DNA from: Nitrospiraceae bacterium
GTDB lineage: Bacteria > Nitrospirota > Thermodesulfovibrionia > Thermodesulfovibrionales > UBA6898
Length of the DNA stretch: 64,000 nucleotides
Direction of reading: 5' to 3'
NCBI GenBank assembly: GCA_020347665.1
Contig: CP070737.1
Location: forward strand, 1,190,055-1,254,054
A program made the position numbers and the translations under genes. The notes beneath the pieces were generated by a model. The model saw nothing but the letters and a program-made list of their open reading frames with translations, ran no database searches and was not told the origin of the DNA. Below are positions 1 through 64,000 of the stretch, one piece after another (positions within the stretch are counted from its first letter, which is position 1; every line of letters begins with the position of its first letter).

Positions 1-1
1 G

Positions 2-601
2 ATGGGTGGTATTATTGCTGTAAAGCGCGGCCAAGCCCATATGGCAGGCACACACCTCCTGGATGAAGAAACAGGAGAATATAATCTGCCGTTCATTAAG
101 AGAATGCTGACGGGAATGAATATAATGGTCATGAATTTTGTGTGCAGGCAGCAGGGACTTATCGTACAGAAAGGCAACCCCAAAAGAATACAGCATGCTC
201 AGGATTTAACACGAGACAATATCGTTTTTATAAACAGACAGCGGGGAGCTGGCACCCGATTGCTGACCGACAGTTGCCTGAAAAAGCATGATATCTCGTC
301 CGAAGATATCAACGGATACGAGAGGGAAGAATACACTCATATGGGAGTTGCTTCAGCCGTGCTTTCCGGCGTTGCAGATGCCGGGATGGGAATTCTGGCT
401 GCGGCACGGGCTCTTGATCTCGATTTTATCCCGGTAGCGCGTGAACGCTATGATCTTGTCATTGTTAAGGACTATCTGGATACTGAAGCGATACGTGCAC
501 TGCTCGGCGTGATCACCGGGGAGGACGAATTGAGAGTAATGGTAAAGAACCTCGGTGGCTATGATATTCCGGATATGGGAAAGATTTTATATGAATCATA
601 A
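2..601 (+). CDS. 3' part of a gene (5' end outside window) encoding a PBP-like solute-binding domain of the kind fused to MoeA-type molybdopterin molybdotransferases or ModE-like regulators
   Basis: Frame is open to the window edge. Motifs NRQRGAGTR, GYEREEYTHMGVA, ADAGMGI and LDFIPV..ERYDLVI are recalled from that domain family. No search run. Confidence 0.55.
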   Translation: MGGIIAVKRGQAHMAGTHLLDEETGEYNLPFIKRMLTGMNIMVMNFVCRQQGLIVQKGNPKRIQHAQDLTRDNIVFINRQRGAGTRLLTDSCLKKHDISSEDINGYEREEYTHMGVASAVLSGVADAGMGILAAARALDLDFIPVARERYDLVIVKDYLDTEAIRALLGVITGEDELRVMVKNLGGYDIPDMGKILYES

Positions 602-2087
602 GTCACTGGTATTTTCCCTTCAGGTGAAATTAATGTCTCCATCAACTGATGACAAGGATGGAGATGCGGACAGGCTCAGGAATGGTCTTAAAGAAATCGG
701 AATCCATAATGTAGAGATCCCTCTTCATATTTTGAGAAGACTGCCAGATGCCCTTCGCGAAAGTAGTTTTGAAGTCAAGCCAATATTAGGCGCGCAGGGT
801 CAAGGCTATAGACTTATAGATATGAAAAAAAAGTCATTATATGGTATTGCCCTGGATATCGGAACAACAAATATGTCATGTTCACTGTTTGACCTTGATG
901 CATGCAAAAAGGTTGATACATATGACATCGAAAACCCCCAGCTCTGCTATGGAACAGATATCCTTGCACGGGTACAGAGATCCATGATCGAAGATTCTGG
1001 CGGCTTGACAGACAGTCTTATCGAAGGAATTAATGTTTTGATAAACACGATCTGTGAAAGAAACAGCATGGGGTCTGATGAGGTATGCTGCCTGGTAGTT
1101 TCCGGTAATACTATAATGTCCCATTATTTTCTTGGGCTTGATGTAAGGAATATACCTGTTACACCGTTTATCCCTTCCATAAACGGTCCTGTTTTCACGA
1201 GCGCAGGGGAGACAGGAATAAAGATTTATAAGGAAGCGTCTGTATATGTTTTCCCAAATTCAGGAAGCTATGTGGGAGGTGACATCATCAGCGGCATTCT
1301 CTGCTCTGGAATACAGAAAGAGGAAGAACCGGCACTATTTATTGATGTGGGTACAAATGTAGAGCTGGTTCTGGGATGCCGGGATTGGATTGTAGTCGGT
1401 GCAGGGGCTGCCGGCCCCGCACTTGAGGACGGGGTTGCAGGAATCGGCAAAAAGGCTGAAAAAGGGAGCATCTTTGGGATTACGATATACCGGGACACGA
1501 AAACAGCCGCCCTCAGGGTAATCGGGGATGCGGAACCGGAAGGGATTTGCGGGTCCGGTATGATCGACCTGGTCGCTGAACTATTTTCTGCAGGGATCAT
1601 TGATCAGGCAGGGAAGTTCGTGGATTCTGGAGGAGGGATAAAAGAAAATAACGGAGAAAAGGTTTATATGCTCTCTGAAACTCGGGGCAAAGAGCTGGTT
1701 ATCTCAGAAAAGGAAGTTCAGAATTTTCTCCGCTCTAAGGCAGCCATGTTTGCCTTTCTGTATGTATTCGTGAAAGCAGTTGGCATGAGATTGAGAGAGA
1801 TAAAAAAGGTGTTTGTCGGAGGATCAATGGGCTGCGGTATTAACCTTGAAAATGCGATAAAGATAGGGATGCTTCCAGACCTGCCGAGGGAACGGTTTAT
1901 ACCGGTGGGTAATTCGTCGCTTTGTGGTGCTGAAATGGTATTGTGTAACCGTAATGTGCTGGACGAAATTGAAAATATACGATCAAAAATCACATATCGT
2001 GAAATGGGTGAAGACCCTGAACTTCTTAATGTGTTACAGGCAGGACTTTTTATCCCTCATACGGAACCTGAAATTTTGAGGGGATGA
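555..2087 (+). CDS. ASKHA-fold ATPase of the DUF4445 / RACo C-terminal-domain family (corrinoid-activase-like), without the N-terminal 2Fe-2S ferredoxin domain
   Basis: Motifs GIALDIGTTN, VSGNT, FIDVGTNVELV and GICGSGMIDLV. No Cys cluster in the first ~100 aa. The true start is more likely ATG 591 or ATG 633, because 555 overlaps the upstream gene by 47 nt. Confidence 0.6.
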   Translation: MAMIFRIWERFYMNHKSLVFSLQVKLMSPSTDDKDGDADRLRNGLKEIGIHNVEIPLHILRRLPDALRESSFEVKPILGAQGQGYRLIDMKKKSLYGIALDIGTTNMSCSLFDLDACKKVDTYDIENPQLCYGTDILARVQRSMIEDSGGLTDSLIEGINVLINTICERNSMGSDEVCCLVVSGNTIMSHYFLGLDVRNIPVTPFIPSINGPVFTSAGETGIKIYKEASVYVFPNSGSYVGGDIISGILCSGIQKEEEPALFIDVGTNVELVLGCRDWIVVGAGAAGPALEDGVAGIGKKAEKGSIFGITIYRDTKTAALRVIGDAEPEGICGSGMIDLVAELFSAGIIDQAGKFVDSGGGIKENNGEKVYMLSETRGKELVISEKEVQNFLRSKAAMFAFLYVFVKAVGMRLREIKKVFVGGSMGCGINLENAIKIGMLPDLPRERFIPVGNSSLCGAEMVLCNRNVLDEIENIRSKITYREMGEDPELLNVLQAGLFIPHTEPEILRG

Positions 2088-2095
2088 GATATGTT

Positions 2096-2125
2096 TTCCG
2101 ATGTTCGGAAACAGCTTTTGTTTTG
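2096..2125 (+). terminator. weak Rho-independent terminator candidate after the ASKHA gene
   Basis: Hairpin TTCCGA-tgt-TCGGAA (2096-2110) followed by a T-rich run cagcTTTTgTTTTg. Confidence 0.35.
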
Positions 2126-2206
2126 TGAGGAAAAGTCCTTCATAATATATTCATAATTATGCATTAGCATAAATTCGAGAAAATTATCTCACCGAGAGAT
2201 TTATTT

Positions 2207-2662
2207 ATGGGAAAGAAAGATAAAAATAAAAAGGGAAAGCAAGCAAAGAAAAACACCGGCACGGTTATCTGGATCATTGGTGCAATTGCCATATTCGCTG
2301 TTATCGTGCTGGTAACAGGGAACTTCCCGTTTGGCGGGGTGGACGAACAGAAAGGCAGGTCATTCTCTGTGCAGGGAGGAGAAACGCGTCCAACACTTTC
2401 ACCGTCATTGTTCACGGGGAAGACCATGGCGGCATATGCCATTGCCAAGAAATACCCGGAAATACTTGACCAGGTATATTGTTATTGCTACTGTGACGAC
2501 CCTCCTTTTCATCATAAGAGTCTTTTGAGCTGTTTTGTTGATCGGCACGCTGCTGCTTGAAACCTCTGACAGGACGAAGCCCTAGCGGTCGCTAGGCTCA
2601 TTAAGCAGGGGAAGAAAATCAACGAAATTAAATCTGTAATAGACAGGGAATTCGGCCGGTAA
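2207..2662 (+). CDS. membrane-anchored CYCxC / PCYCGC-motif family protein, candidate selenoprotein with two in-frame UGA (Sec) codons at 2558-2560 and 2567-2569 (U-N-L-U); conceptual product 151 aa
   Basis: The ORF track stops at TGA 2558. The same frame continues N-L-TGA and then 31 sense codons (QDEALAVARLIKQGKKINEIKSVIDREFGR) to TAA 2660-2662. N-terminal K-rich segment plus one TM helix, then YCYCYCDDPPFHHKSLLSCF..RH. The two TGAs fall where I recall the family CxxC. A SECIS-like hairpin lies at 2578-2598. Confidence 0.65.
2578..2598 (+). promoter_or_regulatory. bacterial SECIS-like stem-loop inside the extended ORF
   Basis: AG(C-bulge)CCTAGC-GGTC-GCTAGGCT: 6 contiguous bp plus 2 bp beyond a single 5' bulge, with an apical GGUC loop. 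The core stem begins 11 nt after the second TGA. No T-tract follows. Confidence 0.55.
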
Positions 2663-2902
2663 TTTTTCTGCGGGCTGATATCTTAGGGAGATACTTTAGG
2701 TCATTAATATAACCAATTGTTATTAAAATGATTTATTGTGGTTCGCATTGTCTCACACGGGCATTCTTTCTTCCCGGAACCTGCTGAATATTTAATCTTC
2801 TTCGTTTTCCAGCGCCCGTTGCATATCTCATCTTTGTAGCTATGGCTTTTCTTTTTTCCTTTTTTCCCATAGAATATTTTTTTGAGCACGACAAGAACAG
2901 GT

Positions 2903-3610
2903 ATGGGCGGCAATTCAGAAATATCATTGCAATTAAGCGCATTTGATCAAAAAAGGCTGTATCTAATTTTTGAAGACGCGCGTACGATGAAATTGACAGA
3001 AGACACGATTGAGAATTTGGCCAGTCAGTACCGGGCAGACACCGCAAAAATACCGCCTGAAATAAAGAAAGCTGCTGATTTTCAGCTCTGTTCCCTCTGT
3101 CCTGGAAAAAACACTGACGGATTATGTTTTGCCCTGCAACCGGTATTACCGTTCATCAATGATATTGATAAATACGTTTCGTACGACAAAGTTACCGCTA
3201 TTTACAGAGACGATGAAGCATTACTGCATGTTGCATATTCTACGATGCAGGAGGCGCTTCAGTACATTTCGATTCTCGGCCTTATCCATTACTGCAGAGT
3301 CGGGAGACAATACCGGAAATACTTTATTGGCGTGGTTCCCATTGCAGGGAGTGAAGAAACGGTTCGGAGGATATATTTGAACATGTATTGGATACATAAA
3401 GGAAATCAGAATGAGATACATAGTCTGATTGAACGATTCAAAAGCGATATTGTTTCAACCAGTGCCAATCAGATAAAAAGATTGCAACTTCTCTGCAAGA
3501 ATGATGCATTTATCAATACGTTCTATAACGCGCAGGTTGCTACCGAAATCCTCTCTATGGATATGGAGAGCGCACTTAAACAATTATTCTCTGCTTCTGA
3601 CACTGAATAA
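2903..3610 (+). CDS. hypothetical protein, family not recognised
   Basis: Long ORF (track start TTG 2882; first ATG 2903) with protein-like composition. Contains CSLCPGKNTDGLC. No motif I can assign. Confidence 0.45.
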   Translation: MGGNSEISLQLSAFDQKRLYLIFEDARTMKLTEDTIENLASQYRADTAKIPPEIKKAADFQLCSLCPGKNTDGLCFALQPVLPFINDIDKYVSYDKVTAIYRDDEALLHVAYSTMQEALQYISILGLIHYCRVGRQYRKYFIGVVPIAGSEETVRRIYLNMYWIHKGNQNEIHSLIERFKSDIVSTSANQIKRLQLLCKNDAFINTFYNAQVATEILSMDMESALKQLFSASDTE

Positions 3611-3615
3611 CTATT

Positions 3616-4146
3616 TCAGGCGGCCTCTTCTCTCGTGAGCTCTTTAATGGTTGGCAGTTCTGTCAGGTCTTTCAGACCAAAATACTGAAGAAATTCGCGG
3701 GTGGTGCCGTACAGAAGGGGTTTCCCGGGCGCCTCTTTTCTTCCCATTATTTTTATCAGTCGTCTATCAAGTAACGTCTTGATGACACCATCTGAATTAA
3801 CACCTCGGATCTGCTCGATTTCTGCCTTAATAATTGGCTGCTTGTATGCTATGATGGCGAGCGTTTCAAGCGCTGGCATTGACAGTTTGCTGGAGGCCGC
3901 AGTACTCTTGAACTTTTTGAGCCATTCTGCATAAGCCGAATTGGTCACGATCTGATACCCGTTAGCTATTTCTATGATGAAAAGTCCACCATTCTTTTCC
4001 TTGTATTCGCTCATCAGGTCATTGAGCAGATTCCTGAGTTCAGGTTCACTGAATTCTGTAATATTCTTTAAGGTCTGGAGTGTTACCGGTTCTCCAGATA
4101 TAAAAAGTAGGGCTTCGATGAGGGCTTTCTTTTCTTTGATGTCCAT
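3616..4146 (-). CDS. scpB: SMC-Scp complex subunit ScpB (segregation and condensation protein B)
   Basis: IEALLFISGEPVTL, LETLAIIAYKQPI and IRGVNSDGVIKTLLDRRLI are typical ScpB winged-helix signatures. No scpA is adjacent. Confidence 0.85.
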   Translation of the reverse strand: MDIKEKKALIEALLFISGEPVTLQTLKNITEFSEPELRNLLNDLMSEYKEKNGGLFIIEIANGYQIVTNSAYAEWLKKFKSTAASSKLSMPALETLAIIAYKQPIIKAEIEQIRGVNSDGVIKTLLDRRLIKIMGRKEAPGKPLLYGTTREFLQYFGLKDLTELPTIKELTREEAA

Positions 4147-4300
4147 AGAAGGTAAAAATATTGTAATGAAAACCCTCTAAAAAAACAATTAATTTCAGAA
4201 AGAAAAGACGCGACAATTGAAAAGACGTTTCTTGAAATAAATAAAACAAAGGATTACAATCAATAGCACAAACTTCAGTCTCTGAGATAAGGGGGTAGTT

Positions 4301-4459
4301 ATGGAAAAGTGGAAATGTACGGTGTGCGGTTATGTTTACGATCCGACGGTGGGTGATCCTGACGGAGGAATTGCTCCGGGTACTAAGTTTGAAAATATCC
4401 CTGATGAGTGGGTCTGTCCTATCTGCGGTGCAGGCAAGGATATGTTTGAAAAAGAGTAA
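4301..4459 (+). CDS. rubredoxin (52 aa), absent from the ORF track because it is under 60 aa
   Basis: [52 protein letters not shown]. It has both CxxCG knuckles and the conserved YDP, GDP and F..P..W residues. A GGGGG Shine-Dalgarno lies 5 nt upstream. Confidence 0.92.
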
Positions 4460-4627
4460 TCACGGCAGAGAATCGAAAAGGAGCCCCTCGGAACTCTCAG
4501 TATTATTGTATGCTATAAAAAGGCGGTTCTGCAGGCCTGTATCAGGGAAGCAGATATATACATGCACGGATTTTTTTTATTGAGTTCTGATGCGCAGCGC
4601 AGAAACAGAGTGTGCGTGGTACGGGGC

Positions 4628-5431
4628 TTACTTTAATCCAAGAACATCCTGCATATCATAGAGACCTTCAGGCTTGTCTTTAAGCCACAAAGCCGCCTTT
4701 AATGCGCCTCTGGCAAACGTATCTCTGCTTGATGCCTTGTGCGTTATCTCTATCCGTTCGCCAAGACCGCCGAACAATACCGTATGTTCCCCAACAATGT
4801 CGCCGGCCCGCACAGTCTGAATGCCGATCTCATTCTGCGGTCTGGCGCCGATTATACCTTTCCGTCCATAATTGGCAACTTCTTCCAGATTTCTGTTCAC
4901 AGCATCTGCGATAACCTGGGCCATCTTCATGGCTGTACCGCTGGGAGCATCTTTCTTCTGCCTGTGATGGGCTTCAATGATTTCTATATCATAGTCGTCC
5001 CCGAGGATCCGCGTGATGTCTCCGAGCACTTTCAGCAGCAGGTTCACCCCAAGGCTCATATTCGATGCCATGACACAGGGAATGCGGGTAACGAACGGCT
5101 CTATATCAATGAGATCATTTTTGGAGAACCCTGTTGTGCCTATTACGATTGCCCGACCGGCATCAGCTGATACACGGAGGTTCCTCTTGGTTGACTCAAC
5201 AGACGTAAAGTCGACGATGAGATCTACCTTTTCAATCACGTCATCGATTTTTTCGGACAGCGGTATCCCCACAGTACCGGTACCAACGAGGGTGCCGATA
5301 TCAGTGCCGATATCTTTATGCCCCTTTTTTTCAAAAGCACCGGCCAATTGAAGACCCTCATATTCTTTTGAAAGAACAGTTATCCTTCTTCCCATTTTAC
5401 CGGCAGCCCCAGCTATGCCTATTTTTACCAT
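4628..5431 (-). CDS. dapB: 4-hydroxy-tetrahydrodipicolinate reductase
   Basis: MVKIGIAGAAGKMGR NAD(P) fold and EAHHRQKKDAPSGTA catalytic motif. Start moved to ATG 5431, which has GGAGGA 4 nt upstream. The track start at 5458 overlaps the yacG stop. Confidence 0.9.
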   Translation of the reverse strand: MVKIGIAGAAGKMGRRITVLSKEYEGLQLAGAFEKKGHKDIGTDIGTLVGTGTVGIPLSEKIDDVIEKVDLIVDFTSVESTKRNLRVSADAGRAIVIGTTGFSKNDLIDIEPFVTRIPCVMASNMSLGVNLLLKVLGDITRILGDDYDIEIIEAHHRQKKDAPSGTAMKMAQVIADAVNRNLEEVANYGRKGIIGARPQNEIGIQTVRAGDIVGEHTVLFGGLGERIEITHKASSRDTFARGALKAALWLKDKPEGLYDMQDVLGLK

Positions 5432-5454
5432 GATATCCTCCGTTTTACTGAAAA

Positions 5455-5634
5455 TCATGTATCTTTGGTATTATCGGTTTCATCTTCGCTTTCTTCCTTT
5501 TTGCCGGCTATCCGATATTCTTCTGATGCCCAAGCCCCAAGATCAAGCAGTTTGCATCGCTCGGAACAAAACGGCCTCCAGGGGTTTTCTTCCCATGTCG
5601 TAATTTTCTTGCACATCGGACAGGTAATCCGCAT
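5455..5634 (-). CDS. yacG: DNA gyrase inhibitor YacG-type zinc finger protein (59 aa), absent from the ORF track
   Basis: Hand translation gives [44 protein letters not shown]..., matching the YacG pattern CPxC..W..NP.RPFCS.RC...DLG.W..E.Y.I. Confidence 0.8.
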
Positions 5635-5641
5635 ATCAATC

Positions 5642-6172
5642 CTATGTTACATTGTGAATTGTTTTCCCATCTTTTTTCAATATATTCTTGATAAGGATGT
5701 CTGCGACAACGCCGTTCGTAAAGCCGGTTAACACGCCAATGAATATGACGAGAGGGCTGATAATCAGAATCGCCTCTATCCTCTGAATAAACAGAAAATA
5801 GGCCAACGTAAGCTGGGCTATATTATGGAATAATGCTCCGATCAGACTGAGTCCCACCGGCCCGAACAGATTTCTCTGGACGACATATATGAGCCCCATA
5901 GCAGCGGTGCTGCTGACACCGCCGCTGAAACTCAACAGAAATGCGGGTCCCAGAAACGTTCCCGTGAAAATCGAAGCCAGGATCACCCGAATCAGGGTAA
6001 CCGACATCGCTGTACTAAAGCCGAACAGAGTCAATGCAACCAGGGTTATGATATTTGCAAGACCGAGCCTGAGCCACGGTATGGGGGTCGGGAGAAGATA
6101 TTCAAAACCATGTAATGCAAGAGCGTACGCCGCAAGGACTGCAATTCGATATTTATCCTGAGATTGCATCAA
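5642..6172 (-). CDS. Gx transporter family membrane protein (heptaprenyl-diphosphate-synthase-component-I-like fold)
   Basis: Polytopic protein of ~5 TM with [25 protein letters not shown] near the N-terminus. Sits in the usual context beside a NusG-II protein and ApbE. Confidence 0.65.
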
Positions 6173-6539
6173 GCTCTTTTTCAGAATAAGGCATACCCTG
6201 TCCGACTAAAATGACCGTTTTATTCGGCAAGCAGATAATGGCACCCTTTGCTATCCATCCCTGACTGACACAAAATTTCTTTGGACAGTCCGATTCGCTC
6301 ACTCGAACTTTTTCATCATTTATTTCGATTATCATATTCCCGTCTGGTGTAGAAACAGGCACGATCCTGTCAATATCAAGAGGGAAGGTATATGCCAGCG
6401 ACCCGTCAATTTCAATATTGACATAGGCGCCTTGTGGGATGGCTTCCTGGACAATGACCATTCCTGCAATAGAAAATGTAATCAAAACAACAAAAAGCAC
6501 TCTATCAGCAATGGTCATATTTTTAATCGATTTTTTCAA
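6153..6539 (-). CDS. NusG domain II-containing protein (DUF1312), N-terminally membrane anchored
   Basis: The segment ..CPKKFCVSQGWIAKGAIICLPNKTVILV is characteristic. One N-terminal TM helix. Confidence 0.7.
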   Translation of the reverse strand: MKKSIKNMTIADRVLFVVLITFSIAGMVIVQEAIPQGAYVNIEIDGSLAYTFPLDIDRIVPVSTPDGNMIIEINDEKVRVSESDCPKKFCVSQGWIAKGAIICLPNKTVILVGQGMPYSEKELDAISG

Positions 6540-7563
6540 AATTCAGCTTGCCCTTTAAGGCTTCTGTAGTATATATGGTTCCGTTATTGTCTATAATAAC
6601 AGCTTCCATATTCATTTTTTTTATAAGATCCATTCCTTTCTCTGGACCAAGTACGAATACGGCAGTTGAAAATGCATCGGCGAAAACTCCTTTATCTGCA
6701 ATAATACTGACACTGCGACATGTCGTGGCGGGGAATCCCGTTCCCGGATTCAGGAGATGATGGTACCGCACGCCGTCCTGGATAAAAAATCTTTCATAAT
6801 CGCCTGAAGTAGATATTGCCTTGTCAGTCAATTGCATCTTTGCTATGATTTCATCGGATCGATTTTTTTGTCTCGGATTTCTTATTCCGATATTCCAGGG
6901 TTTCCCACCGGGTTTTGAACCGAAAGCTCTGATATCACCGGCTATTGCCACAAGACCGGATGATATGCCATTCTTTTTCAGGACATCAACTGCTATGTCA
7001 GTTGCATACCCTTTGGCAATACCACCGAGATCCAACAACATATTTTTCTCCTTAAGCATAACCACGTCCCTGTCTTTATCGATACTGACATGCCTGTAAT
7101 TAACCAAAGGCAGCCGACTTTTGATGTCCTCCGGGCGTGGTTTCACTGGATTGTGAAAATTCCACAGTTGCATAAGGGGTCCAATTGTTGGATCAAATGC
7201 CCCACTTGATGCATCAGCTACGAACACAGCCTTATCAATAATATCAAGTGTTTCAGTGGAGACGGAAACGCCTTCTGTTCCAGCACTCCTGTTTATCATC
7301 GCAAGTTCACTTTTATCTGAGTAGAAATTAATACGGTTTCCAAATGATTCGATGGCAGCAAAAGCCTGTTCAATCGCTTCCCGACTGCTTTGTTCAGATT
7401 CAGAGACAACCGTCATGCTCACATAGGTATCCATCATCGCCCTGCTTTTCTTGTATAGGGCTGGTCTGCTATCGATGCAGGCACCGGGAAAAACGGAATA
7501 GAAAGCTAAACATATAAACACGGTCAAAGTTTTCTTTCCGGACACTTTGGAAATAACACTCAT
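6523..7563 (-). CDS. apbE: FAD:protein FMN transferase (ApbE family), lipoprotein-type signal
   Basis: MDTYVSMTV, FDPTIGPL, LDLGGIAKGYA, STSGDYERF and HHLLNPGTG motifs. Signal peptide ending FPGAC. Confidence 0.85.
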   Translation of the reverse strand: MSVISKVSGKKTLTVFICLAFYSVFPGACIDSRPALYKKSRAMMDTYVSMTVVSESEQSSREAIEQAFAAIESFGNRINFYSDKSELAMINRSAGTEGVSVSTETLDIIDKAVFVADASSGAFDPTIGPLMQLWNFHNPVKPRPEDIKSRLPLVNYRHVSIDKDRDVVMLKEKNMLLDLGGIAKGYATDIAVDVLKKNGISSGLVAIAGDIRAFGSKPGGKPWNIGIRNPRQKNRSDEIIAKMQLTDKAISTSGDYERFFIQDGVRYHHLLNPGTGFPATTCRSVSIIADKGVFADAFSTAVFVLGPEKGMDLIKKMNMEAVIIDNNGTIYTTEALKGKLNFEKID

Positions 7564-10088
7564 GAGGATGCACCAATAAGATGTGAGGAGGAGAGCTTTT
7601 GTTTCAGGAATTTCCCGGTGTATGAGAGAGGATTATTGATGAGTTCTTCCGGAGTACCTTTACCTACAACCAATCCTCCTTTGTCCCCACCTTCGGGCCC
7701 GAGATCAATGATATAGTCTGATGATTTTATAATATCTAGGTTATGTTCTATTACGATTACTGTATTTCCCTTATCAACCAGCATATTAATGACATCAATT
7801 AACTTCTGTATGTCCACAAAATGAAGACCGGCTGTTGGTTCGTCAAGAATATAGAGAGTATTACCGGCCACCTTTTTGCCGAGTTCACGGGAAAGGCGTA
7901 ATCTCTGGGCCTCTCCTCCGGAAAGTGTTGTTGCCGGTTGTCCGAGTTTTATATATCCAAGACCTATGTCTTCAAGTATTTCCAGTCTTCGTCGAATCCG
8001 GGGTATGAGCTCAAAAAACTGCAAGGCTTCGGCCACCGTCATCTCAAGAATTTCAGCAATATTCTTCCCTTTATATCTTATTTCAAGCGTCTCTTTATTA
8101 TATCTCTGTGTTTTACAACTATCGCAGACGATATAAACATCTGGCAGAAAATGCATTTCCACTTTTATCAAACCATTGCCATGACAGGCTTCGCATCTCC
8201 CTCCCGAGACATTAAAGCTAAATCGAGCTGGCGAATATCCTCTAACTTTGGCATCGGTTAGCATCGAAAAAAGTTCTCTGATATACCCGAATATCCCTGT
8301 ATAGGTAGCCGGATTTGATCTTGGTGTCCGGCCGATAGGAGACTGATCAACACTGATAACGGCATTCAGTAATTCCAGTCCGGTTATACTTGCATACTTC
8401 CCTTCCGGCACCGTCGTATCACTACGGGAGTATTTCCTCTGTGCCGCTCTGTAGAGAATGTCCAGGAGGAGCGTGCTTTTCCCTGACCCGGACACGCCGG
8501 TAATGCAAGTGAATGTATTTAGAGGAATGGAAACATCGATATGCTTGAGATTATGTTCGGAGGCCCCCGTAATATGGATGAAATAATCCGGTAATCTTCT
8601 CGTTACGGGCAATGCAATGGATAATGTACCATCAAGATACTGTCCGGTAAGAGATTTTTTATTATGCTCGATCTCTTTCGGCGTGCCTTCTGCAACAACC
8701 CAGCCGCCTCTTGATCCTGCCCCGGGTCCCATGTCAACAATATGATCAGCCCATCGTATTGTTTCTTCGTCGTGTTCAACAACGATAATGGTGTTATCAG
8801 CATCCCGGATTGATGAGAGACTCTGTAATAATTTCACACAATCCTTGGGATGGAGACCGATACTCGGTTCATCAAGCACATACAGTACGCCGGTAAGTGA
8901 AGAGCCCATCTGTGTTGCCAGCCTGACTCTCTGAGACTCCCCACCCGAAAGAGTGACTGCTGGTCGGTCAAGCGTAAGATACCCAAGGCCAACCCGATCC
9001 AGGAATGACAGCCGGTCTGTTATTTCTTTTATAATTCGAGATGCTATTAACTCGTCCCGATCGGATAAGCGTGCAGATGACAAAAAAGATAACACATCCC
9101 GAACACTTTTCCTGCTGAACGCACCGATATGGATGCCCTGAAATGTGACATGTAATGCTTCCCGCCTGAGCCGGAATCCGCTACAGCTGGTGCAAACCGT
9201 ATGCTTGTCTAAACTCGTCGAGTCTTCATGGAGGTCTGTAAATCCGAGGCCGTTACATGCCGGACACATACCGGACGAGCTGTTAAAAGAAAAAAACCTT
9301 GGTGTTATCTCAGGATAGCTTATGCCGCATTTCATGCAGGCGGTTGTCCTCGAAAAAAGTATATCCTTGTTCGATTCTATGAAATTCACCACTACAGTGT
9401 CTGCGTATTTGAACGCTGTATCTACAGCATGACTGACCTGACGCTCAATACCGTTCTTTATAATTATTCTGTCCACAATGATTTCAATGGTATGACGTTT
9501 TTTCTTTTCGAGAATTATATTTTCAGTAAGATCTACCAGTGCGCTATCAATCCGGGCTCTGACGAACCCCTCACTGCGCATTTCCTGAAGTTCTTTTCTG
9601 TAATGACCCTTTCTATCCTTGACAATCGGAGCCAGAATCTGGATCTTTGTTTTTTCGGGGAAAGAGAGGATGGTTTTCACAATATTTTTTGATTCCTGCG
9701 AGGTTATCTCAGAGCCACAATGATAACAGAATGGTTTGCCCAGTCGTGCATACAGCAGCCTAAGGTAGTCATAAATCTCTGTAATGGTGCCGAGCGTTGA
9801 TCGTGGACTTCTGCTTACGGTCCTCTGATCTATTGCGATTGAAGGGGAGAGACCCTCAATCGCATCCACGTCAGGTCTCTGGAACTGCTCAAGGAATTGG
9901 CGGGAATATGCTGAAAGGCTTTCTACATATCGTCTCTGTCCCTCCGCATAGATCGTATCAATGGCCAGAGACGATTTACCTGAACCAGAAGGACCGGTAA
10001 TAACCGTTAATGTGCTTCTCGGTATCGAAATATCGATATTCTTGAGATTGTGCTCTCTGGCACCTTTTATTTTGATAACCTGTTGCAT
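7560..10088 (-). CDS. uvrA: excinuclease ABC subunit UvrA, short form (842 aa) lacking the insertion domain
   Basis: Two ABC modules (GPSGSGKSS, GVSGSGKST), LSGGE signatures and three Zn modules. The CxxC pairs C275/C278 and C299/C302 are only 20 aa apart. Stop overlaps the apbE start (ATGA). Confidence 0.9.
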   Translation of the reverse strand: MQQVIKIKGAREHNLKNIDISIPRSTLTVITGPSGSGKSSLAIDTIYAEGQRRYVESLSAYSRQFLEQFQRPDVDAIEGLSPSIAIDQRTVSRSPRSTLGTITEIYDYLRLLYARLGKPFCYHCGSEITSQESKNIVKTILSFPEKTKIQILAPIVKDRKGHYRKELQEMRSEGFVRARIDSALVDLTENIILEKKKRHTIEIIVDRIIIKNGIERQVSHAVDTAFKYADTVVVNFIESNKDILFSRTTACMKCGISYPEITPRFFSFNSSSGMCPACNGLGFTDLHEDSTSLDKHTVCTSCSGFRLRREALHVTFQGIHIGAFSRKSVRDVLSFLSSARLSDRDELIASRIIKEITDRLSFLDRVGLGYLTLDRPAVTLSGGESQRVRLATQMGSSLTGVLYVLDEPSIGLHPKDCVKLLQSLSSIRDADNTIIVVEHDEETIRWADHIVDMGPGAGSRGGWVVAEGTPKEIEHNKKSLTGQYLDGTLSIALPVTRRLPDYFIHITGASEHNLKHIDVSIPLNTFTCITGVSGSGKSTLLLDILYRAAQRKYSRSDTTVPEGKYASITGLELLNAVISVDQSPIGRTPRSNPATYTGIFGYIRELFSMLTDAKVRGYSPARFSFNVSGGRCEACHGNGLIKVEMHFLPDVYIVCDSCKTQRYNKETLEIRYKGKNIAEILEMTVAEALQFFELIPRIRRRLEILEDIGLGYIKLGQPATTLSGGEAQRLRLSRELGKKVAGNTLYILDEPTAGLHFVDIQKLIDVINMLVDKGNTVIVIEHNLDIIKSSDYIIDLGPEGGDKGGLVVGKGTPEELINNPLSYTGKFLKQKLSSSHLIGASS

Positions 10089-10158
10089 ACGGTAAATCTG
10101 TATTATACCTCATTAAAGTTATGAATCGGTATTGATTGAACGCCCTACGGTAAATCTG
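10088..10158. repeat. 13-bp perfect direct repeat TACGGTAAATCTG (10088-10100 and 10146-10158)
   Basis: Read directly. The first copy abuts and overlaps the uvrA start codon, and the second lies 58 bp further upstream of uvrA. Confidence 0.8.
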
Positions 10159-10432
10159 ACGCTTTCCTCTGATCCGTTTCTGTACCACTACATGCTGAAC
10201 AGAGCCGTCAGGAAAGAACACAAGAAAAGAGGAGGGTTTCGCGTATAAGGCGCTTGTTAGACTGATATTTTCCGGCAATTTGTTTTAAACTATAGACGAG
10301 AGAATCGGAGGATATGATGAGCAGGCATGGCTTTTATGACAGGCTCACATATCTTCTGCTTGGCTCCTCTGCAAGACCATGACTGCTCATAGAACAGAAT
10401 CAAATGAATCTGTATAAACAAGGAGGATAATA

Positions 10433-10660
10433 ATGCTGGACAAATTGAAAGTAGAAGAGGGGCTCAGCCAGATCAGACCGTTTCTGCAGAGAGATGGTGG
10501 GGATGTTGAGCTTATTGAAATTACGGATGATAATATCGTCAAAGTCAAACTGGTTGGTGCCTGCGGCACATGTCCAATGTCAATGATGACGCTTAAAGGC
10601 GGTGTCGAACGTGAGCTGAAAAAGGTTGTTCCCGAACTTAAGGCAGTAGAAGCTGTTTAA
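10433..10660 (+). CDS. NifU C-terminal-domain (Nfu-type) Fe-S cluster scaffold/carrier protein
   Basis: IRPFLQRDGGDVELIEI...GACGTCPMS..TLK.GVE. AAGGAGG Shine-Dalgarno upstream. Confidence 0.85.
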   Translation: MLDKLKVEEGLSQIRPFLQRDGGDVELIEITDDNIVKVKLVGACGTCPMSMMTLKGGVERELKKVVPELKAVEAV

Positions 10661-10809
10661 TACGCAGGAGTATATGGCAAGCTTTCATCGTGGTATCCAC
10701 GGACATGCTTCGTTATGACATTTGATGCAAAACAGCAGCCTGCTGAATAAAGGAGAACCAGTTTCACTGAGCACAGTCATCAATCGGTGATGCAGACTAA
10801 AAAATACGG

Positions 10810-11541
10810 ATGAGTATCAAACACGATATCTTTTCACTCACCTCGGCTTTTCTTTTCATAATCTTCTGTCTGTCTGTTATTACTTTGGCACAGGCAGATG
10901 AGGACTTCACACAAAAACGTCTGGCGATGGTAAAAAATGATATTCAAGGAAGAGGGATTCAGGATAAAAGAGTGATTGATGCCTTAGCGAAAATCGAAAG
11001 GCATCTTTTTGTCAGCAAGCGCCTTCGGAAAAGGGCATACAGTGATCATCCACTGCCTATCGACGAGGGACAGACCATTTCGCAGCCGTATGTGGTAGCT
11101 CTTATGACCGAGGCACTGAAATTGAAACCGACTGACAGAGTTCTCGAGATAGGAACTGGCTCCGGCTACCAGGCTGCAGTTCTTGCAGAGATAGTAGCTG
11201 ATGTCTATACCATTGAAATTAGAAAGCACCTTGCAGAAAAGGCTGAAAAGCTTCTCAAAAGTCTGGGCTATGATAATATTTCAGCAAAACATGCGGATGG
11301 ATACTTTGGATGGAAAGAATATGCTCCTTTTGATGCCATCATCATTACTGCCGCTGCAAATCATATTCCGCCGCCGTTGATCAGGCAGCTTCGGGAAGGC
11401 GGAAGCCTTATCATACCGCTCGGCAGTACGGTGTTCACGCAGACATTGACACGTGCCACAAAAAGGAAAGGGGAACTTGATGTATATCAAATGGGCGGGG
11501 TAAGATTTGTTCCCATGACCGGGAGAGCTCAGGAGAGGTAA
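10810..11541 (+). CDS. pcm: protein-L-isoaspartate O-methyltransferase, possibly with an N-terminal signal peptide
   Basis: TISQPYVVA and [20 protein letters not shown] motifs. The first 29 aa look like a Sec signal ending AQA-DE. An alternative internal start at ATG 10927 would give a canonical cytoplasmic form. Confidence 0.85.
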
Positions 11542-11583
11542 TCCCCTGTATTAGTTATTCCGGGAGATCGTATCCGCACCTGT

Positions 11584-13956
11584 TTAAGACCCCTGATAAC
11601 CTGCAGCTCTGAGTGAAAGATACGCCAGTACATACAGTATCACGCCGGTAAACATCAAGAGTTTGAATCCTGCGGTTATGGCAAACATGATTGCAGCTAT
11701 CGGTGCAACCACTGAAAAGCATCCATTTACTGCCCACGCCCATGGAATGAGTTCCGGCCTTTTCCCTCCTATTAGTGAAAGCCCCAGAGGGAACGGTATG
11801 CCCATACCTATGCCTGCAGGCAGAAGAATAATGAAAACGAGCATAATCTTTATTATTAATGTGTAGGGAACCATGAACGATATAATGTCTGAAATGAATA
11901 TGCTGTATACAAGAATCGTAAGAGCCAGTACGAGTAGCATTTTGGCATTTCTGAATATGGGAAGAAACTGGCTCAATAGGCTCCCGATGCCCGAACTGAT
12001 CAGCATCGACGCGAGAACTGCCGAAGTGGCGTGCGACGGATTCACCAGGGGAAGAATCATTTTCTGGATAAACGAAATTTCGATGAACATAAATGCTAAA
12101 CCAAGAAACGCAAAATAAGACAGGGATAAAAAAAGCCTGGGGTGTTTCACAGGTGTCCGAATGGACATAAACGTAACGGATGGAAGCAGTATCAGGACCA
12201 TGCCCAGAAACACAACTTGTATCAATATAAGGGGCAAGAGATAGCCCTCTTCAAGAAAATACTGCCATTTCCCCCCCATCAGGGGATAAATTTTATGAAT
12301 ATTCCTGATTTTTAGAAAGTAATGAAAAAATGGATTGTCATCATGGACAGGTTCAATGTCGAATACATAATCCTTAATAAAATGTTTTTGTGTTGTCTTA
12401 TTTAAGAGGAGTTTAAATGAGTCAGCATACTCCCTGGTTGGCATTTTGATATATACATTGGTTTCGCTATCTGTAATGCCGGGGTAGTAGACAAGATCAA
12501 ATCGCTTATCACGTGCAAAATCCCTGATGACCATGATGTCTTTCCGGGATAATGCGGATTTCTTGGCAATTATGGTAATGGTGCCCCAGCTCCGAATGGC
12601 GGCGATATTATTTCCGATATCCTGAATATTCTGATTTTCAAAGGCCTTTGATATCGTATTAAGCAAACGCAATTCACTCCTTGGTGGCGGCAGAATAAAA
12701 AGATTTATGGCCAAAAAACCATCTGGCTTGAGATATGTGGCATATTCTTCAAAAGCCTCAACCGTGAAGCGATAATCCTCTGAAAACCCGAAAGACGACG
12801 ATGGCACTGATCCCATTATGGATATGTCAATCAGATCAAATGTCTTTCCGATTGAACGCAGCACGCTTCTGCCAAGTCCCTTCCAGACATGCTGGTCATA
12901 GACAGTGGTTGAAAAGCCTTCTGAAAAGTTTCTGATGGCCTTGACAATGGAAGGGTTTGATTCAACCGTGTAGATGTTCGACATACGATAATAATCCGCT
13001 GTGAGTGCGGAAAGGCCGCCTTTTGGGTCGAGGATCAGCACGTCAGTTTTGCGGGATAGTCTGTATGGTAACGCTGATGGCAGATATTCGATAAAACGGA
13101 GCTCTGTTCTACTGGTATCCTCTGTTATGGCGGATATATGACCGGCATCTTCCGTAATACCTGTTTGTTCAGGAAGGTTTTCAAGATATCTAAAACTGAG
13201 GCCGGGGGCAAATCTTACAGCAGGGCTGTTAAAAAGGTCTATACGTGAAAAAGGGCTGTGATAGGTCTTGAGGTGTTCAGCACCTGGATAATGCAGGGCA
13301 GTTTCAAGTGGTTTATAAGGTGAAATTCTCATATGGAGAAACGATGGATACAGAAATAGTGCAGCCAAATTTAAGAAGAGGAGGAGGGCGCATGCCAGCC
13401 ATATTCCTTTATTCCTGAACAGAAGTATGGGAATGATCAGAAGGCTTGAAAGGATAAAGACGATTTTGTCGGGACCGCTGATGCTGAGAAATGCAAGAAT
13501 CATGATTGAACCAATCCCGGCACCAGCAAGGTCTGCTCCGTAGATATATCCAATATATTTTCGTAGTGTTGAAAAGGCGGAAGCAACGATTAAACCGAAG
13601 GAAAAGAACGGTACTGCCAGAACAATATAATAAAGGCTGATATAGAACAGCTGAACCCTGTCCCACATAAATCTGGCCGGCTCAAAGGGGATCACGTTAA
13701 GAGCAAGATAGCTCGCGGGTATGCTCACAGAGAGCATGAGAGAATATAATGGTATATACTCCCATTTCTTTATGGCAGGGAATATCAAAAGCAGAGTGCC
13801 GCTCGCTGTGATACCGAGCATGGAAATGCTTATGACCATGAAGGCAAAGTGATACGAAAGCGCGACAGAAAAAATTCTAATAAGCGTTATTTCATAAGCA
13901 AGGCTTACAAGCGATGCCACAAAAACTGCAATGAGTATCAGAATGTGATCCTTCAT
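11584..13956 (-). CDS. large polytopic membrane protein with a central spermidine-synthase-like (class I methyltransferase fold) domain
   Basis: ~7 N-terminal and ~6 C-terminal TM helices flank VLILDPKGGLSALTADYY...YTVESNP...FDLIDISI. Confidence 0.5.
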   Translation of the reverse strand: MKDHILILIAVFVASLVSLAYEITLIRIFSVALSYHFAFMVISISMLGITASGTLLLIFPAIKKWEYIPLYSLMLSVSIPASYLALNVIPFEPARFMWDRVQLFYISLYYIVLAVPFFSFGLIVASAFSTLRKYIGYIYGADLAGAGIGSIMILAFLSISGPDKIVFILSSLLIIPILLFRNKGIWLACALLLFLNLAALFLYPSFLHMRISPYKPLETALHYPGAEHLKTYHSPFSRIDLFNSPAVRFAPGLSFRYLENLPEQTGITEDAGHISAITEDTSRTELRFIEYLPSALPYRLSRKTDVLILDPKGGLSALTADYYRMSNIYTVESNPSIVKAIRNFSEGFSTTVYDQHVWKGLGRSVLRSIGKTFDLIDISIMGSVPSSSFGFSEDYRFTVEAFEEYATYLKPDGFLAINLFILPPPRSELRLLNTISKAFENQNIQDIGNNIAAIRSWGTITIIAKKSALSRKDIMVIRDFARDKRFDLVYYPGITDSETNVYIKMPTREYADSFKLLLNKTTQKHFIKDYVFDIEPVHDDNPFFHYFLKIRNIHKIYPLMGGKWQYFLEEGYLLPLILIQVVFLGMVLILLPSVTFMSIRTPVKHPRLFLSLSYFAFLGLAFMFIEISFIQKMILPLVNPSHATSAVLASMLISSGIGSLLSQFLPIFRNAKMLLVLALTILVYSIFISDIISFMVPYTLIIKIMLVFIILLPAGIGMGIPFPLGLSLIGGKRPELIPWAWAVNGCFSVVAPIAAIMFAITAGFKLLMFTGVILYVLAYLSLRAAGYQGS

Positions 13957-14019
13957 AACATAACAAAATTATAACGTATAATTGTATATACTATAAAAAA
14001 GATCAATTGGAATATTTTT

Positions 14020-14880
14020 ATGACGTCTGTTCTACAAAAAGTTTCTATCTACTTCAGAATGGTCAAGTTTTCGCATTCTGTTTTTGCCCTTCCTTTTGCC
14101 TTTACAGCGGCGATAATCGCAGCATCGGGTATTCCTACTGTAACCCAGATATTCTGGATAGTTGTCGCAATGGTTGGCGGGCGATCAGGGGCCATGGGAC
14201 TCAACCGTATTATTGACAGACACATTGATCAGGCCAATCCTCGCACTGCCTCCCGCGAGCTGCCAAAAGGGCTGATAGGTGTGCGGGAGGCAGGGATTTT
14301 TGTAATAATATCATTCGGATTCATGATATATGCTTCATATATGCTGAATCCGCTTTGCCTGATGCTTTCTCCTGTTGCGATTGCGATACTTATCCTCTAT
14401 TCCTATACAAAAAGATTTACGTGGGTATCTCATTTTTTTCTCGGTATTGCCATATCTGCAGCACCGATTGGGGCCTGGATAGCTGTTCGTGGAACATTCG
14501 ATATTGAGATACTTGTTCTCGGATGTGCAGTTGTATTCTGGCTTGCAGGATTTGATATATTGTATGCCCTTCAGGACAGGGCATTTGATAAAAAATACGG
14601 ACTCTATTCCATTCCTCAGACATTCGGCGTCAGGAATTCTCTCAGGTTGAGCAGAATATTTCATGTGATTGCCTTTCTTTTTCTTTTTGTGAATGCTTTT
14701 GTCTTTGGCCTGGGCGGCTTTTACTGGGCTGGACTCTTTCTGGTAGCGGGCCTTTTTCTTTATGAACATTCGCTTGTTTCGGAACATGATCTGAGCAAGC
14801 TCAACATGGCTTTTTTCAATATGAACGGTTATATTAGTACAACTGTATTTTTCGGTACCCTCATGGATTATCTTGTATGA
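14020..14880 (+). CDS. UbiA-family aromatic prenyltransferase (4-hydroxybenzoate polyprenyltransferase-like)
   Basis: NRIIDRHIDQANPRT (NxxxDxxxD) and YALQDRAFDKKYG (second Asp-rich motif). ~8 TM. Overlaps ubiX by 4 nt. Confidence 0.8.
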   Translation: MTSVLQKVSIYFRMVKFSHSVFALPFAFTAAIIAASGIPTVTQIFWIVVAMVGGRSGAMGLNRIIDRHIDQANPRTASRELPKGLIGVREAGIFVIISFGFMIYASYMLNPLCLMLSPVAIAILILYSYTKRFTWVSHFFLGIAISAAPIGAWIAVRGTFDIEILVLGCAVVFWLAGFDILYALQDRAFDKKYGLYSIPQTFGVRNSLRLSRIFHVIAFLFLFVNAFVFGLGGFYWAGLFLVAGLFLYEHSLVSEHDLSKLNMAFFNMNGYISTTVFFGTLMDYLV

Positions 14881-15485
14881 AAAAATTTGTTTTTGCGATA
14901 ACCGGAGCTTCCGGGCCTATTATCGGGATACGAGTACTGAAAGAACTTATCCGGACCGCAGAGGTTTATCTGGTTGTCTCAAGACAGTCTTTTCAGATAA
15001 TGCTTGATGAAAGCAATATTGACTGGGTTGGCGGTACTGCTAAAGATATTCAGAATAAGATTAGAAAGTTTTACCGGTCAAAAAGAATCTACTATTATGA
15101 TGAAGCCGACATGTATGCTCCTATTGCGAGCGGGTCCTTTCAACATGACGGGATGTGTGTGGTACCGTGTTCAATGAAGAGTCTATCAGCAATAGCGCAT
15201 GGCTATGCACACACGCTTTTCGAGCGTGCAGCCGATGTAACGTTAAAGGAAGGAAGACGGCTCGTTATTTCACCACGGGAGACCCCATTCAGTGCCATTC
15301 ATCTCGAAAATATGCTGAAGCTTGCGCAACTGGGAGTGAAGATAGTGCCCCCGGTAATAGGTTTTTATCATGACCCCGGTGATATGGAGCATATAATCAA
15401 CTTTATCAGTGGTAAAATTCTTGATGCGATGGGTGTTGAGCATAATCTGTATAAACGGTGGACATCAAGAAGACCTTCCACATAA
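14877..15485 (+). CDS. ubiX: UbiX-family flavin prenyltransferase
   Basis: FAITGASGPIIG, VVPCSMKSLSAIAHG and ISPRETPFS motifs. Confidence 0.88.
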   Translation: MKKFVFAITGASGPIIGIRVLKELIRTAEVYLVVSRQSFQIMLDESNIDWVGGTAKDIQNKIRKFYRSKRIYYYDEADMYAPIASGSFQHDGMCVVPCSMKSLSAIAHGYAHTLFERAADVTLKEGRRLVISPRETPFSAIHLENMLKLAQLGVKIVPPVIGFYHDPGDMEHIINFISGKILDAMGVEHNLYKRWTSRRPST

Positions 15486-15631
15486 CAAACGCTCTTTTTT
15501 CATAGCAATCCTTTAGGCATGGTGCAGAATGTATGTTGGTATGGTGTGGTTTTATGAATAAGAGGCGTGCCGGTAAATCCAGAAATCAATACTATAACGG
15601 TTTTATCGATTAGCACGTGTAATCTGAATTC

Positions 15632-16876
15632 ATGACCTCCTTCAGTGAGAAAATGCAGAGACATCTTTTGCTTACTGTTTTTTCCATTCTTGTAACATTC
15701 TGCACGCCAGCGATAGTGCTTTCAGAAGATGATTCAAGCAATCACAGTTTATTCACAACAATCATGGAAGAACTCAAACGTGGTGAAGTCAATGGAACCG
15801 TAGGCTTATATTATGAACTTACTGATTACGAACAGAGCACTTTTGTTGAAGAAGAAGAGGTCATGCAGCTTGATGACAGCCGTCTGCTCATTCCTTATTT
15901 CCAGATAGAATACCAGTCGCGAGTTTATAAGCGGTTCAGTCTGGGAATCGGTTTCACGGGGTATGTTCATATTATCAAAGATGTAGAAGAAGAGGATGCA
16001 TTCAGGGATTTTGAGAGATTTCTTACGCATAAATTGTTTCTACAGTATGACATATCAAAAACAACTCTCAGGCTCGGGAGAATAGAACTGGAAGACAGTC
16101 TTTTCCTGACCGATTATTACAAGGCCCTGAGTCTTTCTTTGCGGGAAATTGAGAATATTGGTTTTTTGTTTGCGTATATAGAAGAAGTTGCAGAAGCGGA
16201 TATTGACAAACTGACGGATTTTCAGGATATCAACAGGGGCGATACGTCTATCGACGATCATCTTGTAGCAATGGAAATACCCGTGGATATTATACCGGAA
16301 TCATTTTCTGCTACTCTGTATTACTATCACCAGGGCAACCTGTACGACCTCTATGGTAAACATGTGGAGTTTTCGCACAATTTCAATGAGGTAACTCTTG
16401 GTCTCTATGTTGATTACTACGCCACTCATGAAGACAGCAAAAACGGCATGAGAAACATACAAGATGAAGTAGAAGATACTGATATTTATCATATTAGTCC
16501 GTTTGTGGAATATGAAAATTTCGCTTTAACAGCGGGATACATCCAGGCAGACCGTAACGTCGGTGCACGTGAAGGTGGTCTGATAGACGATTATTTTAAT
16601 CCCTTTAATGAAGGTGACAGAGTGTATGAACCTGACGCTAAAACCGTGTATGGCTCTGTAGAATATCATACTGATCATATTATTGTGGAGATAGTGTATG
16701 GAGAGACAACATTTCGTGATGATCTCCTGCGCTTAAAAGAGCGAGAACTTGATTTAAATGGAAGCCTTGAATTCTGGAAAAATGTGAAGCTGGAAACCGA
16801 ATTTGCCATTGTGAATAGTGAAAGCCCTGAAGGTGATTTTGTTCTTCTGGAAACAGCATTGACATATGAATTCTAA
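15632..16876 (+). CDS. outer-membrane beta-barrel porin (OprD/Opr-like)
   Basis: Signal peptide, alternating beta-strand pattern and a C-terminal ...ALTYEF aromatic terminus. Confidence 0.55.
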   Translation: MTSFSEKMQRHLLLTVFSILVTFCTPAIVLSEDDSSNHSLFTTIMEELKRGEVNGTVGLYYELTDYEQSTFVEEEEVMQLDDSRLLIPYFQIEYQSRVYKRFSLGIGFTGYVHIIKDVEEEDAFRDFERFLTHKLFLQYDISKTTLRLGRIELEDSLFLTDYYKALSLSLREIENIGFLFAYIEEVAEADIDKLTDFQDINRGDTSIDDHLVAMEIPVDIIPESFSATLYYYHQGNLYDLYGKHVEFSHNFNEVTLGLYVDYYATHEDSKNGMRNIQDEVEDTDIYHISPFVEYENFALTAGYIQADRNVGAREGGLIDDYFNPFNEGDRVYEPDAKTVYGSVEYHTDHIIVEIVYGETTFRDDLLRLKERELDLNGSLEFWKNVKLETEFAIVNSESPEGDFVLLETALTYEF

Positions 16877-17031
16877 TGAATTCACTATAGTATTCAGGCC
16901 ATATCAATTATAAAGTCCGCTGAAGCCCTCTTTGCTCTGCGGTTTTCGCTTCAGCAGCCTGACTTTCATGATACCCTGGGATTTTCTTTTATTATAAGAA
17001 GTTGTATTGTATGAAAAGATATCAAGGGAGA

Positions 17032-17067
17032 TATGTGATAATCTCCTGATAATTATTATGTGATAAT
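17032..17067 (+). promoter_or_regulatory. cluster of TGATAAT heptads (two embedded in an 11-bp repeat TATGTGATAAT), candidate response-regulator binding site
   Basis: TGATAAT at 17036-17042, 17047-17053 and 17061-17067, with spacings of 11 and 14 bp. Lies ~100-135 bp upstream of the OmpR-family regulator gene. Confidence 0.35.
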
Positions 17068-17168
17068 ATTTTTTATAAGACCATGCTAAAAATGGTGACA
17101 TACGGCAATGAATAGCCTTCAACTGTTGTGCAGTATCCTGAAACGGTTTTTTTTGAGTTTTTGGAGTA

Positions 17169-17858
17169 ATGATTGTGCGCTTGTTGTTAATAGAAGACGA
17201 TATTAAGATTGCAAATTTTATAAAAAGCGGCCTTAAGTCTGAAGGCTTTGCGGTTGACTATGCGGACAATGGTGAGGACGGATTGCATCTTGCGTTAACA
17301 GAGCCGTACGATCTGGCTATTATTGATTTGATGCTGCCGAAAATCGAGGGCTTAACGATCATTGAGAAAATACGTCAGAACAATCTGAATACTCCTATTA
17401 TTATCTTAAGCGCGAAAAGATCAGTAGACGACCGCGTACAGGGACTCAAAATAGGAAGTGACGATTACTTGGTAAAACCGTTTGCCTTCTCAGAACTTCT
17501 TGCCCGGGTGCGGGCGTTGATTAGACGATCAAGCAAGGCTACCGACACCTCCCGGCTGGTGTATAGTGATTTGACAATGGATCTGTACAGTCATAAAGTT
17601 GTTAGAGGGGAAGCAGAAATTCACCTGCAACCTCTTGAGTTTTCTCTTCTTGAGTATTTAATGCGTAATGCGGAGAGGGTTGTTTCGAGAACGATGATAA
17701 TGGAGCATGTTTGGGATTACAATTTTGATCCTCAGGCGAATGTTGTAGAAGCTAGAATATGCTACCTGAGGGATAAGATTGATAAGAATCATGACAAAAA
17801 GTTGATTCATACGGTGAGAGGCGTGGGCTATGTCCTTAGAGAAAATAATCAAGCTTAA
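17169..17858 (+). CDS. OmpR/PhoB-family response regulator (receiver plus winged-helix)
   Basis: LLLIEDD..., DLAIIDLMLP, DDYLVKPF and the C-terminal trans_reg_C segment IHTVRGVGY. The start could instead be GTG 17175. Confidence 0.88.
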   Translation: MIVRLLLIEDDIKIANFIKSGLKSEGFAVDYADNGEDGLHLALTEPYDLAIIDLMLPKIEGLTIIEKIRQNNLNTPIIILSAKRSVDDRVQGLKIGSDDYLVKPFAFSELLARVRALIRRSSKATDTSRLVYSDLTMDLYSHKVVRGEAEIHLQPLEFSLLEYLMRNAERVVSRTMIMEHVWDYNFDPQANVVEARICYLRDKIDKNHDKKLIHTVRGVGYVLRENNQA

Positions 17859-19254
17859 GAATACGTTGCTCTTTCGCTTGACTGTCTTATACGCAGGGAT
17901 CTTTACCCTTTCATCTGTCCTGATCTTTTTTGCCATTTACTTTAAGATCCATTCTGTCGCCATTAAAGATATGGATGAGGAGTTTCTTGATGAGATTTCT
18001 CAGTACTCTGAGAATATGTCTCGTGGTGGATTAGAAGTAATAGTAACTAAGATAGAAGAAATGGCTGAGTTAGAAGACCCAAATGAGGAATTTTACCGAA
18101 TTATTACTTTTGAAGGGGAAGTTTTATTTTCAACAAACATGTCAGAATGGGGTTCGCCGGATTTTTATGATATTCCGGAAGCAATACGACAGGGTGAAAC
18201 TCATCACGTGTTTAATACACTGAAAATTCAGGGGCGTGACCATAAAGCACGCCTGGTCTCGGCTGTTATCGGTCCCGGCACTGTGTTGCAAATTGGGGAA
18301 GCACTTGAAGAAACAGAAGAATACCTCGACATTTTTCTTTCATGGTTTCTCATTCTGATCATTATCGTAATGGTATTTTCTGCGTTTCTGGGGTGGTTTA
18401 TGGCACGGCGGGCGCTTCAGGATATGGAAGAGGTGACGAAAACAGCGACGGAAATATCGAACGGAGCATATGACAAAAGGGTGCATCTGAGAGATCAATA
18501 TGAAGAAATACAGCGGCTCGGAGGAACGTTTAATATCATGTTGGACCGTATTCAGAATTTGCTGCAGTCGATGAGAGAAGTGAATGATAATATCGCACAT
18601 GACCTGAGAAGCCCTCTCGCACGAATTCGGGGTATTGCTGAGATAAATTTGATGAATAGAAAGACAATAGACGACTATAAAAATATGGCAGCCAGTATTG
18701 TGGAAGAGTGCGATAGTCTTATTGATATCATTAACACAATGATGGATATAACTGAAATCGAATCTGGCATAAACAAGCCTGAGCTTGAAGAGATAGACAT
18801 TACGCGACTTATACATGACGCTGTTGAAATCTTTAAACCGTTGGCTGACGAGAAAAGATTACGTTTAAATGTGCACATGGAAGATAAACTGATATTTTAC
18901 GGGGACAGAAAGAAGTTACAACGTATGGTCAGTAATCTTCTTGACAATGCTATTAAGTATACGCCTGAGGGAGGAAGTGTTTCAGTCACGGCATTAACAG
19001 AGAACGCAATGCTTCGTATCGTCTTTGAAGACACCGGAATAGGCATCTCTGATACCGATATTCCCCGTATTTTTGAACGATTCTATAGATGCGATAAAAG
19101 CCGATCACAGGGAGGTATCGGCCTTGGTCTCAGCCTGGCTAAAGCGTTCGCCGAGGCTATGCATGGTACCATAAGAGTCAAAAGTATCCTGAACCGGGGC
19201 AGTGCATTTACTGTCTCGTTCCCGGAACACCAGAGTCCTGGAACCGTATCATAG
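17830..19254 (+). CDS. sensor histidine kinase (2 TM, periplasmic loop, HAMP, HisKA, HATPase_c)
   Basis: H-box NIAHDLRSPL, N-box LDNAIKYT, and DTGIGIS and GGIGLGLS boxes. Overlaps the regulator gene by 29 nt. Confidence 0.88.
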   Translation: MSLEKIIKLKNTLLFRLTVLYAGIFTLSSVLIFFAIYFKIHSVAIKDMDEEFLDEISQYSENMSRGGLEVIVTKIEEMAELEDPNEEFYRIITFEGEVLFSTNMSEWGSPDFYDIPEAIRQGETHHVFNTLKIQGRDHKARLVSAVIGPGTVLQIGEALEETEEYLDIFLSWFLILIIIVMVFSAFLGWFMARRALQDMEEVTKTATEISNGAYDKRVHLRDQYEEIQRLGGTFNIMLDRIQNLLQSMREVNDNIAHDLRSPLARIRGIAEINLMNRKTIDDYKNMAASIVEECDSLIDIINTMMDITEIESGINKPELEEIDITRLIHDAVEIFKPLADEKRLRLNVHMEDKLIFYGDRKKLQRMVSNLLDNAIKYTPEGGSVSVTALTENAMLRIVFEDTGIGISDTDIPRIFERFYRCDKSRSQGGIGLGLSLAKAFAEAMHGTIRVKSILNRGSAFTVSFPEHQSPGTVS

Positions 19255-19428
19255 GTATCGATCAAACAGGGTGTTTGAAACTAGCTGTAGGCCCACATGC
19301 CTTTCTTTTTAAGGAGTTACCGCTTCAAGATTCTTTCTTGTCAATTATTCTGGAAATCCATATTCTTGATAATTCAGAATATGATGTATCTCATATGGTA
19401 AGCACTGAAGTTTTGTTATAATAAATGC

Positions 19429-19674
19429 ATGGCATTGAAAGAGAGTTGTCCGGGAAGCAGAGAAATAAGAAGCCCGTATCCTGAAGAAGTGCAGTGCTTC
19501 TGGTGTGAAACGGTTAATGAGATTTGGACGGATGAAGTCGAAACGGAATGCAAGAAGTGTCGCAAGAAGGTTACGCGCGAAATGCGGCCTTCATGTATCG
19601 AATGGTGTCCGGCTGCGAAAGAATGCGTCGGAGCGGAAAAATATGAACGGCTGATGAAGGCCGTCAAAAAATAA
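19429..19674 (+). CDS. small cysteine-rich (8 Cys) zinc-ribbon-like protein, function unknown
   Basis: CFWC...CKKC ribbon followed by C-x3-C-x5-C (CIEWCPAAKEC). Confidence 0.5.
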   Translation: MALKESCPGSREIRSPYPEEVQCFWCETVNEIWTDEVETECKKCRKKVTREMRPSCIEWCPAAKECVGAEKYERLMKAVKK

Positions 19675-19738
19675 GCATCTCTTCAACGACCTTTCCTGCT
19701 TGAGATTCTACTTCGTGTGCTCTCTATTACGAATGTTC

Positions 19739-19939
19739 TTATGCTTTTGTAACGTTAACCGCTTTCAGCCCTTTAGGCCCTTCAACCGTCTCAAACGTCA
19801 CTGGATCTCCTTCGACGAGCGACTTGAAACCATCGGACTTAATTTCTGAATAATGGACGAAAACATCTCCTCCATCTTCCTTTGTGATAAATCCGTACCC
19901 CTTTGCATCGTTGAACCACTTTACTGTCCCTTTTAACAT
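19739..19939 (-). CDS. cold-shock protein (CspA family)
   Basis: [15 protein letters not shown] (RNP1) and VFVHYS (RNP2). Confidence 0.93.
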
Positions 19940-20062
19940 GCTACTAAGTCCTCCTAAAAGATAATTAAAGATTTCAGAAATTAAGGTGTAAAGAAGCCAG
20001 AGGGTCCTAAAAGGTTGCAGCTCTGATTTTTACTACACAACTTCTGAAACTTCACGAAAAAA

Positions 20063-20091
20063 TTATTACATATTGATTCATATCAGGTCAA
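20063..20091 (-). promoter_or_regulatory. sigma70-like promoter candidate for the cold-shock gene, implying a 5' UTR of >100 nt
   Basis: On the minus strand: TTGACC (20091-20086), 17-nt spacer, TAATAA (20068-20063). Confidence 0.4.
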
Positions 20092-20186
20092 GAATTATTT
20101 GCAGAGTTTTCGGGTGCGCAAAATCACCCATTTTTTACTGTGTTACGGAATGTTGCATTTATGAAAAGAAGTTCCTCATGGCTCCT

Positions 20187-21071
20187 TCAATGCGTTGTAA
20201 CGATAAGGATAAAGCCAGCAAACATGAGGGCAGCTCCAAGCGCCCTGCTTCTGATATCGGTCTCCCTGAAGAAGATATACCCGTAAAAAACTCCGATGAG
20301 CAGGCTCGTTCTTTTAACCGATATCATATAAGCAACCTTGGTGAGCTTCATCGCAATCATATGTGTCGCTATCATCACTGCAAAAAAGAACCCGGGCAGT
20401 ATTACTGACCTGTACATTTTTCCTTTAACAAAAGGCTTCAACTCGGACTTTCCCATCCAGAGTCCTATAGGGGCAAAGCAGAGTGTAACACCGATAAAGT
20501 AGGTTATACCGAAAAAAAGGGGTGACGAGTGTTCTATCGCCATTTTTCCGAGAGATGACGTGATACTATAAAGCAGAGCAACACAGATCATCATGACAGA
20601 GCCTCTTTCTCTGGTTATGGCCTTCAGTGGTTCGAGGATCCCTTTGCTTATTTTATGTATGTGGAGCAGGTAGCTTCCGGCGGCTATAAGGAGAATCCCG
20701 GCACCACCCCTTACAGACACTTTTTCACCAAGGAGGAGATAGGAAACAGCGATCAAAAAAACAGGAGTCAGTGCAAGGAATGGCAGTGTCAGACTGAGTG
20801 GTGATACCTTGAGCGCTTTAATATAGAGAACAATCGTTATAAGCTCAATAGGCAAAGCGCAGATAAACGCAATGAAAAATATGTTATCAAGCTGAGGTAC
20901 CGGAATGAAAAACCAGGTAATGATGAGAAAGGGCAGTGAAAAGAAGAGCCTGAACCATGCTACAAGATACTCATTCGAGTCAGTCAGAGCCTTTTTGGTC
21001 AGAGCATCACTTGTTGCCAGAGAAAAAGCCGTTACCAGCGACAAAATTACCCAGAGCGGTAGCATAGCCAT
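20187..21071 (-). CDS. EamA/DMT-superfamily transporter
   Basis: 10 predicted TM helices arranged as two EamA-like repeats. Confidence 0.75.
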   Translation of the reverse strand: MAMLPLWVILSLVTAFSLATSDALTKKALTDSNEYLVAWFRLFFSLPFLIITWFFIPVPQLDNIFFIAFICALPIELITIVLYIKALKVSPLSLTLPFLALTPVFLIAVSYLLLGEKVSVRGGAGILLIAAGSYLLHIHKISKGILEPLKAITRERGSVMMICVALLYSITSSLGKMAIEHSSPLFFGITYFIGVTLCFAPIGLWMGKSELKPFVKGKMYRSVILPGFFFAVMIATHMIAMKLTKVAYMISVKRTSLLIGVFYGYIFFRETDIRSRALGAALMFAGFILIVTTH

Positions 21072-21106
21072 ATTGTACTGATTTGTCTTCCGAATTGTGA
21101 TAAAAT

Positions 21107-21436
21107 ATGCGTGTGAAACACGTTCTGATCATACTTTTTCTTATATCCTTGATTCTGTCCTGTAAAGAGGTCCCCAAGACCCCGGTTAAGGAGAAACCAA
21201 AAAACCCGGTTGTTGAATACGGTGATGCAATGATCAACGCGTACCAGAAAGGACAGGACGCCGGCAAAACAGGAAATCTTTTTGCGGTCAAGCAGGCTCT
21301 ACAGGCATATCATGCTGCACATGATAGATATCCCCAAAATCTCGATGAGCTGGAAGACTTAATCGGTACAGAGATCGATGCATCATTATATGATTACGAC
21401 CCCAGGACTGGAAGAGTCGCTCTCAAAAATCGCTGA
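21107..21436 (+). CDS. small lipoprotein with a pseudopilin-like (GspG-like) C-terminal segment
   Basis: Lipobox LILSC. The segment ALQAYHAAHDRYPQNLDEL resembles the type II pseudopilin core. Confidence 0.45.
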   Translation: MRVKHVLIILFLISLILSCKEVPKTPVKEKPKNPVVEYGDAMINAYQKGQDAGKTGNLFAVKQALQAYHAAHDRYPQNLDELEDLIGTEIDASLYDYDPRTGRVALKNR

Positions 21437-21546
21437 TACTGGACATTTATTTCTGATATATTCATCTACGTATGTCTTGACGTTCTTCATGACTATTTCT
21501 GCCCTGAATATGGTATCGCAATTAGACATTTAAACATGCCGTTTGT

Positions 21547-21576
21547 TTGACAAAAGAAACTTTCATATAGTATAAA
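21547..21576 (+). promoter_or_regulatory. near-consensus sigma70 promoter for the tRNA-Val/tRNA-Asp unit
   Basis: TTGACA (21547-21552), 18-nt spacer, TATAAA (21571-21576), ending 11 nt before the mature tRNA 5' end. Confidence 0.6.
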
Positions 21577-21587
21577 AAATACTCTTT

Positions 21588-21663
21588 GGGCGGATAGCTC
21601 AGCTGGGAGAGCACAGCCCTTACAAGGCTGGGGTCACAGGTTCGATCCCTGTTCCGCCTACCA
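21588..21663 (+). tRNA. tRNA-Val (anticodon UAC), CCA encoded
   Basis: Cloverleaf folded by hand: acceptor GGGCGGA/TCCGCCT, D arm GCTC/GAGC, anticodon stem CAGCC/GGCTG with loop CTTACAA, T arm ACAGG-TTCGATC-CCTGT. Confidence 0.93.
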
Positions 21664-21751
21664 TTTATTCTCAACTGAGGCAGCGGACCAGTTGAGAGAA
21701 AATGTCCCGATAATATCGGGAAGGTTACTCGCTGTGAATTCTCTATCTGCG

Positions 21752-21829
21752 GGGGCGGTAGTTCAGTTTGGTTAGAACGCCGGCCTGTCACGCCGGAGGT
21801 CGCGGGTTCGAGCCCCGTCCGCCCCGCCA
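21752..21829 (+). tRNA. tRNA-Asp (anticodon GUC), CCA encoded
   Basis: Acceptor GGGGCGG/CCGCCCC, D arm GTTC/GAAC, anticodon stem CCGGC/GCCGG with loop CTGTCAC, T arm GCGGG-TTCGAGC-CCCGT. Confidence 0.93.
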
Positions 21830-21837
21830 TTACCCTC

Positions 21838-22095
21838 ATGGAATATGTTGTCTGCATTCTCCAGAGTCAGGTTGATGGATCTTTCTACATAGGGTATACG
21901 AGCGTACCTTAAAGACAGATAAAAAGGCATAAGCAAGGCCGTTCGAAATATACAAAACCAAAACGCCCGTGGAAGCTATTATATTCAGAATATTTCGAAA
22001 CCCGGAAAGAGGCTGTTGCAAGGGAATCGAAGCTGAAATCTTTGAAAAGGAAAGATCTGCTTTCAGACCGTGTACGTCGAGACAACAGTTCGTAG
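21838..22095 (+). pseudogene. GIY-YIG nuclease family (small UPF0213/COG2827-type) gene interrupted by an in-frame TAA at 21910-21912
   Basis: MEYVVCILQSQVDGSFYIGYTSVP-stop-RQIKRHKQGRSKYTKPKRPWKLLYSEYFETRKEAVARESKLKSLKRK... All one frame, with GIY-YIG hallmarks on both sides of the stop. Starts 9 nt after tRNA-Asp. Confidence 0.65.
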
Positions 22096-22130
22096 AGTGA
22101 GAACGTCCCGACGAGTCGGACCATCTGACT

Positions 22131-22952
22131 TCATGGGGGGGATGAAAGCAGATTCATGATTGCTTTATTCCATCCCTCAGGGCCGATTCCATCCGCTTTG
22201 ATGAGGCGTGACGTATTTATTCGTTCATCATACAATCCGTTTTTATTTTGCACAATAATGGGATAGTCTACCTGTTCGAACATTGGTACATCGTTTGGGT
22301 TATCACCGATAGCAACGGTAAAGAGGTTGTCATAGACCTTACCATATAATTCTGTTAAGATTGCCACCGCTTTTCCTTTATCACTCTTTCCCATGATATG
22401 AAAATATCTTCCTGAGGTGTGGCAATATCCTGCTGCTTCAATTGAATATAGAAGTGCTAAACGCTCTTTTTCATCTCCGACATGTAAAAACACTTCATCA
22501 AATTCCCGCTCCTTCGCCATTTCAGCTTCATGCATGCTCAACCCGGTTTGCTCAGAAACTTCCCGGACGGTCATATCACCAAAACCGATGATGTGGAACC
22601 CTTTTTCCCGCAATGACTGGATAACGTTTCTGAGATCAGAATACGGTGCACCAAGAGTAACCATGTAATAATCGTCGATTTCAGACACCTCTATGACCTG
22701 ATTCATGACCGAAATGGCGAAATACCCTTTCGGAATAAATATCCCGCCACCGTTTTCTGATATAAATGGCTGCTTATTATCGATTTTTTTTTGATAATAT
22801 TCGATTTCTTTCCGTGTCTTGCTCGAACAGAGAACGAGGGGAATAGCGTTTTTTCTGAGTACCTCAAGGGCCGGGATCGCCTTCTGAAATGAATAGTCTG
22901 AATAGTCGATCAAGGTGCCGTCAAGGTCGGTAAATATCACCATGTTCTTCAT
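22131..22952 (-). CDS. HAD-IIB phosphatase of the mannosyl-/glucosyl-3-phosphoglycerate phosphatase family (MpgP/YedP-like)
   Basis: FTDLDGTL, LCSSKTR and GDNPND motifs. ~270 aa, typical of the family. Confidence 0.72.
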   Translation of the reverse strand: MKNMVIFTDLDGTLIDYSDYSFQKAIPALEVLRKNAIPLVLCSSKTRKEIEYYQKKIDNKQPFISENGGGIFIPKGYFAISVMNQVIEVSEIDDYYMVTLGAPYSDLRNVIQSLREKGFHIIGFGDMTVREVSEQTGLSMHEAEMAKEREFDEVFLHVGDEKERLALLYSIEAAGYCHTSGRYFHIMGKSDKGKAVAILTELYGKVYDNLFTVAIGDNPNDVPMFEQVDYPIIVQNKNGLYDERINTSRLIKADGIGPEGWNKAIMNLLSSPP

Positions 22953-23527
22953 TCGATTATAACCATCTGAATATCCATGACATTCGTTCCAGTCGGACCG
23001 GTAATGAAAAGGCTGTTTATTCTTTTAAAAAAATTATATGAGTCATTATTGCACAGATAATCCTCAGGATCCAGCCCTAGGTGCCGTGCTTGTGTGACGG
23101 TTTTCCCGTTAACAAAAGCGCCGGCAGCATCAGTTGGACCATCTGTGCCGTTGGTATCAGATGAAAGAAAGCTGATGCCGTCAATCCCCTGTACAGCCAC
23201 GGCAAATGAGAGGGCCAGTTCGGTATTTCTGCCGCAGAGACCGGCTTCATGAACGGTAATGGCGCCACGTGAGTTCCCTTTACAATGACCATACTTTGTT
23301 ATTACCAGGCCCTCGGTTATTAAATCTCTTAATTCATCATGTACTGCTTCTGCCATGGGACACGATGCCTTGCCAAACCCTATCAGAATCAGTTTATCGA
23401 ATTTTCCTTTTTTATAAGAGGTTCGTATCTTTGCATTGTGAGGTTTAACTGATGCATAGGGATCCACAGCGATAATGGCTGCATGAAAGACATTTCTGAG
23501 CACTGTATTATGTGAAATGCTCCCCAT
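22949..23527 (-). CDS. glycerate 2-kinase (DUF4147 + MOFRL family) remnant: first ~96 aa fused in frame to last ~96 aa
   Basis: N-part ..LIGFGKASCPMA..VITKYGH...HEAG joins directly to ..GRNTELALSFA...NGTDGPTDAAGA...NNDSYNFF...TGPTGTNVMD. Family members I recall are ~420 aa. 4-nt overlap with the phosphatase gene. Confidence 0.65.
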   Translation of the reverse strand: MGSISHNTVLRNVFHAAIIAVDPYASVKPHNAKIRTSYKKGKFDKLILIGFGKASCPMAEAVHDELRDLITEGLVITKYGHCKGNSRGAITVHEAGLCGRNTELALSFAVAVQGIDGISFLSSDTNGTDGPTDAAGAFVNGKTVTQARHLGLDPEDYLCNNDSYNFFKRINSLFITGPTGTNVMDIQMVIIE

Positions 23528-23559
23528 TGCTCAATTATACTATAGTTCTATTCTTTTTC

Positions 23560-23588
23560 TTGACCAGCACACGGGAAGCATATATACT
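23560..23588 (+). promoter_or_regulatory. sigma70-like promoter candidate for the GpgS-like gene
   Basis: TTGACC (23560-23565), 17-nt spacer, TATACT (23583-23588). The motif TTTTCTTGACCA recurs at 23611-23622. Confidence 0.45.
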
Positions 23589-23643
23589 TTAAGTAATCCT
23601 TACTTTATTTTTTTCTTGACCATAACCATAGGGGGGATAAAAA

Positions 23644-24852
23644 ATGTCGGATTTTTTTCAAACCGGTATTGTGGCCACGTTTCACAGGCTTGGTCGAAGC
23701 AACCTTGAAAAAATCGAGGCTGAATTAACGTGGTATGCCAATGAAAGACCGATTGCTTTGGTCCTGCCTTCTCTTTATGCCGAGATTGAAGGTGATGCAT
23801 TAAAGGGGATAATCAGAAAATTAAAAGAAGTAAAATATATAAAGGAAATAGTTGTTACGCTTGGTCCGGCTTCCGAAGCAGAATTTAATCGGGCAAGACA
23901 ATTTTTTTCTGATTTACCACAAGAAGTAAAAATTGTCTGGAATACGGGGGGACGGGTCACAGATATATATAATGAAATAGAATCTTCTGATCTGCCGACC
24001 GGTGAGCATGGTAAGGGCCGGTCAGCATGGATGGCCTATGGATATATCCTGTCTCAGCAGCGATTCCATGGTATCGCGCTCCATGATTGCGACATTCTGA
24101 CATACAGTAGAGATATGTTGGCACGATTATGTTATCCGGTGGTCAACCCGAATCTCGATTATGATTTTTGTAAGGGATATTACAACAGAGTAACCAATAA
24201 AATGCATGGAAGAGTGACGAGGCTGCTGGTGACCCCCCTCATAAGAGCGCTCCAAAAAATTATCGGACACCATCCCTTATTACTCTTTTTTGACAGTTTC
24301 AGGTACCCCCTTGCCGGTGAATTCGCAATGGATGTTGATTTGGCTCGGGTGAATAGAATACCCGGTGACTGGGGTTTAGAGGTTGGCGTGCTCGCAGAAG
24401 TATACAGGAATACTGCCATAAGAAGGGTGTGCCAGGTTGACATCTCGGAGAATTACGAGCATAAGCATCAGGAGTTATCACCTGATGATGCTTCTAAAGG
24501 CCTGTACAAGATGTGTGTAGACATTTCCAAATCCATTTTCCGAACACTTGCTTCAGAGGGAATTGTTTTTCCAGCGGGATTCTTTAAAACATTGTTTGCA
24601 ACGTATGTCAGTACGGCGCATGATTTCCTCAAAAGGTATGAAGATGACGCTGCAATTAACGGACTGCTCTTTGACAGGCATGATGAAACCCTTGCTATCG
24701 AGACATTTACGAATGGCATTAAAAAAGCAGCTGAGATTATTATGGAAGATCCCCTGGGAGTTCCTTTGATCGCGAGCTGGGATCGGGTCACATCTGCTAT
24801 TCCAGACATCCTTAATAAAATCCATACTGCAGTTGAAAAAGATAATAAATAA
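23644..24852 (+). CDS. gpgS: glucosyl-3-phosphoglycerate synthase-like retaining glycosyltransferase (GT81-like; could instead make mannosyl-3-phosphoglycerate)
   Basis: IALHDCDIL (DxD-type) and GRVTRLLVTPLI, resembling the GpgS loop GGRVTEL..RPLL. Divergent from an MpgP-type phosphatase gene. Confidence 0.6.
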   Translation: MSDFFQTGIVATFHRLGRSNLEKIEAELTWYANERPIALVLPSLYAEIEGDALKGIIRKLKEVKYIKEIVVTLGPASEAEFNRARQFFSDLPQEVKIVWNTGGRVTDIYNEIESSDLPTGEHGKGRSAWMAYGYILSQQRFHGIALHDCDILTYSRDMLARLCYPVVNPNLDYDFCKGYYNRVTNKMHGRVTRLLVTPLIRALQKIIGHHPLLLFFDSFRYPLAGEFAMDVDLARVNRIPGDWGLEVGVLAEVYRNTAIRRVCQVDISENYEHKHQELSPDDASKGLYKMCVDISKSIFRTLASEGIVFPAGFFKTLFATYVSTAHDFLKRYEDDAAINGLLFDRHDETLAIETFTNGIKKAAEIIMEDPLGVPLIASWDRVTSAIPDILNKIHTAVEKDNK

Positions 24853-25045
24853 TGCTTTCGGCTATACATCCGTATTTTTTTTTGCAGGGATCACATTCAA
24901 TTACCTGTTATAACGCTCATGGTGAGTGTGTTGCGGGTAAATTGGAAATAATGACGTGGTGATGTTGCATGGCGGATTCAAGGAGATATATGAAATACCA
25001 TGTATCGTCAAACATTCTGACTTCGAGAAAGGAGGACACAGGACT

Positions 25046-25441
25046 ATGAGCTTTTGGGATGGTGTTAAAAAAGACCTGCAGAAAGGTTGGAAAGAGGGCA
25101 TTGAGGCCTTTAAGGAAGGCGCGGTTGTAGTAAGAGAAAAGGCAGAGGAATTAACCGAAGAGGGAAAAAGGCGATATGCAGTGCATGAGATTAAAACAAA
25201 GGTTCAGAAGGAGATCGCTGATCTTGGCGGCAAGGTATATGAGCTCAGTTCGAAAACGGGAAATCCACTTTCGAACAAAAAGGTGCAGAACATTATTGCC
25301 CGGGTAAATAAACTTGAAACCGAGTTGAAGAGGCTTGAAAGAAAAGCAAAGATAGCAGCCGCAAAGACAACCCCCAAAAAGACAACAACCAAGAAGACAA
25401 CAAAGAAAAAGACGGTACGACGTATCGTCAAGGCAAAATAA
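25046..25441 (+). CDS. hypothetical coiled-coil protein with a Lys/Thr-rich histone-H1-like tail
   Basis: GAAAGGAGG Shine-Dalgarno before ATG 25046, so the track start at 24956 is unlikely. MSFWDGVKK... N-terminus and a C-terminal AAAKTTPKKTTTKKTTKKKT. Confidence 0.55.
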   Translation: MSFWDGVKKDLQKGWKEGIEAFKEGAVVVREKAEELTEEGKRRYAVHEIKTKVQKEIADLGGKVYELSSKTGNPLSNKKVQNIIARVNKLETELKRLERKAKIAAAKTTPKKTTTKKTTKKKTVRRIVKAK

Positions 25442-25493
25442 TCATAGACGTATAGTATTCTGTTTGTGAGCGCGGGCTTTCTGGAGGGTGAAA

Positions 25494-26174
25494 ATGAAGA
25501 TTTTTCTTGCTATTTGTATAATGACGGCAGTTTTGGCAGGGGCAGGATATTATGGCCTGCCTCTTCTCATCGAAAGAGAAACAATGACACTGCAGACAGA
25601 AATGCTGGAGGTGCAGGAAAGGGTTGGAACCGTTGAACGTTATATGAAGGACGAAAAAGTGGCACGCGAAAAAGCGCAGTTGCCTCCTGATGCTGATGTG
25701 ACAAGTATCATTAAAGGTCTAAATGATGTTTCAGTAAAGATTAGTGCGGTGGATACTGCATTTCAGGAAAGCGCCGGTAAAACAGAAGAATCATTCAACC
25801 AGATGAAAACAGCTACAGATGAGGCATTCAGGGAAAATTCTGATGCGATCGCTGCATTAAGAGCTGATGTTCAGTCAGAGGTGCAGAAGCTGATGCTCGA
25901 TAAAGCAATAACAGATATCAGGGCACATATTTTAAAGGTAAAAGTAGAACTGGCTGCGCAGAATGTGGGGAGTGCGAAAACAGAAATGGATCGGATTATT
26001 GAAACACTGAAACACGCAGGAGAATTTACAGGAAAAGAAAAAGAGTCTGCACTCAATGAGTTGATGGACGCAGCAAAGAAAATTAAGGCAGAAGTTGATC
26101 AGGATCTCCCTGTTGCAGTAAACAGGATCGATCTGCTATGGCATGAGCTGGGTAAATTGCGCGGCAAGGACTAA
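25494..26174 (+). CDS. hypothetical N-terminally anchored coiled-coil protein
   Basis: GGAGGG Shine-Dalgarno before ATG 25494. One TM or signal helix, then heptad-rich sequence. Confidence 0.5.
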   Translation: MKIFLAICIMTAVLAGAGYYGLPLLIERETMTLQTEMLEVQERVGTVERYMKDEKVAREKAQLPPDADVTSIIKGLNDVSVKISAVDTAFQESAGKTEESFNQMKTATDEAFRENSDAIAALRADVQSEVQKLMLDKAITDIRAHILKVKVELAAQNVGSAKTEMDRIIETLKHAGEFTGKEKESALNELMDAAKKIKAEVDQDLPVAVNRIDLLWHELGKLRGKD

Positions 26175-26271
26175 CGCCTTAGGAGCAGTTTGTCTGCGAT
26201 AGCGGATAAACTGTCGCGTCGTGACGTGTACGAAGGGAATGTATAAAAAATGGAGGATTCTCCGGGAAGGG

Positions 26272-26724
26272 TTATTGTATCCACAAATAGTCTGTATGAA
26301 TCCATCCGATGTGGTCCCATTCATCCTTTACACGTACCCATTTCCCTTTCTTCTTGAGAACACGAAACGAGGAATATTGGGCGGCGGGGCTTAAGGAACT
26401 CGTGGAATAATTTGTTCCGGGTCCTTTTCTCACATTTACACTTGCCTTTTTGACCACTGCACACTTAAATGACGTGGTTATCAGTTTCTTGTGTATCCAG
26501 TTAATGTCCCCGTCAACATCTTTTACTGCAAACCAGTCACCTGATGTGGAAGCGCCTACTTTTAAGAACGGCATATATTTATATACCTCCCATGCTTTCT
26601 CATAACTGGTGCCGGGTCCGGTCCTTAAATTCGCTTTATTAATTTTTACGCACAACGGATATGCCTGTGCAGACCATAATAATGATAGCGCAATGAAGAA
26701 CAACACAGAGATGATCTTTTTCAT
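26272..26724 (-). CDS. secreted protein with two bacterial SH3 (SH3b) domains
   Basis: Signal peptide. The pattern NLRTGPGTSY / NVRKGPGTNY ...W..V.D..G..GWIH occurs twice. Confidence 0.7.
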   Translation of the reverse strand: MKKIISVLFFIALSLLWSAQAYPLCVKINKANLRTGPGTSYEKAWEVYKYMPFLKVGASTSGDWFAVKDVDGDINWIHKKLITTSFKCAVVKKASVNVRKGPGTNYSTSSLSPAAQYSSFRVLKKKGKWVRVKDEWDHIGWIHTDYLWIQ

Positions 26725-26998
26725 AGCCAGTCTCCCTCAAGTCATATCAGTCATACTCTTAAATGCGGTAATAAAAAAAGCAGTTTTATTCTTTCTTATT
26801 ATACAGTTTTGAGATTATATGTCAAACCAGGTCGTGATCAGGACTGCGGAACAGGCATAAGTTGCCTCGGGGAAATAATATTTGTTCATATCAGATGATG
26901 AGAATGGCATGCAGAGAATGAGACGAACATGCCGTGGTAAAGTTGACTATGGGAAAATTAAGCTATACAATAGACAAAATAAAATTCAGTGAGGGTAT

Positions 26999-28219
26999 AT
27001 GGGAAGACTGTTTATAGTTTTAGCTTTTGCCGGTTTTGTTCTCCTTACTGTCAAAAGTATTAATAGTTCTAATGTAGAGAGCCCGATTACGCTGCAAGCG
27101 GCATCAGATGGAACTGATCTCTACCATGAATTTATCGGCACGATCGAAGAAGGACAAACCTTTTTTGATATCTTCAGGCACTATGGCATTGACATGGCTG
27201 ACCTTGCGAACTTACAGGAAGCCTCTGCTGATGTTTACTCATTACGCAAGGTCTATCCGGGCAATCAGTATAAGATACGCGTGGACCCCGCTGACCATGT
27301 GCGATCATTGGTATACGATATCAATGACGATACGACACTGCGGATTACCAAGACTGATGCAGGGTTCCTTGCCGAAAAGATTTCTGCACAGTATGAAAGG
27401 GAAATACATCATGTTGGAGGTGCGATAAGAGATAATCTTATTAATGCCATAGGAGTTGGTAAGGACAATATTCTTCTGGCCCTCAATCTTTCTGATATCT
27501 TTGCATGGGATATTGACTTTTCAACTGATCTGCGAAAGGGTGATGAGTTTAGAATTATAGTCGAGGGTCTCTATAAAGACGGCCAATTCAGAAAATATGG
27601 AAATATTCTATCTGCTACATTCAAAAACAATGGAAAAGACTATGCTGCCTATAGATTTGAACATGACGCAGAAGCTGATTACTATGATCCTGACGGCATT
27701 TCATTACGAAAAGCCTTTCTCAAGGCGCCATTGAATTTCAGACGTATCAGTTCCAGTTTTACTTCACGGCGGCTTCACCCTATTCTCAAGATTTACAGGC
27801 CACATAACGGAATTGATTATTCTGCACCGAAAGGTACACCGGTATCTGCTGTGGGAGATGGGACAGTAACCTTCTCAGGATATAAAGGACAGTATGGAAA
27901 ACTGGTTATTGTCAGACACCCGAACGGATATAGAACCTATTATGGACATCTTTCCCGAATCAAAAAAAATGCCAGAAGAGGCTCCAAAGTTAAACAGGGC
28001 GATATCATTGGTTCTGTAGGTTCAACCGGCCTTGCAACCGGCCCGCATCTTCATTTTGAAATGAGGCGTAATAATAAACCAGTTAATCCTCGCACGATAA
28101 AAATGCCGAGAGGCAAGCCGGTTCCGAAGAGGCTGATGAGTGCGTTTCGGAATGTTAAATCTGAAATGGATTCACACCTTGCCATGATAAAACTTCCTGT
28201 ATATGCTTTAGCTCAATGA
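26999..28219 (+). CDS. M23-family peptidoglycan metalloendopeptidase
   Basis: HNGIDYSAPKGTPV...GHLS...GSTGLATGPHLHFEM zinc-ligand motifs. N-terminal anchor. Confidence 0.88.
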   Translation: MGRLFIVLAFAGFVLLTVKSINSSNVESPITLQAASDGTDLYHEFIGTIEEGQTFFDIFRHYGIDMADLANLQEASADVYSLRKVYPGNQYKIRVDPADHVRSLVYDINDDTTLRITKTDAGFLAEKISAQYEREIHHVGGAIRDNLINAIGVGKDNILLALNLSDIFAWDIDFSTDLRKGDEFRIIVEGLYKDGQFRKYGNILSATFKNNGKDYAAYRFEHDAEADYYDPDGISLRKAFLKAPLNFRRISSSFTSRRLHPILKIYRPHNGIDYSAPKGTPVSAVGDGTVTFSGYKGQYGKLVIVRHPNGYRTYYGHLSRIKKNARRGSKVKQGDIIGSVGSTGLATGPHLHFEMRRNNKPVNPRTIKMPRGKPVPKRLMSAFRNVKSEMDSHLAMIKLPVYALAQ

Positions 28220-28267
28220 GACTATCAGCAGAAATTCCGAATATGTACAGGCAATCAGGGTGGCGCA

Positions 28268-28936
28268 ATGACTGCAAAAAATAAGTCGTTTATATTTACT
28301 CAATGCGTCAATATCCTTAAGTCTACCGGGAAAAAAGCCGCAGATATACATGAGCTGAGAGCCATCATTGCGGACATTTCAGAGGAATCCATATTTCATC
28401 ATACCTGCCAATATTTTTTAAAAGAACATGTGCTTGAATATACAAACGACTTTGCTCGTTGGGCAGGAGAAAGTCTTGAAGAAAGTTCACTGGCTGAGCA
28501 TCTCTCAAATATCGACCCTTATGATTACCGGAATATGCAGGGATTAAGAAATGAGCTGCTGCGCGTTATCGATGATTATATGAAGAAATACCGTGAACCG
28601 AGACGGGCGATCCCGGGCGATGAATTTTATTTTAACGAGACGGTAACTCTGACATTTCCGGTTGGTATTCAGGCGCAAAATCTTGCTGAATTTTTGATCG
28701 GTATTCGATTCATTGATCCTCAATCAATTTATTATCACTTTTATGAAGCACGAATGCGTCTTCGAAACGGAGTAGATGACTTTTCTTTGTGGATGGAACA
28801 GGTCCTGGGAAAAAAAGAACTTGCTGAAAGAATCAGGGCAATTGATCCCTTTATGCACCATATTGAAGGTATTAGAGATTTCATCGTTACTGCTGTTGAG
28901 GAAGAAGTAAAAAACGAGATGGAGGTCATTCATTAA
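28268..28936 (+). CDS. conserved hypothetical protein (I believe DUF5752-type) translationally coupled to treT
   Basis: No catalytic motif recognised. Its stop overlaps the treT ATG (TAATG). Confidence 0.5.
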   Translation: MTAKNKSFIFTQCVNILKSTGKKAADIHELRAIIADISEESIFHHTCQYFLKEHVLEYTNDFARWAGESLEESSLAEHLSNIDPYDYRNMQGLRNELLRVIDDYMKKYREPRRAIPGDEFYFNETVTLTFPVGIQAQNLAEFLIGIRFIDPQSIYYHFYEARMRLRNGVDDFSLWMEQVLGKKELAERIRAIDPFMHHIEGIRDFIVTAVEEEVKNEMEVIH

Positions 28937-30147
28937 TGATCAACGAATATTTTGGCGTAGCTCCCAAGGGAGATCTCCTGCTCATTCAAAAGCTGGGCGA
29001 AAAATTCAGGAGCAGATCACTTGTTCACATTAACTCAACTCGCGAGGGGGGAGGTGTTGCTGAAATATTATACAGAATGATCCCGATCATACATGAACTC
29101 GGGATTGATGTTAGGTGGGAAGTTATGGAGGGTGATGAACGATTTTATGATATTACAAAAAAGATTCATAATGCACTTCAGGGCTACCCGGAAAAAATCT
29201 CAAGGCAGATGTGGGATTATCACTTTGAGGTGAATCAACAAAATGCCGGCAGACTCAGTCTGGATTCAGATGCGGTGTTTATACATGATCCCCAGCCGTC
29301 GCCGTTAATAAAATTCAAAAAAAAAGGTACATGGATGTGGCGGTGTCATATTGATGTAGCCAACCCAATCCACGAAGTCTGTAATTATCTCAAAAAATAC
29401 TGCAAAAAATTTGATGCTGCGATCTTCTCCGTTGCACAGTTTGCTCAGGAGATGCCTATTGCGGAATTCATTATTCCACCTTCCATAGACCCGTTCAGTG
29501 AAAAAAACCGTGAGCTCGGAGATAAAGAGATAAAAGAAACCGTAGACAGACTGGAGATACCGACTGACAGGCCGATTATTCTGCAGGTATCCAGGTTCGA
29601 CCGGTTTAAGGATCCTATCGGTGTTATCGAGGCATACAGGAATGTTAAGAAATATAATGACTGCATTTTGATTCTTGCAGGAAGCCCCGCTACAGATGAT
29701 CCGGAGGGCTCAGAGGTCTTGGAGGAAGTAAGACAATACGCTGCCGGTGACTCTGATATTAAAGTGTTACTTCTGCCCCCGTTCAGTGATAAAGACATTA
29801 ATGCCCTCCAGCGCATTGCAACGATTGTTGTCCAGAAATCATTAAAAGAAGGCTTTGGGTTAACTGTTTCTGAAGCCATGTGGAAGGGAAAGCCTGTCCT
29901 GGGTGGAGCTGCCGGCGGCATACCACTGCAGATTATTCACGGGATTACGGGATTTCTTGTCTATTCAGTAGAAGGTGCTGCTTTCAGAATCAGACAGTTC
30001 CTCAACAACCCGGGCATGGCTGTCAGAATGGGAGAAAAGGGCAAGGAATACATAAGACAGAACTTTCTCATGACACGACAGATCAGGGATTACCTGTCAG
30101 TATGGTATGCGCTCGAAAACAGGGGCAAAAGCATTTTGGAACTATAG
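28936..30147 (+). CDS. treT: TreT-type GT4 glycosyltransferase (trehalose glycosyltransferring synthase family)
   Basis: Collinear with archaeal TreT as I recall it: VHINST.EGGGVAEIL, FY.ITKKIHNALQG, HDPQP, WRCHID, PPSIDP.SEKN, QVSRFD, DDPEG, EGFGLTVSEAMWKGKPV. Confidence 0.72.
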   Translation: MINEYFGVAPKGDLLLIQKLGEKFRSRSLVHINSTREGGGVAEILYRMIPIIHELGIDVRWEVMEGDERFYDITKKIHNALQGYPEKISRQMWDYHFEVNQQNAGRLSLDSDAVFIHDPQPSPLIKFKKKGTWMWRCHIDVANPIHEVCNYLKKYCKKFDAAIFSVAQFAQEMPIAEFIIPPSIDPFSEKNRELGDKEIKETVDRLEIPTDRPIILQVSRFDRFKDPIGVIEAYRNVKKYNDCILILAGSPATDDPEGSEVLEEVRQYAAGDSDIKVLLLPPFSDKDINALQRIATIVVQKSLKEGFGLTVSEAMWKGKPVLGGAAGGIPLQIIHGITGFLVYSVEGAAFRIRQFLNNPGMAVRMGEKGKEYIRQNFLMTRQIRDYLSVWYALENRGKSILEL

Positions 30148-30536
30148 TTATGTTATCAATCAGCTACCCCTGAAGGAAGCCACATACCATTTCTTCACGG
30201 TAACTGACAGGCTTCTTCAGGTGATCGACATACGTATCGCACGGTTACAGTTCAAGATCGTCGCTTTCTTTGATTCTCTGGTGATTCAGTCAGTTCGGTT
30301 GCGGAGTCTTTCATATAACATGTTAATTTATAACGATAATGCCTTGATTCTATCTATGAGGCACTGTTTCTGAGTACCCCGCGAAACGGAAGCGGCAATA
30401 CCTTTTTCATACCAGAAGCCTGAAACGGTTATAAGGCTGAATGGGGAATAAGTTATAATAAACTCTCTACTTTTTTATAGCTTTTTTTATGATTCCAGGG
30501 GGGAGCATCGTCTTGCATCGCAGAAGGAAATGATAT

Positions 30537-32369
30537 ATGCGTTTAGGAGCCGAGTACTTAGGAGACGGAAAGAGCGAATTTGTTGTTTGGGCGCCGTTCA
30601 AAAAGCGCATGGCCGTACATCTCCTTGATGCTGTTGATACGGTTGCACCGATGAAAAGAGATAAGAATGGTTACTGGAAAACGGTTATCCATAACCAGTC
30701 CCCGGGAGTGCGTTATTATTACACGATAGAAAATACCGTCGATAGGCCGGATCCTGCTTCCCATTATCAGCCCGAAGGCGTTCATGGTCCTTCTCAGGTG
30801 ATTGATCACGATCTATTTGCTTGGGATGATAATGACTGGCAAGGCATTCCCCTTTCAGAGATGATACTCTATGAAATCCATGTAGGCACATTCACGCAGG
30901 AGGGAACATTCGACGCGATGATACCCCGTGTGACAGAATTAGGCGAGACCGGGTTCAATGCTATTGAACTGATGCCTGTGGCACAATTTCCCGGTGCGAG
31001 AAACTGGGGATATGATGGAACATACCCTTTTGCCGTCCAGAATTCATATGGAGGTCCGGAAGGTCTCAAGCGTTTTGTCAATGCATGCCATACGCACGGT
31101 ATCGCTGTTGTTCTCGATGTCGTTTACAACCATCTTGGCCCTGAAGGAAATTATCTTGGTGACTTTGGTCCGTATTTCACTGATAAATATAAGACACCCT
31201 GGGGAGATGCAATCAATTTTGATGATGCATATAATGATGAAGTAAGAAACTTTTTTTTCGAAAATGCATACCATTGGTATTATTATTATCATATAGATGC
31301 CCTCAGACTCGATGCGATACACGGCATTACAGACATGAGTGCCAAACCGTTTCTGCAGGAACTTACTGAACGTATAAAAGTCATCACTGAGAAGAGCCAT
31401 AGAACGTTCCATCTTATTGCTGAAAGTGATCTCAATGATGTGCGAGTAATATCGCCGGCAGAGCAGGGCGGCTTTGGACTGGGGGCCCAGTGGAACGATG
31501 ATTTTCATCATTCCCTGCACACATTGCTTACCGGAGAAAAAACTGGCTACTATGCTGACTTTGGAACAATAGAGCATTTTTTGAAAGCTATGAAAGAAGG
31601 GTTTGTCTACTCATGGACGTATTCAGAATACAGAAAGCGATATCACGGCAGTTCATCAAATAACAGGCCGTACGATCAGTTTATTGTATCTGCACAGAAC
31701 CATGATCAGGTCGGCAACAGAGTGCAGGGGGATAGACTTTCAGTGCTGGTTTCATTTGAGGCTCTCAAACTGGCGGCCGGTGCTGTTATCTGTTCACCCT
31801 TTATCCCCTTACTTTTTATGGGTGAAGAGTACGGTGAAAGAGCCCCTTTTATTTATTTTGTTGATCATGCTGATCATGAGCTTATACAAGCTGTGCGCAG
31901 CGGCAGGAAGAGAGAATTTCAGCATTTTTCATGGCAGGATGATCCTCCGGATCCCCAGGATATCGAGACATTTCTGAAATCTAAAATAGACTGGGAAAAA
32001 CGCACAGAGGGACAGCATAATGTTCTCCTCAACTTTTACCGGCGGTTGATGGTTTTGAGAAGAGAAATTCCCTCACTCTGTCATTCCGAGAAGAAAGATA
32101 CGGATGTATTTAGTCCGAACGATGGTATGGTCGTCTGTATGCAGAGGTCTCATATGACCGGCACATCGCTCTCTATTATGAATTTTAGCCCCTTCGAGGT
32201 TTCGCTGCGCATTGATAAATCAAAAAACAGATTTCGAAAAAGAATTGATTCTGCTGACCAGAGCTGGAGCGGCCCAGGATCTGTCCTGCCGGACGATGTC
32301 ATGCCTCATGATGAGATCAGGATGCAGGGGTTGAATTTTGCCTTGTATGTCTCTGAAGGAGGTTCGTAG
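30537..32369 (+). CDS. treZ: malto-oligosyltrehalose trehalohydrolase (GH13)
   Basis: N-terminal E-set segment (FVVWAP), then DVVYNH, LRLDA, AESD and QNHDQVGNR conserved GH13 regions. Confidence 0.88.
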   Translation: MRLGAEYLGDGKSEFVVWAPFKKRMAVHLLDAVDTVAPMKRDKNGYWKTVIHNQSPGVRYYYTIENTVDRPDPASHYQPEGVHGPSQVIDHDLFAWDDNDWQGIPLSEMILYEIHVGTFTQEGTFDAMIPRVTELGETGFNAIELMPVAQFPGARNWGYDGTYPFAVQNSYGGPEGLKRFVNACHTHGIAVVLDVVYNHLGPEGNYLGDFGPYFTDKYKTPWGDAINFDDAYNDEVRNFFFENAYHWYYYYHIDALRLDAIHGITDMSAKPFLQELTERIKVITEKSHRTFHLIAESDLNDVRVISPAEQGGFGLGAQWNDDFHHSLHTLLTGEKTGYYADFGTIEHFLKAMKEGFVYSWTYSEYRKRYHGSSSNNRPYDQFIVSAQNHDQVGNRVQGDRLSVLVSFEALKLAAGAVICSPFIPLLFMGEEYGERAPFIYFVDHADHELIQAVRSGRKREFQHFSWQDDPPDPQDIETFLKSKIDWEKRTEGQHNVLLNFYRRLMVLRREIPSLCHSEKKDTDVFSPNDGMVVCMQRSHMTGTSLSIMNFSPFEVSLRIDKSKNRFRKRIDSADQSWSGPGSVLPDDVMPHDEIRMQGLNFALYVSEGGS

Positions 32370-34816
32370 TGGAGCGCTATCTCTGCATCCATGGACATTT
32401 TTACCAACCGCCCCGTGAAAATCCCTGGCTTGAAGCGATCGAAATTCAGGATTCTGCTTATCCCTATCATGACTGGAATGAGCGGGTAACGGCTGAGTGT
32501 TATGCACCTAATGCTGCTTCAAGAATTCTGAATGATGAAAAACGGATCATTGATATTTCCAGTAATTATTCCAGATTAAGTTTCGATTTCGGACCTACCT
32601 TGTTGTCGTGGCTTGAGATATATGCTGCCGACATATATAGAGCAGTTCTCGAGGCTGACAAGAAAAGTATTGAATGGCGGTCCGGGCACGGTAATGCAAT
32701 CGCACAAATTTATAATCATCTCATAATGCCTCTGTCAAATAAACGGGATAAGCAGACGCAGGTAATCTGGGGAATAAAGGATTTTGAGAAAAGGTTTCAG
32801 CGATTTCCTGAAGGCATGTGGCTTTCCGAGACGGCCGTGGATATTGAGACCCTGGAGGTTCTTGCAGAGCATGGGATACGGTTTACCCTACTGGCACCGC
32901 ATCAGGCACACAGGGTAAGAAAACTCGGTACGGGTAAATGGAAGGATGTCAGTGACGCACGAGTTGATCCAACCATGGCATATCTCTGCAGGTTGCCCTC
33001 AGGCCGGAGCATTACGATATTCTTTTATGATGGCCCCATATCACAGGCCGTTGCATTTGAAAAACTGCTTTCGAGCGGAGAGGCTTTTGCTGATCGTCTC
33101 AATACCGGATTTTCAGATGCGAGGAGTTGGTCTCAGATTATGAACATCGCAACAGATGGAGAGACATATGGTCATCACCACAGATTCGGGGACATGGCTC
33201 TCGCCTATAGCCTTGATTATATTGAGGGTACTGGAATGGCTATTCTTACGAATTACGGTGAGTATCTTGAGCGTTTTCCGCCGACGTATGAGGTGCAGAT
33301 CATTGAACGTTCCTCCTGGAGCTGTGTTCATGGTATTGAACGGTGGAAGAGTGACTGTGGATGTAATACTGGAGGTAACCCGGAATGGAACCAGGAGTGG
33401 AGGGCTCCGTTACGTGATGCTCTGGATTGGCTGAGAGATCAGTTGTCCGTTCGATATGAAAACCGGATAAAGGACTACCTGAATGATCCATGGTCTGCAC
33501 GCGATGAATATATTGACGTAATTCTGGACAGATCACGTGACAATGTCATGAAATATATCAAAAAGTTTTCGAAACACAATATTGAAAATGGTGATGTGGT
33601 AACCATCTTAAAGCTGCTTGAAATCCAAAGACATGCAATGTTGATGTATACCAGTTGTGGATGGTTTTTTGATGATCTCTCAGGAATCGAAACGATACAG
33701 GTTATACAGTATGCCGGAAGAGCTCTCCAGTTGTATGAAGATGTTGAGAATGATATGGATCTGGAAAAAAGTTTTCTGGAAAAACTTGCAGCAAGCAGGA
33801 GTAATCTGTATCACGATAAAAACGGAGCTGATCTTTATCAGAAATATGTAAAGCCATCCAAAGTGGACTTTGAAGGGGTCGGCGCTCATTACGCCGTCAG
33901 TTCGCTTTTTGAGGACTATGCTGACACAGAGAGCATATATTGCTATGATGTAAAAAAAGAGGATTATCAAAAAGTCCATGCTGGTGACAAGAGCATGGCA
34001 GTTGGAAAAATTATGGTTTCATCGAACATTACCTGGAGGTCTGAAGAGCTGAGTTTTGCCGTACTTCATCTCGGCAGTCATGATCTGAACGGTGGGGTCC
34101 ACGCATTTGTCGGCGAAGAGGAGTATCAGACAATGAAGGATGAAATGATGTCATCTTTTGAAGCCGGAAGCTTCTCGGACATCGTACGTTCCATTGATGC
34201 TCATTTCGAGACACATAATTATTCGCTCAGGGATCTTTTCAGAGATGAACAGCGCAAGATACTGAATCTGAATATCAGCTCCGTGTTGGAGGAGTTCCAG
34301 ACTACCTATCGCCATATGTATGAGCATAATATTATCCTGATGAATTTCCTTCGTGAAGCCTGTATGCCCATACCCCATGCGTTTTTTACTGCTGCAGAAT
34401 TCATACTGAATTCTGATATTCAGAGGGCTTTCAGGGAAGACGACCTGGACATCCCGAGAATAGAGAGTATTGTAAATGAGGCCAAGACATGGAATATACC
34501 ATTACATTCTGTAGAGCTGGAATTTATAATTAGACAGAAAATAGAGATGCTCATGAACGATATACGGGAAAACCCGATTAATTCATCCAAACTTATTACG
34601 ATGCAAGAGATTCTGAAGCTTCTCCGATCTATCCCTCTTGAGATCAATTTATGGTCCGTGCAAAATATTTACTTTGAGTTGGCACAAGAAAAATATCATG
34701 ATCTCCTGTCACAATTACAACCGGAAGACGAGGGTGCTTCCCGATGGGCAGATGCCTTTAAACAGCTTGGTGATGTACTGAATTTTGATTTATCAGCAAT
34801 TGTTTTGGATGCGTGA
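32369..34816 (+). CDS. GH57-family alpha-glucan-active enzyme with a long C-terminal extension (DUF3536-like)
   Basis: IHGHFYQPPREN (region I), GMWLSETAV (nucleophile Glu) and ATDGETYGHH (acid/base Asp). GTG start overlaps the treZ stop (TAGTG). Confidence 0.8.
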   Translation: MERYLCIHGHFYQPPRENPWLEAIEIQDSAYPYHDWNERVTAECYAPNAASRILNDEKRIIDISSNYSRLSFDFGPTLLSWLEIYAADIYRAVLEADKKSIEWRSGHGNAIAQIYNHLIMPLSNKRDKQTQVIWGIKDFEKRFQRFPEGMWLSETAVDIETLEVLAEHGIRFTLLAPHQAHRVRKLGTGKWKDVSDARVDPTMAYLCRLPSGRSITIFFYDGPISQAVAFEKLLSSGEAFADRLNTGFSDARSWSQIMNIATDGETYGHHHRFGDMALAYSLDYIEGTGMAILTNYGEYLERFPPTYEVQIIERSSWSCVHGIERWKSDCGCNTGGNPEWNQEWRAPLRDALDWLRDQLSVRYENRIKDYLNDPWSARDEYIDVILDRSRDNVMKYIKKFSKHNIENGDVVTILKLLEIQRHAMLMYTSCGWFFDDLSGIETIQVIQYAGRALQLYEDVENDMDLEKSFLEKLAASRSNLYHDKNGADLYQKYVKPSKVDFEGVGAHYAVSSLFEDYADTESIYCYDVKKEDYQKVHAGDKSMAVGKIMVSSNITWRSEELSFAVLHLGSHDLNGGVHAFVGEEEYQTMKDEMMSSFEAGSFSDIVRSIDAHFETHNYSLRDLFRDEQRKILNLNISSVLEEFQTTYRHMYEHNIILMNFLREACMPIPHAFFTAAEFILNSDIQRAFREDDLDIPRIESIVNEAKTWNIPLHSVELEFIIRQKIEMLMNDIRENPINSSKLITMQEILKLLRSIPLEINLWSVQNIYFELAQEKYHDLLSQLQPEDEGASRWADAFKQLGDVLNFDLSAIVLDA

Positions 34817-34833
34817 TGTGGACTCATTAATTG

Positions 34834-37800
34834 ATGAAGAAACAAGAATATAAGACACTGAGAATTCCTCGCGCTACCTATCGCCTTCAATGCAACAAAT
34901 ATTTCAGATTTTCAGACGCAAAGAAAATAATCTCCTATCTGGCCTCACTTGGCATTTCTGATATTTATACCTCTCCTTATTTTAAAGCAAAACCGGATAG
35001 CCTTCATGGTTATGACATCGTTGATCATTCCGCTTTTAATGTTGAAATAGGGACTGAAGCAGATTTTGATGATCTGATAACAGAGCTGCGCAAGCACACT
35101 ATGGGGCACATTTTGGATATTGTGCCGAATCATATGTGCATTGAAAGCAGCCAAAACAAGTGGTGGATGGATGTTCTCGAGAACGGACCATCTTCCGACT
35201 ACGCCCATTACTTTGATATAGAATGGATGCCTGCCAAGAAGGAACTCAGAAACAGAATTCTTATTCCCATTCTCGGTGACCAGTATGGTAAAGTTCTGGA
35301 GGATCAGGGGCTGAAATTAACATTTGAAGAAGGATCCTTTTTTGTCGACTACTTCGATAAAAGATTTCCCATCAGGCCAGAAACATACACATTGATTCTA
35401 CATTACAGAATAAATACTCTTGAGAAAAAACTCTCAGCCAACAATCCCTATTTTATAGAGTTGCTTAAAATTGTCGCGATGCTTGCCCATTTACCATCGT
35501 ACACACGGAGGGATGTAAAGAATAAGAAGAAGAGAAATAAGGAGAAATCGATTATCAAAACGCATCTCCTGAAATTGTATGATGAAAGCGCAGAGATCCG
35601 AGAATTTATCGATGAAAATATTCGACTTATCAATGGGAGGAAAGGTGATCCCAAAAGTTATAATCTTCTGGACAGATTACTGAACAGGCAGGTGTATCGA
35701 CTCAGTTTCTGGCGTGTTGCAACGGAAGAAATCAATTACCGAAGATTCTTTGACATAAACAATCTGGGATCTATCAGGATGGAAGCAAGAGATGTGTTCG
35801 AGGAAACGCACAGGCTTATATCGAGACTGATGCGAGAAGAAAAGGTTACAGGATTACGGGTTGATCACCCCGATGGGCTCTATGACCCTACAAAATATTT
35901 TCAGCATTTACAGAGGATGAGTTTTGTGGAATTACGGATGGCTCATCTTTCAAAAATCACGGCGGAGGTCGCTTCTTCTAGCGGCCGGACAGAAGTTAAA
36001 AAAAATATCGACCGGATCTATGATGAAATGCTTGTTTCAGATCCTTTGTTCAAACCTTTTTATATCGTGGGCGAAAAAATACTTTCAAAAGGTGAGAAAA
36101 TTCCGGAAGACTGGCCTGTGTTCAGCACAACCGGATACGATTTCCTGAACAGTTTGAATGGAATTTTTGTCGAATCAGCTAGGAGCAAGGCATTTAACGA
36201 TATCTATGCAAGATTTACACGACTCAAACGTAATTATCATGATATTGTTTATGAGAGCAAGAAGCTGATCATGCAGGCTTCCATGTCCAGTGAGATAAAC
36301 ACGCTCGGCCACTATTTGGACACCATATCAGAAAAGAACAGACATACGAGAGATTTCACACTGAATAGTCTTACGGCTGTAATTATGGAGGTTGTGGGAT
36401 TCTTCCCCGTATACCGAACGTATATAAATTCCCTGAGTGTATCAGACAGAGATCGCCAGTATATCGAGCTTGCCGTTTACCGGGCGAAGCGGAAGAATCC
36501 CGCAATCAATGAATCTATTTTTGATTTTCTGAAAGATGTGCTTCTCCTTGATTTTCCTGATGAATTTCATAATGAGGATAAAAAAGGGTGGCTTGATTTC
36601 GTTATGAAATTCCAGCAGGTGACTGGACCTGTCATGGCGAAGGGACTGGAAGATACTGCTTTTTATCAATATAACCGTTTGAGCTCTCTTAATGAGGTGG
36701 GGGGCTCTCCTGACAGATTTGGTATTCCGCTCGAAACCTTTCATGGACAGAATATTGAAAGAGCAAAAAAAAATCCCCATGCCCTGCTTACCACATCAAC
36801 CCATGATACCAAGCGAAGTGAGGATGTCAGGGCCCGCATCAATGTTTTATCAGAGATGCCTGACGAATGGAAGAAACAGATTTCTTCCTGGAGCCGTATC
36901 AACAGAAATAAAAAAATAATAGCGGATGGCAAGCCAGTTCCGGACCGTAACGAAGAGTATCTGCTCTATCAGACCCTCATTGGGATATGGCCGTTAAACG
37001 AAATGGGTGAGCGTGAATATAACGAGTTTATCAGGAGGATAGAAAACTACATGATTAAAGCCTTGCGCGAAGCAAAGGTGAATACGAGCTGGACGAATTA
37101 TAATACATTATATGAAGAGGCGGTTCTTCTGTTTTTGCAGAGAATTCTTGACCGCACATTGGATAACCAATTCATAAGGGAGCTTCAGGATTTCCAGAAG
37201 AAGGTTTCCTGCTACGGCATGTATAAATCACTATCTCAGACGCTTCTAAAGATGACATCGCCGGGAATTCCGGATTTTTATCAGGGGAATGAAATATGGG
37301 TATATAACCTGGTCGATCCTGATAACAGAAGACCCGTTGATTATGATAAAAGAATAACACTGCTGGCAGAACTGAAAGCACTCGAAAAGAAACTTTATCC
37401 GCTGGAACTGGCGCAGAGGCTCATGAAGGATAAGGATAATGGCCTGATAAAATTATTCATCATATATAAAATCCTGAATTACAGGGAAAAGCACAGCGAG
37501 CTGTTCGAAAAAGGCGAATATGTTTCTCTTGATATCGAAGGCGAATATAGCGATGCACTATGTGCGTTTTCGAGAAGGAGTGGCAAAAAGAGGATTATAG
37601 TCATCGCACCACGGTATGTAACCTGTTTTATTGATAATCCCTGGGCTTTTTCTGTCAAAAGGGATTTTGAACAGACTGCATTTCTCGTTGTTTCTTTTGG
37701 GCAGACGGGAGAACAGTACAGAAATATCTTTACCGGAGAAGTTTTGACTGTAGTAAGTCATAATGATGCCTCAGCATTACATCTTTCTAAAATCTTTGCA

Positions 37801-37836
37801 GAGTTTCCCGTGGCAGTACTTGAGAAGATGCATTGA
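34834..37836 (+). CDS. treY: malto-oligosyltrehalose synthase (GH13)
   Basis: ATYRLQ.NK.F.F, LGISDIYTSP, HGYDIVDH, DIVPNHM and GLRVDHPDGL. ATG 34834 preferred over TTG 34831. Confidence 0.88.
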   Translation: MKKQEYKTLRIPRATYRLQCNKYFRFSDAKKIISYLASLGISDIYTSPYFKAKPDSLHGYDIVDHSAFNVEIGTEADFDDLITELRKHTMGHILDIVPNHMCIESSQNKWWMDVLENGPSSDYAHYFDIEWMPAKKELRNRILIPILGDQYGKVLEDQGLKLTFEEGSFFVDYFDKRFPIRPETYTLILHYRINTLEKKLSANNPYFIELLKIVAMLAHLPSYTRRDVKNKKKRNKEKSIIKTHLLKLYDESAEIREFIDENIRLINGRKGDPKSYNLLDRLLNRQVYRLSFWRVATEEINYRRFFDINNLGSIRMEARDVFEETHRLISRLMREEKVTGLRVDHPDGLYDPTKYFQHLQRMSFVELRMAHLSKITAEVASSSGRTEVKKNIDRIYDEMLVSDPLFKPFYIVGEKILSKGEKIPEDWPVFSTTGYDFLNSLNGIFVESARSKAFNDIYARFTRLKRNYHDIVYESKKLIMQASMSSEINTLGHYLDTISEKNRHTRDFTLNSLTAVIMEVVGFFPVYRTYINSLSVSDRDRQYIELAVYRAKRKNPAINESIFDFLKDVLLLDFPDEFHNEDKKGWLDFVMKFQQVTGPVMAKGLEDTAFYQYNRLSSLNEVGGSPDRFGIPLETFHGQNIERAKKNPHALLTTSTHDTKRSEDVRARINVLSEMPDEWKKQISSWSRINRNKKIIADGKPVPDRNEEYLLYQTLIGIWPLNEMGEREYNEFIRRIENYMIKALREAKVNTSWTNYNTLYEEAVLLFLQRILDRTLDNQFIRELQDFQKKVSCYGMYKSLSQTLLKMTSPGIPDFYQGNEIWVYNLVDPDNRRPVDYDKRITLLAELKALEKKLYPLELAQRLMKDKDNGLIKLFIIYKILNYREKHSELFEKGEYVSLDIEGEYSDALCAFSRRSGKKRIIVIAPRYVTCFIDNPWAFSVKRDFEQTAFLVVSFGQTGEQYRNIFTGEVLTVVSHNDASALHLSKIFAEFPVAVLEKMH

Positions 37837-37978
37837 TTTTTGGAGTGAAAAGTCAATTTGCATAAGGGCATATTTTCAGGTAAAATGAACATGCGATAGC
37901 CTATCCGTACCGTTTTTCTCACGACACAGGCAACGTTTTCATATACGGATATAACTGCAGAACAAACGAGGAGCAATA

Positions 37979-39202
37979 ATGCCTCATCCAAAGGTTATAG
38001 CTTTTGTCCTTGCAGGAGGGAAAGGAGAGAGACTTTTCCCTCTTACGGCATTTCGCTCTAAACCATCTGTGCCGTTTGGTGGCAGGTACAGAATTGTAGA
38101 TTTTGTCCTCAGTAATCTTGTGAATTCGCATATATATTCCGTTTATCTCCTTGTCCAGTATAAATCTCAGTCCTTGATCGAGCATGTTCGGCAGCATTGG
38201 GTATTGTCTTCCGTTATGAAGGATCACTTTGTTGCTGTTGTACCTCCGCAGATGCGGATGGGTCCTGAATGGTTTCAGGGAACAGCAGACGCGGTTTTCC
38301 AGAATGCTGCACTTATCCATCAGCATAATCCTGAACTGGTGATAGTCTTCGGCGCTGACCATGTATACCGAATGGATATACGGCAGATGATGGATTATCA
38401 TCTGCACAAGGATGCAGCGGTTACCGTTGCTGCGCGACCAATTCCCATTGAGCTGGCATCCTCTTTTGGGGTCATTGTTACGGATGAGGAAAACAGTATT
38501 GTCGGATTTCAGGAAAAACCCAAAAAACCCAGATCTATGCCCAATGATTCAAGTCGGGCATATGTCTCTATGGGTAATTATATTTTCAACAGGGATATTA
38601 TCCTTGAGGCGATGGCTAAGGCGCAAAGAAAAAAACAGCATGACTTCGGTGCTCATGTTATACCGTCTCTGGTCAACACTGGGAAGGTATACGCGTATGA
38701 TTTTCATGTTAACACTGTCACCGGCACGAAAGAATATGAAGAAAATGGCTACTGGAGAGATGTGGGAAACATAGCTGCTTATTTTGATGCCCATATGGAT
38801 ATGCTGGGAGAGGAGCCGCGCTTTGATGTAGACAACCATTACTGGCCAATCCACCCGTCTGGATATGAAGGGCCTGCCACGAAGATTATCCGTGCTGATA
38901 TCAGAAACAGCATCATAGCTGAAGGCGCATCTATCAATAATGCCAGGATAAACAATTCTGTTATAAGAAGTGGCGTCATAATCGAGGATGATGTGCAGGT
39001 TGAAAACTGCATCATCATGGACCGTGTCATCCTCAAAAAAGGCTGCAGCATTAAGCACGCGATCATTGACAAATTAAATGTTATTGACAAAAAAGAAAAG
39101 ATAGGATTTGAACCTGACAAGGATCGCTTTACCTGTCATATTGATCCTTCCGGGATCGCCGTACTCCCGAGGAGCGGTCGTATTAAATCTGTCAAAAAAT
39201 AG
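37979..39202 (+). CDS. glgC: glucose-1-phosphate adenylyltransferase
   Basis: LAGGKGERLFPLT, FGGRYRIVDF, WFQGTADAV and the C-terminal left-handed beta-helix repeats. Confidence 0.9.
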   Translation: MPHPKVIAFVLAGGKGERLFPLTAFRSKPSVPFGGRYRIVDFVLSNLVNSHIYSVYLLVQYKSQSLIEHVRQHWVLSSVMKDHFVAVVPPQMRMGPEWFQGTADAVFQNAALIHQHNPELVIVFGADHVYRMDIRQMMDYHLHKDAAVTVAARPIPIELASSFGVIVTDEENSIVGFQEKPKKPRSMPNDSSRAYVSMGNYIFNRDIILEAMAKAQRKKQHDFGAHVIPSLVNTGKVYAYDFHVNTVTGTKEYEENGYWRDVGNIAAYFDAHMDMLGEEPRFDVDNHYWPIHPSGYEGPATKIIRADIRNSIIAEGASINNARINNSVIRSGVIIEDDVQVENCIIMDRVILKKGCSIKHAIIDKLNVIDKKEKIGFEPDKDRFTCHIDPSGIAVLPRSGRIKSVKK

Positions 39203-39220
39203 TTTTACAGAAGAAATGCC

Positions 39221-40570
39221 ATGATAATGAAAAGAAAAGTCTTAGAGGGTTCTGTTCTCATTATCAGTATCATCAAGTGGCTATTGCTTGCATCATGTAT
39301 CGGTATCATTGTTGGTTTATCGACATCAATATTCCTCAAATTACTGGATCTCGGCATTGGAATCGCTTCGGAATATACATATTATTTTCTTTTATTGCCG
39401 GTAGCTTTGTTTCTGAGTAGTTTTGCCGTAAAATACTTTGCGCCAGAAGCTGAAGGGCATGGCACCGAGAAGGTCATAGAAGCAGTTCATAAGCGCTCGG
39501 GAAAGATTAATCCTCTTGTTGTTCCGATAAAACTGGTCGCAACCGTTATAACTATAGCACTGGGAGGTTCCGCTGGCAAGGAAGGTCCCTGTGCTCAAAT
39601 CGGTGCCGGTCTTTCCTCAACCCTCTCTGATATCCTGAAATTTGATGACCGTGACAGAAAAAAACTGGTCATATGCGGTATTAGTGCCGGTTTTGCCACG
39701 GTATTCGGCACCCCTATAGCGGGAGCAATTTTCGGGGTTGAGGTATTATTTGTCGGCGGGCTGCTGTACGAAGTGCTCTTACCGTCATTCGTTGCAGGCA
39801 TCGTAGGCTATCAGGTTTCTTCCGCATTAGGAATTACCTATTTCCATCAGCCCCTTAATTTCATCCCCATATTCAGCAGCTTCTTCTTTATCAAGGTGTG
39901 CCTGAGCGGCCTTTTTTTTGGGCTGTGTTCTTTTCTCTTTATTGAAATCCTGAAATCTGTTGAAACCCTGAGCGACAAGATTAACATATGGCAGCCATAT
40001 AAAGGCATAACCGGCGGTGTTGTTCTCATAGTTCTGACTTTTCTCGTCTCCCCGCAATATTTGGGATTGGGCCTTGATACGATCAAATACGCCCTCGAAG
40101 GCGGAAAAATTTTTATACTGGCTTTTCTTTTTAAGATGATATTTACCGCTGTTACATTAAATTTTGGTGGAAGCGGCGGTATTGTGACGCCGATATTTTT
40201 CATTGGTGCAGCTTCCGGAAACCTGTTTGGCAGATTGCTTGGACTGGATCTTTCGTTATTTTCTGCAATCGGTATGGTCAGTCTTCTTGCGGGGGCTGCA
40301 AATACTCCGATATCTGCGAGCATTATGGCTGTTGAATTATTTGGGCCTGCCGTGGCTCCTTATGCAGCAGTTGCCTGTGTCATAAGTTTCCTGATGACGG
40401 GCCACCGGAGTGTCTACCCCAGTCAGGTGCTGGAAATTGTGAAGTCCTCTTCCATATCAGTAGAGAGAGGCAGAGAAATGGAAAACATCGAAAATGTCAG
40501 TCTTGAACTTCGGTCGAAGAGCATTATAGGAAATATCGCAAAAGGTCTTGAAAAATTTAAGAAGAGATAA
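39221..40570 (+). CDS. ClC-family chloride channel / Cl-:H+ antiporter
   Basis: GSAGKEGP and GFATVFGTPIAG selectivity-filter motifs. ~10 or more TM. Confidence 0.85.
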   Translation: MIMKRKVLEGSVLIISIIKWLLLASCIGIIVGLSTSIFLKLLDLGIGIASEYTYYFLLLPVALFLSSFAVKYFAPEAEGHGTEKVIEAVHKRSGKINPLVVPIKLVATVITIALGGSAGKEGPCAQIGAGLSSTLSDILKFDDRDRKKLVICGISAGFATVFGTPIAGAIFGVEVLFVGGLLYEVLLPSFVAGIVGYQVSSALGITYFHQPLNFIPIFSSFFFIKVCLSGLFFGLCSFLFIEILKSVETLSDKINIWQPYKGITGGVVLIVLTFLVSPQYLGLGLDTIKYALEGGKIFILAFLFKMIFTAVTLNFGGSGGIVTPIFFIGAASGNLFGRLLGLDLSLFSAIGMVSLLAGAANTPISASIMAVELFGPAVAPYAAVACVISFLMTGHRSVYPSQVLEIVKSSSISVERGREMENIENVSLELRSKSIIGNIAKGLEKFKKR

Positions 40571-40657
40571 TTCCTTTCTTTTGCCTGCCAAAACGCCTGT
40601 TACCTATCACAGAACTCAAACAATACAGAATCAGAGATTTTATGATAGCATTTAATT

Positions 40658-42640
40658 ATGGAATTTGAAATTCTCCAAGACCTGGTGCTTATCTTCGGAG
40701 TGTCAGCTGTCCTCGTATTTGCCCTGGAAAGATTGAATATTCCTTCTATAGTGGGATTTTTGATTGCGGGGGTCATTCTCGGACCGCACGGTTTCGGGAT
40801 TATTAAAGACATGCACGAAATAGAAATTTTTGCTGAAATCGGCGTGATACTCCTTCTGTTTACCATCGGAATAGAATTTTCGATGCATCGGCTACTCAGG
40901 ATGAAGAAGATTGTTCTTGCCGGTGGTGGATCATACATACTCTTTGCTATTGGTGTTACAGCCGCGGTGTTCTACCTCATGATAGAGCAACTCAATGAAT
41001 CTATCTTTTTTGGATTTCTGATAGCCCTGAGCAGCACGGCTATCGTCATGAAAATGCTTGCTGAAAAAGGTGAAAGTGACTCACCGCATGGCCGCGTCAT
41101 GATAGGCGTGTTGATCTTTCAGGACCTCTGTGTCGTTCCTCTCATGCTGCTCACTCCTGCGCTCTCAGGTGAAGGTATAAATGTCATCGACGTTATATTA
41201 CCAATAACAAAGGCAGGTGTTATTGTGGCTGCCGTGCTCTTGTCAGCACGCTGGATAGTTCCGGGTTTACTGCACCAGGTTGTCCATACGAAGAGCCGCG
41301 AGCTTTTTGTAATTGCGATCATCCTCCTGTGCATTGGCACTGCACTGCTGACGTCAAAAATGGGTCTTTCCCTTGCTCTCGGAGCATTCATAGCGGGACT
41401 GATCATATCAGAGTCTGAATATGCACATCAGGCAACCTCGGATATCCTTCCGTTCAAAGACAGCTTTATCGGGTTGTTCTTTGTATCTGTAGGCATGCTG
41501 ATGAATATTGGTTATATGTCTGATCATTGTCTGAAAATAGGTATTGCTGTATCTTTGATTTTTATTCTCAAGGCTGTAATAGGAGTGGTATCATCCCTTT
41601 TGATAAAGACGCCACTCAGAACTTCCATTCATGCGGGAATCGGGCTCGCTCAGGTTGGGGAATTCTCATTTGTGCTGGCTGTTGCCGGCCGTTCAGCGGG
41701 AATTATAACAGAAGAGTTTTATCAGATCTTTCTTTCTTCATCGGTTGTGACCATGATGATGACACCTTTTATGATGATGATTGCACCGGTGGTATCACGG
41801 TCGGTGACATCAAGCCGTGTGCTGAAAAGACTCGTCAAGATTCAGCGAGTTTCTGAAGGCGAGGGACTTCCCCGGAAAAGAGAGGGGCATGTCATCATCA
41901 TCGGTTTTGGCTTAAATGGGAGGCATCTTGCCAGAGTCCTTAAAGAGGCGGATATTCCATATGTTGTTCTCGAGATGAATATTGATACGGTTATTGACAT
42001 GAAGAAAAAAAGAGAACCCATTTATTACGGAGACGGAACGAGCAAGGAAATACTCAATAAGCTGAGCATTCAGAATGCCCGTCTTCTTGTAGTCGCAATT
42101 TCTGATCCTGCGTCAACCCGGCGGATTGTTTCTATAGCACGCCGTGAAAATCCAGATCTGTATATCATAGTGAGAACCCGTTATCTTGCGGAAGTTGATG
42201 ACCTCAGGGCCCTTGGAGCGGATGAAGTTATACCGGAAGAGTTCGAAACTGCGGTTGAAATCTTCTCACGAGCGCTCAATAAGTACAACTTTCCGAGCAA
42301 CGTTATACTGGATATGGTCGATAAGGTCAGGGAAGACAGTTATACAGCATTGAGAAGCGTTGAACTGCAAAAAAAGCATCTCTTCGAAAAATGTGAGTGG
42401 CTCCCTAATATAGAAATTGATGGATACAGGATTCCCGATGGGTCTCATCTGGGTGATAAAGGTATTGCAGAACTTCGTGTAAGGGAGAAGACCGGAATAA
42501 CGATTATCGCTGTAAGAAGAGGGGCAGAGGTTTTTACCAATCCGTCACCTGAATTCCATTTTAGATACGGCGACATCATATTGTTTACCGGGGAAAGAAA
42601 GAAAATGATGCAGGCCTTGGAATTTTTCAGAGGTAATTGA
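40658..42640 (+). CDS. Kef-type monovalent cation:proton antiporter (CPA2) with C-terminal RCK (TrkA-N/TrkA-C) domains
   Basis: Na+/H+ exchanger membrane domain, then IIIGFGLNGRHLA (GxGxxG) and a TrkA-C-like tail. Confidence 0.85.
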   Translation: MEFEILQDLVLIFGVSAVLVFALERLNIPSIVGFLIAGVILGPHGFGIIKDMHEIEIFAEIGVILLLFTIGIEFSMHRLLRMKKIVLAGGGSYILFAIGVTAAVFYLMIEQLNESIFFGFLIALSSTAIVMKMLAEKGESDSPHGRVMIGVLIFQDLCVVPLMLLTPALSGEGINVIDVILPITKAGVIVAAVLLSARWIVPGLLHQVVHTKSRELFVIAIILLCIGTALLTSKMGLSLALGAFIAGLIISESEYAHQATSDILPFKDSFIGLFFVSVGMLMNIGYMSDHCLKIGIAVSLIFILKAVIGVVSSLLIKTPLRTSIHAGIGLAQVGEFSFVLAVAGRSAGIITEEFYQIFLSSSVVTMMMTPFMMMIAPVVSRSVTSSRVLKRLVKIQRVSEGEGLPRKREGHVIIIGFGLNGRHLARVLKEADIPYVVLEMNIDTVIDMKKKREPIYYGDGTSKEILNKLSIQNARLLVVAISDPASTRRIVSIARRENPDLYIIVRTRYLAEVDDLRALGADEVIPEEFETAVEIFSRALNKYNFPSNVILDMVDKVREDSYTALRSVELQKKHLFEKCEWLPNIEIDGYRIPDGSHLGDKGIAELRVREKTGITIIAVRRGAEVFTNPSPEFHFRYGDIILFTGERKKMMQALEFFRGN

Positions 42641-42643
42641 TAT

Positions 42644-43642
42644 ATGGCGTTCTGGATTGCATTTGTTGTGTGTACGTCTGTCATTGTATACTCCGGATCC
42701 AGACTATCCAAATATGGCGACATACTTGCTGAAAAGACCGGTATGGGGCGGACCTGGATCGGATTAATCCTCATGGCCTCGGTCACCTCTCTTCCTGAGC
42801 TGATAACCGGCATAAGTTCTGTTACGTTCGCGAATGTTCCTGATATTGCGGTTGGTGACGTTCTTGGCAGTTGTGTTTTTAACATGTTAATACTTTCATT
42901 TCTTGATGCGTGGTACCGTCAGGCGCCCATATCGACAAAGGTTCATCATGGCAATATCCTTTCCGGTGGTATTGGAATGCTGCTCCTGAGTATTGTTGCA
43001 ATAAGCCTGTTCACAGGACATCACATGAATGCTATTGCGTGGATCGGTATTTATAGCCCGATATTTTTCATTATTTATTTAATAGCGATGAAACTGATTT
43101 TTAGCTATGAAAAACGCCAGTTGGCAGCGTATATGAAGGAAGTCGCCGTCGAGAAGAAATATAAAGATATTACCTTAAAAGCAGCCGTATCCGGATACGG
43201 TTTGAACGCAGTTATTGTAATTATAGCGGCGGTATTTCTTCCGAAGATAGGTGAAGGTCTTGCAGAGATGACAGGACTCGGAGAGACCTTCGTTGGCAAT
43301 ATATTTATAGCACTCTCCACGTCGCTTCCTGAAGTCGTGGTTTCAATTGCTGCTGTAAAGATGGATGCGGTTAACCTTGCGATAGGGAACCTCTTTGGCA
43401 GTAATATATTCAATATATTTATACTGGCCATAGACGATTTTCTGTATACGCAGGGCCCACTCCTGTTATTTGTCAACCAGAATCATATTATTTCTGCATT
43501 AGCTGCTATTGCGATGACGACTATTGCAATTATAGGGGCGACCTATAGAGCGGAAAAGAAAAGTCTGTTTCTCGCCTGGGATGCTATCGGAATACTGACG
43601 GTTTATGTGGGAAATCTGCTCTTGTTGTACGCACTGAGATAA
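42644..43642 (+). CDS. CaCA-family sodium/calcium (cation/Ca2+) exchanger membrane protein
   Basis: Two alpha-repeats, GDVLGSCVFN and GNLFGSNIFN, in a 10-TM protein. Confidence 0.75.
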   Translation: MAFWIAFVVCTSVIVYSGSRLSKYGDILAEKTGMGRTWIGLILMASVTSLPELITGISSVTFANVPDIAVGDVLGSCVFNMLILSFLDAWYRQAPISTKVHHGNILSGGIGMLLLSIVAISLFTGHHMNAIAWIGIYSPIFFIIYLIAMKLIFSYEKRQLAAYMKEVAVEKKYKDITLKAAVSGYGLNAVIVIIAAVFLPKIGEGLAEMTGLGETFVGNIFIALSTSLPEVVVSIAAVKMDAVNLAIGNLFGSNIFNIFILAIDDFLYTQGPLLLFVNQNHIISALAAIAMTTIAIIGATYRAEKKSLFLAWDAIGILTVYVGNLLLLYALR

Positions 43643-43714
43643 CTCATCTGAATAACTGAAGAAAAAAAGATACTTACGTGATTTTCATTATTAATCAGTA
43701 TAAATATGACTTTT

Positions 43715-43738
43715 CTGTCAATAATGCTCAATTGACAG
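43715..43738 (+). promoter_or_regulatory. palindrome CTGTCAAT-N8-ATTGACAG, candidate operator upstream of the cytochrome gene
   Basis: Perfect 8-bp arms read directly, ~120 bp upstream of ATG 43857 in an AT-rich spacer. Confidence 0.3.
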
Positions 43739-43856
43739 GTAAATTTTTTTGTAATAAAGTATAAATAAGTGTTGAAAGGGGGCAGTCAATATATTTTTTA
43801 ATCAGGATGATTTTTATGTGCTGTTTTTGATCTATTTTAAGTGAGGCTAGACAAAA

Positions 43857-45914
43857 ATGAAAAAAAAATTAATGGTGAACAGTATTATCGTGCTGGTCCT
43901 GATAGTCATGTTTGTTCTTGTATTCATTACCGCGTGCACGGACCGTGATGTTGAACAACAAACTGTTTCAAAGCCACGTGGTGCTCTGGTTACAGGATTA
44001 CAATATCCAGTAAAGGAAGTGATTGTCGGGCACGATTCTACAAGGCCGCGTGGTGCACCAGAAGGGGTATCTAACACGGCAGGCCAGGACCTTTCTCCTG
44101 TGGTAAATGGATTTAAGTCCCCGGCATATCGGGCAGATGAACACGGGAAGGAATACAAGCAATGGGCAGGGACGATCATGGCAAACGCCATGCGTGATCC
44201 AGCATTCTTTGCCACCCTATCGGTTGCCAACCAAGACATGATAAAGCTTATTAACAATGTTTATAACAGACCGGAAAATATCAAAAAAATCTTTACCGGT
44301 GATGCCAAAGACTTTAACAACGTTGCACAGCTCTTAGAACTTCTCAAACTTGATAAAGAAAATATCAAGAAAAAGGGGAAAAAACTTCAGCCAGAGAATA
44401 TTCTCCCTGTAACTGCCGATCTCTGTTTGCGTTGCCACTCGCCGGTAGGCTGGATGGAAGGCCGTTCTGAGCCGAAGACAAAAGTCTTCCCGTTTCTGAA
44501 AGGGCAGTTCTGGGGAGCAGCATTTCTCGAAAATCCCTTTGACAATGACGGAAATCCGCGTTCTGTTAACTTAACCAAGGAATCCGAGACAGGGATGGAA
44601 GGAATTCAGTGCGACTTCTGCCACAGGATTCAGGATACGTTTAAGAGAAAATCTCTTTATGACGGAAGCGAAATCTCGAACGGAATCGGCGGTTTTTTCG
44701 TTGATCGCCATAATCCGTTCTGCGAAGATACCTATGATGAAAACGGAGATTGTAGAGAGGGAAAATATACAACATCGAGCGTTTTTCAGAAGGAAGGCAC
44801 TTTCTGCGGTACCTGCCATGACGTTACAAACCCACTTATCAGGACGAGAACGGTGGTCAACGGCAAAATTCCGGAAGATATGCCGCACCCCATCGAGAGA
44901 ACCTATACCGAGTGGTACTGGAGTGATTACCGGCAAAAGAGGACGTGCCAGGACTGTCACAATCCAATGTCGTTTCCGGGCGCACAGACCTGGATGATTT
45001 CCCCAGTGCTCGAAGAACTCTGGGGCGACGTGGATGAAAAGTGGCGCGCGGAACCCTATAATTATGATACACCGGACCGTACCTCCCTTTGGAAGGAAGC
45101 AATGGAACGGAACAGGAAATACATGCAGAGAGAAGCCGCTGAAATGTCTTTTATCAATACATCTGTTCAAGGTAATACTATTAACCTTGAAGTTAAGATA
45201 ATAAACAAATGCGGACATAAGCTTCCAACCGGTTTTGCTGAAGGCAGACAGATGTGGTTACACATCACAGCAACAGACGATGCAGGCAAGGTAATCTTTG
45301 AGAGCGGTTATTTGGACGATGGGTATCTCATCCGGGACAAATACAGGGAAAATGGGAAAATTGTGGATGACCCCGATAAGAATATGATCAAGGTCTATGA
45401 AATGGAAGCCATAGCCGACGGGTATGATGAATCAGTTATAACAAAAGAGAATGAGCATTTCCATTTTATCCTCATGAACAAAATAGTAAAAGACAATCGG
45501 ATCCCACCTAAAGGTTTCAACAAGGAAGCATATACTGCTGACGGTGCCTTCATTATTCCGCATGATCCCAAGGATACTGACTATGCTGACGGGCAGTACT
45601 GGGATGTAACACCTTATACCTTTACGGTTCCAGAAGGGGAAATTAGTAAGATCTCTGTTACCGCTACTCTGAACTATCAGACCTTTAGCAGGGAGTATAT
45701 CGATTTTTTGAAGAACAACGATGTTGAGCTTACTGAGGAATGCGGTGGCCGGGCCAGGAATCTCCCGATTATCGGGTCATATGATGGTACCGATTGCGAT
45801 AACTACGGTACCTGGGGATTAACGCTATATGACCTTTGGGAGAAAGCCAATATGGGCCCGCCTGTAATAGTGCAAGAGTCATCAATCGAAATCCCGCTCG
45901 ATAGAAATAAATAA
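43857..45914 (+). CDS. tetrahaem c-type cytochrome lipoprotein of an uncharacterised family
   Basis: Lipobox ITAC (Cys27). CxxCH at C190, C252, C317 and C364. Family-like motifs MANAMRDPAFFA, CLRCHSPVGWMEGRS and NKCGHKLPTGFAEGRQMWL. Confidence 0.75.
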   Translation: MKKKLMVNSIIVLVLIVMFVLVFITACTDRDVEQQTVSKPRGALVTGLQYPVKEVIVGHDSTRPRGAPEGVSNTAGQDLSPVVNGFKSPAYRADEHGKEYKQWAGTIMANAMRDPAFFATLSVANQDMIKLINNVYNRPENIKKIFTGDAKDFNNVAQLLELLKLDKENIKKKGKKLQPENILPVTADLCLRCHSPVGWMEGRSEPKTKVFPFLKGQFWGAAFLENPFDNDGNPRSVNLTKESETGMEGIQCDFCHRIQDTFKRKSLYDGSEISNGIGGFFVDRHNPFCEDTYDENGDCREGKYTTSSVFQKEGTFCGTCHDVTNPLIRTRTVVNGKIPEDMPHPIERTYTEWYWSDYRQKRTCQDCHNPMSFPGAQTWMISPVLEELWGDVDEKWRAEPYNYDTPDRTSLWKEAMERNRKYMQREAAEMSFINTSVQGNTINLEVKIINKCGHKLPTGFAEGRQMWLHITATDDAGKVIFESGYLDDGYLIRDKYRENGKIVDDPDKNMIKVYEMEAIADGYDESVITKENEHFHFILMNKIVKDNRIPPKGFNKEAYTADGAFIIPHDPKDTDYADGQYWDVTPYTFTVPEGEISKISVTATLNYQTFSREYIDFLKNNDVELTEECGGRARNLPIIGSYDGTDCDNYGTWGLTLYDLWEKANMGPPVIVQESSIEIPLDRNK

Positions 45915-46103
45915 GAAGGGTAGATAAGAAGACGAAACCTGCTACTCCTGAAAATATCATTCCTCGAACACTGAAAATCAACATGTGTAAATGTCTATCT
46001 GAGAAAAACATTTATTTATGAAGCACGCAATTACATTTTTGGATATCTTATTCCAGTAAAGATTGATAAAAAACCTTTTGGTTTAAAATGTCATAATTAT
46101 TTC

Positions 46104-46517
46104 TTATTTAATTCCAGGACACAGCTCATTATGAATGATTTTTGACGGGCTCCCCACGATGATACCCCGCCATCGTGACTTTGTTGCTGAGAAACGTTCG
46201 ACTATTCGAAATCTGTACCGGGGACAATCGAACTCCAGACGGTCTATATATTCTTTATTTCCGACAACTGTTTTTGCCTCAGTCACAAGGAAACTCGTCG
46301 AAGAATATATTATACTTTCTGTATTTATATAGACTGTGGCACCGTCCTCGGTCTTGCCGAGCGCTTTCCATTTGCCGGCTCTCCTGATTCCAGGTTCTTC
46401 ATAATAAGGCGCGGTCCAGGGTCTGAATACATCACACGAAGCTATAAGCACCGTAATGACTACCAGGAAAACGACATATGGTATCTTCATATCACTGGGA
46501 TGACCCCTCCGCTCCAT
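46104..46517 (-). CDS. small lipoprotein, possibly surface-adhesin-E-like
   Basis: Lipobox LIASC. Pattern ..VYINTESI...EFDCPRYRFRI. The start may be ATG 46490. Confidence 0.45.
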   Translation of the reverse strand: MERRGHPSDMKIPYVVFLVVITVLIASCDVFRPWTAPYYEEPGIRRAGKWKALGKTEDGATVYINTESIIYSSTSFLVTEAKTVVGNKEYIDRLEFDCPRYRFRIVERFSATKSRWRGIIVGSPSKIIHNELCPGIK

Positions 46518-46868
46518 ACTCTTTTATGATAATGCCAGGTTTTGGATAGATGGTTTACTCTTGATACCCCTGTATGAATGGATATTTCCATGTAGTCAGG
46601 TAGTGTGATGATGACATTTACCGATGACTGTTTCATGCATATGCCCCCTTGGATTTAGCATAACGAAAACTAATTCAGATTACAAATCAAAGAGGCAATT
46701 GTTACAGGATACTGCTTCTCACAGAATACTGTTATAGGAAAACATATGTACGCTAGAACATATGAAGCTGGTCTATGCTAAAGTAATAGGGCTATAGGAT
46801 CTGCGTGAATGTCTTGTCGATTCATGCTCAGGTTGTTTTGAAGTTCGGCTTGTGAGGAGCAGAATGCA

Positions 46869-48296
46869 TTGAAGAAACTAAAAGTTGTAATTGTTGCAAT
46901 CTGGATTTATATGATCTCTCTATCCCCGGTATTTGCTTCCGGGGGGGATCCTCATATTGGAGAGTATCTACCGCTCTATAGTGTACTACCTTTTGTCGGG
47001 ATGCTTCTTTCAATAGCGATCTTTCCTCTCGTAGCACCACGATTCTGGCACCATCATTTTGGGAAAGTATCCGCATTCTGGTCCGTGGTTATTATTATTC
47101 CTCTTCTGGTCGCGTATAAGGCGACAGCGCTTCATGAAATATTGCATATAATACTCGCGGACTATATCCCTTTTATTATACTGCTCGGTTCGCTCTATAC
47201 CGTGTCTGGGGGTATTCTTTTAAAAGGGACGTTGCGGGGCACGCCTGTGGTGAACACGGTCATGATTACAATCGGGACTCTCCTTGCATCATGGATGGGA
47301 ACTACGGGTGCAGCGATGCTTCTTATCAGACCTTTTCTGCGTGCCAATGCCCACAGAAAGAGCCGGACATTCATGGTGGTCTTTTTCATCTTTACGGTTG
47401 CAAATATCGGGGGCTCTCTGACGCCCTTGGGTGATCCGCCACTTTTTCTGGGTTTTCTCCGGGGTGTGCCTTTCTTCTGGACATTTAATCTTCTGCCGCA
47501 TATGATCATTGCAGTATCTATCCTCATTGTTCTCTATTTTGTCTTTGACATGTATTTTTATAAGAAGGAGGGTATTCAATCTCCTCCTGATGATGGAACA
47601 AAGGAACCTATCAGGCTTGAAGGTATCCAGAATTTTTTATTTATCGCAGGTATTGTTGGAGCGGTACTTCTGAGCGGTATGGTCCATTGGGGTGAGCTGT
47701 CATTACTCGGGGTGCATCGGGCAATTCAGGATATAGTGAGGGATGTCCTTTTGGTGATGATGGGATTATTGTCTCTGATATTTACGAAAAGAAGGATACG
47801 TGAAGATAACGATTTTACCTGGTTTCCCATTAAAGAGGTGGCCATTCTGTTTATCGGCATATTTCTTACGATGATCCCCTGTTTGAAAATACTGCAGGCA
47901 GGCACAAAGGGAGAGCTGGATTTCATCATTGCTGCGGTGCAGAATCCCGTCCACTATTTCTGGATAACCGGTACTCTTTCTGCTTTCCTTGACAATGCCC
48001 CTACCTATCTGACCTTTCTGAGCACTGCAATGGGCTCCTTTTATAGCGGAGTTCCTGAAACACAGGCTGTTACCCTGTTAATAAAGGAGAATCCCCTGTT
48101 CCTTCTTGCGATTTCTGCTGGCGCTGTTTTTTTTGGTGCAAATACCTATATTGGAAACGCTCCGAACTTTATGGTCCGTTCTATCGCGGAAGAGTCAGGA
48201 ACGCCTATGCCGAGTTTTTTCGGATATATGATAAAATATTCTATACCGATACTTGTTCCGGTTTTTATCGTGATAACGTTCATTTTCTTTTTGTAA
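46869..48296 (+). CDS. ArsB/NhaD-superfamily sodium:proton antiporter-like permease
   Basis: ~12 TM. Segments GGSLTPLGDPP and LDNAPTYL are typical of the family. TTG start in the track. Confidence 0.65.
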   Translation: MKKLKVVIVAIWIYMISLSPVFASGGDPHIGEYLPLYSVLPFVGMLLSIAIFPLVAPRFWHHHFGKVSAFWSVVIIIPLLVAYKATALHEILHIILADYIPFIILLGSLYTVSGGILLKGTLRGTPVVNTVMITIGTLLASWMGTTGAAMLLIRPFLRANAHRKSRTFMVVFFIFTVANIGGSLTPLGDPPLFLGFLRGVPFFWTFNLLPHMIIAVSILIVLYFVFDMYFYKKEGIQSPPDDGTKEPIRLEGIQNFLFIAGIVGAVLLSGMVHWGELSLLGVHRAIQDIVRDVLLVMMGLLSLIFTKRRIREDNDFTWFPIKEVAILFIGIFLTMIPCLKILQAGTKGELDFIIAAVQNPVHYFWITGTLSAFLDNAPTYLTFLSTAMGSFYSGVPETQAVTLLIKENPLFLLAISAGAVFFGANTYIGNAPNFMVRSIAEESGTPMPSFFGYMIKYSIPILVPVFIVITFIFFL

Positions 48297-48307
48297 GGGG
48301 TCCAAAC

Positions 48308-49195
48308 ATGACCATAAGAAAAATATTGTTCCCGACAAAATTCAGAGAGTATGCATTTAACTCTCTGGAATCTCTCTTTGTGCTCAAAAAGGCCGGACTC
48401 AGGGAAATTATCCTCTATTATGTGATCCCGAGGGATGACGTTGGTTTCGTACCATTTGGCGGATATCTCAAGAAAGAGGAAGAGAGACTCAGGGAAGAGG
48501 CAAAAGTGCGGTTTGAAAACTGGCAAAAGTCTCTTTCAGAACAGGGGATAGAGAACAGGGTAATCATAGAGGTTGGAGATCCTGTCCCTCAGATTTTGTC
48601 TGTTGCCGAGAGAGAGAAAGTGGATTTGATCGTTGTGGGAAAGAAGAAAGGGACATTTTTTGAAAACTCCTTTGTCGGAACAGGAACCCTGAAGATTGTA
48701 ACCAGAAGCAGGATACCCACTCTGGCCAGCAAGTATATGGTCGAATTTGAGTGCGACGGTGAATGTGTATTACGCACAAACAGAGACAAATTCACGAGGC
48801 CTCTATTCCCCACGGACTTCTCGGATCGTTCTGAAAAGGCATTGAACCTTTTGGTTTCACTGAAAAATATTATTGAGAAGGTCTACCTGTGCCATATTAT
48901 TGAAACAAGAGATTCAAAAGGACATTCCGAAAAGGAGTGGCAGAAGATAGAACTTGAGAGGAAGAAGCTCCTTGAGGGGTATGCCTCTACATTGAGATCA
49001 ACAGGTCTTGAGACGAAAGAGCTCCTTGGGGCGGGAACTATTTCTGATGAAGTGATACGGATATCGCGCGGGACAGATGCAACGTTGATAATCATGGGGA
49101 CATCGCGCAAGGATCGTTTGCATGAGTTATTTCAGGGAAGTGATTCTCACCGTGTTACGCAGTTGTCTGAACTACCTACTCTGCTAGTTCCGTAA
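48308..49195 (+). CDS. tandem universal stress protein (two UspA domains)
   Basis: Two repeats ending in G..G (VVGKKKGTFFENSFVGTG; IMGTSRKDRLHELFQGS) of the Usp ATP-binding type. Confidence 0.75.
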   Translation: MTIRKILFPTKFREYAFNSLESLFVLKKAGLREIILYYVIPRDDVGFVPFGGYLKKEEERLREEAKVRFENWQKSLSEQGIENRVIIEVGDPVPQILSVAEREKVDLIVVGKKKGTFFENSFVGTGTLKIVTRSRIPTLASKYMVEFECDGECVLRTNRDKFTRPLFPTDFSDRSEKALNLLVSLKNIIEKVYLCHIIETRDSKGHSEKEWQKIELERKKLLEGYASTLRSTGLETKELLGAGTISDEVIRISRGTDATLIIMGTSRKDRLHELFQGSDSHRVTQLSELPTLLVP

Positions 49196-49201
49196 CTGGT
49201 A

Positions 49202-50650
49202 TTATTTTTTCCAGAATTGAGGCACAAGTAAAATCAAAACCGTGTATATTTCAAGTCTGCCTATGAGCATGCAGCCTATGAGTATCCACTTCCCGGCAAG
49301 AGGGATTGCTGCATAATTTTCCGCCGGTCCTGCTGTTCCAAGAGCGGGACCAACATTACTCATAGCCGAGATGACTGTTGTCGCGGATGTGATCATGTCA
49401 TTACCGATTGCCGTCATGCCAATGGTTGCAACCATACAGACCAGAATGAACAGGAAGAGAAACCCCCAGATGCTCCCAAGAACCTCTTTGTTAAGGTTTC
49501 TCTCATCAAGTTTTACCGTCGTTACGGCATGTGGGTGTATCAGCTGATAGATTTCCCGGTAGCCCTGCTTCAGCATAAGCAGAATGCGAACCTGCTTTAT
49601 TCCACCTCCGGTTGAGCCGATCATTCCGCCAAAAAACATTGAAATGATCAGCAGCATTTTTGTAACCGGGACCCACTCCTCAAAATTTGCCGTTGAATAT
49701 CCGGTCGTTGTCATGATTGAAGAGACCTGAAAAAAAGCGTATCTCAAAGAATCACCGACTGAATCATAGGAGGTTTTCCATAATCCAAACGTAACCAGTA
49801 TCGTAGTACTAGCAACAATAGTCATATAGAACTTAAATTCTGTGCTCTTCCATAATCGTGAGGTTTTCCCGCGGAAGACATGGAAATAAAGGGAGTAGTT
49901 AATTCCTGCCAGAAGCATAAAAACACTCGCGGTATACTCAATGAAAGGACTCTGAAAGGAGGCCATACTCGCATTCTTTGTCGAGAAGCCTCCGGTTGCC
50001 ATTGTTGTGAACGCATGACATATGGCATTGAAGAAATCCATTCCGCCAACGAGGAAGAATGCAGCGGCAAGACACGTCAAGCCAAAGTATATAAACCAGA
50101 GGGCTTTTGCTGTGTCAATAATCCGTGGCCGCAATTTGTCGACACTGATCTCGGGCACTTCTGCCTTGAAGAGCTGCATTCCACCGGTCCCCAGGAGGGG
50201 CAGTATGGCCAGAGCGAAAAGAATGATACCCATGCCGCCCAACCATTGAGTAAGACTTCTCCAGAACAACATGCCATAGGAAGCCGATTCGATATCATTG
50301 AGTACCGAAGATCCCGTTGTTGTAAAACCTGCCATAGATTCAAAATAGGCATTGCTAAAGGAGTCAAATGTGCCGGTTAGCAGATAGGGAATGGCACCGA
50401 AAAAAGCAATACTTATCCAGCCGAGTGTCACGACCAAAAAAGCATCTCGATGTCTGATTTCTTCTCTTTGCTGATGACCAGTGAGAAAGAAGAGTATGAT
50501 TCCAGAAATAAACGTAACAAGGCAAGATATCATAAGTGGTATGGTATCAGTCTGATCATAAACGAGAGACACAACCACAGGCAATATCATGAAAAGGGAT
50601 ATGAATATCAGGACGATACCGATCGTATTCAGAACCATTTTCAGATTCAT
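49202..50650 (-). CDS. trkH: TrkH-family potassium uptake membrane subunit
   Basis: Repeated pore-loop motifs (TTTGSS, MATGGFST, TTTGYST, SNVGP). Confidence 0.88.
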   Translation of the reverse strand: MNLKMVLNTIGIVLIFISLFMILPVVVSLVYDQTDTIPLMISCLVTFISGIILFFLTGHQQREEIRHRDAFLVVTLGWISIAFFGAIPYLLTGTFDSFSNAYFESMAGFTTTGSSVLNDIESASYGMLFWRSLTQWLGGMGIILFALAILPLLGTGGMQLFKAEVPEISVDKLRPRIIDTAKALWFIYFGLTCLAAAFFLVGGMDFFNAICHAFTTMATGGFSTKNASMASFQSPFIEYTASVFMLLAGINYSLYFHVFRGKTSRLWKSTEFKFYMTIVASTTILVTFGLWKTSYDSVGDSLRYAFFQVSSIMTTTGYSTANFEEWVPVTKMLLIISMFFGGMIGSTGGGIKQVRILLMLKQGYREIYQLIHPHAVTTVKLDERNLNKEVLGSIWGFLFLFILVCMVATIGMTAIGNDMITSATTVISAMSNVGPALGTAGPAENYAAIPLAGKWILIGCMLIGRLEIYTVLILLVPQFWKK

Positions 50651-50716
50651 CGGTTTTGATGTATATCCTTTTCGATCAGATTATCTGCGGAACGAAACAG
50701 CCTCATAATGAAATAA

Positions 50717-52057
50717 TCACTTGATAATCTTTTCAACTTCCTTAATCGACTCTCTCAATGCGAAGATGATAAGTTTATCGTCATTCCGTATCACGTCCGT
50801 CCCTGTAGGAATGATTACATCTTCTCCCCTAATGATCGTTCCTATCAGAGAAGCGGCCGGGAGATTTGTGTCTTTCAATGGCTTGCCAATAAGTCTGGAT
50901 GATTTGCCAACCCGTGCCTCAATAACCTCGGCGTTTCCCTCCGCAATAGTAGTCAGGGAAAGGATATCACCTTCTCGAACATATCTGAGTATCGTACTTG
51001 CCGTGATAATTCTGGGACTCAAAACAGCCTCAAGCCCGAGACTATGAGCAATGGGTATGTAGTCAGTTCTGCTCACAATAGCGATGGCCTTTCTTACCCC
51101 CAACTTCTTAGCGAGCAGAGAAGCCATGATGTTCAGTTCCTCATTATTGGATACTGCGACGAAAACGTCCATATCACCGATATTTTCCTCGAGAAGCAGT
51201 TTTTGATCAGCTCCGTCGCCCTGAAGCACAAGAGATCTTCCAAGATATTTACTCAGATATTTACAACGGTCCAAATCCTTCTCTATGATTTTTATATCCG
51301 CCATATGCTCCATAGTCGAAGCAATGTAATAACCAATTTTCCCTCCACCGAGGAGCATAATCCTTTTTGCGGGTTTCGTTGATACTTCCAGCATTTTTGC
51401 GGTATCCGAAAGCTCCCATTTCTTTATTGGAAGGTAAATGATATCATTTTCTTTTATGGTATCGTTTCCTGATGGAATAATGGTTTTGCCTTCGCGCTCA
51501 ATAACACCAATAATAAAATTTTGATTCATGGATTCCCGCAACGATTTAAGGGTTTCTCCTGCAAGGCGATTTTTTTCGCCTACCTTAAATCCGATAATTT
51601 TTATGATGCCTTCCTCGAAGTCTTCGACGTCTGTGGCAAAAGGGATCTCCAGCAGACGAGTAATAGCTCTGGCGACCTCAAGCTCAGGATTTATGGCAGG
51701 ATTTATATCAAGATTTTCCTCACTGAGTAGTCCCCGGTTAAAAAAATAATCCGGTGTCCTAATCCGGGCTATTTTACGGGGAATATTGAACATGACCCTG
51801 GCAAGAAGGCAGGCAATCATGTTTGCTTCGTCGCTATTGGTAACGGCGAGTAGTATATCGGCCTCATCAGCTCCGCCTTCCTTCAAAGCCGATGGATCAC
51901 CGCCTTCAGCTTCAACAACCGCAACATCCATCTCTGCGCTGATACGCTTTAATTTTTCTTTATCCCGGTCAATTACAACAACATCCACATCTTCAAGAAC
52001 CAGGAATTTAGCAATCTGGTATCCTACTTCACCAGCCCCAACAATAATTACGCGCAT
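50717..52057 (-). CDS. trkA: Trk system NAD-binding subunit TrkA (double RCK)
   Basis: IIVGAGEVGYQIA and LLGGGKIGYYIA Rossmann motifs, each followed by a TrkA-C segment. Confidence 0.88.
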   Translation of the reverse strand: MRVIIVGAGEVGYQIAKFLVLEDVDVVVIDRDKEKLKRISAEMDVAVVEAEGGDPSALKEGGADEADILLAVTNSDEANMIACLLARVMFNIPRKIARIRTPDYFFNRGLLSEENLDINPAINPELEVARAITRLLEIPFATDVEDFEEGIIKIIGFKVGEKNRLAGETLKSLRESMNQNFIIGVIEREGKTIIPSGNDTIKENDIIYLPIKKWELSDTAKMLEVSTKPAKRIMLLGGGKIGYYIASTMEHMADIKIIEKDLDRCKYLSKYLGRSLVLQGDGADQKLLLEENIGDMDVFVAVSNNEELNIMASLLAKKLGVRKAIAIVSRTDYIPIAHSLGLEAVLSPRIITASTILRYVREGDILSLTTIAEGNAEVIEARVGKSSRLIGKPLKDTNLPAASLIGTIIRGEDVIIPTGTDVIRNDDKLIIFALRESIKEVEKIIK

Positions 52058-52442
52058 GGCAAATTATATCATAACTCCAGTATCGTAAACAGCCTTATAG
52101 TTCAAGGGAAAGGCTCTTTAAACATTTGTGTATTAGTTCATGTTCAGGAATAGATCGAATACATACCTGAGCACGTGCACCGTATCGTCGGGAGAATAGA
52201 GAACTCTAGCTAAATCAATGACAGCGATGAACACCTTTTTTTATTGAAATCACTACGAAGTATTCTAAAATATCCTTAATAAAGAAGCCTGATAGTAGTA
52301 ATATTTTTGTCTGACAAATAAAATTGATGGGATTATGTTGTATTCTAAAAGATACTCTATTGAGGTCCTGAACACATGGAAAGACGCACTAAGCAGCAAT
52401 GGAATATAATGAAAGCACAGTCGAATAGTCTTTATTTTTATA

Positions 52443-54956
52443 TTGGTGGAGTTGATATCTTTGACAGTAGATACCGTTATTAAGAATGATGTAATAAATG
52501 AAATGGGCATACTCCTGGAACAGGGGTACGGAGGCATATTCCTTGTTGAAAGATATGCAAAAAAGATAGACGCCTTTATTCAGCGCATGGCATCTTCCTT
52601 TGAAGAAGACCTCCCCTTCGTTATTATTGCAACGGGAGGATATGGGCGCGCTGAACTCGCGCCTTTCTCAGATATTGATATTATGCTTCTGGCAGAAGAC
52701 CGTGCTCATTCTGAAGCGGCTGAACAGCTGCTCTATAAACTCTGGGATACCGGGCTCACGATCAGCCATTCATTCAGAACGCCAGAAGAATGCATCGAGG
52801 AGGCTTTCCTTGATATAAAGACCCGCACATCCCTGCTTGAATCACGGTATATTGCAGGTGATAAGAGATTATACCGGAGCTTCAGGAATAACGTATATCC
52901 TGAAATTGCCTATAAGCGTCGCAAGGGTTATGTCAGGGAAAAACTCAGAGAAATGCAGGGACGACATCGGGACTCAGGGGATTCTGTATTTCTTCTTGAG
53001 CCGAATATAAAGGAGGGTGAAGGAAGCCTGCGAGATATTCATACTGCGTACTGGTTGTCCAAAATTGCCCTGAAGATAGAGGATGTGCGAGGGCTTTCAC
53101 AGTTGATCAACACATACGATTTCAGAAGACTCATGAGCGCTTATGATTTTCTGCTGCGAGCTCGATGTAGTCTTCATCTCATATCGAAGAGAAAAAATGA
53201 TTTGCTGTCTTTCGAATATCAAAGAAATGTTGCAACGATGCTTGATTTCAAGGATTCAAAGAAGTTCACGGCCACGGAACGATTTATGAGATATTATTAC
53301 CTTAAAAGCAAAGTGATACATGATGTCACTCGTAGCATCATGACTGCCTGCAGCCGGCCTTATATTTCCCCGTGGAAAGACATGAAAATCAGGAAGATAT
53401 CTTCTGATTTCTCCGTGTCAGGCGGCAGATTGATTGCAAATCAGGAAAACCTTTTCGCGAAACATCCGACAAAAATCATTGAAAGCTTTTATATGTATTC
53501 AAAAACGGGAAAACGCTTTAGTGAAAAGACGAAAGATATTATCAAAGCTAATCTGCTGCGAATCAGCAGAACAACGAGGTCCGATTCAGTTGCGACAGAT
53601 CATTTTCTAAGAATAATGAAGGGGAATCGTGTCTATGAAACTTTAAAAGAAATGCATGATGCCGGTATACTGGGGAGGTTTATCCCGGAGTTCGGAGCAC
53701 TGCGGATGCTGGTTGTTCATGAACCATATCATAGATACACGGTTGATGAGCATACGCTTCAGGCCATAAGAAATCTTGAAGCATTAAAAATGACACCATT
53801 GAAAAGCCTGGAGTACCTGAAAACTATTGCCAGGGGATTGAAACATTTTGACGTATTGCTGTTGGCCCTCTTATTTCATGATATTGGAAAGGCTGTTGGA
53901 AGGCATCATGAGGAGGAAGGATATAAACGGCTGAAAAATATCATGGACCGCTTTAACCTGGAGAAAAGGAAAAGAACACGAGTTGAATTTCTTGTTAAGA
54001 ATCATATTCTTATGTCGAAAATAGCGATGAAACGGGAGGCAAGTGACCCCAATGTTATTGCTCATTTTGCCGGTATCGTAACCGATATGGAAAATCTGCA
54101 GGCGCTCTATCTTATTACCCATGCGGACATGTCGGCTGTGAATGAAACATTTCTGAACTCCTGGAAGAAAAATCTGTTGAAGGATTTATATGAACGGACG
54201 GCAAAGTATCTTCTGGGAATAACGGAAGACAGAGAGCAGTATATCCGGAACCTGCATGACTCATTGCCCTCGACCGATGCACTGAGTATTTCTGATTTTA
54301 TAAGAGATATGCCAGAGAGGTATTTTGTTTCTGCGACGAAAGAGCAGGTATTAAAGGATTATCAGCTTACTGAAAAGATGAAAGAAACCGGTTTCATGAT
54401 GCGGATAGACAGCGTTAATGAGGGATTGACTGATATCACAGTTAGCACGAGAGACCTGCCAGGTCTTTTTTCCATGATTGTCGGATATCTCTCTTCGAAA
54501 GGACTGCATATTGTTACCGGCAGAGTATTTACGGGAAAGAGCGGTGCGATTATTGACCGGATATCTGTTTCTAACTGGAACGATGTGTGGTGGGCCGGTC
54601 AGGAAAAGGAAATTGAAGAAGGGCTGCGTAGAATTATTTTTGAACAGCATCCTGTTACGGTAGTGAGACGTGCGGCCGCTCCTGAAAGCATATTCGATAT
54701 TTTCATTGAACTTGATAACGAAGCTTCGGAAGAATACAGTATTATTGAGATTTTCAGCACGGATAGGCTCGGTCTGCTGTATGACATATCCACGGTCATA
54801 TCAAAATCAGGCGTTAATATCATATCTGCTATCATTAATACAGAGTCTAATTATGCGCAGGACGTGTTCTATGTCCAGACAGGAGCGGGGGAAAAAGTGG
54901 GCACTGTTATCGCGCAGACTCTATTGGCTGAACTATGGAACGTCCTAAAGGATTAA
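52443..54956 (+). CDS. glnD: [protein-PII] uridylyltransferase / uridylyl-removing enzyme
   Basis: GGYGRAELAPFSDIDIMLL nucleotidyltransferase motif, HD domain (LLFHDIGK) and two C-terminal ACT-like segments. TTG start in the track is uncertain. Confidence 0.85.
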   Translation: MVELISLTVDTVIKNDVINEMGILLEQGYGGIFLVERYAKKIDAFIQRMASSFEEDLPFVIIATGGYGRAELAPFSDIDIMLLAEDRAHSEAAEQLLYKLWDTGLTISHSFRTPEECIEEAFLDIKTRTSLLESRYIAGDKRLYRSFRNNVYPEIAYKRRKGYVREKLREMQGRHRDSGDSVFLLEPNIKEGEGSLRDIHTAYWLSKIALKIEDVRGLSQLINTYDFRRLMSAYDFLLRARCSLHLISKRKNDLLSFEYQRNVATMLDFKDSKKFTATERFMRYYYLKSKVIHDVTRSIMTACSRPYISPWKDMKIRKISSDFSVSGGRLIANQENLFAKHPTKIIESFYMYSKTGKRFSEKTKDIIKANLLRISRTTRSDSVATDHFLRIMKGNRVYETLKEMHDAGILGRFIPEFGALRMLVVHEPYHRYTVDEHTLQAIRNLEALKMTPLKSLEYLKTIARGLKHFDVLLLALLFHDIGKAVGRHHEEEGYKRLKNIMDRFNLEKRKRTRVEFLVKNHILMSKIAMKREASDPNVIAHFAGIVTDMENLQALYLITHADMSAVNETFLNSWKKNLLKDLYERTAKYLLGITEDREQYIRNLHDSLPSTDALSISDFIRDMPERYFVSATKEQVLKDYQLTEKMKETGFMMRIDSVNEGLTDITVSTRDLPGLFSMIVGYLSSKGLHIVTGRVFTGKSGAIIDRISVSNWNDVWWAGQEKEIEEGLRRIIFEQHPVTVVRRAAAPESIFDIFIELDNEASEEYSIIEIFSTDRLGLLYDISTVISKSGVNIISAIINTESNYAQDVFYVQTGAGEKVGTVIAQTLLAELWNVLKD

Positions 54957-57900
54957 GAAAACTCTTTCTGCTTCTTCTGCCGGCAGTTCTTCTGCTGTCT
55001 GTAATTATTTTTGTGAGAAGCGCATATATATCGGATAGCCTCAATAAAATCATAATACCCCCGATGGAGGCCGTTACAGGAAAACAGATTGTTGCCGAGA
55101 GAATCGTTTTAAATATTTTTCCCCTGTTTATTGAGGCACGGGATCTTACAGTTTTGAACGAGAATCGAAAACAGATACTTTTTATACAGCGCGCAAAGGC
55201 GTATGTCAACATATTGAGTCTGTTAGAAAGAAAGATAGCTATTCGCAGACTGGTCATAAAGAATCCTGAAGCAATGGCGGATAAAGAACAGGTGAATGAA
55301 ATAATTGGTCATATAAACACGTATGGAACCGGGAACGAAGACAAGGGATTTGCGCCTTCAATCGATGTCATTGAGGTACGTGAGGGAAGACTGCATTATT
55401 CTGACCGTGACGCTGAAGGCGAATACACCGTATCAGGCATTCATGGTGAGATAATTATCAGTGATGCTTATGCAATCAAAGTAAATGCGCAAGAGATCAA
55501 CATTGCGAAGAAAGGCTGGCCTGACCTGCTCTTCGACATAAGCGCTGATATTTCAGGTAAAAAGGATTCGTTTGAAGTTAAACGGTTTTTGCTCAATACG
55601 TTTGGCTCACAGATTCGCGGATCAGGCACTTATCGCGACGGATCCGGTACGTTCAAGACAGACATAAACCTCCTGGTCTCAACGGTCAAACGACTCTTTC
55701 AACTTGATGAGAGTGAATATGGACAGGTAAATGCCAGTGGATCTATGACCTATACTGGCAAGAACGTCCTGCTTGATCTTGAACTGGAAAGTTCATTTTA
55801 TCTGCAGACATTAATGGAATTGCTCGAAGTTGAGGAGCGGACCGAAGGTTTGGTAAGAACAAAGGGGCGGATTCAGGGGCCACTCACAAGGATTACCGGG
55901 AATGGGACAGCAACGCTTGAAAACGGCAACCTTTTTGATGTCGATATAGATTCTCTTGCCTGCACTGTTGACTATGATGAAACGGCGTTAAGATTTACCA
56001 GCTGTCTGGCACGTCTCTATCAGGGCTCTGCAGAAGTATCAGCATCCTTACGTATGCCGGAAGTTGAATCATTCGCCCTTGCGATAGCTTTTCAGGAGGT
56101 CAATAGTGATCCACTGTTCGGGTTGATTGATCTTGATCTCGGTCTGCGGAATGGAAAGGTCTCTGGCACCGTGTACAGCAGAGGAGAGGAGTTTAATCCC
56201 TCCGGGCAGTTTACGTATGTACATGGGGCGGAGGATGCCGATGTTATGGGAAGAATAGAGCGGCTTTCGGGAACCTATGCGCTGGATGGCTTTCTGTTAT
56301 CCCTGGATGATATCATGTTCAGCTCAGGGCTGTCCGATCTGACAGTAGAAGGCCGTGTGGATATTGACAGCGAAACCATTGATCTCGAAGGAAGTTTAGT
56401 CACGAAAGATGTTGGAGATCTGAGTTCACCGTATTATAGATCTCTTCGCGGCGAAGGAAAATTTGACGGCTTCATAACAGGGACTTTTGATGATCCGCTC
56501 ATTCACGGAAGTCTCAGGATTAAGGAACCCGCTCTTGGAGCATATGACGCAGACCATGTTGTTGCTGATATTTCTTACCGTAAAAAAGAGCTTTCCATAC
56601 ATGAACTTATTGTAAATGATAACGAACGAAGTCATTCCCTGAAGGGGAATATATATTTCAGGGATGCAGAGGAATTATTTGATCTGGGAAAACCGACGTT
56701 TGAAATACAGGTAAGACTCGATCATGCTGATTGCGGGAAATTCCTTAATTCATTATATCCGGGATTTTTGTGTTCCGGAGAGCTTATATCAGGTTTCCAG
56801 GTTTATGGTCCTCTTGATAATCCACTCATCAGCGGAAAAGCTACTGTTGAGAAAGCGTCACTGTATTCTTTTCCCGTTGATTCTGCGGCTGTTGTTTTCA
56901 GATATTCTGATCAGACATTGCATATGAAAACAATATCAATTACCCGGGGGATGTCCATGCTTTCCGGGGCAGCCACTATTGATGATAGCGGTACCTTTTC
57001 ATATAGGGCTCATTCGGACGGGATGATGCTTAGTCATCTTGTTGACAGAACGATTCAGGGCGATATTCTTTTTTCTCTGCATTCTGAGGGTCATGGAACG
57101 ATTGATAATCCGGTTGTATCAACAGCTATTACAGTTATCAGGGGATCGCTCAATGAAAAACCGGTTGGGAAAGGAAATGCGCAGCTGAAGATTGAGGGTA
57201 AATCCTTCTCATTACGGGGAGCATTGTTTGACGAAAGATTGAAGCTCGATGCTACTGGCAGAATCGATGACGCAATGCCATGGAATGCAAAGATTAATAT
57301 TCTTCCGGGCAGGTATGACTTCCTGGCATCAACTTTATTGAAGGAAATTCCTGAAGATCTCATATTAAGTCTGAAAGGAGATCTGCAGCTCAGCGGGAAC
57401 AGGGATCATATATCCGGAGAAGCATTGTTAACGAATATCGTGCTTTCCATGTATGGACACAGTTTTTCAAGCGAGGATACAATAGAGCTTCGCATTGATA
57501 ACAAAAAACTTGATCTGGGAACCATTGCCTTACGCAGTGGAAATACGTTTATCAGAGTTACAGGGGATCTTTTGATTGGAGAAAACTATAATCTCGTTTT
57601 GGAAGGAAATTCAGCGCTTGCCCCTTTCAAAAGTCTCTCAGACAAAATCGATTCATTAAAGGGAGATGCTGAGTATGTTTTTTCGATTGTCGGTGAATGG
57701 ACATCTCCCCGTATAAACGGTGGATTAACCGTATCGAATGGCACGTTCGGACTGAAAGACTATTATCGCAGAATCAGTTCTCTCGAAGGATTTCTTTACG
57801 TAGATGAAGACAGGGTCGTCCTTAAGGAACTGTCCGGAAAAGTGGGTGGGGGAACAGTGGATATATCGGGAATCCTTTACCTCAGAGAATTTACAGTGAG

Positions 57901-58861
57901 GCGGTTTTTTGTTGAAATGAACCTGGATAAAATAGCTGTGTCGATGTCGGATAAATTTAACGTGAATTTTGATGGCGATATACTTTATAAAGGAACTGTT
58001 GAAGAGCAGATAGTATCAGGTGACATAACGATAAATCGGATTATTTATAAGGAAAGAATTGATTGGAAAAGCTGGCTTCTGGAGGCACAAAAGACCGATA
58101 AGATTAAAACCGATATTTCGGATTTTGAAAAAGCAGAACTAAATGTGGCAGTTCATGGAGACGACAGTATATTGATTGATAATAATATTGCTCGAGCAAC
58201 AGTGAGTGCGGACCTGGTGCTGAAAGGAAGACTGTATCGACCGACTCTTCTGGGAAGGATTGAGGCGAGTGAAGGCACTGTCTATTTCAGAAACAACAAC
58301 TTCAGAATTATCCGTGCAAGCGCCGATTTTGCCGATCCTGTTCGGATCAATCCTATTATGGATATTGCCTCAGAAGCAATGATAAGCGGTTACAGGATCA
58401 AGATGAATCTGGAAGGTCAGGCTGATCAGTTTGATCTTGTTTTGTCGTCGGATCCCCCTCTAAAAGAGCTGGATATACTGGCTCTTCTTACTACAGGAAA
58501 GACCGGGGAGGAACTAGAAGGACTCGAGGTTGTTGTCGGGGCAGGTGAAGCAACCTCGTTTGTTACCGGTAAAATTCAGGATGTGCTAGAAGAGCGGTTA
58601 AGTACCCTTACAGGACTTGACAGACTGCACGTTGATCCCTATGTTTCGAAAGAAACAGGCGCCATAGAGCCGAGGGTTACGGTCGGGAAAAGACTTCTTG
58701 GAGAAAAAGTATTTGTGACGTATACCACAACTCTTGGTTCAGCGGTTGAGCAGATGATAAGGCTCGAATATTTACTAAGTAAGAATATTACGTTATTGGG
58801 TGTCACAGATGAAAGAGGTGGTATCGGAGGAGACATACGTTTGAGGTTCGGATTTAAGTGA
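54935..58861 (+). CDS. tamB: translocation and assembly module protein TamB (AsmA-like, C-terminal DUF490)
   Basis: N-terminal signal anchor, a 1300-aa beta-rich body and a characteristic tail ..VTYTTTLG....IRLEYLLSKNITL.G..DERG..GGDIRLRFGF. Confidence 0.75.
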   Translation: MERPKGLRKLFLLLLPAVLLLSVIIFVRSAYISDSLNKIIIPPMEAVTGKQIVAERIVLNIFPLFIEARDLTVLNENRKQILFIQRAKAYVNILSLLERKIAIRRLVIKNPEAMADKEQVNEIIGHINTYGTGNEDKGFAPSIDVIEVREGRLHYSDRDAEGEYTVSGIHGEIIISDAYAIKVNAQEINIAKKGWPDLLFDISADISGKKDSFEVKRFLLNTFGSQIRGSGTYRDGSGTFKTDINLLVSTVKRLFQLDESEYGQVNASGSMTYTGKNVLLDLELESSFYLQTLMELLEVEERTEGLVRTKGRIQGPLTRITGNGTATLENGNLFDVDIDSLACTVDYDETALRFTSCLARLYQGSAEVSASLRMPEVESFALAIAFQEVNSDPLFGLIDLDLGLRNGKVSGTVYSRGEEFNPSGQFTYVHGAEDADVMGRIERLSGTYALDGFLLSLDDIMFSSGLSDLTVEGRVDIDSETIDLEGSLVTKDVGDLSSPYYRSLRGEGKFDGFITGTFDDPLIHGSLRIKEPALGAYDADHVVADISYRKKELSIHELIVNDNERSHSLKGNIYFRDAEELFDLGKPTFEIQVRLDHADCGKFLNSLYPGFLCSGELISGFQVYGPLDNPLISGKATVEKASLYSFPVDSAAVVFRYSDQTLHMKTISITRGMSMLSGAATIDDSGTFSYRAHSDGMMLSHLVDRTIQGDILFSLHSEGHGTIDNPVVSTAITVIRGSLNEKPVGKGNAQLKIEGKSFSLRGALFDERLKLDATGRIDDAMPWNAKINILPGRYDFLASTLLKEIPEDLILSLKGDLQLSGNRDHISGEALLTNIVLSMYGHSFSSEDTIELRIDNKKLDLGTIALRSGNTFIRVTGDLLIGENYNLVLEGNSALAPFKSLSDKIDSLKGDAEYVFSIVGEWTSPRINGGLTVSNGTFGLKDYYRRISSLEGFLYVDEDRVVLKELSGKVGGGTVDISGILYLREFTVRRFFVEMNLDKIAVSMSDKFNVNFDGDILYKGTVEEQIVSGDITINRIIYKERIDWKSWLLEAQKTDKIKTDISDFEKAELNVAVHGDDSILIDNNIARATVSADLVLKGRLYRPTLLGRIEASEGTVYFRNNNFRIIRASADFADPVRINPIMDIASEAMISGYRIKMNLEGQADQFDLVLSSDPPLKELDILALLTTGKTGEELEGLEVVVGAGEATSFVTGKIQDVLEERLSTLTGLDRLHVDPYVSKETGAIEPRVTVGKRLLGEKVFVTYTTTLGSAVEQMIRLEYLLSKNITLLGVTDERGGIGGDIRLRFGFK

Positions 58862-61530
58862 GCAGACTGCTGAATCTCTTTATCGCGATATTATGTACCG
58901 TTTTATTCCTGAGTTTTCCGTGCGATGCAGCGGTTGTCGGAACGATAGACATCAGGGGGCTTTATTCTCTTGAGCGTCATGAATTTCTCACAATTTTTGG
59001 TATACAGGAAGGAAGCATCATAGATGAAGTGTTCGTAAGAGCCGGCATAAAAAGGGCTTTTTTGAAGGGAATTTTTAACGATATTGCTGTTGAGGTTTCT
59101 GGCGACGATAGTGCTGCTGTGAGCATCAAAGTCATTGAAAAAGATTTTATCGAGCGCATAAGAGTTGAAGGTGCCAGCGATTTTTCTGACAGGACGATCA
59201 AATCACTTTTTGCTTTAAAGGAGGCAGAGATAATGCGATATGATCTGATTGATACAGCGGTTGAAGATCTAAAAGATAAAATTATATTCCGTGGATATCC
59301 TGACGCTGCTGTATCGATAGATGTCGGAAAAACCGGCCACCCCCACCGGGTAAATCTGCTGTTGCGGGTTACAACCGGCAGGCCTCATATTATAAAGAAA
59401 ATAGTGATTTCCGGTTCTGATATTGAGATTGCAAATGAAATGAAACTTTCGGAAGGTGACGTTTATGATCAAGAAATACTCAAGGATGATTTTATAAAAA
59501 TAAAAGAATATCTGTTAGAAGCGGGATACTTTCGCCCCTCAGTCGGTCCTTATTCTTTCGCAGACGGGATATTGAACATCATGGTGAAGCCGGGAAAACA
59601 GTTAAAAATGAACATTACTGGCAATGAGGCTATATCAACAAAAAACCTTTTGAAGGAAGCGCCTTTTTTTGAACTTCAGGAGTTCGACGTTGATGCTGTT
59701 GATGAAGCAGTCAGCAGAATGATTGCTCGATATCATGAAAGAGGATATCCGTTTGCTCAGATAGCTCCAGTAGTCGCCCCTGATGATCATAGTATTACGG
59801 TTTCGTTTTTTATTTTTGAAGGCGAACAGATAACAGTACATTCTCTTGCATTTGATGGGGTAACACTTCCTCACGAAAGATTAAGAAACGTGCTGTTACT
59901 GAGAGAAGGAACGGTGTATAACCCTGACCTGTTAAGCAAAGACCAGGAGGCATTAACAGAATTTTATGGGGCTTTGGGGTATCTTGCAGTGGTCATAAAA
60001 GAGTTTCAGGTAGATATTGATAAAGGGCGCAATAAAGCTGATATTGTTGTTTCGGTTGAAGAGGGAGAAAAAACAGAGATCGGGACAATAGACATAGAGG
60101 GAGTTGACGAGGATACAGAAATTGTCCTTTCAACGCATTTGGGCTTACATACAGGAGATCCCTATAATGAGGTTGATATTTTTGACGCCCGATTCAAGAT
60201 CATTGATTACTACCGCAACATAGGATTTACAAACATCGATGTAAGCGTTCAACGAACCATAGACGGGCATAAGGCTCATCTTGTTTTTACTGTAAAAGAG
60301 GGAGAGAAAAAAGTTTTCGGCAAAACAGTCATCACCGGCAATAAAAAGACAAAGTATGAAGTAATTCAGAGGGAGCTTCTGCATGAAGCAGGACAACCCT
60401 ATAGTTCCAGGACTCTTGCGGCTGAGAGACAGCGGCTCTATAAATTGGGTCTGTTTAGGGATGTGAATATCGAACCGATTAAGGGCGAAGATGATCAGAA
60501 CGATATTCTTGTCGAGGTGCAGGAAGGAGATGCGGGATACATAGAATTTGCTATAGGCTATGCGGAATATGAACGCCTGCGGGGTGCCGTTGAGGTGGGC
60601 TATAGAAATCTCTGGGGAATGAACAGACTGGGTTCCGTTAGAACTGAACTCAGCACCCTCGAGGAGAGATATATTGTACAGTTCCGTGAGCCATGGTTTC
60701 TGGGGACCGAGCTGCCTCTCAGGGCCTTCTTCCTTTTTGAGGATACAGAGGTGATCGATATTGATAATAGGAATACGCGGTACCGGCTTGAACGATATAC
60801 GGTCAGCGCGGGTGTAGAAAAAGCATTAACACGGAGCGTAAAGGCAGCGCTCTATTATGAATTTTCTCGCGTCAAGACATCTGATGTTCAGCCTGACATT
60901 GTATTAAGCAAGGAAGACGTTGGAACTCTTGCGATAAGCGGTCTTAAACCGTCGATTGTTTATGATACACGGGACAATCCTGTTGATCCGAGAAAAGGGG
61001 TTCTCGCGGACATTTCTTTCAAGATTACACCTGATGTACTGTTTTCTGAATCAAACTTTATAAAAATAAGAGTTTCCGGAAGCATTTATCGTGCACTGCA
61101 TAAGCGAATTACGCTGGCTCTGGCAGCATTTGGAGGTCTTGCATATGGGTTTGATGACACTGATGAGTTGCCGCTTGTTGAACGGTTTTTTCTCGGCGGC
61201 AGGTCCTCGGTAAGGGGATACAACGAGGACGAGCTTGGTCCCCTGGGAACGGAGGGCGATCCAACGGGCGGCAATGCCTTTCTTAGGAGTAATATAGAAC
61301 TGAGGACCGCGGTAACGCGCAACATCGGACTGGTTACATTTTTAGACATGGGAAATGTCTGGATAGAAACCAGTGATCTGGATCCGACTGATCTGAAGTA
61401 TACGACTGGTATCGGCTTAAGATACAATACACCTGTTGGTCCGCTCAGGATGGATTATGGAATTAAACTGGATAGGGAGCCTTCAGAGAGTAGAAGTGAA
61501 TTTCACTTCAGTATCGGACATATGTTCTAA
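58858..61530 (+). CDS. bamA: outer membrane protein assembly factor BamA (POTRA repeats plus 16-strand barrel)
   Basis: Repeated POTRA pattern (I..I.I.G......I), barrel motifs FFLGG..SVRGY and a terminal ..FHFSIGHMF. GTG start overlaps the tamB stop (GTGA). Confidence 0.88.
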   Translation: MSRLLNLFIAILCTVLFLSFPCDAAVVGTIDIRGLYSLERHEFLTIFGIQEGSIIDEVFVRAGIKRAFLKGIFNDIAVEVSGDDSAAVSIKVIEKDFIERIRVEGASDFSDRTIKSLFALKEAEIMRYDLIDTAVEDLKDKIIFRGYPDAAVSIDVGKTGHPHRVNLLLRVTTGRPHIIKKIVISGSDIEIANEMKLSEGDVYDQEILKDDFIKIKEYLLEAGYFRPSVGPYSFADGILNIMVKPGKQLKMNITGNEAISTKNLLKEAPFFELQEFDVDAVDEAVSRMIARYHERGYPFAQIAPVVAPDDHSITVSFFIFEGEQITVHSLAFDGVTLPHERLRNVLLLREGTVYNPDLLSKDQEALTEFYGALGYLAVVIKEFQVDIDKGRNKADIVVSVEEGEKTEIGTIDIEGVDEDTEIVLSTHLGLHTGDPYNEVDIFDARFKIIDYYRNIGFTNIDVSVQRTIDGHKAHLVFTVKEGEKKVFGKTVITGNKKTKYEVIQRELLHEAGQPYSSRTLAAERQRLYKLGLFRDVNIEPIKGEDDQNDILVEVQEGDAGYIEFAIGYAEYERLRGAVEVGYRNLWGMNRLGSVRTELSTLEERYIVQFREPWFLGTELPLRAFFLFEDTEVIDIDNRNTRYRLERYTVSAGVEKALTRSVKAALYYEFSRVKTSDVQPDIVLSKEDVGTLAISGLKPSIVYDTRDNPVDPRKGVLADISFKITPDVLFSESNFIKIRVSGSIYRALHKRITLALAAFGGLAYGFDDTDELPLVERFFLGGRSSVRGYNEDELGPLGTEGDPTGGNAFLRSNIELRTAVTRNIGLVTFLDMGNVWIETSDLDPTDLKYTTGIGLRYNTPVGPLRMDYGIKLDREPSESRSEFHFSIGHMF

Positions 61531-61567
61531 AAAGGAGGAAGCAATAGCAAAAAAACAAGGTAAAAAA

Positions 61568-62098
61568 ATGCAGTTCAAAGATCAAATAGAAAATTACAAA
61601 AGGCTTCTTACTACCTGGCTTTCGCTATTCACTATTCACTATTTACTATTCACCGCATATGCATATGTTGACCGGGTTGTTGCTTTTGTGGATGATGAAG
61701 CTATTACACTGAGCGAGCTTGATCAGAGGTTCAAAGATATTCAACAGTTATCTCCTGACAGCAAGAAAGAACAGGTGCTGGATTCCCTGATAAACAGAAA
61801 GATACTATTGCGGGAGGCACGAAAATACCGGATCGAGGCACCGACAGAGGATGAGGTTATTAATGAATATATAGATTTAAAAATACGGGCATATATACGA
61901 GTTCTGGAATCTGATATTGAAACTTTTTACAGAGACAACGTCGATCAGTTCTCCGGTAAAAGACTTGTAGATGTCAGGGATGACATCGAAACATACTTGG
62001 CTGAAAAGGAAGTCAACGAAAGGCTCAGCAGCGAGCTTGTAAAACTGCGGGAGGGCTCGTATATAAAGATTCAGCTTCATGCTGATGAGAATCAATGA
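61568..62098 (+). CDS. SurA N-terminal-domain-like periplasmic chaperone (no PPIase domain)
   Basis: Signal anchor, then [19 protein letters not shown]...[17 protein letters not shown] 61568 chosen because the track start at 61436 overlaps bamA. Confidence 0.5.
61626..61653 (+). repeat. four tandem heptamers TATTCAC (third copy TATTTAC) inside the SurA-like signal-anchor coding region
   Basis: Read directly: tattcac tattcac tatttac tattcac. Confidence 0.85.
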
Positions 62099-62114
62099 GA
62101 CGGAGAGGAGGGAT

Positions 62115-62663
62115 ATGCCAAAAAACGACCGGTGGATAAAAAAGATGGCCCACAAGGGAATGATCGAACCTTTTCATGAAGAGCAGGTAAGAAAAGGGGT
62201 CATATCGTATGGGGTCAGCTCCTATGGCTATGATTTAAGACTTCATGATGAATTCAAGCTGCTTCGACAGGAAAAGGGGAGCGTGCTTGATCCAAAAAAT
62301 TTCAATGAAGAAAGCTTTGAGGATGTCAAAGGGACTACCTGTGAAGTCCCTGCGAATTCCTTTGTGATCTGCCGCTCACTTGAGTATTTCAGGATACCGC
62401 GTGATGTGCTTGTTGTCTGTTTTGGGAAATCAACCTATGCCCGAAGCGGCATTATCGTAAATGTCACACCACTGGAACCTGAATGGGAAGGGTTCATAAC
62501 CATGTCTGTTTCGAACACCTCGCCCTGTACGGTCAGATTATATGCGAACGAGGGTATCGCGCAGATAGTCTTTCTCCAGGCTTCAGAACTGTGCAAAATA
62601 TCCTATGCAGATAAAAAGGGCAAGTATCAGGCACAGAAGGGTATCGTCTTACCAAAGATATAA
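62115..62663 (+). CDS. dcd: dCTP deaminase
   Basis: DRWI...[14 protein letters not shown] and [20 protein letters not shown] motifs. GGAGGG Shine-Dalgarno before ATG 62115. Confidence 0.9.
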
Positions 62664-62690
62664 ATTGATCGTGAAATTTATTGCTGATTT

Positions 62691-64000
62691 TTATTGATCT
62701 AAAGAATCTCTGATTTTTTCCAAAAGTTGACTCTTGGAAAAAGGCTTCGGAATAAAATTATGTTTGTTTTCAAATATTCCCATTTTACGTAAAATATCTC
62801 CCGAGTAACCACTTATAAAAAGTGTTTTCATATCCGGATTTATCGTTACAATTTCTTCATAAACATCCTTCCCGTTCTTCTTGGGTAACATCACATCCAA
62901 TAGAAGGAGGTGAATTATGTCCTGATGGATTCTGAATTTTTCTATTGCATCGGGGCCATCAGTTGCTTCTATGATCTTATAGCCAACTTTTTCAAGTACC
63001 GATGTTATCAGCTCTCGCACTTTGCTGTCATCTTCTGCAATAAGTATCGTCTCTGTACCACTACTGCGAAAAGGAGCTGACGAGGGTTTACTCTCTTCGG
63101 GAGCTTCTAACTTCATTTCCGGGAGATATATGGTAAATCTGGTTCCTTTGCCCGGTTCGCTGAAGACATCAATATAACCATTATGCTGTTTTATTATTCC
63201 GTATACGATCGAGAGTCCTAATCCTGTTCCCTTACCTACATCTTTGGTGGTGTAAAAAGGTTCGAACAGCTTCTGTCTCGTGTTATCATCCATACCCACA
63301 CCTGTATCAGAAACAGCTAAAAAAGCAAACCTGCCTGTGGTCCCATAACCATGTTTCGCTATAAATTCCTCGTTTAATTCTGCATTGCCGGTCTCTATCG
63401 TTAATGTGCCACCATCCGGCATTGCATCTCTTGCATTTGTTGCAAGGTTCATAAGAACCTGCTCAAGTTGCCCGGAATCTGCTATCACAACAGATTCTTC
63501 ATCAGAAAGCATAATCTTCAATTCAATATTTTCTCCTATCATCTTCGAAAGGATTTGTCTTACTTTGTTAACGGTATAATTGAGTCTTGTCGGGCGTAAA
63601 TCAAATGACTGTTTTTTGCTGTATAACAGCAACCCTTTTGTCAGTTCTGATGCCCTGTCAGAAGAAGCAGCTATTGCTTCAGTATAGGGCTTTAAATGAG
63701 TATCTTGTTGTAACTCTTCCTGTAGTAATTCATTGTATCCTGATATTGCTGTTAAAATATTGTTAAACTCATGCGCAATACCCCCTGCCAAAGTCCCAAT
63801 GGCTTCCAGCTTATGCGCGTGAAGAAGCTGTTCCTCGAGCTCCTTGCGTTTTTTCACATCGTCTTTAAGCTGATTGTATGCCTCGGATAATTCGCTCGTG
63901 CGTTCTTGGACTCTCTGTTCAAGAGTCTGTTGAGTTTTCTTTAACTCTTCCTCTATTTTTTTTCTCTCCGTTATATGCAGTATTAAAGGGCGGAGAAGAA
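62691..64000 (-). CDS. hybrid sensor histidine kinase (HisKA, HATPase_c, C-terminal receiver); 5' end outside window
   Basis: H-box GGIAHEFNNILT, plus the NLATNARDA, DTGVGMD and GTGLGLS boxes. Receiver segment ILIAEDD...LLLLDVMLPKKNG. My hand translation shows the frame stays open upstream of the track start (GTG 63857) to the window edge (..ITERKKIEEELKK.., typical end of a PAS domain). Confidence 0.85.
   Translation of the reverse strand, partial: LLRPLILHITERKKIEEELKKTQQTLEQRVQERTSELSEAYNQLKDDVKKRKELEEQLLHAHKLEAIGTLAGGIAHEFNNILTAISGYNELLQEELQQDTHLKPYTEAIAASSDRASELTKGLLLYSKKQSFDLRPTRLNYTVNKVRQILSKMIGENIELKIMLSDEESVVIADSGQLEQVLMNLATNARDAMPDGGTLTIETGNAELNEEFIAKHGYGTTGRFAFLAVSDTGVGMDDNTRQKLFEPFYTTKDVGKGTGLGLSIVYGIIKQHNGYIDVFSEPGKGTRFTIYLPEMKLEAPEESKPSSAPFRSSGTETILIAEDDSKVRELITSVLEKVGYKIIEATDGPDAIEKFRIHQDIIHLLLLDVMLPKKNGKDVYEEIVTINPDMKTLFISGYSGDILRKMGIFENKHNFIPKPFSKSQLLEKIRDSLDQ

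Follow-up and report, generated by a model that had tools for sequence, protein, structure and literature searches.

Reviews list the CYCXC family as a predicted selenoprotein family with the motif UxxC and one selenocysteine (Sec) (PMC13188914, PMC9312934). Bacterial UxxU motifs, with two Sec residues, are predicted for the large subunits of Group 4 [NiFeSe] hydrogenases, where a single downstream SECIS has been proposed to serve both UGA codons (PMC13582414). They are also predicted for a Prx-like thiol:disulfide oxidoreductase family (PF00578), for NF041115, a metal-binding "putative mercuric reductase" protein, and for the FmdB-family TIGR02605. A UxxU form of the CYCXC family was not mentioned in the literature we searched.

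The window analyzed in this study, a 64-kb stretch (64,000 nt) of the metagenome-assembled genome (MAG) of a Nitrospirota bacterium, encodes a CYCXC protein with an in-frame TGA at both of these positions. Because curators already describe this selenoprotein family as UxxC with a single Sec, the first TGA was already known; the family and its first Sec predate this work, and the second TGA is the new element. A sequence-only reading of this DNA had named eukaryotic SelL as the one characterized U-x-x-U protein and had stated that no characterized bacterial case was known. That claim overstated the novelty, the motif being predicted in the other families named above, and what survives of it is the second Sec position, which is new in this family. 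We consider it fairly probable that the gene encodes a 151-residue CYCXC selenoprotein that receives two Sec residues by way of SelB and one hairpin and has a periplasmic redox or metal-binding role.

The putatively recoded gene and its product

From an ATG at 2207 on the plus strand, the frame runs to ...RHAAA-TGA-AAC-CTC-TGA and continues through 30 sense codons, QDEALAVARLIKQGKKINEIKSVIDREFGR, to a TAA at 2660-2662. The called open reading frame of 117 codons stops at the TGA at 2558-2560, with the second TGA (2567-2569) in the same frame, and the GenBank entry UCE78086.1 (JSV13_06055, hypothetical protein) covers these first 117 codons only. When the letters were reread, both frame and coordinates agreed with the first description of the two TGAs. 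The features of the gene and its upstream region are as follows.

2095..2111, plus strand: terminator-like hairpin and T-run after the upstream RACo-like gene, dividing it from the CYCXC gene
2123..2151, plus strand: candidate sigma-70-like promoter upstream of the CYCXC gene (TTGTGA, 17-nt spacer, TATATT)
2207..2662, plus strand: entire coding sequence when recoded, with 151 codons (two of them TGAs in frame) and the TAA stop
2207..2257, plus strand: Lys-rich N-terminus, residues 1-17, with 8 K/R and 1 D/E
2258..2314, plus strand: one transmembrane helix spanning residues 18-36, GTVIWIIGAIAIFAVIVLV, with a Kyte-Doolittle hydropathy of 2.8 on average
2480..2494, plus strand: CYCYC motif, C92/C94/C96, in family-invariant columns
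2513..2548, plus strand: H103 ... C109 ... H114, HKSLLSCFVDRH, family-invariant
2558..2560, plus strand: first in-frame TGA, residue 118, the known Sec position of the CYCXC family
2567..2569, plus strand: second in-frame TGA, residue 121, Cys (TGT/TGC) in all relatives outside the UxxU clade
2570..2659, plus strand: conserved C-terminal tail of 30 codons, translated only with both TGAs recoded

The two upstream elements come from consensus scans. The terminator scan gave 1 site against 0.8 expected in shuffles, which is weak evidence for the hairpin, and the promoter candidate did not exceed the shuffle expectation.

TGA is an ordinary stop codon in this DNA, as had been proposed from three examples. 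We verified those at 2085-2087 (the neighboring RACo gene), 7560-7562 (minus strand), and 58859-58861, and TGA terminates 12 of the 37 long open reading frames in the window. A few bacterial lineages have reassigned TGA to a sense codon, for example for Gly or Trp, and the two in-frame TGAs might be read in that way; Nitrospirota are not known for a reassigned code. Given these TGA stops, and given that both in-frame TGAs fall on invariant Cys positions rather than on Gly or Trp, we regard reassignment as wholly improbable.

After substitution of C for U, the translated product matched NCBIfam NF041379, "CYCXC family (seleno)protein" (OS_HP4), at 125.8 bits (cutoff, 90), residues 60-149 aligning with profile positions 1-89 of 90. 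The same product matched PF13798 (PCYCGC) at 36 bits (cutoff, 25). The predicted PCYCGC/CYCxC membership was thereby borne out, the match being full length and including the CxxC. In alignments, the two UGAs coincide with the CxxC that is invariant in the family (C112 and C115 in the Cys-containing homologue P0071). The tail follows the Cys forms residue for residue (..EA...A..L...GK.I..I+..ID..F), keeping the family-invariant E, A, G, I, and D.

The AlphaFold model of P0071 is confident and all-helical, with no strands. It has a helix at the position equivalent to the transmembrane segment, places the [C/U]xxC motif at a helix start (C112; helix 113-127), and forms the tail into two helices with pLDDT >90. 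A search for fold or sequence relatives of this model in the PDB found none, and the CYCXC product had no Trx or Prx Pfam matches. The genome is that of a diderm, with BamA, TamB, and SurA encoded in the window. By the positive-inside rule, by which K/R-rich segments are placed on the cytoplasmic side, the Lys-rich N-terminus would be cytoplasmic. The protein most likely consists of this N-terminal segment, a membrane-spanning helix, and a periplasmic domain made up of helices only, which would bear the invariant cluster C-Y-C-x-C ... H ... C ... H ... [U/C]-x-x-[C/U]. The annotations of UCE78086.1 and its relatives are 34 residues short, a loss that takes in two helices and two residues with a ligand or redox role, and can be corrected.

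Distribution and ancestry of the second UGA

A codon census of about 165 related loci, in which metagenomic relatives were represented by 80 of more than 569 matches, found UxxC in about 92, CxxC in about 63, and U-xxx-C in 5, with UxxU confined to one clade. At the first position, about 100 relatives, spread over several phyla, have TGA, and about 63 have Cys. Homologues run past the first TGA, with Cys or TGA at both positions, as the sequence-only reading had expected. The window protein shares the first U with the listed one-Sec UxxC motif and has a second TGA where that motif has Cys; UxxU is a departure from the listed motif and not from homology.

Six different proteins, recovered from numerous independent assemblies, make up the UxxU clade, and all of them have an intact tail. 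They are 82-100% identical to the window protein over the called 117-residue frame, and the two residues between the TGAs differ among them (NL, DL, AL). The clade is monophyletic and lies inside a 50-leaf clade whose other members are all UxxC. This pattern suggests that the first Sec would be ancestral to the large UxxC clade and that the second would have arisen once, by a TGY-to-TGA change, in a small Thermodesulfovibrionales/Nitrospiraceae lineage.

Since the source is a MAG, and a single-base error could make TGA from TGT or TGC, one or both TGAs might in principle be a sequencing or assembly artifact. However, six independent Logan assemblies, made from separate runs, contain the 456-nt gene of the window without a single difference, and both TGAs recur in five further, diverged relatives found in other samples and genomes; we give an artifact next to no credence. 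These recurrences, with both codons on the family CxxC, also uphold the earlier argument that the double TGA is beyond chance.

Termination offers another account of the gene. The second UGA could be a real stop, giving a 120-residue protein ending in U-N-L, or the annotated 117-residue end could be correct and the remainder a decaying remnant. The GenBank annotation does end at the first TGA, and, UGA recoding being inefficient, truncated products are certain to be made as well. Against this account, each of six pairwise comparisons within the UxxU clade shows purifying selection on the tail (dN/dS, 0.10-0.50 at dS 0.2-0.9), the family-invariant residues are retained, and the six distinct sequences contain 0 stops or frameshifts in the tail. 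The stretch after the TAA, unlike the tail, diverges freely within the clade. The two confident tail helices of the homologue model, and family alignments in which homologues extend beyond the position of the first TGA, also speak against termination, which we judge very unlikely. The tail is open, protein-like, and not decayed, as first described. Tail selection, the independent assemblies, and the TGA stops led us to reject a pseudogene, sequencing error, and code reassignment. Each proposed check that was run supported the interpretation of the gene as encoding a U-x-x-U CYCxC-family protein, and none of the outcomes named beforehand as refuting it was observed.

A SECIS-like hairpin and the proposed decoding of two UGAs

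A search for a SECIS element after the TGAs had been proposed, and a per-sequence hairpin scan against published criteria located a SECIS-like hairpin. The consensus for bacterial SECIS elements specifies a loop of 3-9 nt, a stem of 4-16 bp, a G in the first two loop positions, a UGA-to-loop distance of 16-37 nt, and a minimum free energy of -7.5 kcal/mol or lower (PMC13188914). The elements found are as follows.

2578..2598, plus strand: SECIS-like hairpin AGCC-C-UAGC [GGUC] GCUA-GGCU, loop at 2587-2590, predicted -9.3 kcal/mol
2564..2568, plus strand: tentative lower-stem 5' arm CUCUG, over the x-x codons and the second UGA, pairing with 2606-2610
2606..2610, plus strand: tentative lower-stem 3' arm CAGGG, pairing with 2564-2568

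The hairpin, with its GGUC loop and 8 bp with one bulge, conforms to the published rules for both UGAs, the loop lying 26 nt from the first and 17 nt from the second. Compared with UxxC relatives, its loop is displaced 4 nt downstream; in those relatives the second codon would lie 13 nt away, outside the permitted range. A loop at offset +27 occurs in every UxxU sequence and in no other. The hairpin would have been rebuilt by a change from AGG GTC GCC CAG to GCG GTC GCC AGG (R-V-A-Q to A-V-A-R). The 4-nt downstream shift brings the second UGA within the 16-37 nt bacterial SECIS spacing, so that the move is what the spacing rule would predict; one hairpin within the coding sequence (2578-2598) would serve both UGAs. 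The association between hairpin shift and second Sec counts as a single correlation because both amount to one evolutionary event.

Across four clade sequences, 32 of 32 pair cells of the hairpin are paired; the changes comprise one compensatory A-U to G-C replacement and three that are wobble compatible. With four to six sequences this close, the covariation carries little statistical weight, its value being reached in 106 of 500 shuffles. Hairpins are stronger in Sec forms than in Cys forms (median, -9.8 versus -6.75 kcal/mol), and a loop at one fixed offset occurs in 55 of 90 Sec forms versus 8 of 48 Cys forms. The tentative lower stem is 95% paired within the UxxU clade, with one compensatory pair, and was without support across the family. 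A family-wide consensus by RNAalifold was tried and set aside in favor of the per-sequence scan; it yielded 3 bp only, because the hairpin register differs between clades. Rfam returned no match for 2100-2900 at E values up to 10. The folding energy of the whole region was not unusual relative to shuffles (z, -0.3 to -0.8) and is left out as evidence.

Under the reading we favor, both UGAs would be recoded as Sec by SelB and Sec-tRNA(Sec). Pfam context and ARAGORN detected no selA, selB, selD, or tRNA-Sec in the window or in the flanking sequence retrieved, ARAGORN finding in the window tRNA-Val and tRNA-Asp only. In tblastn searches of the window and about 180 loci with Escherichia coli SelA, SelB, and SelD, only two Cys-type deltaproteobacterial loci matched. 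In Nitrospirae, selC is nested in selB (PMC13188914). We infer the Sec competence of the source genome from its relatives only; those of the same order carry UxxC forms. About 100 other TGA-interrupted frames in the window included none with a redox motif or coding context that would mark another selenoprotein. The efficiency of UGA recoding in E. coli is put at 30-40% per site (PMC4513850), and two successive recoding events should be costly.

Read-through could also insert Cys at one or both UGAs, through a tRNA-ReC (a SelC*-type tRNA-Cys) brought by SelB, in which case the finished protein would carry CxxC, UxxC, or CxxU, or would be a mixture that varies with selenium. The conserved tail, the hairpin, and its spacing fit Cys decoding equally well. 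Genes resembling tRNA-ReC occur in about 56% of UXXU-hydrogenase genomes versus about 2.3% of other Sec-type genomes, and in tRNA-ReC genomes either or both UGAs may be read as Cys (PMC13582414). On the other side, curators treat the first position, with its TGA in so many relatives over several phyla, as Sec, and a TGY-to-TGA change that kept Cys would bring only a cost, yet TGA is kept in six diverged sequences. We regard Cys decoding as unlikely, and Sec at both sites, served by one hairpin, would be the better account. The sister lineages differ only in TGY versus TGA at the second position and in the 4-nt hairpin shift. UxxC and UxxU sisters offer a clean comparison for the decoding of closely spaced UGAs, a question raised for the UXXU hydrogenases.

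Gene neighborhood and comparison with known systems

A literature search on the function of PCYCGC/CYCXC proteins found only a Parageobacillus family lipoprotein adjoining an Fe3+-binding protein. At Cys-type loci, the gene order RnfGEAB - CYCXC - TPR - ResB - CcsA occurs in 21 of 35. At UxxC loci, a TlpA-like thioredoxin gene adjoins CYCXC in 13 of 45; several of these thioredoxins are themselves W-x-T-W-U-x-x-C, and at two loci (L070 and L079) the TlpA-like stop overlaps the CYCXC start. The UxxU clade's own neighbors (MoeA-PBP, RACo, DUF6901, and ScpB) gave no functional support. For the window protein, the most likely role would be that of a periplasmic selenol/thiol redox or soft-metal-binding center acting with TlpA/ResA-type thioredoxins and System II cytochrome c maturation. 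The linkage to ResB/CcsA and to TlpA-like (seleno)thioredoxins is the first functional lead that we found for the uncharacterized CYCXC/PCYCGC family.

In the UxxU clade, a diselenide couple would replace the selenylsulfide couple. The fullest form of the proposal, in which one repositioned SECIS and two Sec residues create a periplasmic diselenide center, in a fold absent from the PDB, beside TlpA and System II, is tentative and on balance doubtful. If true, it would represent a diselenide redox or metal site occurring naturally in a bacterium and a natural experiment on SECIS movement when a second Sec codon is gained. With this gene, a selenoprotein family listed with a single Sec gains a two-Sec form; the impact is limited, since predictions had already covered both the family and the UxxU type of motif and the evidence here is nonbiochemical.

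Eukaryotic SelL likewise has UxxU in place of a redox CxxC, and it reportedly forms a diselenide. SelL is a thioredoxin-fold, Prx-like protein with a SECIS in the 3' UTR, whereas the window protein has a domain predicted to be all-helical and a bacterial SECIS within the coding sequence; the two are not homologous. No sign of a SelL-like thioredoxin fold emerged from the P0071 model, the Pfam matches, or the PDB comparison.

The predicted bacterial UxxU proteins share with the window gene two UGAs 9 nt apart in place of a CxxC and a single proposed downstream, in-frame SECIS; they differ from CYCXC in belonging to unrelated families and folds. In Group 4b hydrogenases, the SECIS core is reported to be unchanged between CXXU and UXXU types (PMC13582414), whereas the hairpin of the window gene is repositioned relative to its UxxC relatives.

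Oxidoreductases of the TlpA/ResA/CcmG type have in common with CYCXC a membrane anchor at the N-terminus, a [C/U]xxC in the periplasm, and genomic linkage to ResB/CcsA. Their fold is that of thioredoxin, whereas CYCXC proteins are all-helical and have four additional invariant Cys and two His residues, which point to a metal or multi-thiol center. The proposed functional link between CYCXC and TlpA/ResA-type cytochrome c maturation is drawn from gene neighborhood only. The closest system remains the CYCXC family itself (NF041379; PF13798), with which the window protein shares the CYCxC motif, the H/C/H residues, the tail, the N-terminal anchor, and Sec at the first [U/C]xxC position, and from whose listed one-Sec UxxC form it differs in being UxxU, with its SECIS hairpin 4 nt downstream.

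Reading frame, family, and codon states

Translation along the forward strand gave M1...RHAAA117, TGA (2558-2560), N, L, TGA (2567-2569), QDEALAVARLIKQGKKINEIKSVIDREFGR, and TAA (2660-2662), the frame that the sequence-only reading had described.

2207-2662 (+), CYCXC gene, 151 codons including two in-frame TGAs
2558-2560 (+), first TGA (UGA1, residue 118)
2567-2569 (+), second TGA (UGA2, residue 121)

The mechanical ORF list ends the gene at 2560, as does GenBank entry UCE78086.1 (“hypothetical protein JSV13_06055,” 117 aa, Nitrospiraceae bacterium MAG), and the CYCXC gene corrects an annotation. Elsewhere in the window TGA is an ordinary stop, terminating 12 of 37 long ORFs, including all three cited as examples in the sequence-only reading.

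Searched with C in place of U, the 151-residue product matched NCBIfam NF041379 (“OS_HP4_CYCXC, CYCXC family (seleno)protein,” an equivalog) at 125.8 bits (cutoff, 90), the alignment pairing residues 60-149 with profile positions 1-89 of 90, and Pfam PF13798 (PCYCGC) at 36 bits (cutoff, 25). These matches confirm the proposed PCYCGC/CYCxC membership over nearly the full profile and place the gene in an already known and curated family of selenoproteins. Full-length Cys-form homologues carry H-A-x-x-C-x-x-C-x-[DNQ]-[EQ]-A, and both TGAs align exactly to its invariant CxxC, so the proposed coincidence with both family Cys positions is upheld. OS_HP4 appears in two reviews among the predicted prokaryotic selenoproteins, with a single Sec in a UxxC motif (PMC13188914, PMC9312934), which makes UGA1 the family's known Sec position; the sequence-only reading was unaware of this.

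Codons at both motif positions (U for TGA, C for Cys) were read in 80 loci from GTDB species representatives, 80 from metagenomes, and the loci of the closest protein clusters. About 92 loci were UxxC, about 63 were CxxC, and 5 had an insertion variant, U-x-x-x-C; none of the fetched GTDB, metagenome, and closest-cluster loci was CxxU, and UxxU was confined to one small group. Homologues thus carry Cys or TGA at both positions, a check that the sequence-only reading had proposed. The insertion variant, HAAT-U-V-N-F-C-QNEA, occurs in metagenomic loci L133, L138, L142, and L143 (first TGA at 1858) and L148 (963), with their counterpart of the hairpin described below shifted by the same 3 nt as the motif insertion.

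Members of the UxxU group (L, fetched locus; P, protein cluster)
Window protein, P0001
L001, P0222, Thermodesulfovibrionales MAG
L183, P0224
L180-182, P0221
L161, P0002
L162-165, P0003

Over the called 117-residue ORF, identity of the six distinct UxxU proteins to the window protein is 82-100%. They differ in the residues between the two U (NL, DL, or AL), all retain an intact tail, and have a common gene order, MoeA-PBP, RACo, CYCXC, DUF6901, ScpB. Sequencing error as the source of the TGAs is ruled out, since six independent Logan assemblies contain an identical window gene, both TGAs included. In a neighbor-joining tree built with both motif positions masked, the UxxU sequences were monophyletic and nested in a 50-leaf clade that was otherwise all UxxC, a placement that indicates a single derived change from UxxC to UxxU.

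Translation of the tail and the SECIS-like hairpin

All six pairwise comparisons among UxxU-clade sequences gave dN/dS values of 0.10-0.50 at dS values of 0.2-0.9 for the 30 codons 3' of UGA2 (core domain, 0.03-0.20), and past the TAA divergence was free. The tail retains the family's near-invariant E, A, G, I, and D, and the equivalent segment in the AlphaFold model of P0071, a Cys-form homologue, folds into two helices (pLDDT > 90). Together, this selection, residue conservation, and modeled structure are strong evidence that neither TGA acts mainly as a stop and that the 3' end has not decayed, and the earlier description of the tail as protein-like stands.

Downstream of both TGAs lies a candidate recoding signal.

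2578-2598 (+), SECIS-like hairpin AGCC-C-UAGC [GGUC] GCUA-GGCU, predicted energy -9.3 kcal/mol
2564-2568 with 2606-2610 (+), possible lower stem, one more compensatory pair within the clade

The hairpin satisfies, for both UGAs, all published criteria for bacterial SECIS elements, namely, a loop of 3-9 nt, a stem of 4-16 bp, G in the first two loop positions, a UGA-to-loop distance of 16-37 nt, and an MFE at or below -7.5 kcal/mol (PMC13188914); its loop follows UGA1 by 26 nt and UGA2 by 17 nt. The lower stem holds within the UxxU clade and fails across the family, and Rfam had no match in the hairpin region. Across four clade sequences, 32 of 32 hairpin pair cells were paired, with one compensatory A-U to G-C change (codon 126 CTA->CTG and codon 129 GCT->GCC, both synonymous) and three single wobble-compatible changes; with so few sequences, and with 106 of 500 shuffles reaching the observed value, the covariation is supportive rather than decisive.

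Median hairpin energy was -9.8 kcal/mol in Sec forms versus -6.75 in Cys forms (Mann-Whitney p = 2e-5, not phylogeny-corrected), and the loop start, counted from the A of UGA1, was at offset 23 in 55 of 90 Sec forms versus 8 of 48 Cys forms. It lay at offset 27, 4 nt further downstream, in all UxxU sequences and in those only. In UxxC relatives the loop is 22 nt from UGA1, so a hypothetical second-position UGA would be only 13 nt from it, less than the 16-nt SECIS minimum. We infer a rebuilding of the hairpin that lets a single SECIS act for both UGAs; as the product of a single evolutionary event, the hairpin shift and second Sec constitute one correlation, to which no statistic attaches. Clade-specific codons at the new hairpin (AGG GTC GCC CAG -> GCG GTC GCC AGG) replace R-V-A-Q of the UxxC relatives with A-V-A-R. 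In a side comparison of window 2621-2662 with L001, L161, and L162, A-V-A-R was seen to arise from the same nucleotide changes as the new stem, as if the protein sequence had been shaped by RNA structure.

Protein topology and gene neighborhoods

Residues 1-17 of the window protein are Lys-rich (8 K/R), and residues 18-36 form its sole strongly hydrophobic segment. BamA, TamB, and SurA are encoded in the window, which marks the cell as diderm, and by the positive-inside rule for membrane topology the C-terminal domain should be periplasmic. A same-strand block, 54935-61530 (+), contains TamB (1308 aa), BamA/Omp85 (890 aa), and then the SurA-like chaperone gene. The P0071 model predicts only helices for the C-terminal domain, which has no PDB relative by fold (best E = 3.4) or by sequence profile. 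Eight potential ligand or redox residues are invariant (C92, C94, C96, H103, C109, H114, U118, and U121), and the model places [U/C]xxC at a helix start, where redox CxxC motifs typically sit.

The literature on PCYCGC/CYCXC gives no function for the family, and gene neighborhoods provide a first functional lead. RnfG, RnfE/A, RnfB, CYCXC, a TPR protein, ResB, and CcsA occur in this same-strand order in 21 of 35 Cys-type loci; ResB and CcsA belong to System II cytochrome c biogenesis. The arrangement, with CYCXC between the Rnf complex and the System II genes, is found in deltaproteobacterial and Nitrospirota MAGs (L052 [e.g., L052:3-6446], L041, L066, L071, and about 17 other Cys-type loci). 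A TlpA/ResA-like membrane thioredoxin with the motif WCPPC or W-x-T-W-U-x-x-C adjoins CYCXC in 13 of 45 UxxC-type loci. Judged by reading frame, the W-x-T-W-U-x-x-C thioredoxins are UxxC selenoproteins split by ORF calling; TGA divides them into two same-frame ORFs at L011:3512-4123(-), L018:4773-5369(-), L025:4159-4791(-), L070:1745-2395(+), and L079:2315-2962(+). The thioredoxin stop overlaps the CYCXC start codon (GTGA) in L070 and L079, which suggests translational coupling.

The UxxU clade's own neighbors were uninformative on function. Gene context in the relatives makes a periplasmic thiol/selenol redox or soft-metal site, associated with the cytochrome c maturation thiol pathway, a tentative assignment, and UxxU would replace a selenylsulfide couple with a diselenide. 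A conserved pair lies upstream of each gene of the UxxU clade, a RACo-like reductive activator of corrinoid proteins (window 555-2087 (+); PF17650, PF17651, PF14574) preceded by MoeA fused to a PBP-like domain (L169:6407-8395, upstream of the window start); nothing near the pair was evident as a corrinoid protein or methyltransferase. Three large ORFs of 790, 414, and 685 aa without a Pfam hit on record, at 11584-13956 (-), 15632-16876 (+), and 43857-45914 (+), respectively, were called in independent assemblies.

Decoding and comparison with known systems

No tRNA-Sec, selA, selB, or selD was found in the window or fetched flanks, and no other selenoprotein candidate in the window. We infer Sec competence of the genome from the many UxxC relatives in the same taxonomic order, the Sec-containing TlpA-like neighbors in relatives, and the nesting of selC within selB reported for Nitrospirae (PMC13188914). 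In two deltaproteobacterial MAGs, the selB 3' end and selD lie ~1.5 kb upstream of CxxC CYCXC genes (L061:236-1513 and L063:456-1460), such that Sec machinery adjoins the Cys form of a selenoprotein family. A real alternative to Sec is Cys insertion by a tRNA-ReC at either or both UGAs; enrichment of such tRNAs has been reported for genomes that encode UXXU hydrogenases (PMC13582414).

The double-TGA CYCXC gene is a real feature, of moderate importance as a testable natural case of how two adjacent UGAs are decoded. The supposed novelty of a bacterial UxxU was overstated, this motif having already been predicted in Prx-like oxidoreductases, a MerA-related metal-binding protein, and FmdB-family proteins (PMC13188914, PMC9312934), and in Group 4 [NiFeSe] hydrogenases (PMC13582414). 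The searched literature yielded no report of a UxxU form of CYCXC or of SECIS repositioning along with the gain of a second Sec. Eukaryotic SelL is unrelated, its fold and SECIS type both being different. In the Group 4 [NiFeSe] hydrogenases the SECIS core is reported to be unchanged between motif types (PMC13582414), whereas the loop of the SECIS-like hairpin of the CYCXC UxxU clade lies 4 nt further downstream than in its UxxC relatives.
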